Below the pieces are notes generated by a model. That model was not told where the DNA came from. It was given only the letters and a program-made list of their open reading frames with translations, and ran no database searches. This document shows positions 1-40,782 of a stretch of 40,782 nt of DNA, piece by piece. Each line of letters begins with the position of its first letter. The stretch's first letter is position 1. Location of the stretch: the IMG/VR virus record IMGVR_UViG_3300017700_000448, positions 1-40,782 of that record; one strand, 5' to 3'. The position numbers were made by a program, and so were the translations under genes. Source of the DNA: a virus. Its lineage: Duplodnaviria > Caudoviricetes.

Positions 1-123
1 ACGAGGACGCGGGCCTCGGGCGGGTGGGCTTCCTGGCCGTGTCGCTCGTCCACCGGGGCGAGCATCGGCTGGTCCTGATGCCTCGGGAAGCGGAGCGCCT
101 GTCCGACGCTTACGAAGCCACCC
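1..123. repeat. 123-bp terminal overlap, identical to 40660..40782 (circular assembly junction)
   Basis: Direct comparison: acgaggacgc...gaagccaccc occurs at both ends, and the repeat lies inside an open reading frame. Confidence 0.95.
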
Positions 124-221
124 CCGGCATGTGGGTCAAGCGCCAAGTCGGCGGCTACTACGAAATCGGCGGGATGCTCCTGTTTTGGGGCGCATCGCGC
201 GCCGGGCATGGTGCGCCATGA
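1..221 (+). CDS. C-terminal part of the VRR-NUC/PD-(D/E)XK nuclease that starts at 40416
   Basis: The frame of ORF 24..221 continues the frame opened at ATG 40416 across the junction. Its TGA overlaps the next ATG (ATGA). Confidence 0.8.
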   Translation, partial: EDAGLGRVGFLAVSLVHRGEHRLVLMPREAERLSDAYEATPGMWVKRQVGGYYEIGGMLLFWGASRAGHGAP

Positions 222-595
222 ACTGCCCGATCAACGGCATCTGCACACGGGGGTGTTACCACCGCCACAACAGCTGCGAACTGGAACTACTCCGTCAACC
301 CCTCAACACCCCGAGGCCCTACACCATGAATGCCCAACAGACCATCGAAGACCGCGAAGACAGCCACGGGGACTATCGTGTCCAGGCCGGTTTCTCGCAG
401 ACCCTCAAGGACGAGGCGCGCGGCCATCCCGGCTGGGAAAAGCTGTCGCCCGAACAGCGCGAGAGCGTGGACATGATCTTCGTGAAGGTTAGCCGCATTC
501 TGACCGGGTCCCCGAACACCGCCGACCACTGGACGGACATCGCGGGTTATGCTACTCTTATCTCCAACCTCCTGACCAAAGGACACCACCTGTAA
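218..595 (+). CDS. DUF6378-like all-alpha protein with a short Cys-rich N-terminus
   Basis: Motifs RxxxHGDY, KVSRILTG and DHWTDIAGYATL match the DUF6378 pattern. ATGA overlap at 218 and TAATG overlap with purZ. Alternative start at 326. Confidence 0.7.
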   Translation: MNCPINGICTRGCYHRHNSCELELLRQPLNTPRPYTMNAQQTIEDREDSHGDYRVQAGFSQTLKDEARGHPGWEKLSPEQRESVDMIFVKVSRILTGSPNTADHWTDIAGYATLISNLLTKGHHL

Positions 596-1698
596 TGGCC
601 CGCACAGTTTACGCCGCCCTCGACGACTGGTTCAACAAGCCGGGGGCCTATGTCCTCGTCGACGGCCAGTTTGGCTCCACCGGCAAGGGCCTGTTGGCCG
701 GGGTCCTCGCCCATCACGGCGCGGGGGCCATCACCCATTGCACGACCAACGCCGGTCCGAACAGCGGCCACACGGCCTACTATTCCGGGCCGCACACGGT
801 TGACGGGGGCGAGGAGAAGATCGTCACCCAACAGGTGCCGGTCGCCAGCGCCTTCCTCTCGCGCATGGGGTACAAGTGCGACACCCTGATCAACGCCGGG
901 GCCATGATCGAGGAGGAAATCCTCCGCCGGGAAGTGGCCGAATGGCTGGACCACAAGCGGGTCTTCATCCACCCGAACGCGGCGATGATCAGCCCCGAAG
1001 ACGTCGAGCGCGACAAGCTGGTCGTGTCGGCCATCGCCGGGACCGGCAAGGGCACGGGTCCCGCGCTGGCGCAGAAGGTCCTCCGCGACCCGAACGCCAC
1101 GGCGGAAAGCATCTACCAGCCGATGCTGCCGGGGGTCGACGCCGGGACCACCTTCGCCCGCACATGGGACCGGTTCTGGGACTGGACCCGCGATGTGGTG
1201 TTCGTGGAGACGGCCCAGGGCTATTCGCTCGGCCTGAACAGCAGCCGGTTCTACCCGAACGTCACCAGTCGGGAATGCTCGGTCCAGCAAGCGCTGGCCG
1301 ACGCCCGCATCCCGGCGCAGATGCTCCGCAAGGTCGTCGCCACCTTCCGCACGTTCCCCATCCGGGTGGGTAACACCGAGAACAGCAGCGGCGGCTGGTA
1401 TCCCGACCAGCGCGAAACGACCTTCGAGGCCATCGGGCAGGAGCCGGAAATCACCACGGTGACGAAGCGGGTCCGGCGCATCGCGGAATGGTCGCGCATC
1501 CAGTTTCGGGAGAGCGTGGCCTGTAACATGCCGGATGTGGTGTTCATCAACTTCATGAACTACCTTCCGGAGGACCAGTGGGACAGTTTCCTGTCCCTGA
1601 TGGTTCTGGACTACGTCGCCGTCATGGGCCACAAGCCCGAGGCGGTCCTCATCGGCACTGGCCCGCGTTCGCGCGACGTCACGGTCTGGAACGGATAA
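595..1698 (+). CDS. purZ: PurZ, N6-succino-2-amino-2'-deoxyadenylate synthase (PurA paralogue)
   Basis: PurA fold motifs with PurZ signatures: DGQFGSTGKG (Ser for the PurA catalytic Asp of GDEGKG), NSGHT, AQGYSL, YPNVTSR, PIRVG, ITTVTKRVRR, and FINFMNY in place of the GTP-specifying TKLD. Confidence 0.93.
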   Translation: MARTVYAALDDWFNKPGAYVLVDGQFGSTGKGLLAGVLAHHGAGAITHCTTNAGPNSGHTAYYSGPHTVDGGEEKIVTQQVPVASAFLSRMGYKCDTLINAGAMIEEEILRREVAEWLDHKRVFIHPNAAMISPEDVERDKLVVSAIAGTGKGTGPALAQKVLRDPNATAESIYQPMLPGVDAGTTFARTWDRFWDWTRDVVFVETAQGYSLGLNSSRFYPNVTSRECSVQQALADARIPAQMLRKVVATFRTFPIRVGNTENSSGGWYPDQRETTFEAIGQEPEITTVTKRVRRIAEWSRIQFRESVACNMPDVVFINFMNYLPEDQWDSFLSLMVLDYVAVMGHKPEAVLIGTGPRSRDVTVWNG

Positions 1699-1699
1699 C

Positions 1700-1963
1700 A
1701 TGGCGGAGCGCGGCACTCTCAATCTCAACCTGCACGACGCCGACGAGACGGAAGTGGAGGTCGAATACTCCATCACGTACGACGGCAACGGATGGGACGA
1801 ACCCCGTACCTGTGAGGTCGAGATTGAGAGCGTCACGTGGGAGGGCGAAGAGGTCGCGCTCCTCGACGCCGAGTACAACGCGTTCTGCGACCGCATCGCG
1901 GAAAGCCACGAGCCTGACGACGGCAGCGATCAGGCGTACGACGATTACAGGGACCGGGACTGA
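1700..1963 (+). CDS. small, highly acidic hypothetical protein
   Basis: Fills the gap between purZ and the MazG-like gene with TGATG coupling. About 28 of 87 residues are D/E. Confidence 0.75.
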   Translation: MAERGTLNLNLHDADETEVEVEYSITYDGNGWDEPRTCEVEIESVTWEGEEVALLDAEYNAFCDRIAESHEPDDGSDQAYDDYRDRD

Positions 1964-2280
1964 TGCCAGAGGGCTTGACAGACGAGGGCGGCAAAGTCCT
2001 GGAGGTCTTCCTCCCGAAGGAACTGGTCGATATTGGCGTGGCCCCGGACCTGCAGCGGTTCTTCGACGCCATGATCTACAAGCTGCGCCGCAACGCCCAC
2101 AAGGGGCATTGGGACCACCTTTCCCTCGACACCGCGTTCGCGGACCTTGGGGGCGAGGTCGAGGAACTGACCGGGGCCATCGCCAGCGGTTCGACCGCTG
2201 AAATCCTGATGGAGGCAGCCGACGTCGCGAATGAAGCCATGATCTGCGCCAATATCGCGCTCGCCGGGAAGGGTCTATGA
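1963..2280 (+). CDS. MazG-like all-alpha NTP pyrophosphohydrolase (probable MazZ-equivalent dGTP/dATP pyrophosphatase)
   Basis: EVEEL...EAADVAN metal-binding helices (ExxE...ExxD), 105 aa, located in the purZ cluster. Confidence 0.75.
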   Translation: MPEGLTDEGGKVLEVFLPKELVDIGVAPDLQRFFDAMIYKLRRNAHKGHWDHLSLDTAFADLGGEVEELTGAIASGSTAEILMEAADVANEAMICANIALAGKGL

Positions 2281-2642
2281 ACCCCCGCGTGGCCGAGTTT
2301 CTGCAGGGGGCCGTCAGGGACGGTGCTTCCGAGGCGTACGCGGTCCTAGTGACGGTCGACGGCGAGGCGTCCGTGCACGTAGGGAAGGCCCGTCCGGACG
2401 GCACCATTAACTACGCGGGGGCCTCGACGCGGGGTCTGAAACTCGGAGCGTTGATCGACGAACTGCTCGGCCCGCTGACTTACGTGTCGGCCATCGCCCA
2501 CATGGAAGGTTATGACGACCTGCCCCCGGACGTCAAGGCCCTCGTACAAGAACACGGGCCGCGCGCCCACCGTCTCTACGATGAGGGCTACGAAGCCTTC
2601 GATATCCTCCAAATCCTGAAAGCGGAGAAGAAGAATGTTTAG
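2277..2642 (+). CDS. hypothetical protein within the Z cluster
   Basis: ATGA overlap upstream, 8-nt overlap with datZ, phage-like codon usage. Confidence 0.7.
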   Translation: MNPRVAEFLQGAVRDGASEAYAVLVTVDGEASVHVGKARPDGTINYAGASTRGLKLGALIDELLGPLTYVSAIAHMEGYDDLPPDVKALVQEHGPRAHRLYDEGYEAFDILQILKAEKKNV

Positions 2643-3324
2643 TCACTATGCCAGGGTTCTGGCCAGCGTCCCCCGGTGGTCCATCGTCCCGGTCACCCGT
2701 CGCCAATACGTCGCGGAGCATTCCTACTTCGTGTCGCTGTATGTGGCCGAACTCCTCGGCCTCTCGATCTTCGACCACTGGACGGCGGAACGCAAGCTGG
2801 CCGCGATCAAGTACGCCCTCATCCACGATGCCGGGGAGGCGCGAATGGGGGACACCCCCGGACCGGTCAAGCGTCTGACCGTGAACCGCCCCGCGTTCGA
2901 CGAGGTCGAAGCCGCCGTGACGCGGGGCATGGGTTACACGGACCGGAACGGGTTCGGCTGGCATGTCGACAGCGAAATCAAGCTGGTGGTCAAGGCGGCG
3001 GACCTGATCGACGAATTCTTCTACCTGAACATGGAAGCGTCCATGGGGTCGAAGATCGTGACCAACCTCGTCCAGCAGGTGGAATTCCGGCTCCTGTCGG
3101 CGCTGGAGAAACTGCCGTGGGACAGCGACCCCAACTGCTATTTCAGCGCGCGCACCCTGTTCGCGGAAATCTCCGAAGAGGCAGCGGCCCTTGACGCGGG
3201 CATCGAGACGCTGTCAAATAACGATGACGTCCTGCCCGCCGGGGGCAATCCCGCCACCGGATGCACCGAACAAGCGCGGTGCGGCAGGGACGAGTGTTCA
3301 ATCTGCGAGGGCATCCCGTTTTGA
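2635..3324 (+). CDS. datZ: HD-domain (YfbR-like) phosphohydrolase, DatZ-like dATPase
   Basis: PRWS...VAEHSY...ALIHDAGEARMGDTPGPVK...VKAAD is a YfbR/DatZ HD signature, and the gene lies in the purZ operon. Confidence 0.82.
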   Translation: MFSHYARVLASVPRWSIVPVTRRQYVAEHSYFVSLYVAELLGLSIFDHWTAERKLAAIKYALIHDAGEARMGDTPGPVKRLTVNRPAFDEVEAAVTRGMGYTDRNGFGWHVDSEIKLVVKAADLIDEFFYLNMEASMGSKIVTNLVQQVEFRLLSALEKLPWDSDPNCYFSARTLFAEISEEAAALDAGIETLSNNDDVLPAGGNPATGCTEQARCGRDECSICEGIPF

Positions 3325-5006
3325 CCGAAGACGTACCGGAGTGGATGAAGGGTAAGGGCACCAAGCTTCGCGGCTTGGACGCGGTCGACACCGGCAAGGT
3401 GAAGCCGTGGAAGGTGGAGCGGGACTTTGAGAAGCTGTCCATCCACGCCCTTCCCATCATCGAACGCCCGCTCGCGTCCCGGCCCAAGACCGCCCGCGAC
3501 CCGGATTGGCTGTTGAAGGGGGAACCGCGTGAAGTACAACTGGAGGCGCTTCGGCGCAGCTATCTTGGATACGCTCTTCGGGACAGCGCCGAGGGTGAGG
3601 AGAGGTTCGCGCAGCTGCGCAACGGCCCGGCCCGTGGCTGGGGGCATTTCATGGAAATGCGTCTCGGGAAGACTCCGACGCTGCTCAACGAATTCGAACT
3701 CCTCCGCAGGGACTACGACTTCAAACGCGCCATCATTCTCTCTCCCAACGCTTTCAAGCGCACATGGGCGTCGGAGGCGGAGAAGTTTGGCGTCTCCGTC
3801 GACGCGGAATTCTACGACGGGAACCGGAATCAGCTTAAGCGCCTGATCGCGAGGACGAAGGGGCAGTTTCTGCTGTCCATCAACTACGAGGCGCTTCGGT
3901 CCGAGGATATCCTGTCCCTCCTCGAAGACTTCTGCGACGACAAGACCCTGATCGCCGCCGACGAAAGCATCACGATCAAGGGGCACGGGACGAAGATCAC
4001 GGACAACGCGCTCCAGCTGGCTGGCAAGTGCCGGGCGCGGCGACCGCTCACCGGGAAGCCCATCACGCAAGGGCCGCATGACGCCTACACCCAGCTACGG
4101 TTCGCGGCCCAGCTGGAAGGGGAGTACTACACCAACTTCAAGTCCTACTACTGCCAGATGGGCGGGTTCCAGGGCAAGACGGTGGTGGACGTCAAGCACC
4201 CCGAAGAACTATCGGCCATCATCCACTCCTCGGCCTTTGTCGCTCGCAAGACCAGCTGGATGAAGACTCCCGGCGTGGACTACGGCGAGCGCTTCCTCGA
4301 CATGCTGCCTGAACAACGCGCCATCTACGACCGGATGGAAACCGAGTTTATGGTGGAGTTGGAAAACGGCACCATCGTGACGGCGGACCAAATCGTCACC
4401 AAGCTGATCAAGCTGCAGCAGATCACTTCCGGGTTCATCTACGACGAGACGCGCGGCGTCCACTGGATTGTTCCCACCGAGAAGAACCCGCTGGTGATCG
4501 CGCTCAAGACGCTCATCGAGGAAGAACTGGAGGGCAAGCTGATTGTGGTCTGCCATTACCAGCCGACCATGGACCTGCTTCTTAAGGCGCTGGCCGAGTA
4601 CGAACCGGCGGTCATCCGGGGGCAGGACTGGCACAGGAAGCATGGCCGGGGCATCGAGGAGGAGAAGGCGCGCTTTAACGAGGACCCCCGGTGCCGCATC
4701 TTGGTCGGGCAGGAGATATCCCTGCGTTACGGCCACACGCTGATGGGTTCTCCCTCGCACCCGTGCTACACCGAAGTCTTCGTGGAGAACAACTACTCCC
4801 TGAACGACCGGAGCCAGTGTGAACAGCGGCCACAGGGCGAGGGGCAGCAGTTCCCAATCGGCATACTGGACTTCTTCGCATCCGCGCAAGCGCTCAAGAT
4901 CGTCCGCGCCATTCAGGCGAAAGAGGACGTCGCGGCGCTTCTGATGGGGTACAGGCGCGAGGACGGGGTTAAGCCTCGCGGCCCGGTAGAGGACGACCGA
5001 TACTAG
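3321..5006 (+). CDS. SNF2-like superfamily 2 helicase
   Basis: FMEMRLGKT (motif I), INYEAL, IAADES (II), LTGKP (III), KLQQITSGF, YGHTL, and a degenerate motif VI. The TTG start overlapping the datZ TGA is inferred. Confidence 0.85.
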   Translation: MTEDVPEWMKGKGTKLRGLDAVDTGKVKPWKVERDFEKLSIHALPIIERPLASRPKTARDPDWLLKGEPREVQLEALRRSYLGYALRDSAEGEERFAQLRNGPARGWGHFMEMRLGKTPTLLNEFELLRRDYDFKRAIILSPNAFKRTWASEAEKFGVSVDAEFYDGNRNQLKRLIARTKGQFLLSINYEALRSEDILSLLEDFCDDKTLIAADESITIKGHGTKITDNALQLAGKCRARRPLTGKPITQGPHDAYTQLRFAAQLEGEYYTNFKSYYCQMGGFQGKTVVDVKHPEELSAIIHSSAFVARKTSWMKTPGVDYGERFLDMLPEQRAIYDRMETEFMVELENGTIVTADQIVTKLIKLQQITSGFIYDETRGVHWIVPTEKNPLVIALKTLIEEELEGKLIVVCHYQPTMDLLLKALAEYEPAVIRGQDWHRKHGRGIEEEKARFNEDPRCRILVGQEISLRYGHTLMGSPSHPCYTEVFVENNYSLNDRSQCEQRPQGEGQQFPIGILDFFASAQALKIVRAIQAKEDVAALLMGYRREDGVKPRGPVEDDRY

Positions 5007-5082
5007 GACGCCCGCCCCGTGGCCCCGGAGGGGGTCGGGACGGGCGCTAGGGGTGCCGCCGGTACTAGGTGCCCCGCCGGGG

Positions 5083-5634
5083 CTAGGGGCGCTCCGTGGT
5101 GCCCTCCCGGCGCTCCCCGGCCCATAGGGCGGCTTGCTCCCGATACCAGGACTGCCAGCCGATCACTTGCTCTCGCCAGACGTTGCAGGTTCCGTAGTTG
5201 TCGACGACCCCACCGATCGCGGCAGAGGGAGCAACGTCGCTGGGGGAACCATCAGATTGCCCGGTGCCGAGGGGAACTGCCGGGGTGCCAGTGGCTGCGG
5301 CGTCGTGCAAGCGCACAAAGCCCCAAGGCAGATTGCCATAGGCAGCATCAGTTTCAGGCGTGACATAGACCGGAACCTCCCGGATAAGGGTCCGGGTACG
5401 CCATTGCACCCGGTCCACGGCGACTGCGGTGGCTTCCCCCACCGCTTGGGTCGACCGGTCGGACGCTTGCTCGCGCTCGATCTGCCGATTGGCTTCCTTG
5501 ACCTGCTCCGCGAGCCGGTCGCGTTCCTTGGCCTTCCACCAAGTGTTCGTGGCGTAGGACCCGGCGGCGGTGCCGACGGAGAACGCGATCAGCGCATGGA
5601 CCAGATGCATTCGCCATCCGACGAACCACCGCAT
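5083..5634 (-). CDS. Rz: Rz-like inner-membrane spanin
   Basis: N-terminal hydrophobic segment, coiled-coil, IREVPVYV and GFVRLHDAAA motifs. Directly downstream of the endolysin. Confidence 0.75.
   Translation of the reverse strand: MRWFVGWRMHLVHALIAFSVGTAAGSYATNTWWKAKERDRLAEQVKEANRQIEREQASDRSTQAVGEATAVAVDRVQWRTRTLIREVPVYVTPETDAAYGNLPWGFVRLHDAAATGTPAVPLGTGQSDGSPSDVAPSAAIGGVVDNYGTCNVWREQVIGWQSWYREQAALWAGERREGTTERP
5163..5366 (-). CDS. Rz1: Rz1-like outer-membrane lipoprotein spanin nested in Rz
   Basis: Signal peptide MSRLKLMLPMAICLGALCAC with a lipobox, Pro-rich mature part, entirely inside Rz in another frame. Confidence 0.75.
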   Translation of the reverse strand: MSRLKLMLPMAICLGALCACTTPQPLAPRQFPSAPGNLMVPPATLLPLPRSVGSSTTTEPATSGESK

Positions 5635-6524
5635 CAGATGGCTCCTTGTTCACGCATCCGCGTGTAGAAGGTGTAGCCGAGGAGGAGGCCACCGGCCAGC
5701 ATCATCAGCAGGAACAGGACGAACGCCGCCTTGCCGATGAGGGTGTCCCCGATGTGGGGTTGCACCTGCTGGGCCGCGCTGATCACCGTTTGTCCGGTGA
5801 CCCCGGCACCGCCGACAATCGCCCCGATGCCCGGCTTCGTGCGGGATACAGCAACGCTTCCTTCCGTGCCCTTGCCAGCCTCCTCGCCCTCCTTCGAGCC
5901 GATTGCGCTCGGGAGTTGCGCTTTCGGTATCGGGAAGGAGAGGTCATCTTGGGCCATTTTCGTCGCATAGTCAATCACCCCCATGTCTCCGGTGATCTGC
6001 GCGCCGTCGAGGTCCCCGATGACCCGGCGCTTCCACCCACGACCGAAGGTGCCGTAGGTGCGAAGGCCGCGAAGGAACCGCATCCGGCGGTTGCAGTAAT
6101 CCGCGATCAGCTTGACCTCGTCGAGGTCCGCCGCACGACGCGCGGCCCGCAGCGTGGCTTCCCCGATCTGGCCGTCGACGCCGAGGGCGGGGTCGATCTG
6201 GGCCTTGAGGAGCCGCTGCAGGTCCTTCGCCGCCCGGTTGGGGCCGCTGTTCACGCCATAGTCGAAGACGGCATAGTCCAGCCCGGCGGGGAGTTCGTCG
6301 CCGTTGACCATGTCCCAATACTGGCGCTTGTAGATGTCCTGGATTTCGGCCCGCGTGATCTGCTTCACGGACCGGCGCTCGACGCCCCGGTTGTCCCGGT
6401 AGGCATCGTAGACCGCTTGGGTCACGCCCGTGTTGGTCGCGCCGCCGGGGTCCTTGGGGTGATTGACGTAGCCGCCTTCGTGCGCGAGGACGAGGGGCAG
6501 GACGTTGGTGAAAGCTTGGGCCAT
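5634..6524 (-). CDS. endolysin, glycoside hydrolase family 108, with peptidoglycan-binding domain and C-terminal hydrophobic helices
   Basis: HEGGYVNHPKDPGGATNTGVT, FDYGVNSG, VDGQIGEATL, FGRGWKRR. Confidence 0.92.
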   Translation of the reverse strand: MAQAFTNVLPLVLAHEGGYVNHPKDPGGATNTGVTQAVYDAYRDNRGVERRSVKQITRAEIQDIYKRQYWDMVNGDELPAGLDYAVFDYGVNSGPNRAAKDLQRLLKAQIDPALGVDGQIGEATLRAARRAADLDEVKLIADYCNRRMRFLRGLRTYGTFGRGWKRRVIGDLDGAQITGDMGVIDYATKMAQDDLSFPIPKAQLPSAIGSKEGEEAGKGTEGSVAVSRTKPGIGAIVGGAGVTGQTVISAAQQVQPHIGDTLIGKAAFVLFLLMMLAGGLLLGYTFYTRMREQGAI

Positions 6525-6943
6525 TACGAGCCTCCCGTGGGTCCTTTCAGGACCAGTTCCAGCTTGTCAGCGACAAGCCACCAGATGAAGGCGGTCATTG
6601 CGGTCCCCGCCGTTACGAACCCGCCACCCCATGCAATCCAGGTCTTGTACTTCGACAGCAGGGTGTTCTGGCTGTCCTCGACCCGGCGCATCCGGCCCAG
6701 CAGACCGATGCCCTTGAACCCGCCTTCCCCGTCTTCTTCCTCGGAGCCGACGAGAAGCAGGATGGCGTCCATCTTGCCTTCGACCCGTTGGAGGGTCATG
6801 GCGTTCAGGCCTTGGTTCTTGAGTACGCCTTGAACGTCTTTCTCAAGCGAATCCATACGCGCCACCACACTCGGAGAAATCGGCCTCGCCCGACTGCGGC
6901 GAGGTTTCTTATGCTCGGAGGCTACCATATCGGGGCTTCCCAT
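6524..6943 (-). CDS. coiled-coil protein with a C-terminal transmembrane helix, candidate holin
   Basis: Start at ATG 6943 follows the tail fibre stop. Hydrophobic WIAWGGGFVTAGTAMTAFIWWLV. Coupled to the endolysin. Confidence 0.55.
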   Translation of the reverse strand: MGSPDMVASEHKKPRRSRARPISPSVVARMDSLEKDVQGVLKNQGLNAMTLQRVEGKMDAILLLVGSEEEDGEGGFKGIGLLGRMRRVEDSQNTLLSKYKTWIAWGGGFVTAGTAMTAFIWWLVADKLELVLKGPTGGS

Positions 6944-6944
6944 G

Positions 6945-7979
6945 TCAATGCCCCCACGCTTCCCAGATGAACCCTTCAACCGTCTCGGTCGAGGGTCCCG
7001 CGACGTAAACGTCGAGGTCGGTGGCGTCGAAGCCGTTGATGACCGCCCCGAAGTCCGACAGGATATCGGGGGTGCCGGATTGCTTGAGCGTGGCGACCGC
7101 GCCGAGGCAAGCCGTGGGGAAGGCGAACGGGAAGACGACGTTTTGGATGGCGTCCCCCGCGAGGCTTCCCGTGAAGGTGCCCCATTGGCGGATATAGCCG
7201 TTCGGCAGGATGAAGTAGCCGTTGACGGACAGGGCGACGTCCCCGGCGACGTCGGGCGACAGCACCCATTCGTTGGAGGCCACCTGTTGGAGCCGCCCGC
7301 GATAGTAGGGCTGCAGGACCTTGTTCTCGTCCGTGCTGTTGTCGGCGGCGCGGAGGGCGACCCCCGTGTCACGTTCCAGGGTGACTTCGCCCGTGTTGGC
7401 CATCCACAGTTCGAAGTAGTGGCCGATGGGGAAGGTGTCTGCCGGAATGGTCCAGATATAGTCGCCCGTGTCGTCCTTCACGAGGAGCCGCTGGCTGTCG
7501 GCCAGTTCGAACGTATGCTCGACGTTCTTGATCGTCACCGGGTTGCCCCGGAAGCCGACGTCGTCGGGGTTCAGTTCGGCAGGCTCGAAGTCCAACCGGG
7601 CGTTCGCTGTGAAGACGGCGGTGGCGGGGTCGACCGGGGTATAGCCCAGCTTCTCCTCGATTGCGCCATCCGCGATGTTGGCAGCGAAAACGGTGAACAG
7701 CTGGTTGACCGGGTCGACGTCGAGGAGCGGCATCGCCAGATCGCCGGTCGCCGTGACCAGCTTCATGCGCACCAACTCGGACCCGTCGTAGTAGATCGAG
7801 GGGAAGAGGCCCTGACTGTCGGCCACGACCGGGAACGTGTGGACTTCCGTCATGTCCGCGTCGGCGTAGGTGTCGACCGGGGTGGTGGTCCCCGACTGGT
7901 AGAAGTATGCCTTGGCGAAGGCGAGGGGGAGGCCGTCCGCATCGACGAACTGAACGACGGGGGTGTTCAGAAGGGTCAT
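6945..7979 (-). CDS. tail fibre/tailspike-type receptor-binding protein
   Basis: N-terminal QFVDADGLPLA...YFYQSGTTTP...PVVADSQG podovirus head-binding domain. C-terminal NGYFILPNGYIRQWG...FPFAFPTAC fibre-tip motif. TGATG start at 7979. Confidence 0.8.
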   Translation of the reverse strand: MTLLNTPVVQFVDADGLPLAFAKAYFYQSGTTTPVDTYADADMTEVHTFPVVADSQGLFPSIYYDGSELVRMKLVTATGDLAMPLLDVDPVNQLFTVFAANIADGAIEEKLGYTPVDPATAVFTANARLDFEPAELNPDDVGFRGNPVTIKNVEHTFELADSQRLLVKDDTGDYIWTIPADTFPIGHYFELWMANTGEVTLERDTGVALRAADNSTDENKVLQPYYRGRLQQVASNEWVLSPDVAGDVALSVNGYFILPNGYIRQWGTFTGSLAGDAIQNVVFPFAFPTACLGAVATLKQSGTPDILSDFGAVINGFDATDLDVYVAGPSTETVEGFIWEAWGH

Positions 7980-10063
7980 CAGTAGGGTCCTTGCTGGGTG
8001 GAGCCGAGGCCAGAAGCTTCCATCCGCTCCTGAACCGCCATCCACCGGTTACGTTCGTCCGCAGCCATGTTGGCTTCGTCGCGTTCCATGCGGCCTTCGT
8101 TGCGCTCGACTTGGTTGCTGGCCACGCTTCCAAGGACGCCAAACTGACGGTTGCCGTCCAGCGCCCCGCGAAGGGTCCCGGCCCATTCGGGGCGGTTCGC
8201 CATCGCCGCCGTGAACAGACGGTTGCCGGTGCGGTTGTAGGGGATGGCCCCGAAGGCCAGAGCGCCCACCGCCCACGGGTTCACGCTGATGTTCAGCGAC
8301 TGGTTGAGGAACGCCGCCCCGAGGCCCGCCGTAATGACGCCCCGCGTTGCGGTGCCGCTGTCGTTGACGGTGCGGGCCATGATTTCCCCGGCGTCTTGCG
8401 ACAGGTCCATGAACAGCGCATCCCCGCGAGCCGCCGCCCGGCGACGGACGGAGGGGTCCGCGTTCCGGGCGGCGGTGTTCAGCTGCTCTGGGGTGAAGCG
8501 ACCGCGAGCGCCCGCCGGGGCGCGGTTCGCGGCGTCCTCAAGGACCGCTAGTTGGCGATAGGCGTCGTTGATGCCCGTGAGCCGTTCAGCGTGTGCCGGG
8601 TTACCGCGAGCGAGCATGTCGCGCAGTTGAGCCTGCACTTCACGCACGGCATTAGCATAGCGCCGATCATGGGGGCTTGCAAGGCCGGTTGAGAAGTCAC
8701 GAACTTCCCGGCCCAGAATGCTCTCCAACTCCTTGAAGCTTTCACCAGTGATACGTCCATTCGCGGGTCCCATCGCAGCGTTGAAACGAGGGGCAATCTC
8801 GTTCATGATCAGCCGTTCGAACATTTCGGCTTGTGGGGCTTGCATATTCCGCGCCGATGCCCGCAGCGCGTTGAATTCCTGGGCGAATTGCTGGTCCAGC
8901 CGAACGTCCAGTTGGGGGATGAGTTCGTCGTAGGCGTCTCCGACCGCACGTTGCGTGTAGTCGATGATTTCGTGGCCGGTCTGCAGGTTGCGCGGCAACT
9001 CGACCCCGATGGAAGTCAGGGGCCGTTGCGCGGCCACACGGACCACGCTTTCCTGCGCCCGGCGTTGGGCGGCGTTGGGCAGTTCCCCGATGCCGGGAAC
9101 GCCCGTGGTGGCGTCTTCGAGGCGGTGGGCGAGGCCCCCGGCCAGTTGGCCCGGCGACAGTTCCACGCCCTCGTCGAGAAGGCGGCGGGTGGGAGCCGCG
9201 ATCTGCGGGTCGATCATCGCGCCGAGGCCCCGGAGGGCGACGTCGCTCCCCTTGCCGACGACCGCGCCGATGGCCGTATCGCGGGCCAGACCCATGGCGT
9301 CGTCAGCGTTGGACGACAGCGCCCCTTCGCCCGCGCCCACGAGCCACGGATTGCGGGTGGCCAGAGCAAGAGGGGCCGTCGCCGCCACCGCCCCGGCCAG
9401 TTGACCGCCGCGACCGGGCCGCGCACCGGCTTGCCGCGACAGGGCTTCCAGTTCGTCGTAGCCTTCTTGCGTGGCGTACCGGGTGTTCTCCAGTCGCCAG
9501 TCGTGGAACCCTTCGTCCCAGCCTTCGCCGCCCAGCGCGCCTTCAACCGCTTGAACGCCGTTCTCCAGCCAGTTCATCGTGTTGATGGCCGGGCGAGCCG
9601 CGCCGACGTAAACCCCGTACAGGTCGTCCGCCTTGCGTTGGGTCCGACCCTCCCGGTCGATGTAGGTGACGCCCCGTTCGATCAGGTCTTGGATTTGCTC
9701 ATCCGGCATGTTCTCGGGGATGACGAACGGGTTCTCGTTCGTGCCGGGCGGGAAGTTGGGGTTGATCTGCCCCGCGTTGACCTGATCGGCCCAAGCTTGA
9801 GCCTGCGCCTCGTTGACGCCCTGCCAGCTGTTGCGGTAGTCGATGTTGCCATCGCCGTCGTTGTCGTTCCAGCGCGTCCCATCGGAAGCCGTGGCGGGGT
9901 CGGGCGCATCGGCGGCGGGCGCTCCCTCGGCCCCCGGAGCCGCTTGGGCTTCCTGATCGACGGGGTAAGCTTCCGCCATGGCCCGCGAAATCGTGGCGTC
10001 ATCCGTTCCGGCCGGGAATTCGTTTTCGACCCCATCGGGTCCGACGACGATAATCGGGTCCAT
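7979..10063 (-). CDS. internal virion/DNA ejection protein (P22 gp16-like position)
   Basis: Ala/Gly-rich hydrophobic segments, GVELSPGQLAG and DSGTATR motifs, synteny with the other ejection genes. Confidence 0.7.
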   Translation of the reverse strand: MDPIIVVGPDGVENEFPAGTDDATISRAMAEAYPVDQEAQAAPGAEGAPAADAPDPATASDGTRWNDNDGDGNIDYRNSWQGVNEAQAQAWADQVNAGQINPNFPPGTNENPFVIPENMPDEQIQDLIERGVTYIDREGRTQRKADDLYGVYVGAARPAINTMNWLENGVQAVEGALGGEGWDEGFHDWRLENTRYATQEGYDELEALSRQAGARPGRGGQLAGAVAATAPLALATRNPWLVGAGEGALSSNADDAMGLARDTAIGAVVGKGSDVALRGLGAMIDPQIAAPTRRLLDEGVELSPGQLAGGLAHRLEDATTGVPGIGELPNAAQRRAQESVVRVAAQRPLTSIGVELPRNLQTGHEIIDYTQRAVGDAYDELIPQLDVRLDQQFAQEFNALRASARNMQAPQAEMFERLIMNEIAPRFNAAMGPANGRITGESFKELESILGREVRDFSTGLASPHDRRYANAVREVQAQLRDMLARGNPAHAERLTGINDAYRQLAVLEDAANRAPAGARGRFTPEQLNTAARNADPSVRRRAAARGDALFMDLSQDAGEIMARTVNDSGTATRGVITAGLGAAFLNQSLNISVNPWAVGALAFGAIPYNRTGNRLFTAAMANRPEWAGTLRGALDGNRQFGVLGSVASNQVERNEGRMERDEANMAADERNRWMAVQERMEASGLGSTQQGPY

Positions 10064-12055
10064 CTATTCGAGCCTTTGCGTCTGCGGGTTCCACCGACGA
10101 CGTTGCGGTGCACCCTGACGAGCCGGGGGCGCTTGGGGGCGAGGGGCAGGGGCCGCGCCACCGCCACCTTGACGGGTCGGGGCCGGGCGGTCGAACCACT
10201 GACGCCACGGGGTAACGCGACGAACGCGGGGCATCCCGTGGGTCCCCTCTTCGAACAGCGGGTTGGCTTGGGCGTAGCGGCTCCATTCTTCGGAGGCCCC
10301 CAGCAGGTTCCCGTTGTCCCGCGCCCACTGTTCCATGAAGGCCAGATAGTCGCCTTGACGGCCACCCCACGCTTGCATCGCGGCGATGGCCGCAAGGTTC
10401 GCCTCGCGGGGCTTGTCGATGGAGGGGGTCGCGCTCCGGAACATGGCGACGTCGCGGTCGGACGCCGCGCCCGGCAGACCCTGGCGCATTCCGGGCGTCA
10501 TTTGGTCGGTCAGGGCCATGAAGCGCCGGACCTCCGGGTTGACCGCCCCGATGACCGTTCCGGCCCCCGGCATCGCCATCATCCCGCCCGTGTCAAGGTT
10601 GCGGGCCAGCGGCTCCATCTGCGCCGCGAGGTTCGCGATGCCCTGACCTTGGGCGGCTTCGGTGCGCAGCTTGACGAGGAACGCCCCGTCTTGCGGTGAC
10701 ATACGACCCGGCTGACCGCCGTTCGCGTTGCGACCGGAGGTCCCGCCCAGCACTTGCAGCTGACCGGTGGTTTCGTTGATCTGCGCCGAGGCCCCCGGCG
10801 GCAGGTTGTACTGCTGGCGTTCGGCATCGGTGATCGGGCGATACCGGGCCGGGGGAGCGCCGGTCGGCGCACGGGGTTGCGCCCGCTGGATGACTTCCAT
10901 CCCCGGAGGGGCTTCCTGCTGGGGGCCCGAAGAGGCGGGGGCCGGACCCGGTTGTCCGCCGCCGTATCCGAGGCGGAAGAAGCGGTGGCCACCAATGTCC
11001 GCCCCGGAGCCGTTGTCCCAACGCGGAGCCGGGCGACCAAGGGCGCGTTGCGCCGCCGGGGCGTAGAAGTGGTCGGCACCGTTGGTCGGGTCTTCACCGG
11101 CCAGAACCCGGTCAAGGGCGGCGGACGCCTCCTGGTATTCGGCGCTGCTGGGGTCGATGGCGGCGATGCGGCGACGGCCATCTTCGGTCATGGCCGGTTC
11201 GAACTGGCCACGCTCCGCGATGATTTCCGCACCGGTCTTGCCGGTCTGCCGGGCGCGGTTGATGATGACGGCCCCGACGGCTTGCATCCCTTGGGGTCCC
11301 TCGCCCCTCGCCTCGGCAATCATCATGCGCACTACGGCGTCCCGGTCCCCGACGATGGCTTCCGCCTCTGCAGGAGCGCCCGCCGGTCGACCACCGGTAG
11401 GGGCCGGTGCGGCACCGGAAGCGCCCCCAAAGCCCGGCACACGGTAGACGTTCTTCGTCGGGTCGAACTCTTCGTACCGATCGGCCCGGAATTGCTCGTT
11501 GATGTTGCCGCTGCGGCGGTCGAACGTGCCGACCGAGCCACCGGCTTGCCAGAGTTGGTAGCGCTGACGGGATTCTTCCACGGCCCCGGCGGTCGCCGTC
11601 AGGAACGCATCGGGGTCGGCCTCAAGCCCCGCCCGCATCTGGGCGATCTGCTCCGGGGAGGCCCCCTTGGCAACCCAGGACTGCGCGAGGGCGTCGAAGG
11701 CGGGCAGGACGGCTTGCGGCCCCTGATCGGTCAGGACGGATTGCAGGTTGGTGGCCATCGCGTCGAGGGCGTCGGCCTCCCGCTTCTCGTCTTCCAGCAT
11801 GATGGCGCGTTGACGGTCCTCTTCGGCCCGTTCGCGCTCCGTGGCGGCGATGCCCCGGTTTTCTTCGGCCCACACGCCCTGTTGGACGTTCATGGCGTCC
11901 CCGAGCAGCCCGTTGCGTTGCAGGTGCGCCATGGCGGCGTTCGGGTCGGTGGCGATCATGCCCCCGGCGCGACGTTTCGCCGCCGCGTCTGCCCACGCGT
12001 TTACCTGTTCGACGCCCCGCGCCGCCGCATTGGGGTCAAGGAGACGGAAGTCCAT
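10064..12055 (-). CDS. DNA ejection protein with SleB/Hydrolase_2 cell wall hydrolase domain
   Basis: AEARGEGPQGMQAVGAVIINR...GQFEP...DPTNGADHFY...IGGHRFF. Confidence 0.85.
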   Translation of the reverse strand: MDFRLLDPNAAARGVEQVNAWADAAAKRRAGGMIATDPNAAMAHLQRNGLLGDAMNVQQGVWAEENRGIAATERERAEEDRQRAIMLEDEKREADALDAMATNLQSVLTDQGPQAVLPAFDALAQSWVAKGASPEQIAQMRAGLEADPDAFLTATAGAVEESRQRYQLWQAGGSVGTFDRRSGNINEQFRADRYEEFDPTKNVYRVPGFGGASGAAPAPTGGRPAGAPAEAEAIVGDRDAVVRMMIAEARGEGPQGMQAVGAVIINRARQTGKTGAEIIAERGQFEPAMTEDGRRRIAAIDPSSAEYQEASAALDRVLAGEDPTNGADHFYAPAAQRALGRPAPRWDNGSGADIGGHRFFRLGYGGGQPGPAPASSGPQQEAPPGMEVIQRAQPRAPTGAPPARYRPITDAERQQYNLPPGASAQINETTGQLQVLGGTSGRNANGGQPGRMSPQDGAFLVKLRTEAAQGQGIANLAAQMEPLARNLDTGGMMAMPGAGTVIGAVNPEVRRFMALTDQMTPGMRQGLPGAASDRDVAMFRSATPSIDKPREANLAAIAAMQAWGGRQGDYLAFMEQWARDNGNLLGASEEWSRYAQANPLFEEGTHGMPRVRRVTPWRQWFDRPAPTRQGGGGAAPAPRPQAPPARQGAPQRRRWNPQTQRLE

Positions 12056-12062
12056 CTGTCAA

Positions 12063-12605
12063 TCACCCGTAGCTGGACATGCGGTCGAACGCGCCGCCGA
12101 CCTGACCGGCGATGCCCGCCCACGCATTCGCACCCGCCATCCCGGCGTTCGCTCGGTTGGTGGCGTCTTGGCCGATGGCGGCGGAGTTGGCGTTCGCAAC
12201 GCCCGCGCCGATGCCCGCCCCGGACAGGCCCATTTGGGCGATGCCCGATTGCTGGCCCCACCACTTGCCGTATTCGTCGGAGGCGGTGTCCTGCGCGTAG
12301 TTGTTGATGGCCTTCAAGGCCCCGCCCGAACGGAGCAGACCGTTGACGGCCTTCGAACCCGCCACGCCCTCGATGCCTTGGTTCAGGCGGAACTGGTAGC
12401 CCGGCGAAGTCATGAAGGCGTTGGGGTCTTGCAGACGGCCAAGAGCCGCGCCCCCGGCCTTCATATACGGGTCGACCGCGCCCCAAACGCGCTCCTGCTG
12501 GGCCTTTTGTTGGGCGAGGGCGGCGGCGGACGTCTTGGCTGCGGACTTGGCAGCCGAAGCTTGTCCCAATCCGCCGACGATGCCGCCGAGAAGTGCTCCG
12601 AACAT
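12063..12605 (-). CDS. DNA transfer protein, P22 gp7-like
   Basis: Gly/Ala-rich N-terminus, PYMKAG, SPGYQFRLNQG, GLLRSGGALKA. Confidence 0.8.
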   Translation of the reverse strand: MFGALLGGIVGGLGQASAAKSAAKTSAAALAQQKAQQERVWGAVDPYMKAGGAALGRLQDPNAFMTSPGYQFRLNQGIEGVAGSKAVNGLLRSGGALKAINNYAQDTASDEYGKWWGQQSGIAQMGLSGAGIGAGVANANSAAIGQDATNRANAGMAGANAWAGIAGQVGGAFDRMSSYG

Positions 12606-12641
12606 CAGGTCCTTCCTGTTTTGTCGGTTTTCTGATCAGGC

Positions 12642-12670
12642 AGTATACCCCGCGCCGGGGCTTACGTCAA
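12642..12670 (-). promoter_or_regulatory. sigma70-type promoter upstream of the ejection genes
   Basis: Minus strand TTGACG-N17-TATACT in the intergenic gap. Confidence 0.8.
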
Positions 12671-12678
12671 GTGGAACG

Positions 12679-13212
12679 CTAGGGCGCGATGCCTTCGTTA
12701 GCGGCGATTGACTGCTCAAGGGCGACATACCGCAGGGACAGGGCTTCCAGCGCGTCCGCGAGGGCTTGAGCGTCCGCCATCGTCGGCGGGGCCGCGAACG
12801 TGGGGGCCACATAGGGCGAATAGGGGGTGACGGGGTCCCCCGTGCCCGTGGAAATCACCCAGCCGACCTGCTGCTTGGCGTCGATGGTGATGTCGCCGCC
12901 GACCGCCCCGCCGCCTTCCAGGCCGATGCCCGCGATGATCTCGTTTTCAGCCAGCGCGTCGACGTCGGCTTGGGCACCCTCGGCCTTGCCGTCTGCCGTG
13001 ACGGCCTTCTCGTCCGCCGTGACGGCCTTATCGTCCGCTACCGACGCTGCGACCTTCGTCCCATCCACCAGATCAATATCGCCCCCGGAGCGGTTGCGGG
13101 CGCTCTCGAAGTAGCGATACCACGGGTCGGTGACGAGGCCGGTGGCCTTATCGAACAGGGGTTGGTTGATGGGCGGAAGAGTGACCTCGACCGGAACGGA
13201 GGAAAGCGCCAT
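12679..13212 (-). CDS. tail needle-like structural protein
   Basis: Follows the gp10-like gene. Heptad repeats ADDKAVT/ADEKAVT/ADGKAEG and a C-terminal coiled coil. Confidence 0.55.
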   Translation of the reverse strand: MALSSVPVEVTLPPINQPLFDKATGLVTDPWYRYFESARNRSGGDIDLVDGTKVAASVADDKAVTADEKAVTADGKAEGAQADVDALAENEIIAGIGLEGGGAVGGDITIDAKQQVGWVISTGTGDPVTPYSPYVAPTFAAPPTMADAQALADALEALSLRYVALEQSIAANEGIAP

Positions 13213-15000
13213 TTACGGCCTCCACTCATTGATCGACACCATGTAAGGGGTGAATTCCACCGGGTCGGTGCACCGGAATTCGAAGGCGCGACCGGGCGAG
13301 GGGAAGGTCCCCAGATTGGTCCATTGGGCCAGAGCCTCTTTGCCCCGGACCCCATGCGCCCCGAGGGTGCTTTCCAGCCACGGGGACCAGTTTTGGCCCA
13401 GATGGTCGCTGAACCGCATTTCGACGACCGGGGCGGACCCGTGGCCGTCCCCGAGCAAGCCCACCCCCTGCTGGCAATGGAGCGCCAGCGAGAAGTTACG
13501 CATCGTGCCGCTCTTGAGCGGCTGGAAGACCGAGCAGATGCGCTCGATGGGGTCGACATCGAGGTCCGTGAACCGCTTGCCGTCGAAGCCCATGATGCGG
13601 CCCGACAAGCTGTCGCCCATGAACCCGTCGGCATCGGCAACGCTCACCCGGAACCGGTCCATCCCCCAGGACTTCCACTCCGCCCAGAGTTTCTGGCCGA
13701 CGTTAAGCGCCCACGTTCCCTGCCCCACGATGTTGAGGACGTAGAACGTGTGTCCGCCGAAGGTGATCACGAACGCGCTGTTGGAGGCAAACTCCTCCTC
13801 GGTCTGCTTCCGGAGCAGGTCGTCAACCCGCGACGTCGACACCTTGGACGGGACTTGAGCCGCCCGGTAGACCATTCGCTCATGGCCGACGAAGAACAGG
13901 CTGTTGTCCGCCAGTTGGACGGTTTGAATGCACAGGCAGCCCTTGTCGTAAGTCCGCCCCTGCGAACGCTGATAGGGGTTGTCGGGGTCGAGGGTGGGAT
14001 AGTGCCACTCGGTGGTGAGCCTTCCAAAGATCGCCATGCCCTCACCGACGACCGCCGCCCCGATCACCGGGTCAGGGTTGGCTTCCGCCGACGCAAACGC
14101 GAGGCCCTCGATGGACCGGGCGTCGTTCACCTTGGAGTACCGGTAGAACCCGCTCGTGTCGGCGTCGAAATACACGAACCGCCCGGCCAGGAACACGACG
14201 TCCCGCACGAACGGGAGGTCGGGGTCGAGGATGCGGCTGACCTCGGTTTGGGTGACGTAATAGGCCCGGTTGCCCGCGACCACCACCACTTCCTCATCGG
14301 AAATCGCCCAGCGGAGTTCGCCGTCCAGCGGGACCTCGCCGATGTTCTCGGCATCCCGCCACACCGAAGCGCCGGACACCGTGTACCGGAACCCCTTGTG
14401 GAGGAAGGTGGCCCGCACCGGCCCCTCGCCCCGTTGGGCCACTTGGTAGAGGCCGGGACGCTCGAAGCGGCCAGTTGCCACCGGACCCTCTGGCGTGGCT
14501 TCCACATACATGTTGACGAGCCGCTGGATGAGCAGTTGCGCTCGGCCACCGTCTTGAAGCTTGAGGGGGTCGGGGACGAGGGGCGTCTCCCCGCCTTTCG
14601 CCAGAACCAGCAAGCCCATCGTCGTCATCCTCACATCTGTTTCGGTCCCGGCTAGGACCTGCATTCCCAGGCCCGCCAAGAAAGCGACTGTATACCCGAA
14701 GGGCGTCAGGGTCAAGGGCGGGAACTCCCCCTCCCCCACGGCAGCCTGCAGGACGGACCCCTCCGGGGGCGTCAGGACCAGCGGGGGCCACTCCCCCTCG
14801 CCCACCACGACCGTGCCTCCCGTACCGCCCCACGGGGCCAGCGTGAGGGCCGGGAGCGCCCCCTCCCCGGTGACTGGCGGGGCTACGTCCTCGGCAACAC
14901 TGTGGAGAACCTGTAGGTAGAAGCCCGAGACTTGCGCATCGCTCTCGGCCCCGCTGTTGAGGACCTCAATCTGTACTGCCGAAACCCTACCTTCGGCCAT
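13213..15000 (-). CDS. P22 gp10-like tail hub/DNA stabilisation protein with an N-terminal extension of about 135 aa
   Basis: RLVNMYVE...PGL, FASAEANPD, IFGRLTTEW, GHTFYVL, RFSDHLGQNWS are typical of the gp10 family. Confidence 0.8.
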   Translation of the reverse strand: MAEGRVSAVQIEVLNSGAESDAQVSGFYLQVLHSVAEDVAPPVTGEGALPALTLAPWGGTGGTVVVGEGEWPPLVLTPPEGSVLQAAVGEGEFPPLTLTPFGYTVAFLAGLGMQVLAGTETDVRMTTMGLLVLAKGGETPLVPDPLKLQDGGRAQLLIQRLVNMYVEATPEGPVATGRFERPGLYQVAQRGEGPVRATFLHKGFRYTVSGASVWRDAENIGEVPLDGELRWAISDEEVVVVAGNRAYYVTQTEVSRILDPDLPFVRDVVFLAGRFVYFDADTSGFYRYSKVNDARSIEGLAFASAEANPDPVIGAAVVGEGMAIFGRLTTEWHYPTLDPDNPYQRSQGRTYDKGCLCIQTVQLADNSLFFVGHERMVYRAAQVPSKVSTSRVDDLLRKQTEEEFASNSAFVITFGGHTFYVLNIVGQGTWALNVGQKLWAEWKSWGMDRFRVSVADADGFMGDSLSGRIMGFDGKRFTDLDVDPIERICSVFQPLKSGTMRNFSLALHCQQGVGLLGDGHGSAPVVEMRFSDHLGQNWSPWLESTLGAHGVRGKEALAQWTNLGTFPSPGRAFEFRCTDPVEFTPYMVSINEWRP

Positions 15001-15002
15001 GT

Positions 15003-16016
15003 TTACACCGTGGTTTCAGGACCCGCTTGCAGAGCATTGACCGCCGAGGCAGTCCACGCCGCAGCGGTGTTCGGGTCGGTGAGATAGAGGTCTTGCTTCT
15101 GAACGTGGGTGGCCGACAAGCCCAGCGCCGTGCCGTTGGCGTCGGTGCCGCCTGAACGTAGCCGCGCCCGAACCGCCCGCGTGGCGGCGTCATCCTTGGC
15201 CGCGAAGAACGACGTCTGAACGGCGTGGATGGTCAGGGGGGTGTAGGGGAGGTTCCCGAAGTCGTAGAGGTCCAAGTCACCCACGGTGGCCGAAGTCACA
15301 TAATCCGTCGTGACGAAGGGCAGTTCGTCCACCAGCGCGTAGTTGTCGGAACCGGTGGAACGGCCCCAATCCTTGTCGGCGGTGTCGGCGGTCGGAACCA
15401 GCGTGGTAATGCGGCTTTCGCCCAGCCGGGCGGCGGTGTTGGTCAGGTAGATATCGTCGATGGTGATACCGCCAGCGCCGGTTCCCGACATGGTGAAGCG
15501 GATTTCGTCCGCGACCGTAGTGGTAGAACCCTTCGTATCGACGCCCGAAACAGTCAGGACCGACGCACCGTTGACGTAAACGGTGCAAGCCCCGACAGTA
15601 TCGCTGATGGCAAGTTCCACTTCGATATAGAACCAAGTGTCCGAGAGAATGACCCCCGCCGCCGAGGATGCGAGGGGGGAGGCCAAGGACGTTCCTGCGG
15701 CAACAACGATGGTCCCGTCGCTTTTCGCGCCGATGGTGAACTGTCGGTTGCCCGCCGAAGTGTTGTAGCGGATGAAGTTGATGCCGGTACCGAAGCCGCC
15801 CAGCGGCATTTTGATGCCAGCGCCCAGCGCGGAAGCGTTCAGGCCCCCGGTGGAGATAACCAGTTCGCCGTTTTGGTTGCCGGGGCCGGGGCGGAACCCT
15901 TGTCCGCCGTAGCGGCCAGTTACGACATCAGGGCCAAAATACGCCCCCAGCGGATACTTGCTGGTGATGTAACTGGCGGTGAGGGCGTCGAACCCTTCCA
16001 TGAAGACGAGGGCCAT
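15003..16016 (-). CDS. concanavalin/LamG-like beta-rich virion protein, paralogue of 16441..17520
   Basis: MEGFD start, WFYIEV, VYVNG, IDDIYL, NYALVDELP. Confidence 0.6.
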   Translation of the reverse strand: MALVFMEGFDALTASYITSKYPLGAYFGPDVVTGRYGGQGFRPGPGNQNGELVISTGGLNASALGAGIKMPLGGFGTGINFIRYNTSAGNRQFTIGAKSDGTIVVAAGTSLASPLASSAAGVILSDTWFYIEVELAISDTVGACTVYVNGASVLTVSGVDTKGSTTTVADEIRFTMSGTGAGGITIDDIYLTNTAARLGESRITTLVPTADTADKDWGRSTGSDNYALVDELPFVTTDYVTSATVGDLDLYDFGNLPYTPLTIHAVQTSFFAAKDDAATRAVRARLRSGGTDANGTALGLSATHVQKQDLYLTDPNTAAAWTASAVNALQAGPETTV

Positions 16017-16027
16017 CTACTGGCTCC

Positions 16028-16441
16028 TTAGGTCAAATCGAGCGGAGCGGTCAGATGGAGCGTGAAGTCCGACCCTACGGACGTCTTGTCCGACCCGAAG
16101 TCGATGTAGCCGATCAGCTGGTCATTCGCGGCCACGCCGGTCGACTTGTAGATGACCGCACCCCGCGCCGTGATGCTGGAGGTTTCCCAGACGACGTCGT
16201 CGAAGGTGGCGACGGCCTTGTTGGCCCCGTTGTCCTGCGTGACCGTGCATGTGATGGCTTCACCCCCGGCAACGTAGCCCGTGCCGACGACTTCGTTCGT
16301 GATGTCGTCCCGGCGGTTGTGGGCGTCGACGTCCGGGGCGTAGGCCGAGGTCACCAGCATCGCCTTGAGGGTGTCGGTTTCCAGGTTGATCGGGTTGGAA
16401 AACTGGTCGAACTTGAAGCTGTTGTAGAGAACGGAGGCCAT
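16028..16441 (-). CDS. small beta-rich virion/fibre protein
   Basis: DTLKAMLVT...NEVVGTGYVAGG...ITARGAVIY...LIGYIDFGSD is a common phage structural family. TGATG start at 16441. Confidence 0.65.
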   Translation of the reverse strand: MASVLYNSFKFDQFSNPINLETDTLKAMLVTSAYAPDVDAHNRRDDITNEVVGTGYVAGGEAITCTVTQDNGANKAVATFDDVVWETSSITARGAVIYKSTGVAANDQLIGYIDFGSDKTSVGSDFTLHLTAPLDLT

Positions 16442-17520
16442 CAGACGACCCTTTCGATCTGGATAGCGGGCATGGACGTTGGCGTCCACGGGTCATTTTC
16501 GTTGCCGGGGTCAGTTTCCCAGACATCGAAGAAGTACTGGTACGCCGTTGTCGGCGCATGGGTGTCCGGGGCTTCCTCCAGCGTGGCGACCGAAAAGACG
16601 GACAGCTGGACCTCGCAGGAGCCACTGTCGGTCTTCCGCACACGGGCGAGGGGGGCCACCGCCGCCACCGACACAATGTCCACCGGGAGGGGTTGAACCG
16701 CGAACCGGGCCTGATCGCCCGTTCCCTCGGAGAAGATGTAGTCGACGTCGTCGTCCGGGGGGATTTCGTTGATCAGCGCATAGGCGTTGACGCCCGTGGT
16801 CAGGCTCCAATCCTGCGGGGGCTGGTCCGACACCGGCAGCAGATAGTGGACTTCCAGTTCGCCCAAGAAGTCGATGTCGTCCCCGGTCTGGACGAAGATG
16901 TCGTCGAACCACAGGAGATTGTACTCGACCGGAATGCTGCTGTCGAAATGCCCGATGGCGATCTGGGCAATCTCGGTGGCCCCGACCTGCGCGAAGTCAG
17001 TCGTGCCGGTGTAGGCGACGAACGCTTTCCCGTTGACCCGGACCGAGACGCCAACGCCGACCTCGACGATGGTTTCAATGTGGTTCCACGCCCCGGCGGC
17101 GATCTGGCGGGTGGACTTGGCCAGTTCAACGGGGCCGTTGACGCCCGTGGTGGAGGAAACCCGATCGAGGCCCCCGCCCATGATGTAGATGCGCCCGGTC
17201 GGTCCGACCTGAATGCTGATGTGGGAGCGGTTGCTCTCGTTGCGGAATTGCTGGATGACCGAAGCGCCCCGAACGGCGTTGAACGGCGGGATGGGGAGCC
17301 GGTCCATGAAGATGGCGCAGCCCATCCCCACTTTCGTGCCGACCTCGGTTGCCAGCGCCCGGCGACCTTGAGCGCCGATGATCGTCATGGCCAGCGAACG
17401 GCCCCCGGTGCGCGCTTGGGTTGCCGACAGGGTGAAATCGGAGGCTTCCGCCCACGCCCCGTCGTTCATGAGGTCTTCGTTGGCCCCGTATTGATCAAAC
17501 CCGTCGTACCATTCGATCAT
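16441..17520 (-). CDS. concanavalin/LamG-like beta-rich virion protein
   Basis: YDGFD start, WNHIET, VRVNG, FDDIFV, AYALINEIPP. Clear paralogue of 15003..16016. Confidence 0.6.
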   Translation of the reverse strand: MIEWYDGFDQYGANEDLMNDGAWAEASDFTLSATQARTGGRSLAMTIIGAQGRRALATEVGTKVGMGCAIFMDRLPIPPFNAVRGASVIQQFRNESNRSHISIQVGPTGRIYIMGGGLDRVSSTTGVNGPVELAKSTRQIAAGAWNHIETIVEVGVGVSVRVNGKAFVAYTGTTDFAQVGATEIAQIAIGHFDSSIPVEYNLLWFDDIFVQTGDDIDFLGELEVHYLLPVSDQPPQDWSLTTGVNAYALINEIPPDDDVDYIFSEGTGDQARFAVQPLPVDIVSVAAVAPLARVRKTDSGSCEVQLSVFSVATLEEAPDTHAPTTAYQYFFDVWETDPGNENDPWTPTSMPAIQIERVV

Positions 17521-18098
17521 CAGAGGTAGACGCCCGTTCCTGTGCGACGTTCCCCGTCGCGGCGGGTAGAAAGGGCGAGCCTAGCACGGCCCTCGCTTCG
17601 GGTCAATTCCAACGGCGTGGGCTGGCCGCTTTCCCCCAGCAGTCGCACCGCCAGCATGTTCTTGATGTGGTCCTCGTATCGACCGGACAGCGGGGCTTCC
17701 GACGAGAGGGCGAGGGAGTGGATGTCTTGCCACTGACCCATGGTTGCGTCGTACAGGTGTTGACGGGCGACCCCGGTGGTGGGGTTCACGATGGTGATGA
17801 AGGCCCCGTCTCGGGGTTGGCGCATGTCGCCGTCATCGTCCCGAACCTCGACCGGCAGGGTGATGGTGGCGTCTTCCTTGTTGAAGATGCGTTGGCCTTC
17901 TTCGGCCTCGTAGGCGGACGCGCTGTCCAAAAACTTCTCGGTGGCCCGACCGAACATGCCACCCACGATCAGGTTCTGGTACATGCCGACGAGCAGTTCC
18001 AGGCCGATTTCGGCTTGTGAAGCGTTCATGTTGATACCGGCGGCGAGAATGCCCGACCGGCGGTAGGCGGACTGGATGACTTCGCGGCAGGTGGTCAC
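17520..18098 (-). CDS. head-tail adaptor, P22 gp4-like
   Basis: TCREVIQSAYRRSGIL...GLELLVGM...LAVRL helical pattern and synteny. Confidence 0.65.
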   Translation of the reverse strand: MTTCREVIQSAYRRSGILAAGINMNASQAEIGLELLVGMYQNLIVGGMFGRATEKFLDSASAYEAEEGQRIFNKEDATITLPVEVRDDDGDMRQPRDGAFITIVNPTTGVARQHLYDATMGQWQDIHSLALSSEAPLSGRYEDHIKNMLAVRLLGESGQPTPLELTRSEGRARLALSTRRDGERRTGTGVYL

Positions 18099-18223
18099 GG
18101 GGGGCCTCGTGGGGCTATGGGGTCAGGGAGCGGCTCCGTGGGGGTCGGGAGCGGCCCGGCGGGTGTGGGGGCTATGTAGGCACCCCGTGGCCCGCTAGGC
18201 CGCTCCCGTGGCCCCGGAGAGCC

Positions 18224-18652
18224 TTAGGCGTCGTTCCCCCGACGCTGACGCATGGCGCGAATGGCCTTCATCAGCTTCGGCTTGGTCGTGTCGTCTTCGA
18301 ACGGAACGCCCTCGGACCGCGCGAGGTCCTTGAGACGTTCCAGTCCGCCGACGCCCGCGCCGATCTGGGCGAGGTCATCGCCCTTGCCGCCGCTCGCCTT
18401 GGGAGCCGCCTCGCCCTGGAAGGCGAAGTGGTTGTGGCCCCGCAGCTTGCGGAGGACGTTTTCGTCGGTGATGGCGACGAACTCGCCCTTGGGGAATTCC
18501 TCGCCGAACATGGTCATGCTCGACGGGCCGGAGAAGTCGTCGTTGGGGTCGCCCACGAACTTCACCATGGTCGCGCCTTCCGGCGCTTCGACGGTCTGTT
18601 CGGCGGCGTCCTCGACGATTTCGTCTTCGGGCTTTTCGGTTTCGTCCGTCAT
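18224..18652 (-). CDS. hypothetical protein with a C-terminal HeH/LEM-like helix pair
   Basis: KLRGHNHF, and LKDLARSEGVPFEDDTTKPKLMKAI at the C-terminus. Confidence 0.6.
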   Translation of the reverse strand: MTDETEKPEDEIVEDAAEQTVEAPEGATMVKFVGDPNDDFSGPSSMTMFGEEFPKGEFVAITDENVLRKLRGHNHFAFQGEAAPKASGGKGDDLAQIGAGVGGLERLKDLARSEGVPFEDDTTKPKLMKAIRAMRQRRGNDA

Positions 18653-18713
18653 GTCCTGACGTCCTGTTGCGGTTCAGCGGCCCTTACGGGTGGCTGGCCC
18701 CGAGGGGCTGGGT

Positions 18714-19205
18714 TCAGCTGTTCGCGAAGAACGGCAGGAGATAGGTCACGAGAACCGTGATGGTTCCGGTGCCCCCGGCGGCGGCGACGGCGTTGACCGT
18801 GCCGACGACCTTGGTGTCGCCCAGCAGTTGCGGCTGGACGGGGAACGGCCCGTTGAAGCGACGGATTTCCGCCCCGTTGGTCAGGGGCGGGGTGGCCGCA
18901 TCGCCCGTCAGAACCCCGGCGTTCGAGAAGTAGTCGAGGTCGGCGGCTCCGCCGAAATCGTTGGCCTCGATGCCGATGTCCATGTCGAACGTTTCGGTGC
19001 CGGTGTCGATGTCGCTGATGGCCAGATAGCCATCGACGGGAACCGCCCCGGCGGGCAGGGTGAAGAACTCGTAGGTGTCCCCCACTTCGGGGACCTCCGA
19101 CAAGGTCATCGTGACGTACTGCGCGAGCAGAACGCCGCCGCCCACATAGGACGGCACAGGAGCGGGAGGCGAAGCCTTGACGCTCTTGAAGCGAGAAGCG
19201 GCCAT
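18714..19205 (-). CDS. probable capsid decoration protein
   Basis: Beta-rich 163 aa protein (LPAGAV...GTITVLVTY) immediately after the major capsid gene. Confidence 0.6.
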   Translation of the reverse strand: MAASRFKSVKASPPAPVPSYVGGGVLLAQYVTMTLSEVPEVGDTYEFFTLPAGAVPVDGYLAISDIDTGTETFDMDIGIEANDFGGAADLDYFSNAGVLTGDAATPPLTNGAEIRRFNGPFPVQPQLLGDTKVVGTVNAVAAAGGTGTITVLVTYLLPFFANS

Positions 19206-19279
19206 TGCTGGTCCGTACCTTTCTTGCGGCGGGGGGAGGACTAAGCCTCCCCCGGCCAGTGGGTTTCAGACGCCTGGAA

Positions 19280-20416
19280 TTAGGCGTCCGGAGCGGCGGC
19301 GGTGTAAACCGTCACGCAGCCGTGTTGCTTGCCGCGGAAGAAAATCTTCTCGACGCCGAGAAGCTCTTCGATGGCGACGCCGGGACGGAACTTGTAGTCC
19401 TTGTCCCGGTCCGTCTGCGGGGTCGGCATTTGACCCCACGCGACGGCGACGGCCTGCGCGCCGCAGAGCATGTTGACGGCGACGTCGATGCCCGCGTTGC
19501 CGACCCCGGCCAGGACCGGCATTTCCTCGATTTCCCGGTAGATGACGCCGCGATACAGCAGGTCACCGTCCTGGAAGATCGGGTTGCTCTCGACCGAACG
19601 GGGCCGAGCGTCCCGGTTGGCGGCGGTCATCACCGGGTCCTGCTCCAGATCGCGGAAGGCGCGACTGTTGCAGAACATGACGAACCACTCGTTGCCGTCC
19701 TTGGTCTTGTAGGGACGGACGTTCGGAGCGGCCCCCTTCGCCATGCGCTTGGCGAGGTTGCCGACCGCGACGGTCAGCTTGTCGTCGGTGGCGTCGACCG
19801 TGGCCAGAGCCGCCGAATGGTCGCCCGCCGAGTAGTTGGCGCGCAGCTTGCCGAACAGGACCCGGTCGCGGTTGTTGACCAGCCACGCGTCCTTGTCGGC
19901 TTCGGAGGCGATGTAGTTGCCGGCGGTGATTTCGTAGCCGCCGTTGTCGGACTGCGTGGCCACGCCGTAGCGGATGGGCGTGTTCGTCGCGGCCGACGGG
20001 ATGACCGACAGGAAGGCCTCGATGATGTCGTCGCGCAGACGCTCGGCCTCCCATTCCTTCAGCATGTCGCGGGCGGCATCCAGAAGGTTGATCTCGGTCT
20101 TGTAGGACGTCGACTTCGGGATACGAACCCCGTGACGCCGCCAGTCGACCGAAATCGGGAAGTTGTAGTTGCCCAGCTGCTCTTCGTTGCCGTCGAGAAC
20201 CTGGGAGCCGGAAACGCCGGCGCCGACGAGTTTGGTGATCAGCGGGATGTTGATGGTCTTGCCCGCCTCCTCCTGCAACTCGTACTTGGTGATGATGATG
20301 TTGGTCGGTCCCTTCCCCATGTAGGGGCGGAACTTGGACCCGCGCACATACTCCGAGAAGTAGGACTTGACCCACTTCGACTTTTCGGAGGCGGTGGCGA
20401 GAACGGTTTCGGCCAT
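19280..20416 (-). CDS. major capsid protein, N4-gp56/DUF4043-like
   Basis: GKTINIPLITKLVGAGVSG...LDGNEEQL, DLEQDP, NPIFQDG, CGAQAVAVAWG. Follows the scaffold gene. Confidence 0.88.
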   Translation of the reverse strand: MAETVLATASEKSKWVKSYFSEYVRGSKFRPYMGKGPTNIIITKYELQEEAGKTINIPLITKLVGAGVSGSQVLDGNEEQLGNYNFPISVDWRRHGVRIPKSTSYKTEINLLDAARDMLKEWEAERLRDDIIEAFLSVIPSAATNTPIRYGVATQSDNGGYEITAGNYIASEADKDAWLVNNRDRVLFGKLRANYSAGDHSAALATVDATDDKLTVAVGNLAKRMAKGAAPNVRPYKTKDGNEWFVMFCNSRAFRDLEQDPVMTAANRDARPRSVESNPIFQDGDLLYRGVIYREIEEMPVLAGVGNAGIDVAVNMLCGAQAVAVAWGQMPTPQTDRDKDYKFRPGVAIEELLGVEKIFFRGKQHGCVTVYTAAAPDA

Positions 20417-20436
20417 CGTAGTCCTCTTTCTGACCG

Positions 20437-21318
20437 CTAGCGGTCGAACTCGGAAGCGAACGGGTCAACGACGAGGTCATCGCCTTTGGGTCCCGACGCC
20501 GACGACCGTTGCGCGAGGCTCTGCGGTCGTGCGGGCTTCTCTTCCTGCTGTTGCTGGGACGCCGGTTTCCCGGCGGGTTTGCCGTCGCCGCCCTCTTGAG
20601 CGGCTTTCCACGCCAGAAACTTCTGATACTCGGGGTCGTCCGAGCCAGCGCCGCCGCCCTGGGGGGCTTCCTGCGCCTTCTTGAACAGACTGACCGCGTG
20701 ATCATAGGGATGGGCGTGTGCGAAGAGGGTCTTCGCGAACTGCTCGCCGGTCTTGGGGTCCTCCATCTGGGCGTTCGCCCATTCGAAGGCTTCCGTGACT
20801 ACGTCATCCCCGTGTTCCTTCCGGGCCTCGTACTCCGAGAAGTTGAGGCGATCGTTCAGCTGGACCGCGAGGGTCTGCTGTTGAAGGTAGCGGGCATGTT
20901 CGGCGGGCTGGGTCTTGGGGTCCGGGATTGCCGCTTTGGCGATTTCGGCGTCTTCCGCGCCAAGGCGATCTTCAATGCGCTTGAGGCGCTGTTGAGTCTC
21001 GCGGAGCCGACGCTTGGTGCTTTCCAGAGCCGCCTTCGGGACCATGGGCTGGTCCTTTTTGGCCGCATCCTTGGCGTCCTTGTCGTCGCCACCTTCCTTG
21101 TCAGCGTCGGCGGCGTCCTTCGCCCCCTTGTCGCCTTGGTCGTCCTTGTCGGCGCTGCCGTCGTCGTCCCCGTCCTTCGAGGCGTCGTCGGCATCCGGCG
21201 GGGTCTTGTCGTCCGCACCTTCGCCCTGCTTGTCCGGGGTCTTCCCGGCATCGGCAGCTTCATCGGTGTCGGCGGTTTCACCCACCAAATCGTCGAAATC
21301 CGTGTCCCGTTCGCTCAT
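20437..21318 (-). CDS. scaffolding protein
   Basis: Acidic low-complexity N-terminus, MVPKAAL plus coiled coil, located between portal and capsid genes. Confidence 0.75.
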   Translation of the reverse strand: MSERDTDFDDLVGETADTDEAADAGKTPDKQGEGADDKTPPDADDASKDGDDDGSADKDDQGDKGAKDAADADKEGGDDKDAKDAAKKDQPMVPKAALESTKRRLRETQQRLKRIEDRLGAEDAEIAKAAIPDPKTQPAEHARYLQQQTLAVQLNDRLNFSEYEARKEHGDDVVTEAFEWANAQMEDPKTGEQFAKTLFAHAHPYDHAVSLFKKAQEAPQGGGAGSDDPEYQKFLAWKAAQEGGDGKPAGKPASQQQQEEKPARPQSLAQRSSASGPKGDDLVVDPFASEFDR

Positions 21319-21384
21319 CTACTCTCTCCTCTGCCCGTAACGGCGGCATCCCGAACGCCCGAACCCCGGCGGCAGGTGGTCCCT

Positions 21385-23430
21385 TTATTCGGTGGAACCG
21401 TCCGAAGCGCCCGGTTGTCCCCCGGCGGCGGGGTCGGCAGGTCGAGGGGTGGAGAGGATGTCGTTCGTAGTCTTGGCCCCCTCCATGTTGACCCTCGTTG
21501 CCTCGGCGTCGATGCCCGCGAGCGTTTTGTCCGCTTGCACCGCCGTCCGAATTTCTCCTTGCTCTGCCCCGGCGATGGCGGCGTGTGCCTTTGCCCGGTT
21601 GAGTTCGGCCTGGGAAACCATCTCCTCGACGGTGGCTCGGAGTTCCACCATCATGATTTCCTTCTGCTCCTCCGCTTGCGCCTTCGCGGCCTCGGCTTGG
21701 GCCTCCTTGTGCTTCTGGATTTTCTTGAGCAACTCCCGCTTGCGGGGGAGGTTGGTCATTTCCAGGAAGATTTCGAAGGGGACCTCGTCGGCGTAGCGAG
21801 GATTGCTCGCCACCATGGACCGGAGTTCCGTGAGTTGCTCCGCCATGATCGTTGCCGTTTCCGGCGTCGTGTCGATCATGATGTCGATGTCCATTTCGGC
21901 GATCTGGTTGTCGAAACCGAATTCGTCTCCTTCCCCGAGTTGGCGCATGACCGGCTGGCCGGTAGCCTCATCAAGCACCGGCTGACCCGCTTCGTCAAGC
22001 TGTGGCGCTTCCGTGATCGGAGCGTTCAGGCGGACGTAACGCGGGTCCTCCATGTCGTCGGTGAGGCGAATCCACATCGGCTCGGTCCAGTCTTGCTTGG
22101 CCCGATACCAGATTTGGTTGTAGATGCGCAGCTTGAAGTCCTCGAACTGGTCCAGAACGATCGAGAGTTCGATCAGACCGGCTTGCTGGCGGGCCAACAT
22201 CGCGCGCCCCGAAGTGTCGGCCCCCTGACGGCCCAGCATGGCGGGGTTCGGGGAGAACCGCTCCATTTCGTTCTTGGCCTCGTTCAGGAGCATCATGTTC
22301 CCGGCGGACTTGTCCGCGCCGGGGACTTTGCCCCACCCGTACGGGAGGACGCCGTCCGGTCGGGCCGCTTCCTTCCGGGCCTCTTCCGCGTCGACCTCGA
22401 TGGCCGAGGGGTCGGTGGCCTGGATTTGGCTCGACGAGATTTCCCACAGCGCCTTCGACCGGCGCTTGTTGATTTCGTCCTGCAGGTCCCGCAGATCGGA
22501 GCCGTAGCCGATACGGTTGTTGTCCTTGTCGACGTAGCAGGACTGCGCCACGATGGGGTTGCAGGGCTTGCCCTTGTCGTCGAGGTAGGGGCTGACCTCT
22601 TCGGTGATGATGCCGCCTTCCCAATAGACGCAGCGGTACCATTCCCGGCCGCACTTCTCGTAGATTTCGACGACCTGAACGCGCTTGTTCTCGGTGTCAA
22701 TCCAGCCTTGGTCGATGGGCCGGTCGTCGAACGTGTCGTCCGAGCCGTTGCCAGTCCTTCCCGACACCCCGCCGCCGTCGAACGTGGCGTCGATGGCCTG
22801 TTGGTGGATGGCGTCCTCCGGGGCGAGGTCCTTGACTTCGTCGGCGTACATCCACTTGGCGATGCCCAGATAGCGCGCGTCCTTGAAGTCCGGGCGCTTC
22901 GAGCGGGGGTCGTAGAAGAACTCCTCCCACGGGATGGTGACGAGGTCGATGTCACCCTTCTCGGCCCCAAGCGCAACCAGCATGGCGCAGGTGCCGCCCA
23001 GCAGGTTGTCTTTCAGCAGGTACTTCTCTTCAAACTTGAAGCGGTTAACCTGCGTGACGTAGCGAAGGCAGTCGGTCGCGACGTCGGCGCTGTTGCTGTC
23101 GCCGGGGGTCCGGCCAAGGGCGCGAGGGTCGGCCCGGCTGTGATCGTTCACGCCGATGATGCCGTTGATCGCGACCTTGAACCGGTTGATGATGATGTCC
23201 GGTTGGCCCCGGTCCTTGAGGGCCTGACGTTCCGTCGGCGTCAGCTGGTCCGCATCGTAGTAGGAGTAGTTCAACTCCTGCTTCTTGCGGTTGTCCTGCG
23301 CGACGTTTTGGAAGTCCTTGAAGCGCTGCTTCCACTGTTCCAGCGTCTTCTTGTACTTCTTCGGCTCCGTCGGAGCTTCCGTCGCCACTTCGGCGGGCGG
23401 GGTGTCGAAGAGTTCTTCTGCGTCGGCCAT
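21385..23430 (-). CDS. portal protein, P22-like
   Basis: DRGQPDIIINR, FFYDPRS..DFKDARY, LRDLQDEINKRRSK, SGRAMLARQQAG, C-terminal coiled-coil barrel. Confidence 0.92.
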   Translation of the reverse strand: MADAEELFDTPPAEVATEAPTEPKKYKKTLEQWKQRFKDFQNVAQDNRKKQELNYSYYDADQLTPTERQALKDRGQPDIIINRFKVAINGIIGVNDHSRADPRALGRTPGDSNSADVATDCLRYVTQVNRFKFEEKYLLKDNLLGGTCAMLVALGAEKGDIDLVTIPWEEFFYDPRSKRPDFKDARYLGIAKWMYADEVKDLAPEDAIHQQAIDATFDGGGVSGRTGNGSDDTFDDRPIDQGWIDTENKRVQVVEIYEKCGREWYRCVYWEGGIITEEVSPYLDDKGKPCNPIVAQSCYVDKDNNRIGYGSDLRDLQDEINKRRSKALWEISSSQIQATDPSAIEVDAEEARKEAARPDGVLPYGWGKVPGADKSAGNMMLLNEAKNEMERFSPNPAMLGRQGADTSGRAMLARQQAGLIELSIVLDQFEDFKLRIYNQIWYRAKQDWTEPMWIRLTDDMEDPRYVRLNAPITEAPQLDEAGQPVLDEATGQPVMRQLGEGDEFGFDNQIAEMDIDIMIDTTPETATIMAEQLTELRSMVASNPRYADEVPFEIFLEMTNLPRKRELLKKIQKHKEAQAEAAKAQAEEQKEIMMVELRATVEEMVSQAELNRAKAHAAIAGAEQGEIRTAVQADKTLAGIDAEATRVNMEGAKTTNDILSTPRPADPAAGGQPGASDGSTE

Positions 23431-24896
23431 CAGAGTACCTTCCAGCCCTTCGAGGCTTGCTTGGATTTCTTGAAGATAGCGGCCCAGCGGTCATCTGCCG
23501 GGGGTTTCTTTTCTTCCGCAGCCTTACCGGCGCGGATTTTGGCGTTGATGGCCAGTTCGCCCATGCTGTCGGCGGCGTGGCTGTCTTCGTTGTGGAGCGG
23601 GCCGGTGAAGACCCCGAGCGCTTGGTTCCAGCGCTTCCGGTAGGATTTCAGGTGGTCCGTGCCAACCTTCGTGCGTTCGTCATGGAAGCGCAGGAACGGG
23701 ATGACCCGGCGGACGGCGTTGATGCGCTCCTCCGGGTCGCGGGGAACGCCCACCCGGATGGTGCCGAGGCCCAGCTTGTGGAGGGTCGACTTCCGGGTCT
23801 GACCGCCCGCGCCGATTTCCCGCACCATGACGTCGTGCGGAAGGTAGTGCATCCCGTACTTGTAGTGGATGGCCCGCTCGTTCTTGAAGGCCTCCTGAAC
23901 GATGATGTCCAGCCCGACGTCCGACGTTTCGTAGTAGTCGATGACGTTGATGTAGGTTCCGAACCGCTGGAAGAACCAGATCGTCGTGTAATCGTCGATA
24001 CCCAAGTCCCACGCGGTGTCGACCAGAATGTTGGGGTCGTGCGGGAAGTGACCGAACCGGCCCGCCGTTTGGGCGATCTGCAGTTCGGCGGCGTAATAGG
24101 CACCGGGCACCGCACTGTCGAAGTCGACCAGATATTCGGAACAGAACTTGGCCAGCCCTTCCAGATGGCTTCCCGCCTCTTCCACCAGTTCGGTGAGTTC
24201 CTGCAGCAGCTGTTCTGGCGTGAACACGCTGGTGACCATCGGGCAAAGGGGCGAGGAGAGGGCTTTGACTGCAGCCGCATAACTCGTGGCGTCGATGGTC
24301 GCGGCGGGGATGCGGGCCGTGTACCAGTTGGGGTCCTTCTCCCTCGCCTCGAAGGCGCGGGTGGCGTGGTTCCGGCCACGGGGCGTCCAGATGAAGATGG
24401 CGGTGCCACCGTTCTCCAGAAGAATGGGTCGGATATAGGCCCAAGCGTCGGGCTTCGCCAGCGACCACTCGGAGAACACCACCCCGATCGGCGGCGAACC
24501 GACGTAGTTGTCGTAGTTGTCGGAACCAAGAACCTGCCACGTGGAGCCGTTCTTCATTACGATCATCATTTCTTGGTCGCGGGTCGCGGCGCGCAGTTCC
24601 TTCGGGAACGCTTCATCGATGCGCCGCTTGCCGGTGCGGGGGTTCACCGCGTCCCAGATCGCCTTGCGGGCTTGGGATGCCTGGGGAAGCATGTGCCAGT
24701 AGGTGCCGACCTTCTTGTGCATCGCCGTCGCGGCCCAATGCAGCGAAATATCGTCCTTACCGAAACGTCGGTGCGCCACAACGTCGCAGCGCTTCCCGCC
24801 GCCCTCCAGATACGCCCAAATCCCCATTTGGTCGGGGCGGGGCCGCCAGTTGTTCCCCGGCAGCGTGATGTTGCGCTTCATCACAGCGGTGTTCAT
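23430..24896 (-). CDS. terL: terminase large subunit
   Basis: AHRRFGKD Walker A, VVFSE Walker B, WTPRG, AWDLG nuclease motif, SHAAD. Confidence 0.95.
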   Translation of the reverse strand: MNTAVMKRNITLPGNNWRPRPDQMGIWAYLEGGGKRCDVVAHRRFGKDDISLHWAATAMHKKVGTYWHMLPQASQARKAIWDAVNPRTGKRRIDEAFPKELRAATRDQEMMIVMKNGSTWQVLGSDNYDNYVGSPPIGVVFSEWSLAKPDAWAYIRPILLENGGTAIFIWTPRGRNHATRAFEAREKDPNWYTARIPAATIDATSYAAAVKALSSPLCPMVTSVFTPEQLLQELTELVEEAGSHLEGLAKFCSEYLVDFDSAVPGAYYAAELQIAQTAGRFGHFPHDPNILVDTAWDLGIDDYTTIWFFQRFGTYINVIDYYETSDVGLDIIVQEAFKNERAIHYKYGMHYLPHDVMVREIGAGGQTRKSTLHKLGLGTIRVGVPRDPEERINAVRRVIPFLRFHDERTKVGTDHLKSYRKRWNQALGVFTGPLHNEDSHAADSMGELAINAKIRAGKAAEEKKPPADDRWAAIFKKSKQASKGWKVL

Positions 24897-25312
24897 TGGC
24901 CTTCACCCTCGATTTCGGCGAAGGTGGTGATCGTCACGGTGATGTCGCCATTGGCCCCCATCGACCCGGTGGCCGTGTTCCAGCCCCGACGCTTCCCGAG
25001 GGTCTGCAGCACGAACCGTTCCGCGTTGGGGTCCGCCCCGGACTTGGCCCGGCGCATCTGGTTCGTCTCCGCGATGTCGACCACTTCCTCCCGCATGTCT
25101 GACAGGAGGTTGATCAGGTCGGGCGAACGGTCGATGCGTTCTTGAAGCTTCGTGCGCGAGAGGTCGAGGGAGCGGGCTGCTGCCGCCACGTTTCCATCGG
25201 CCTCAACCAAGGCATCCCAGATTTGTCCCGCCGTGATACGCGGCTGGTTGTACATGTCGTGGGCCGGAAGGACCTCACCGACCAGCGGGTATTGGGACGG
25301 GTCACCGCTCAT
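24893..25312 (-). CDS. terS: terminase small subunit
   Basis: N-terminal HTH (GNVAAAARSLDLSR), FVLQTLGKRRGW, overlaps the terL start. Confidence 0.75.
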   Translation of the reverse strand: MSGDPSQYPLVGEVLPAHDMYNQPRITAGQIWDALVEADGNVAAAARSLDLSRTKLQERIDRSPDLINLLSDMREEVVDIAETNQMRRAKSGADPNAERFVLQTLGKRRGWNTATGSMGANGDITVTITTFAEIEGEGQ

Positions 25313-25572
25313 TCGTATCGGGCCAGAATTCGGGCGCGTTCGGCGGCGGAAAGCGGGCGGGCGGGCCTTGCAGCGGCGGCGCGGGCGACGGCCTCTTGAC
25401 CGGCACGGGCGCGGTTTGCGCGGGCCTGTTCCTGGGCTTGCTGCTCCGTGTACGAGCGGGTTGCGGGACGCGCGGGCGCGGGTTGTGTCTGTCTCGTCGG
25501 CGCAGTCCTGTTCATGCGACCCCCGAAGGCGTCACCGACGAACCTGCCGAACCATCCGTTTTGCTGCGTCAT
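25309..25572 (-). CDS. small basic Arg/Ala/Gln-rich protein, first gene of the late operon, probably leaderless
   Basis: ATG 25572 lies 7 nt after a -10 box, and its stop overlaps the terS start. Confidence 0.55.
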   Translation of the reverse strand: MTQQNGWFGRFVGDAFGGRMNRTAPTRQTQPAPARPATRSYTEQQAQEQARANRARAGQEAVARAAAARPARPLSAAERARILARYE

Positions 25573-25579
25573 GGGGGTA

Positions 25580-25608
25580 AGGGTAGCAGGGTCCTTGGGT
25601 CCCGTCAA
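25580..25608 (-). promoter_or_regulatory. promoter for the packaging/structural operon
   Basis: Minus strand TTGACG-N17-TACCCT with TGC immediately before the -10. Confidence 0.65.
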
Positions 25609-26053
25609 GCGGAACGAGGGACCCGCGTCGAAGCATGGTGGGGGATACATAGCGGTTCTCGGGTCCCGTGATAGTGCGATGCACAACCCGTAGCCCGAGC
25701 CGATCTGGGAATGGGGGATATAGGTATGCCGGGTCCCCTCCCAATCCCCCTCCGGCAACCTCCCCCTACCCCTCTTCGCGCGCTCCGGGTCCCTCCCCCT
25801 ATGTTGCACCCATACCACATCTGCGTGTGCCTGTTGCCACGTGTCGCGGAGGCCGCAACCCGCGTCCAAGCGTGGTTAACAGCTGGTTAGCGGGCTTCTT
25901 GTGGCACGAGCCTTGCTACGCGTACGCGCCCACGCGCGCAGACAAAAAGGCAGCCGAACCCCGCGCCCCGTGGCACGCTTCTTGCCTCTGCAACCCCCGT
26001 GCCAGCCCGACCCCGGGGTGGCTTCCCAGACACGCCCCCGCCGTTCACACCTC

Positions 26054-26100
26054 GTTAACCACGTTTGGGGGTTGCGGGGTTCGCCGCCCCGTGGTAGGTT
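26054..26100 (+). promoter_or_regulatory. early promoter 1 with upstream GTTAACCACG box
   Basis: GTTAACCACGTTT-GGGGG-TTGCGG-N17(ending CCGTGG)-TAGGTT, followed by an AGGAG RBS. Confidence 0.7.
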
Positions 26101-26125
26101 GGGGGTAGGAACAAGGAGACACCCG

Positions 26126-26479
26126 ATGCCCGCCCCCACCGAAGCCCACCTCGCCGCCCTCGCCGCCGACGCGGACCACGCCTACCAACACGCGCTCGCC
26201 GCCGCCCTCGCGAACCCCGCGCTGGTGTGGGTCGTGGAAGAGCACGTCGTCGGCAACGAGACGGCCCCGTCCGCCCGGCTGTTCCGCACACGGGACGCCG
26301 CGCTTCGGGTGCTGGCCGAAGAGGCCGCGTGTGCCGCCAGCGAGGCAGCCGAGGGCGGCTACCCGAACGAGGACGCGTTCGCGGACGCCGAAGCCTTCGG
26401 CGCGTGGAACGGGGGCACCGAGTGGCGGGCCGACGACGGCTCGTGGCGGACGCTCGCGCCGCAAGCCCCGACCGAGTAG
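26126..26479 (+). CDS. early hypothetical protein (Ala-rich, acidic, no Ile/Lys/internal Met)
   Basis: Promoter and AAGGAG RBS precede ATG 26126. Confidence 0.7.
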   Translation: MPAPTEAHLAALAADADHAYQHALAAALANPALVWVVEEHVVGNETAPSARLFRTRDAALRVLAEEAACAASEAAEGGYPNEDAFADAEAFGAWNGGTEWRADDGSWRTLAPQAPTE

Positions 26480-26508
26480 CCCCGCAACCCGAACCCCGGA
26501 GAACCGCC

Positions 26509-26724
26509 GTGCCCCACCCCCTGCCGACCCCCAGCAAGGACGCCGCCTTCCTCGAAGCGCTGCTCGGAACCCTGCCGCCCGAACGCCAAGCCTACGTGCG
26601 CGAGGCCGCGCTGCGTCTGTTCCTGGAAGCCGCCGCCGACAGCCTTACGGACGAAGACCGGGCGGACCACGCGAACCTAGCCGACTGGCTCCCGGAACAC
26701 GCCGAGGCGCAGGTCTGGGCCTAG
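26509..26724 (+). CDS. early hypothetical protein
   Basis: GGAG RBS plus GTG start, helical composition. Confidence 0.55.
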   Translation: MPHPLPTPSKDAAFLEALLGTLPPERQAYVREAALRLFLEAAADSLTDEDRADHANLADWLPEHAEAQVWA

Positions 26725-26763
26725 GGGGCGAAGGGGGCTGCTGCGCCACCCGGAACCCGCGCC

Positions 26764-26917
26764 CCGTGCTGCCGTGCTGGTGTGTCTCGGTCGGCACAGG
26801 CCCCGCCCGCCGCCGCCGGGGGCCGAGGGGGTGGCACCGAACGCCGCCGCTCTTTTCTGACCCCTAGGGGCCGCCGTAGGGAGAGAGAGGTGTGTCGACC
26901 GAGACACGGCTGCACGG
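26764..26917. repeat. long imperfect inverted repeat/cruciform, candidate replication origin
   Basis: 26782-26798 pairs with 26891-26907 (1 mismatch) and extends through CACGGCWGCACGG. Internal palindrome CCCCTAGGGG at 26861. Confidence 0.6.
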
Positions 26918-27146
26918 CCCGCCGCGACGGCCTCCTCGCCCCCTCGCGCTGCACACACGGCTGCACGGCCCCCTGTGCTGCTGCCCCCTCGTGCCCGTGC
27001 GTTGCGCCTAGCGCCGAGGAAGCCCCCTTCCTGCGCGGTGCCCGCGACACGGCCCCCGAGGCCCCCGGCTGCACAGACCGGCGTGTCGGCGTGTGTGCGC
27101 TGCAGCCGTGCCCGAACAGGCCGAACCGGCGCGCGGCCCGGTGCCC

Positions 27147-27219
27147 GTTAACCACGCTTCTTAACCCCGCTTGCTAACCACCCTCGTTAAGTGCGCTTGG
27201 GCCGTCGTTAACCACGCTT
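27147..27219 (+). repeat. array of 13-bp GTTAACCACGCTT-like repeats
   Basis: Copies at 27147, 27160, 27173 and 27186 (tandem) and at 27207. Confidence 0.75.
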
Positions 27220-27253
27220 GGGGGTTGCGCCGCCCGAACAGCCGTGGTACGGT
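27207..27253 (+). promoter_or_regulatory. early promoter 2
   Basis: GTTAACCACGCTT-GGGGG-TTGCGC-N17(ending CCGTGG)-TACGGT. Confidence 0.7.
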
Positions 27254-27290
27254 TGCGTATCGGGGCAAGCCGCCCCACAGGAGACAGCCG

Positions 27291-27896
27291 ATGCCGACCC
27301 CGTACGAAACCGCCCCGACGCTGGCCCCCACGTTCCACACGGCCCGTTGGTACGCCGACGCCCAAGAGGCCCAACGGTTCTGCGGCTACTACGCCAGCAA
27401 GGACGACCACCCGACGCCCCGCACGTGGGAGCCGACGACGCACCCCCAGGGCGGCTTCGTGGTGTCGGTGCTAGACACCGAGGCCCGCCCGCTGTTCGTG
27501 CAGGAGACAGACGGCGACCGGCTCAACCAGCAGCTGGGCGCGGCGGTTCGCGAGGCCAGCGATGGCGACCGCTACTGCCCCCGGTTCCGCGCCGCCGTCG
27601 AGGCTGCCGAGTGGGCGTTGAGCCGCTGGGCCGACCGTCGCCGCCACGAACCGGCGTTCGCTGACGCCTTCCTCCGCCGCGCCCGGTTGGCCGTGCTGGA
27701 CGCCGCCGAGTTGGCCGCGCCGCCGCTTACCCCGGTCGAGGCCCAAGAGGTCTGGGACATCGCCCGCGACATCGCCGGGGACGAAAGCACCCGCGACCGG
27801 GCCGAACAGCTGGTCGAGGAGTGGGGTGTCCTTGGCGCTCGCGACGTCCTGCAGGACCAGCGCGATGCCGAGGCCGAAGAGGAGGGCGAGGCGTGA
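27291..27896 (+). CDS. early hypothetical protein
   Basis: AGGAG RBS before ATG 27291. Confidence 0.7.
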   Translation: MPTPYETAPTLAPTFHTARWYADAQEAQRFCGYYASKDDHPTPRTWEPTTHPQGGFVVSVLDTEARPLFVQETDGDRLNQQLGAAVREASDGDRYCPRFRAAVEAAEWALSRWADRRRHEPAFADAFLRRARLAVLDAAELAAPPLTPVEAQEVWDIARDIAGDESTRDRAEQLVEEWGVLGARDVLQDQRDAEAEEEGEA

Positions 27897-28102
27897 GCCG
27901 GACCCCCATCGACGCCCTGCGCCCTGTTCTGGGCCGAACGGTCGTGGACACCCACACCGGGGCCGTCGTGTTCCGCTACGGGCCGACCGAGCAGGACGCC
28001 CGCCTTGCCTACCGTCGAGCCGACCGGCTGGACGCAACCTACGGGGCGGTCCGTTACGTCGTCCGCCCGACCTACGGAGAACCCGCATGCGCGACGACCT
28101 GA
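27893..28102 (+). CDS. small early hypothetical protein
   Basis: GTGA overlap and GGAGG RBS. Confidence 0.55.
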   Translation: MSRTPIDALRPVLGRTVVDTHTGAVVFRYGPTEQDARLAYRRADRLDATYGAVRYVVRPTYGEPACATT

Positions 28103-28338
28103 CCCCGAACCGCCGAACCGTGGCGGCTGCAGCCCTGGGCCTCTCCCTCGACCCCTCTGCGCCCCCTTCCCAGAGCGCCGTGGCTTGGGCTGTCGCCCAC
28201 GCGGTCGCGGTCGAGTGCGGCAGGAAGCCCGAGGACGCCGAGGCCATCGCCGCCCGGTGGGCCACGGTAGCCGACATCGCCACAGGAAGCCCCGACGCGG
28301 GGCACGGAACCCGACCGCCTGTCGGTGGAGGGCTGTAA
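28087..28338 (+). CDS. small early hypothetical protein
   Basis: GGAG RBS before ATG 28087. Confidence 0.5.
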   Translation: MRDDLTPNRRTVAAAALGLSLDPSAPPSQSAVAWAVAHAVAVECGRKPEDAEAIAARWATVADIATGSPDAGHGTRPPVGGGL

Positions 28339-28363
28339 CACAGCGTGATCGGGCGCGCGTTCC

Positions 28364-28410
28364 GTTAACCACGTTTGGGGCTTGCGCCACCCGTGCAGCC
28401 GTGGTAGAGT
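28364..28410 (+). promoter_or_regulatory. early promoter 3
   Basis: GTTAACCACGTTT-GGGGC-TTGCGC-N17(ending CCGTGG)-TAGAGT. Confidence 0.72.
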
Positions 28411-28463
28411 GAAGATGTTGGGGCACCTGACGCCCCCGGACCTGAACAGAGAGAGACACGACC

Positions 28464-29417
28464 ATGACGACCACCATCAAGCTTTCCGCCGCCCAAACCA
28501 AGCTGGGCATCACCGCCGCCTCGTGGGACGAAGACCGCACCGAGGTCAAGGTCGGCGACCGGCTCTTCGAGCAGCTGACCGACGACAGCACCCCGGAGGA
28601 CTTCGTGTCCGCCGTGGCCGACGCCCTCAAGGCCGAGGCGTCCGGGTTCGAGGGCATCCTGCCCAACGAGGCCGTCGCCATCGAGCAGCTTCGCGGCGAG
28701 GACCACATGGCCAGCGACTTCGTCGCCCGCCTCGTCATCGACGGCAAGCCCGCCGGTGAGTTGGCGCGGGACCCGGTCCTTGCCGACATGCTGACGACGC
28801 TGGCCGAGGAGGAAGACACCCTGGCCCAAGTCGCGGGCATCCGCACGGACGGCGACGGCGAGGAGGAGGACGAACGGACCGGCTCCGTGGTCCCCGACGT
28901 CTTCAAGAAGCGCTACGCCGAAGCCGGTCACCCCGGCCATTGCGGCGACTGGCTGGCCCTCACGCTGAACAAGCTGTGCCAGACCATGGACGGCAAGAAG
29001 ACCATCACCGACCTCGACCGGCTGGAAGCCATCGCCGCCGCGAACGACGTCACCCCCGACCGGGTCGACCGGCTGGGGACCGCCACGAACGGCTGGCAGG
29101 GCCGTTACCGGATGACCGTCCGGAACATGCTGGCCAAGAAGGTGGCCGACAAGGGGTTCCTGTTCGTGCCGGAAGGCTGCGGCGTGGACGAGGACAAGGA
29201 GATGAGGGCCCCCAAGGACTGGTGCGCCAAGTACGCCACCAAGGTCAAGGCCAAGGCTCCCGCCAAGGCCGCTGTCGCCAAGGACGAGGGCGCGGGCAAG
29301 GCTTCGGCCAAGACCGCCGCCAAGGGCAAGGCCCCGGCCAAGCCCGCCGACGCCGACGCGAAGCCCGCCAAGGCCAAGCGCGGCACGAAGGCCGAGAAGG
29401 CGGGCGTCACCGCCTAA
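28464..29417 (+). CDS. early protein with an acidic N-terminus, a conserved RMTVRNML core and a histone H1-like Ala/Lys/Pro tail
   Basis: Strong codon bias. Paralogue of 35488..36123. Confidence 0.8.
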   Translation: MTTTIKLSAAQTKLGITAASWDEDRTEVKVGDRLFEQLTDDSTPEDFVSAVADALKAEASGFEGILPNEAVAIEQLRGEDHMASDFVARLVIDGKPAGELARDPVLADMLTTLAEEEDTLAQVAGIRTDGDGEEEDERTGSVVPDVFKKRYAEAGHPGHCGDWLALTLNKLCQTMDGKKTITDLDRLEAIAAANDVTPDRVDRLGTATNGWQGRYRMTVRNMLAKKVADKGFLFVPEGCGVDEDKEMRAPKDWCAKYATKVKAKAPAKAAVAKDEGAGKASAKTAAKGKAPAKPADADAKPAKAKRGTKAEKAGVTA

Positions 29418-29480
29418 ACCACCCCAGGACCCTAGGACCCGGCATCCCGCCGGGTCCGCCCCTTCTAAGGACGACCCGCT

Positions 29481-29783
29481 ATGCTTGAAGCACAAGACAT
29501 GAAGCTGACCCACGGCCAGCAGGTTCGCCAGACGGCGTTCTTCATGGCCCTCCAGTCGACCGGCTACAACGAAGGGCGGAGCCTCGACACCGTCAAGGAC
29601 ACCGCCGAGCAGCTGGAAAAGTGGCTGTGGGACGCCAACACGAAGCAGCAGGCCCACGAGTTGGCCAAGGCCATCAAGGCGCTGCAGAAGGTCAACACCG
29701 AGGCGCAGAGGGGGCCTATCCCCGTTGGGGCCTACGAGGCCGCAATCGCCGCCGTGGCGGTGGCCGCTTCGCCCTTCGTCTAG
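29481..29783 (+). CDS. hypothetical protein
   Basis: AAGGA RBS, coding-like composition. Confidence 0.65.
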   Translation: MLEAQDMKLTHGQQVRQTAFFMALQSTGYNEGRSLDTVKDTAEQLEKWLWDANTKQQAHELAKAIKALQKVNTEAQRGPIPVGAYEAAIAAVAVAASPFV

Positions 29784-29865
29784 TCGAACCGGGCCGGGGT
29801 TGCGCGAGCGCCCCGGCCATGGTCCCCTGCGACCGTGCCACACCCGCACAGGAAGAGGAAAGCCA

Positions 29866-30066
29866 ATGGTCGCCCCCACCCGCCTCACCCACGCCATCGT
29901 TACCGTTCACACCAACACGAACGGCGAGACGGTCTTCACCGCCCGGCCAGCCCAACCCGGCTACGAGCAGAACCCCGCCCACGAGGCGATGGCCCCCGAC
30001 GTCTTCGTCGCCTACATGGACGAGCGCGAGGGCGCGCACTTCGTGTTCGAACACCAGCCCCACTAG
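29866..30066 (+). CDS. hypothetical protein
   Basis: GAGGA RBS before ATG 29866. Confidence 0.55.
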   Translation: MVAPTRLTHAIVTVHTNTNGETVFTARPAQPGYEQNPAHEAMAPDVFVAYMDEREGAHFVFEHQPH

Positions 30067-30078
30067 GAACCCTGGACT

Positions 30079-30342
30079 ATGGCCAAGCCAACCGAACCCA
30101 CCCGCGTCAAGACGCTCCCCACCCTCGCCAAGGAACTCGGCATCGACCGGTCCACCATGGTTCGCCTCGAACAGCGGGGCGTGATCAGCAAGGCCCCGAT
30201 GGTCGGCGCTCCGGTGCAAGGCCGGGTCTATGACGAGAAGCTGGAGGCCAAGGTGCGAGGGGAAGTCGAGCGCTACCTCGCCCGCCAAGCCATCAAGCAC
30301 GAGGGTCGGCCCCCCGCCCCCAAGAACATCGTTGTCGTCTGA
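30079..30342 (+). CDS. MerR/excisionase-like HTH DNA-binding protein
   Basis: LPTLAKELGIDRSTMVRLEQRGVI...RVY. Confidence 0.7.
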   Translation: MAKPTEPTRVKTLPTLAKELGIDRSTMVRLEQRGVISKAPMVGAPVQGRVYDEKLEAKVRGEVERYLARQAIKHEGRPPAPKNIVVV

Positions 30343-30755
30343 TGGCCCGCGTCATTGACCCCATCGAGGAGGGCGTGGAAAGCGACGCCTTCTGGATGAT
30401 GGCCGAGGGCGGCATTCAGGCGCTGATGGCGATGGAAGCCCGCATCATCCCGGTCCCGGCGCACGTTGAGCGCAACCGGAAGGACCGCTACCGGCTGTCC
30501 TATATCTGCAACACCTGTGAGGCCGAACACCGGGTCGAGGGCGGCTTCGATCAGGTCTTCATGGGGACGCAAGCCCTCATGCTGCTGAACAGCGCCCGAG
30601 GCGTCCGGGTCGAGAAGCTGGCCTTCGCCATGGAGGAGGACGCCAACACCGCCGACACCCTGATGGAAACCCAGGGTGCGGACCCCCGGCTGAACAAGCA
30701 GCTGGACACCCTGTTGAAGAGAGGACCGAAGACCGATGGCCGAACGGACACCTGA
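30342..30755 (+). CDS. hypothetical protein with CxxC
   Basis: TGATG coupling, CNTC motif. Confidence 0.6.
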   Translation: MARVIDPIEEGVESDAFWMMAEGGIQALMAMEARIIPVPAHVERNRKDRYRLSYICNTCEAEHRVEGGFDQVFMGTQALMLLNSARGVRVEKLAFAMEEDANTADTLMETQGADPRLNKQLDTLLKRGPKTDGRTDT

Positions 30756-31014
30756 ACAGCTAGCGCTCTTCGCGCAACAGCGGGCCAATCAGGCCACCCA
30801 CACGCTTTACACCGACGCGGACGAGGACAAGCCCGCCGGGGCGTGTGACCGCAACGGGGAGTTGGTGCTTGGGGTCTGCCGGGTCTGCGGCACCTACGAG
30901 GCCGGGCTTGAGGACGCCCCCTGCCCCGGCGCTCGCCCGAACGTGGGCTGCTCTAACTCGGTGACCGGGGGCCAGGAGTTTCCCGACGAGCCGTTCATCC
31001 ACAGGGGGCCGTAG
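30736..31014 (+). CDS. small Cys-rich hypothetical protein
   Basis: GAGGA RBS, CDRNGELVLGVCRVCG. Confidence 0.55.
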   Translation: MAERTPEQLALFAQQRANQATHTLYTDADEDKPAGACDRNGELVLGVCRVCGTYEAGLEDAPCPGARPNVGCSNSVTGGQEFPDEPFIHRGP

Positions 31015-31016
31015 CC

Positions 31017-31256
31017 ATGTTGATCGGCTTCAAGGCCCACGTTCTGATGGGCAACGACTACCCCGACGCAATCTTCCTGTCCAAGCGGGCGGGTGAGCGC
31101 GCAATAGCCCGGCTCAAGGGCGAACACGCGAGGAAGCAGAGGGACGAACCCTGGAACGTGCCGCCTCACCACCCCGGCATCTACTGGCGGCTCTACACCT
31201 TCCCGATCGGCCCGCAGATCAGCTGGTCGCCCCGGTGGTGGAGGCGGGTCCGATGA
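31017..31256 (+). CDS. hypothetical protein
   Basis: Tightly packed in the operon. Confidence 0.5.
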   Translation: MLIGFKAHVLMGNDYPDAIFLSKRAGERAIARLKGEHARKQRDEPWNVPPHHPGIYWRLYTFPIGPQISWSPRWWRRVR

Positions 31257-31357
31257 CCTTCCTCCTGCTATGGGTTCTGGGCACCGGGGTCTACTTCATC
31301 GGCTATTGGCGGGGGCAACGCGCCCTGCTACAATCGGGGAGAGGAGACACCCCATGA
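31253..31357 (+). CDS. 34-aa membrane peptide
   Basis: ATGA overlaps at both ends, GGAGG RBS, MTFLLLWVLGTGVYFIGYW. Confidence 0.4.
   Translation: MTFLLLWVLGTGVYFIGYWRGQRALLQSGRGDTP
31306..31334 (+). promoter_or_regulatory. sigma70-type promoter
   Basis: TTGGCG-N17-TACAAT with TGC extension, then a GAGGAG RBS. Confidence 0.6.
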
Positions 31358-31686
31358 ACCCGAACAACCTGATCTACGTCGCCCTGTTCTACGACGGCAA
31401 CGAAACCCGCGCCGTATCGCTGGAGTTGGAGGGCGACCCCACCTTCGGCCCGCTGGGTCGGCAAGAGGATATCGAGGAAGCCCTGATGCAGGGCCTGAAC
31501 CTCGACACCTGCGACATCACCGCCCTGATCACCGTGGTTCCCCAAGCCGGGGGCCTGATCGTCCTGCCCGACGTCATCATCGCGGACGTCCTGTGGGAAC
31601 CGTTCGACATATCCCAAGAGCAGTTCCGCCCCATCTACCACGTTCGGGTGCGGCAAGATGGCCTGATCACGGCGGACATGCCCTGA
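31354..31686 (+). CDS. hypothetical protein
   Basis: GAGGAG RBS before ATG 31354. Confidence 0.65.
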   Translation: MNPNNLIYVALFYDGNETRAVSLELEGDPTFGPLGRQEDIEEALMQGLNLDTCDITALITVVPQAGGLIVLPDVIIADVLWEPFDISQEQFRPIYHVRVRQDGLITADMP

Positions 31687-31985
31687 TGCCGTTCCTCACG
31701 CGCGAAGAGGGGGACAAGGCCCGAGCGGCAGGGTTACAGGTTGTGGCTCTACCCTCCTCGCCCCCGGACGGCCTCGTTCACTACGCCAGCACGAAGCGCC
31801 ACTTCATGTGCGACCCGCCGTCCCCGCACAACAAGACCGGCTCCCCCGACTGGTCGCGGGTTACCTGTCCCGAATGCCTGCGCATGGGCAAGCGGACCGA
31901 ACGCATCGACAAACAGGGGTTCGTGAAGGAGGTCATCAAGGACCTCACCAAGCCCCGCAACCAAGAAGAGGCGGTTTCCGAGTGA
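31686..31985 (+). CDS. small putative zinc-binding protein (H..C..VTCPEC)
   Basis: TGATG coupling, His/Cys motif. Confidence 0.55.
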   Translation: MPFLTREEGDKARAAGLQVVALPSSPPDGLVHYASTKRHFMCDPPSPHNKTGSPDWSRVTCPECLRMGKRTERIDKQGFVKEVIKDLTKPRNQEEAVSE

Positions 31986-32104
31986 TCTGGGCAGTCGGCG
32001 TTATCGTGATCGTGGTCCTGTTCACGCAATGGGGGAAGAACCGCATCCCCCGCCCGCCGAAGAAGGTGCGGGAAGCCATAGCCCGCAATCGCTGGACCCC
32101 TTGA
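31982..32104 (+). CDS. 40-aa membrane peptide
   Basis: GTGA overlap, IWAVGVIVIVVLF followed by a basic tail. Confidence 0.4.
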   Translation: MIWAVGVIVIVVLFTQWGKNRIPRPPKKVREAIARNRWTP

Positions 32105-32130
32105 CGGCCCCCGTAGTGGGGTGGTACTAT
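32101..32130 (+). promoter_or_regulatory. sigma70-type promoter for the primase operon
   Basis: TTGACG-N18-TACTAT with TGG extension. Confidence 0.65.
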
Positions 32131-32154
32131 GACAGCCAGTGGTGGAGAACCTGA

Positions 32155-32385
32155 ATGCCCAACAACATGGCGGAAGACGCACCAATCCGGGTGCGCTACA
32201 AACACGCGGGGATTGCCGATGATCTGGGCGTTCATCGCCCGATCTGCCGCCCCTCGGACCTCAAGCTTCAAACGGTGAAGCACGAGGCCAACGTCACCTG
32301 CCCCCATTGCTTGAAGCACATCGAAAACTTCAAGAACTGGATGGCCCTGCAGATCGCCGCCGGTCGCGAGCCTGAACAGGGATGA
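32155..32385 (+). CDS. small putative zinc-binding protein (H..C..VTCPHC)
   Basis: GGAG RBS, ATGA overlap with the primase gene. Confidence 0.55.
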   Translation: MPNNMAEDAPIRVRYKHAGIADDLGVHRPICRPSDLKLQTVKHEANVTCPHCLKHIENFKNWMALQIAAGREPEQG

Positions 32386-34856
32386 CCGACCACAGGGCAA
32401 CATCGCTCAAGTTTCTCAAGTCGACCCACCTTATCCCGGTCAAGGTGCGGCCCGGCGGCAAGGAGCCGTTCCCGGAATGGGACCCACGGCGAGCCGCCCA
32501 AGAGGACCATTCCATCACCCTCAAGGTGATCGAGAACGATACGTCCATCAACCTCGGCGCGCTGATGGCCGGGAAGTATGTCGACATCGACATCGACTGC
32601 ACGAGCAACTACCTCAAGGCAGCCCTGGACTACTTCCTCCCCAAGACCGCATGGGTGTTCGGGCGCAAGAGCAAGCCCAACAGCCACCGCATCTACGCCC
32701 TGCACGACGACTTCGACCGAGGGCCGTACTCCAGCATTCTGCGGTACATCAAGGGCCTGATCAAGGGGACCATCGACGATGAAAGCTACTCCATCGAAAT
32801 CCGGGGTGGCAAGCCCGAGAACGGACTGTTCACGGTTCTGCCGGGGTCTTACCGAGACGACGTTAAGGAACACATTGAGTGGTCAGCCGACATCGACCCC
32901 ACGGTCGCGGCGGCGTATGTCAAGATCGACACGCTCGTCAAGGCGGTCCGACTTGCTGTCGTCGCCAGCCTCTTCGCCCCTCATTGGGTTGAGGGCGTTC
33001 GTAACGATATGTCGCTGGCCCTTGCCGGGACTTTGTGGCGCATTCGGACCTCATCCTTGGCGGCTTTCGGACTTGAGCCGGGGGACGAGGGTCCGGAAGG
33101 CTACTACATTCTGACGGAGGACGATGCGAAGAGCATCATCACCTGCATCTGCAACCTCGCCGGGGACGACCCCGAGGACAAGCGCTCCCGCATTCTCAAC
33201 ATGCAGAACACTTGGCGCAAGCTGGACGGCGAGGCCGGGGCGAAGGTGACCGGCGGCAAGGTGCTGGCGGAACTGATCGACGGCGGGAAGAACGAGAACG
33301 CCAAGACCACGGGCAAGAACGTGGTGAAAGCCATGTACCGGCTCCTGTCGGACAACGACGCCGCCGAGCAGATCGAGAAGATGGCGGAACAGTTTGTCAT
33401 GTGGTACGGGCCGGGCGTAATCCTGGACCTCCACCAAGTTGCCATGGGGCGTGTAACGCCGTGGATGACGAAGGAGCAAGCCACCAACTCCCTAGGCGGG
33501 AAGAAGCTGACCATCGGGGACAAGAAAATCCCCATCAGCAACATGCTGTTCGGCTCCACCATCATTCAGCGGGTGATGGGCCTCACATTCGACCCCGGCA
33601 CGGACGAACTCCTCGCCCCCACCCCGGAAGGGCTGATGGTGAACCAGTGGCGCGGCATGGCGACTGTCCCTTCGCCCCAGCGGGTCACGAGGGAAGACAT
33701 CAACCCCTTCTACGACTACGTCCTCAACATCGTCTGCTCCGGGGACCCCGACACGGCGCATTGGGTGTTCAGCTGGCTGGCCGACATGTTGCAGCAGCCT
33801 CACCGCAAGCCCGGCACGGCGCTGGTCATGGTCGGCGTTCAGGGGGCGGGCAAGACGTTTCTCGGGGAACGGGTCATGGGGGCCATCATCGGGCCGTCCC
33901 ATTACAGCCAGATCAACAACGTTTCCCGGCTGACCGACAAGTTTAACACCAGCATCGACAACCGGATTCTGGTCCAGTGCGATGAAGCGGTGCACAACTA
34001 CCAGAAGGACGTAGCCTCCCGGCTCAAGTCCATCATCACCGACGAAACCATCACCATCGAGCCGAAGGGCGTCAACGCCTACAGCAAGCCGAACCACATG
34101 CACCTGATCTTCACATCGAACGAAGAGACGGCGGCGCTGTTCATTGACCCCTCCCCGCACGAGCGCCGGTTCACGGTCTTGAAGGTCAACCCGGAGAAGG
34201 CGACGGACCTCAAGTATTGGACCGACCTGCGGGGTTGGACCGAGGCCAGCCTCCCGAAGATCATGCGCTGGCTGCTCGATTACAAGTACGACCGAAACCT
34301 CATCCGCCGCCCGCTCAAGACGGAGGCGAAGGAAGACCTGCAGCGGGTCGGCCTCGATGCCGAGGTCAGCTGGATACTCTCCCGCATGGCCTCCGGGTTC
34401 CTGATCGGCAACCGGGTGCACCGCCACTGGTTCGACTGCTTCAACAGCAAGGCGATCACCGAACACGACATGAAGCACGACACCCTGCGCCGGGACGAAT
34501 GGCCGGACATGGTGATGACCAGCGTTCTGGAGGAGGACTTCAAGACGTTCGTGCGCGAGCATGGCCGGTCCGTTTACTCCGGGTCGGTGATCACCAACAT
34601 TCGCAAGGTCCTGCCGCCCGACAGCTTCAAGAGCGCGGGACAGAAGAGCGTCAAGCTGGTGGACCCCAAGAGCGGCCAAGTCAAGCTGGACCGGGTGCGG
34701 CTCCACACGGTTCCCACCCAAGACCAAATCATGAACTACCTGCGGACGAAGTTTGGCGACGTCGTGACGAAGACGTTCGACGAATACCAGAAGGGCGAGG
34801 CGGCGAACCTCGACCATATCGGGTCCGAGGCGACAGCCACAAGCGAGGAATTCTAA
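32382..34856 (+). CDS. primase-helicase: N-terminal Prim-Pol domain plus C-terminal DUF5906/SF3 NTPase
   Basis: PVKVRPGGKEP, NLG, VDIDID, SHRIY in the N-terminal domain. GVQGAGKT, VQCDE, IFTSN, ERRF in the C-terminal domain. Confidence 0.9.
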   Translation: MTDHRATSLKFLKSTHLIPVKVRPGGKEPFPEWDPRRAAQEDHSITLKVIENDTSINLGALMAGKYVDIDIDCTSNYLKAALDYFLPKTAWVFGRKSKPNSHRIYALHDDFDRGPYSSILRYIKGLIKGTIDDESYSIEIRGGKPENGLFTVLPGSYRDDVKEHIEWSADIDPTVAAAYVKIDTLVKAVRLAVVASLFAPHWVEGVRNDMSLALAGTLWRIRTSSLAAFGLEPGDEGPEGYYILTEDDAKSIITCICNLAGDDPEDKRSRILNMQNTWRKLDGEAGAKVTGGKVLAELIDGGKNENAKTTGKNVVKAMYRLLSDNDAAEQIEKMAEQFVMWYGPGVILDLHQVAMGRVTPWMTKEQATNSLGGKKLTIGDKKIPISNMLFGSTIIQRVMGLTFDPGTDELLAPTPEGLMVNQWRGMATVPSPQRVTREDINPFYDYVLNIVCSGDPDTAHWVFSWLADMLQQPHRKPGTALVMVGVQGAGKTFLGERVMGAIIGPSHYSQINNVSRLTDKFNTSIDNRILVQCDEAVHNYQKDVASRLKSIITDETITIEPKGVNAYSKPNHMHLIFTSNEETAALFIDPSPHERRFTVLKVNPEKATDLKYWTDLRGWTEASLPKIMRWLLDYKYDRNLIRRPLKTEAKEDLQRVGLDAEVSWILSRMASGFLIGNRVHRHWFDCFNSKAITEHDMKHDTLRRDEWPDMVMTSVLEEDFKTFVREHGRSVYSGSVITNIRKVLPPDSFKSAGQKSVKLVDPKSGQVKLDRVRLHTVPTQDQIMNYLRTKFGDVVTKTFDEYQKGEAANLDHIGSEATATSEEF

Positions 34857-35419
34857 TGGCCGTTGTGCCTTGGTGGAAAGAGCGTCTGGAGGAACGTCGG
34901 CCCGTGCGCGAGTTGGCCTACTGGCGCGAGGGGTACGACTGGAAGCCCCAGCTGGACACGCCGTCCGACACGTGGCCCCGGCTGGTGGCTACACAGGCCC
35001 TCTGGAAGGACTATCTGGCGTGGTTTGAGGACGTCTATCTCGTCCCGTTCCGCTCCGCCCCCTATTTCCAAGACTTCCCGGACCAACTGCCGGTGCCCGC
35101 GACCGAGGCCGAGTTTTGGCACACCCTCTCCCCATTCGTCTACATCAGCGGCAACAGCAAGCTGCAGAAGCGCGGGTACTTCGTCTGGGACCAGCGAAAA
35201 CACATGGACCAGTGGGTCGCCGTCAAGGCGCACCGCAACTTCATCCGGCTGGGAACGTGGGAGGAGCATCTTGGGGCCTTCGGCATCCTTACCGGCAACC
35301 CCTCGGACCCGACCGCCTGTGTTGACCTGATCGGCGGGGCGATGCGAAGGATGCGGGCGACGAACGCCGCTAACAAGGCTCGCCTTCCCAGGGCGATGCG
35401 GAAGACCGAGGACGGTTGA
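34856..35419 (+). CDS. hypothetical protein coupled to the primase (Trp-rich)
   Basis: TAATG overlap, GAGGA RBS. Confidence 0.65.
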   Translation: MAVVPWWKERLEERRPVRELAYWREGYDWKPQLDTPSDTWPRLVATQALWKDYLAWFEDVYLVPFRSAPYFQDFPDQLPVPATEAEFWHTLSPFVYISGNSKLQKRGYFVWDQRKHMDQWVAVKAHRNFIRLGTWEEHLGAFGILTGNPSDPTACVDLIGGAMRRMRATNAANKARLPRAMRKTEDG

Positions 35420-35487
35420 CACGGGTAACGGGGAGTGGTTTTGTTGCGTTTTGGGCATCCCGCCCGTGCAATGTGAGGACTACCCCC

Positions 35488-36123
35488 ATGGCCGAGGCCA
35501 CCAAGTCGCCGGAAGAGAAGGCGAAGCAGACCGAAAACACCATCAAGGCGACCGGCACCGACGGTTCCGCGCCCGCCGCCGCCGGAAAGTCGATCATCGG
35601 CGCCAAATATCGCGACGGCCGCTACAAGGAGCAGGACTGGCTCGGCGGCGAAATCGCCAAGGTCGCCAACACGACCAGCGAGCGCGAGAAGAAGGTCCCG
35701 GTCGAGGGCCAGGAAGGCGCCTTCAAGACGGTGAAGGAAACCGTCAACGACGGCGTCAACGTGGACCGCCTGTTCGCCCTGGCCCGCGAGAACGGTCTGG
35801 ACGTCGACCGCTTCGAGGCCCAGCGCTCGTCCCACGGGTTCGCCGGCCGCTTCCGCATGACCGTGCGGAACATGCTCCAGGCCGAAGCCAAGCGCCGCCA
35901 CGGGCTGGTCATCGGCGGCAAGTTCGTTTCCGCCCCCGCCGACTGGCTGTCGGCCAAGGGCGCGGCCACGAACCCGACCCACGATCAGAAGGGGGTGAAA
36001 ATCCCCGTTCCGAAGCCGGTCAAGGCCGACGCCGCCCCCGCCGCCGACGCCAAGACGGCGGAGAACACGACCAAGGCCACCGGCGGCAAGCCCGCCCCGG
36101 CCAAGGACGCCGCCAAGAAGTAG
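35488..36123 (+). CDS. protein with RMTVRNML core and Ala/Lys/Pro-rich tails, paralogue of 28464..29417
   Basis: GAGGA RBS, shared motifs, upstream TTGACA-N17-TTTTGT candidate promoter at 35416. Confidence 0.75.
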   Translation: MAEATKSPEEKAKQTENTIKATGTDGSAPAAAGKSIIGAKYRDGRYKEQDWLGGEIAKVANTTSEREKKVPVEGQEGAFKTVKETVNDGVNVDRLFALARENGLDVDRFEAQRSSHGFAGRFRMTVRNMLQAEAKRRHGLVIGGKFVSAPADWLSAKGAATNPTHDQKGVKIPVPKPVKADAAPAADAKTAENTTKATGGKPAPAKDAAKK

Positions 36124-36153
36124 GACCGCCACCCCCTGCTTCTACGGCGTGGG

Positions 36154-36187
36154 ACGCCCCGTTGCCCTCCCCGGTAGCGGGGCGTTT
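36154..36187 (+). terminator. 13-bp GC-rich hairpin, probable terminator with a very short U tract
   Basis: ACGCCCCGTTGCC-ctcccc-GGTAGCGGGGCGT followed by TTCC. Confidence 0.55.
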
Positions 36188-36210
36188 CCATGTCCGGGGC
36201 TTGGTGCCCG

Positions 36211-36239
36211 TTGACGTGCAGCCGTGCCTCCTGTAGGGT
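36211..36239 (+). promoter_or_regulatory. sigma70-type promoter
   Basis: TTGACG-N17-TAGGGT. Confidence 0.55.
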
Positions 36240-36349
36240 GGGGACATGGAGGACGGCGCGCTCGCCCGCTACGTAATCCAAGAGCTTCGGCTCCAGAGCG
36301 CCCCGGAAATGCGGAGTCAGGTCCCGCCGTTCCGGGGCGTTTCCGTATG

Positions 36350-36378
36350 TGGACGCGGGGGCCGGGGCGTGGTATGGT
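36350..36378 (+). promoter_or_regulatory. sigma70-type promoter
   Basis: TGGACG-N17(ending CGTGG)-TATGGT. Confidence 0.55.
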
Positions 36379-36438
36379 GTCGATGGGGCCACTGGCCCGT
36401 GTTGATAGACCGACCCCTAGCAAGAAAGCCCAGACCTG

Positions 36439-36966
36439 ATGTCTCAAGACCTGCCGTCCGCGACGGATATCGCGACCCGCCTGAACAACGCCCGCAACGG
36501 CCTGAACGACCTCAACGAGCAGATGCGCGGGGTCATCGAGCGGATGCGCAAGTCCGGCGACCTCCCGGAAACCTGCCGGGGGTACAAGGAAATGAACGAC
36601 GCCTACGAGGCCATGAACAACGTCCGCAAGGAACTGTTCGAGCAGCTTGAAGGCGTCAGCCGAGCGACCATCCCGGAAATGCTCGCGGAGCAGAAGGTCC
36701 CGAACATCACCGTCACCTACCACGACGGCCTCAACTACCGGTTCGGCAAGAACCAGCGCGTCAGCGTTTCCATCGTCGAGGGTCAGAAGGAACTGGCCTA
36801 CGACTGGCTTCGGGCCAACGGGGGCGAGGCGCTCATCCAGCCCACCGTCAACTCGTCCAAGCTGGCCTCTTTCGCCAAGGAAGTCGCGAAGGAGAAGGGC
36901 ATGGACCTCCCCCTCGACAAATTCAAGACCAGCAGCATGGTCTACACCAGCATCACCAAGGCGTAA
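36439..36966 (+). CDS. conserved phage replication-module protein (coiled coil plus beta domain)
   Basis: IPEML, AYDWLRANGGEALIQPTVN..L pattern, commonly seen next to phage SSB genes. Confidence 0.7.
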   Translation: MSQDLPSATDIATRLNNARNGLNDLNEQMRGVIERMRKSGDLPETCRGYKEMNDAYEAMNNVRKELFEQLEGVSRATIPEMLAEQKVPNITVTYHDGLNYRFGKNQRVSVSIVEGQKELAYDWLRANGGEALIQPTVNSSKLASFAKEVAKEKGMDLPLDKFKTSSMVYTSITKA

Positions 36967-37045
36967 GCCTTCGTGTGGGCGTCACCTGCCCTTCGAGTGG
37001 TGAGTTAGCCGGGGCAACCGGCCTTTTAATGGAAAAGGTGTACAG

Positions 37046-37897
37046 ATGGCCAAGGCCCCTGTGAAGAAAGACGAAACGAACAACGAACTGGCGGCAGTCG
37101 GCGTCGGGCAAGTCCCGGCGTTCCTGCAGAACACCGATCGCGGCTCCCACCTGCAAGGGATGGACAGCAGCGACTTCATCGTCCCCCGCATCAAGCTGCT
37201 GCAGGGGATTTCGCCGGAGGTCGAGGCCTTCGACGAGGCCAAGAACGGCGAATTCTGGCTCAACGTGCTGGACAAGCCGCTCGGCAAGACCATCCGCTTC
37301 ATCCCGATCAACAACCGCAAGCGCTATCTGCTGTTGCCGCCCATCGGCGATGATCGGGGCGTTCTGGCCCGCGCCGACGACGGCAGGACCTGGAACACCA
37401 AGGGCGAATGGTCGGTGAAGTTGAAGAACGTTCGCCAGCCGGTCGTCTGGAAGATCGAAGACCTCGATGTCCGCAAGTCGGGCCTCGCGGAATTCGGCAC
37501 CGCCAATCCGGAGGACCCGGACAGCAACCCCGCCGCCACGCTCTTCTACGAGTATCTGGTGTGGCTGCTCGACGTCGACGGCCTTCCCACGCCGGTCCTG
37601 CTCTCCCTCGCCCGTTCCCAGGCGAAGAAGGCTCGGGACCTGAACGGGAAGATCGAGTTCGGCGGCGTCCCGATGCAGGGGATGGTGTTCGAGGCGTCGG
37701 TCGTCGTCGAAAACGGGGCCGAAGGTCCCTACAACAACTACCAGTTCGCGAAGGCGGGCTGGACGACGGAGGAGCAGTTCGCGATGGCCTGCGCCTTCGA
37801 GGAGCGTTTCCGCGACGTCACCTACCGTGGCGAAGACGAGGCCGGTCTGGCCGAAGCTGCGGCGGGCGCTCCCCCGGCGGACAGCAAGGAGTTCTAA
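37046..37897 (+). CDS. putative single-stranded DNA-binding/annealing protein
   Basis: DFIVPRIKLLQGISPEV, beta-rich core, acidic tail ending in Phe, directly upstream of the polymerase. Confidence 0.6.
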   Translation: MAKAPVKKDETNNELAAVGVGQVPAFLQNTDRGSHLQGMDSSDFIVPRIKLLQGISPEVEAFDEAKNGEFWLNVLDKPLGKTIRFIPINNRKRYLLLPPIGDDRGVLARADDGRTWNTKGEWSVKLKNVRQPVVWKIEDLDVRKSGLAEFGTANPEDPDSNPAATLFYEYLVWLLDVDGLPTPVLLSLARSQAKKARDLNGKIEFGGVPMQGMVFEASVVVENGAEGPYNNYQFAKAGWTTEEQFAMACAFEERFRDVTYRGEDEAGLAEAAAGAPPADSKEF

Positions 37898-38020
37898 ACC
37901 GCTCCGAGGCCCTCCGGGGCCATGCTGCGGGCGGCGGGGCCTACCATACCCCGCCGCCTAGCCGCGCCGCTCCCGTACCCCTCCCCGGCCCGCCCTAGGG
38001 CCACCAGCACCGAGGCCCCC

Positions 38021-39856
38021 ATGCAGACCCTAGGCGACCGCGCCGAAATGGCCCTCCGGATTATCCGGGAAGCCCCCCTGATCGTACTGGACGCGGAGAC
38101 GTCGGGGGTCGATTGGCGCGTCAACCAGCCCGTCGGTTACGTTATCACCGAGAGCGCCGAGAACAACTTCTACATTCCGATACGCCACGGCGGCGGTTCG
38201 AACCTGATGGACCCGAACGTTGCGCCGATGCAGACGCCGACCGACAAGATCGTCATCCACGAATGGGAGCGCGAGGCCGCGAAAGCCTTCGAGGTCCGAC
38301 GACAGCGAAACTACAAGACGGTCGGCCACCACCTGAAATTCGACATGCACATGTCCGCGAACGCGGGCATCATGCTGGGCCGCAACTGCGGGTGCACCCA
38401 GAACAACGCCGCCATGCTGGACGAGTACCGGCGGTCCTTCTCTCTCGACAGCGTCGCCAAGTCCGAAGGCGTGACGGCCAAGCTGGGCGAGGAACTCTAC
38501 GCCCACATGGCGCGGCTGTTCGGGGGCGAGGCCAAGCGCTCCATCATGGAACACTACTGGCGGCTTCCGGGGGATGACGCCCTCGGCGTCGATTACGCCC
38601 TAGGCGATGGCGTGACCACCCTGGAAGTGTGGCACAGCCAGCTGAAAGCGATCGAGGAAGAGGACATGAGCCTCATCCACGGCATCGAGAGCGAGTTGAT
38701 CTGGACCCTGTTCCGAATGGAGCGCAGGGGCATCAAGGTCGACGAACGCTACATCGGGGAGTTGGAGGCCGGTATCGCCGAAGAGTTGGCGGCGGCACGG
38801 AGCGTCCTCCCCTCGGGCCTGAACGTCAAGTCGCCGGTCCAGATGAAGGCGCTGTTCGAAGAGGCGGGCATCACCAACTGGCCGACCACGGACGCGGGGA
38901 ACCCGTCCTTCACCGAAGCCTTCCTGAAACGGTCCGAGTTGGGCCGGGCCGTGGTGACCGTTCGCCAGCTGTCGACCCTCGGCTCTTCCTTCATCACGCC
39001 GTTGAAGGAGCGGTTCATCTTCGAGGGCCGGGTCCACGCGACCCTGAACCAGCTGAAAGCGGACGAAACCGGCACGGTCGCCGGGCGGTTGTCCTGTTCG
39101 GACCCCAACCTACAAGCCGTCCACAAGCGGAACAAGGTGCTGGGGCGGAAGTTCCGCAAGGTCTATGTGGCCGACGAGGACATGGACTTCTGCGAGGACG
39201 ACTACAGCCAATGCGAGCCGCGCCTGTTCGCCCACTATTCCCAGGACCCGAACCTGCTGGCCGGGTACAACCAGACCCCGTTCCGCGACGTCCACGACAT
39301 CGTCGCGCAGATGCTGGAGGTCGAGCGCGACCCCACGGCGAAGCGCATGAACATGGGCATCTTCACCGGGATGCAGACCCAATCCTTCGCCGGGCACATG
39401 GGTTGGCCCATCGACAAGGCGACCCAAGCGTTCAACGCGTGGTTTGAGGCGTTCCCCTCCATCAAGGGGTTCCAAGACCAAGCGAAGGCGGTCTTCCGGT
39501 CGCGGGGCTATGTGAAGACCATCCTCGGGCGGCGGTGCCGACTTGAGCAGCCCCGGTTCGCGTATCGCGGGACCTCCCGCATCATTCAGGGCAGCAATGC
39601 CGACATCTTGAAGGAACGGCTGCTGGCATGCGACAAGTACCTGGAAAGCCAAGGGGACCTCGTCCACCTGTTGATGACCGTCCACGATTCCATCGAGTAT
39701 CAGAAGCCGAAGGGGGCCGAGGGCGAGCGCCAACGCGCCGAAATGCGGGCGATCATGACGGACGTTCAGTCAGCCCCCTACAATCTGCGCGTTCCCTTCG
39801 TCATGGACAGCGGCACCGGAAAGAATTGGGCGGAGGCGACGTACGGCCCGGAATAA
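38021..39856 (+). CDS. family A DNA polymerase with 3'-5' exonuclease, probable DpoZ-type (dZTP-selective)
   Basis: Exonuclease motifs LDAETSG, HHLKFD, YALGD. Polymerase motifs TVAGRLSCSDPNLQ, DYSQCEPR (A), AKRMNMGIFTG (B), VHDS (C). Confidence 0.92.
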   Translation: MQTLGDRAEMALRIIREAPLIVLDAETSGVDWRVNQPVGYVITESAENNFYIPIRHGGGSNLMDPNVAPMQTPTDKIVIHEWEREAAKAFEVRRQRNYKTVGHHLKFDMHMSANAGIMLGRNCGCTQNNAAMLDEYRRSFSLDSVAKSEGVTAKLGEELYAHMARLFGGEAKRSIMEHYWRLPGDDALGVDYALGDGVTTLEVWHSQLKAIEEEDMSLIHGIESELIWTLFRMERRGIKVDERYIGELEAGIAEELAAARSVLPSGLNVKSPVQMKALFEEAGITNWPTTDAGNPSFTEAFLKRSELGRAVVTVRQLSTLGSSFITPLKERFIFEGRVHATLNQLKADETGTVAGRLSCSDPNLQAVHKRNKVLGRKFRKVYVADEDMDFCEDDYSQCEPRLFAHYSQDPNLLAGYNQTPFRDVHDIVAQMLEVERDPTAKRMNMGIFTGMQTQSFAGHMGWPIDKATQAFNAWFEAFPSIKGFQDQAKAVFRSRGYVKTILGRRCRLEQPRFAYRGTSRIIQGSNADILKERLLACDKYLESQGDLVHLLMTVHDSIEYQKPKGAEGERQRAEMRAIMTDVQSAPYNLRVPFVMDSGTGKNWAEATYGPE

Positions 39857-39928
39857 CAGTGGGCGACCTAGCGTGGGTGGTGTTAGCGGCTGTCGTGATC
39901 TTCGGCGGCAAAGGACTGGAGAAACTCT

Positions 39929-40147
39929 GTGGGCTTTAGCAACAAACCGGACGTCCAGCTTACGGGCGTCAACTTCGGGCCGCGCGGCAAGAGCCTGTAC
40001 TTTCAGGCCGACGCGTGGGATGAACCGGAATACGTCCCGATCAGCCAGTGCGAATTCGTCCCGGAGGAAATGGCCGAGGAACAGGGCCGGGGCGTAATCA
40101 CCATCCGGGGCTGGCTGGCCGACAAGAACGGCTGGAGGGAGATATAA
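39929..40147 (+). CDS. small conserved phage protein
   Basis: YVPISQ...ITIRGWLADKNG pattern, GGAG RBS plus GTG start. Confidence 0.6.
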   Translation: MGFSNKPDVQLTGVNFGPRGKSLYFQADAWDEPEYVPISQCEFVPEEMAEEQGRGVITIRGWLADKNGWREI

Positions 40148-40434
40148 GGAAGGCCCGACATGGCGAAGTCACGTGCCGTTGTCGGGCATACCGGTTCCCC
40201 CATCGGTTCAGCGGCGGGGCTTGCACAGGAGCGCAGCTTGTCGAGGAACAGTGGGAGAACAGCTACGGCGGCGGGGCATGCCGGGAATGCCTCAACCTAG
40301 ACGACGAGTACGGCGTTCCGTCCTGTCAGGTCGTCAATGGCGCAGAACGCGTCGAGCATTGCCCCGTGTGGGCGGAGTATGTTAGAGTTAACGAGATTAG
40401 ACTGGTGGGACCCCGATGGCAAGCGATGAACTAG
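40144..40434 (+). CDS. Cys-rich hypothetical protein (start uncertain)
   Basis: CRCRAYRFPHR...C..CREC..C..C. It fills the gap before the nuclease gene. Confidence 0.45.
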   Translation: MRKARHGEVTCRCRAYRFPHRFSGGACTGAQLVEEQWENSYGGGACRECLNLDDEYGVPSCQVVNGAERVEHCPVWAEYVRVNEIRLVGPRWQAMN

Positions 40435-40782
40435 GCGTACAGACGAAGATCATCAAGTCCGTCCGACGCGACGGCGGTTACGCGAGGAAGGCGAGCAACC
40501 GGTTCGCCATCGGGGTGCCCGACTTGACGGTGGCGCTCCCGCCCTTCGCCCCCTGCCTCATAGAAGTCAAGGACTTCGGCAAGGTGGCGGACACGTTCAA
40601 CCGCCAGATCGACGTCACGGACAAACAGGCGTACGAACTGGAAATCTTCTCCAAGCCCTACGAGGACGCGGGCCTCGGGCGGGTGGGCTTCCTGGCCGTG
40701 TCGCTCGTCCACCGGGGCGAGCATCGGCTGGTCCTGATGCCTCGGGAAGCGGAGCGCCTGTCCGACGCTTACGAAGCCACCC
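40416..40782 (+). CDS. VRR-NUC/PD-(D/E)XK nuclease (possible resolvase), continues at 124..221
   Basis: Hand translation: MASDELGVQTKII...IGVPDL...LIEVK...TDKQ. Confidence 0.8.
   Translation, partial: MASDELGVQTKIIKSVRRDGGYARKASNRFAIGVPDLTVALPPFAPCLIEVKDFGKVADTFNRQIDVTDKQAYELEIFSKPYEDAGLGRVGFLAVSLVHRGEHRLVLMPREAERLSDAYEAT
40660..40782. repeat. 123-bp terminal overlap, identical to 1..123
   Basis: Direct comparison. Confidence 0.95.

Follow-up and report, generated by a model that had tools for sequence, protein, structure and literature searches.

A segment at the probable early end of this phage genome has undergone a lineage-specific purge of the dinucleotide AT and of the words TGA/TCA and ACT/AGT, for which the explanation we favor, at a probability of about 40%, is a host DNA-cutting defense, most likely a modification-dependent (type IV) nuclease. 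The window, i.e. the whole 40,782-nucleotide stretch analyzed (record IMGVR_UViG_3300017700_000448), belongs to an uncultured phage that is by its gene content purZ/datZ and podovirus-like, and whose genes predict that its DNA carries 2-aminoadenine (Z) in place of adenine.

A word purge in coding and non-coding DNA

The core desert (25821..27258), nearly without TGA/TCA and ACT/AGT, contains one AT step, the ATG of gp1, and 23 TA steps; 26.8±4.5 AT were expected, and the minimum among 20,000 mononucleotide shuffles was 11. Direct counting placed AT at 25819, 26126, 27259, 27291, 27562 and 27759. The longest AT-free gap was 1133 nt, whereas 300 block shuffles spanning the whole window never exceeded 480. 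It amounts to 35 mean AT spacings; the corresponding figure for the next-ranked dinucleotide is 12.8. The local shuffles dispose of a composition effect, and confirm the desert that an earlier note on this DNA had reported. Also as described there, the left edge is sharp (17 AT versus 10.6 expected in 25500-25820, left of the edge) and the right edge decays: AT and TGA/TCA return gradually through a shoulder (27259..28340) that fades out at about 28350-28550 in 250-nt bins. Assembly artefact was rejected on the basis of a single unitig, at depth 233, that covers 22246-28230 with one letter different, although the run is possibly the record's own source and hence not independent.

The depleted word set is broader than AT alone. 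In the core desert there were 2 TGA/TCA (17.8 expected), 4 ACT/AGT (22.4) and 6 AAA/TTT (17.7) relative to dinucleotide-preserving shuffles, with 0 of 2000 as low in each case, so the scarcity of TGA/TCA that had earlier been suspected goes beyond dinucleotide expectation. Pairs of the form 5'-A..T-3' at offsets 1-4 numbered 1, 4, 12 and 15, versus 26 each, and T..A pairs numbered 23, 17, 19 and 23; same-strand ACA/TGT and AGA/TCT were enriched, and TA and TAA/TTA were retained. The missing words match no single known enzyme site, since all AT contexts (S-flanked, 3 versus 18.9; others, 1 versus 16.8), TGA/TCA and ACT/AGT are depleted, and because every flank context is affected a two-letter reader fits better than one restriction site. 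The banned words pair A with T, which would put Z on both strands.

The purge acts on coding and non-coding DNA, at the cost of Ile/Met and ATG starts. No AT occurs in 25821-26100, upstream of the first promoter (7.1 expected), or in the intergenic 26725-27258 (9.0 expected), and other intergenic DNA of the genome has 33 versus 43.6. This ban, together with the Ile/Met loss described below, supports the earlier proposal of selection on the DNA itself. A putative early promoter, P1 (26053..26100, + strand; repeat D1, TTGCGG-17-TAGGTT with TG), is AT-free and precedes two + strand genes, gp1 (26126..26479; 117 aa, net charge -13) and gp2 (26509..26724; 71 aa, net -8), the latter containing no AT and starting with GTG, as had been seen. 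As also noted earlier, gp1 and gp2, 186 codons together, use neither Ile nor internal Met (P = 5e-6 given the 6.3% of the whole genome, a rate diluted by some off-frame ORFs in the gene list) and write Asp, His, Asn and Tyr entirely with NAC codons (0 NAT versus 28 NAC, P = 0.005). The intergenic DNA that follows (26725..27205) is likewise free of AT; it carries inverted repeats, TTAAC repeats and, at 26830-26848, a stem resembling a terminator, and is in part common to the closest relative, G002. It leads to a second putative promoter, P2 (27206..27253, +; TTGCGC-17-TACGGT), and to gp3 (27291..27896, +; 201 aa, net -17). In gp3 we found 2 Ile+Met in 200 aa, whereas six homologues have 38 over 839 aa (Fisher P = 0.014), with Ile/Met in the G002 orthologue where this gp3 has Leu, Ala or Arg; on these alignments the loss is shown to be the derived state.

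The shoulder holds small early ORFs, gp4 (GTG start) and gp5 (27893..28338, +), and beyond it lie a putative promoter P3 (28333..28410, +), with an upstream element containing TGATC, and gp6 (28464..29417, +), a conserved purZ-phage early protein with a Lys/Ala-rich tail and normal AT. The TGATC element stands before all three promoters in G002, and in the window at P3 only, outside the core desert. The promoter calls rest on repeat D1 and the 17-nt spacing, a sigma-70 scan having returned no promoter, P1 included; none of the three -10 elements contains AT. A promoter-pattern scan gave 79 loci, those with two matches all in G002. Homologues of gp6 occur in 25 of the 45 genomes compared (a search of short forms only gave one protein), their AT content showing no trend with distance (rho 0.11, P = 0.66). 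No anti-defense family or fold match was obtained for gp1-gp3; for gp1, whose model was weak (pLDDT 67), nothing in PDB or BFVD reached E<=0.001 and Atlas matches all scored under 0.9. Acidity is a weak clue in a genome with many acidic genes. PADLOC gave a single weak match, on gp5, which we did not use, Rfam had no match in the desert region, and blastn of 25000-29500 against named phages found none.

Probable genome end, predicted Z chemistry and relatives

Divergent from the early genes are terS (24893-25312) and terL (23430-24896), on the - strand (23430..25312). Between terS and the desert lies the motif CGGGTCCC (25786..25793, +), a putative terminase (pac) element about 34-35 nt before the desert edge, with further copies at 25660 and 25730 (+) and 25618 (-). 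A copy directed away from terL within 6 kb was found in 18 of 22 purZ genomes and at 5 of 50 control loci. The hexamer GGGTCC precedes the right terminal repeat by 33 nt in phiKMV and 38 nt in T7, and on this likeness of spacing the sharp edge at 25821 is probably the physical early end. The placement at a genome end made by the earlier note thus stands by analogy only, through motif spacing and Alteromonas phage ZP6, whose ends by PhageTerm fall at the terS/early junction. From the layout we infer that the desert end enters the cell first. Two points tell against this: the motif has the opposite direction in ZP6, and, if it works as in lambda cosQ, its orientation here would make the desert end first packaged and hence last ejected. 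Of 120 motif loci, those that had 800 nt of downstream sequence and lacked a terL of this phage's family showed no comparable desert.

The predicted Z cluster (595..3324, +) comprises purZ (595-1698), a MazG-like gene (1963-2280) and datZ (2635-3324), and contains two ORFs (1700-1963 and 2277-2642) unique to this genome. PurZ keeps the dGMP-selecting residues, its F26, S28 and T287 aligning with F12, S14 and T262 of VpPurZ, has F320 and Y323 aligned with F295 and Y298, and retains eight of the ten residues listed (W252 and S273 differ). DatZ, the predicted dATPase, matches phrog_7076 (E=7e-18; HD domain), and the MazZ candidate has a MazG match at E=0.007, below the cut-off; 15 of 44 other genomes compared carry a homologue of it. 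A DpoZ-like family A DNA polymerase (37922..39856, +) has its top named matches in purZ phages, one of them annotated DpoZ. The purZ podoviruses Ochrobactrum phage OH, ZP6, Vibrio phiVC8 and Stenotrophomonas BUCT555, whose PurZ proteins are 35-46% identical to this one, share the purZ-mazZ-like-datZ genes, the family A polymerase, the divergent terS/early layout and the G+C-rich early end, but their AT O/E minima are 0.57-0.78, compared with 0 here.

The purge is lineage-specific, absent from the closest relative and repeated in a distant one. G002 has the same promoters, gene order, terminase family and Z enzymes, with little similarity in gp1 and gp2, and contains AT freely (64 versus 68.8; ANT 9 versus 30-44), whereas at the same location the distant purZ phage G027 has 6 AT versus 25.2 and 4 TGA/TCA versus 16.9; its gp6 copy, inside its desert, has no Ile. 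G036 has 11 AT versus 30.8. AT depletion reached P < 1e-3 in three of 18 motif-anchored purZ genomes, the other 15 falling short, so that the question raised earlier, whether other purZ phages have such a desert beside terS or contain AT freely, receives opposite answers from G027 and from G002 and most others. The siphoviral Z phages S-2L, Barton and PMBT28 have no desert.

A weaker tendency is general. A+T in the first 800 nt was below that of the remainder in each of the 18 purZ genomes anchored on the motif, by 9.6 points on average, and TGA/TCA there totaled 150 versus 257 in the 17 others; three of four purZ-less comparators were A+T-richer in the first 800 nt. Pooled minima fell upstream of terL, within 1-5 kb, in 14 of 21 purZ genomes for AT and 17 of 21 for ATC, versus 3 and 10 of 35 controls, which were mostly of other layout and with purZ status known for the fetched stretch only. 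General depletion of ATC, TCA and CCG upstream of terL was rejected, the top words being typical coding words. A test on orthologous genes near the end showed little effect (AT 83 versus 88.9, TGA/TCA 28 versus 40.4), and we treat the pooled depletion as partly a non-coding effect.

Candidate causes of the purge

Because G002 and most purZ relatives lack the desert, we favor host defense; Z physics, a packaging role and a mark made by the phage fare worse. Of the four causes offered by the earlier note, a host reader of AT fits best and the other three are weakened, although a silencer as that reader is unlikely, and H-NS-type silencing was rejected, since TA is kept. The contrasting pattern across G002, G027 and G036 we take to be host-specific. 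If 25821 is the physical end and leads into the cell, transcription from P1-P3 by host RNA polymerase would take place with no more than the purged 1.5-2 kb exposed; the small acidic products gp1-gp3 would go on to inhibit the host enzyme, letting the ban fade downstream. The reader may be a Z-dependent, Mrr-like or other type IV enzyme sensing two closely opposed Z:T pairs, though the link to Z may be incidental; a simple rule of two opposed Z does not predict the retention of TA and TAA/TTA, and a glycosylase acting on 'two opposed lesions' was dropped as the main reading because no depletion is seen at offsets greater than 4 nt. That such a defense reads Z pairs on opposite strands (ZT, TSZ, ZST) and is widespread, with gp1-gp3 the first anti-Z-restriction proteins, we regard as possible but doubtful.

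Type IV enzymes such as McrBC (Rm5C) and Mrr recognize a modified base together with only one or two letters (PMC3874153), the site of Mrr being undefined. Two Mrr+ E. coli strains were transformed 46-63-fold worse by dZ plasmid DNA, an effect that the same source calls small and unproven, a Z-dependent nuclease being still sought rather than established (PMC12944874); our literature search found neither such an enzyme nor a Z-specific site described. The sole readers of ApT steps that we found in print, the winged-helix 6mApT-sensing nucleases (DpnI, HhiV4I and fusions; PMC11037411), need N6-methyl-A, and DpnI and HhiV4I leave dZ DNA uncut (PMC12944874); this phage has no detected methyltransferase. 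The earlier statement that no described system explains the desert holds for AT specificity, which our literature search did not find, and fails for motif-free first-injected DNA, which has been described: a type I site counts only within the first-injected region (PMC12455610), and Murciavirus versus Mme2I (PMC12455610), T5 first-step-transfer DNA and the T7 left end with Ocr all show depletion at one end. As here, host-type early promoters and genes for small acidic proteins made early lie next to those ends, and the word is common elsewhere in the genome. What those phages avoid is a single site, 6-15 nt long, belonging to a named enzyme, whereas this one has lost a dinucleotide and two three-letter words in all contexts, at an amino-acid cost, in a predicted Z genome with a presumed entry order and candidate inhibitors. 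The desert would be a further form of leading-region target avoidance.

The main rival to a Z-sensing type IV nuclease, and an unlikely one, is stacked avoidance in leading DNA, a known principle (PMC12455610), of sites for ordinary restriction-modification systems that tolerate Z (type I, IIS, IIG, III, BREX) in several hosts. In 73% G+C DNA a few sites that include GATG/CATC, CATG, GATC, TGA/TCA and ACT/AGT would cover most AT steps, the banned word sets differ between lineages, and Z phages still shun GATC or GANTC across their genomes. DNA with dZ remains a substrate of many enzymes (at GGATG, CCATC, GCATC, GGATC, CATG, GGTGA, CTCAG, ACTGG and GGGAC; PMC12944874), and such words are low here (CATC/GATG 3 versus 19, CATG 0 versus 7, GGAC/GTCC 13 versus 30). 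Yet AT with an A/T flank is missing too, and G+C-only palindromes that Z cannot shield persist in the desert (GGCC 27, GCGC 28, CGCG 32), as do the Z-sensitive TGCA (7) and ACGT (6). A physical cost of ZpT steps to host RNA polymerase, strand opening or transcription-driven genome pull-in would suit the AT-free -10 elements and the low A+T and TGA/TCA in the first 800 nt of purZ genomes; it is improbable when G002, whose AT content is normal, has promoters of this family with TATGGT as a -10, downstream early genes contain AT freely, the siphoviral Z phages lack deserts, and GC-rich leading regions are found in plasmids too (PMC13478746).

A second, phage-made modification at AT, kept off leading DNA, could be encoded by the two ORFs unique to this Z cluster, but seems quite improbable: PHROGs and Pfam searches gave no methyltransferase or transferase, no + strand ORF is common to G027 yet absent from G002, and the graded right edge suits exposure time better than a mark. 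For a CRISPR PAM purge of first-injected DNA the prospects are more remote; to our knowledge no common PAM is plain AT, the usual PAM words AAG, TTC/GAA and CC/GG are not depleted, and TGA/TCA and ACT/AGT would need extra PAMs, even with PAM depletion in phages (PMC4246573) and a spacer bias toward leading DNA (PMC12455610) in print. We give little credence to mutation bias or an imported module of odd composition, as adjacent non-coding late DNA is AT-rich, other intergenic DNA has 33 AT versus 43.6 and conserved Ile columns are substituted, for all that early modules swap, gp1 and gp2 barely resemble G002 and the non-coding ends of phiKMV are mildly AT-poor (0.8/0.7). Still less is due to selection against AU in RNA, by RNase E or a toxin endoribonuclease: early mRNAs are involved and palindromic AT cannot distinguish strands, but the ban is no looser ahead of P1 or in the stretch from gp2 to P2, and TCA is lost as well as TGA. 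A negative packaging or terminase signal, suggested by the adjoining putative pac motif, earns the least, given that AT persists in relatives sharing the motif and the terminase family and that the ban extends through genes for 1.5-2 kb.

Z-DNA is regarded as armor against restriction. Were the doubtful reading of a widespread Z-sensing defense right, the desert would spell out its recognition code, and the leading ends and first proteins of at least two distant Z-phage lineages would have been rewritten under it. The desert itself shows a two-letter DNA word under selection that outweighs the protein sequence. It predicts words read by a Z-dependent or Z-tolerant enzyme, allowing a directed screen instead of an open search, with gp1, gp2 and gp3 as named candidate inhibitors, and matters for cloning and phage work that employs Z-substituted DNA. 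Our guess at an alphaproteobacterial host is based on GANTC, at O/E 0.08 here and 0.17 in phage OH.

Loss of AT steps at the DNA level

An earlier note had counted one 5'-AT-3' step and 23 TA steps in the core of the AT desert (25821-27258), and both counts were borne out; shuffles of this segment gave 26.8 ± 4.5 AT steps, with a minimum of 11 in 20,000. AT steps in and around the desert lie at 25819, 26126, 27259, 27291, 27562 and 27759, and the AT-free gap of 1133 nt compares with a maximum of 480 nt over 300 block shuffles of the window; no other dinucleotide has a gap of comparable length. The region is spanned by one unitig (from a run that is possibly the window's own source). We conclude that the AT desert is real and selected. 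TGA/TCA, which had also looked scarce, proved so beyond dinucleotide content (2 observed vs. 17.8 expected; later counts likewise), as did ACT/AGT (4 vs. 22.4) and AAA/TTT (6 vs. 17.7), while ACA/TGT, GAA/TTC and CGA/TCG were enriched. In 19 control windows from other parts of the genome, TGA/TCA matched or came close to expectation; ACT/AGT was slightly under-represented across the genome and remained low at 29001-30938 (12 vs. 30.4). Against local nulls, 5'-A..T-3' pairs at offsets 1-4 numbered 1, 4, 12 and 15 vs. 26, normal from offset 5, and T..A pairs were barely affected.

The proposal that selection acts on the DNA itself, overriding protein, held up in non-coding and coding stretches alike, and RNA is not the level at which the ban operates: no AT step occurs upstream of the first promoter (0 vs. 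7.1) or in the stretch separating gp2 from P2 (0 vs. 9.0), and across 186 codons the early genes gp1 (26126-26479) and gp2 (26509-26724) lack both Ile and internal Met (P = 5e-6). Across the edge, on the late side, AT is enriched (17 vs. 10.6). Codons holding AT in the gp3 orthologue of the closest relative, G002, are Leu, Val, Ala, Arg, CAC and GAC codons in gp3 of the window (27291-27896), where four AT codons remain in the aligned part (residues 91, 157, 161 and 192). Since Ile and Met make up 2 of the 200 gp3 residues vs. 38 of 839 in six homologues (P = 0.014), their loss from gp3 is derived. In gp6 (28464-29417), outside the desert, AT codons are exchanged evenly with G002. The gp6 family, present in 25 purZ genomes and often the first early gene, matched no known family; it has an invariant core, G-W-x-G-R-x-R-M-T, with a histone-like Lys/Ala tail in the window copy, and is a candidate Z-DNA-specific host-takeover factor. 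Ahead of P2, five TTAAC-like words spaced by about 13 nt (27147-27212) form a possible operator array.

Genome content and the position of the edge

The window assembled as a circle (123-nt overlap) and represents a 40.8-kb podovirus-like phage encoding purZ, a MazG-like gene, datZ and a family A polymerase, and its PurZ retains residues called Z-specific in the available part of bioRxiv 10.1101/2025.10.22.683976. We infer that its virion DNA carries 2-aminoadenine (Z). Structural genes run leftward from terS (24893-25312) and early genes rightward from three repeated promoters (26053, 27206 and 28363). GANTC, the CcrM site, is at 0.08 of expectation (0.17 in Ochrobactrum phage OH, 0.07 in G002), a sequence signal that points to a CcrM-bearing alphaproteobacterial host. 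Other Z phages likewise avoid host methyltransferase words genome-wide (GATC at 0.03 in phiVC8, 0.01 in PMBT28 and 0.22 in ZP6), although HinfI, DpnII and MboI leave DNA with Z in place of A (dZ DNA) uncut (PMC12944874, in part). Within the Z cluster, an 87-aa ORF (1700-1963; net charge -23) is DNA-mimic-like and has no homologue in the 44 other genomes compared.

The element CGGGTCCC lies at 25786-25793, and from the first base of its GGGTCC hexamer (25787) to the desert is 34 nt. The corresponding distances are 33 nt in phiKMV (42072), measured to the right terminal repeat as annotated, and 38 nt in T7 (39740), measured to a copy of the genome's first bases. Oriented away from terL and within 6 kb, CGGGTCCC occurs in 18 of 22 purZ genomes, compared with 5 of the 50 loci taken as controls (about 0.13 each by chance). 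In most purZ podoviruses (listed: the window, G013, G016-G021, G026, G027, G033, G035-G037, OH, phiVC8 and BUCT555) it is located in the interval that separates terS from the early genes, in many cases with a palindrome and a G run after it. With its GGGTCC core it may be a terminase element common to these phages, T7 and phiKMV, and could serve to predict where genomes end. T7 DNA enters the cell early end first; an analogy to lambda cosQ would imply the opposite packaging order, against first entry of the desert end. The ends of ZP6, assigned with PhageTerm (PMC8515928, in part), are at the terS/early junction, and its last 530 nt are G+C-rich and AT-poor (7 vs. 18.9). Weighing these likenesses against the reverse direction of the ZP6 motif and the three motif copies in the window, we keep the earlier placement of a genome end at the edge as probable by analogy, with first entry of the desert end a step further inferred. 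Staged entry in T7 is cited in PMC12455610 (in part).

Distribution among relatives

The search for an equivalent desert in relatives gave a divided answer. G002 (TerL 72%, PurZ 73%) has the three promoters and gene order in common with the window, with AT at 64 vs. 68.8 in the homologous region and a -10 of TATGGT; the TGATC-type element upstream of each of its promoters is retained in the window at P3 only. What G002 avoids there is ANT (9 vs. 30-44; 39430-40410 and 55-1400, the contig having a low-complexity break within the intergenic stretch), so that this sister lineage carries a different word ban, with AT kept. A sharp desert recurs at the equivalent place in the distant G027 (TerL 29%; AT 6 vs. 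25.2, TGA/TCA 4 vs. 16.9), whose gp6, alone of 25 copies, lacks Ile, with Leu/Val at mostly-Ile columns and the invariant Met retained. G036 is intermediate (11 vs. 30.8), and no AT desert was found in S-2L, Barton, PMBT28 or K300.

Under a fixed rule (an 800-nt segment beginning 35 nt past the motif; three motif-less genomes and ZP6 excluded), AT was depleted at P < 1e-3 in 3 of 18 purZ genomes, the window included. The strong AT desert is sporadic among purZ phages. In all 18 the A+T content of the first 800 nt was below that of the rest, by about 10 points, making it poorer in Z, and TGA/TCA summed over the 17 others was 150 vs. 257; in four purZ-less comparators, few and hand-picked, TGA/TCA was 117 vs. 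132.5 and three were A+T-richer at the early end. Non-coding sequence accounts for part of this mild general signal. Of 84 TerL loci with at least 2.5 kb upstream (some duplicates, many of other layout), 82 lacked purZ within the fetched stretch, and in none of these did a gap exceed 332 nt. Two purZ phages show the opposite of the desert, a local AT excess (O/E 2.2-2.7): G010 (6500-9000) and K300 (38000-39000), where it falls at the early end. L323 (MW202510.1, 7372-12544) has the terminase family and layout of the window without purZ or AT desert, and carries a cluster of pyrimidine hydroxymethylase, dCMP deaminase and glycosylase.

Candidate readers

A ban on short words that occurs sporadically, is confined to one end, fades from there and differs by lineage is the expected trace of a host-specific DNA reader, to which the phage would be exposed only until its early proteins act; the principle has been demonstrated for a type I system (PMC12455610, in part). 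We put the probability of a host DNA-level defence of some kind near 0.7. AT is depleted in all flanking contexts and G+C-only palindromes are spared, which favors an enzyme recognizing a modified base with little context, much as McrBC reads 5mC (PMC3874153, in part). That the defence is specifically a Z-sensing type IV system we hold somewhat short of an even chance: two Mrr+ strains took up dZ DNA 46-63-fold more poorly, from a cause left unproven, and the available text names no dZ-dependent enzyme (PMC12944874). Known ApT readers, unlike the proposed one, require N6-methyl-A and ignore dZ DNA (PMC11037411, in part), and the defence glycosylases of bioRxiv 10.1101/2025.10.29.685425 act on G, C and T derivatives, Z being unmentioned in the available part. 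Stacked restriction-modification sites are a live alternative cause, many type II enzymes still cutting dZ DNA at AT-containing sites (PMC12944874 supplement, in part).

We read the desert as leading-region target avoidance, driven by a putative reader and new in its AT form in the literature searched (subscription papers mostly outside it), where no dinucleotide desert in a Z phage was found. Plasmid leading regions are G+C-rich, but their motif depletion is inconsistent (PMC13478746, in part), and PAM depletion is modest and genome-wide (PMC4246573, in part). The products of gp1-gp3 matched no family, fold or defence entry; all three are acidic (net -13, -8 and -17), and our guess is that they inhibit the reader.
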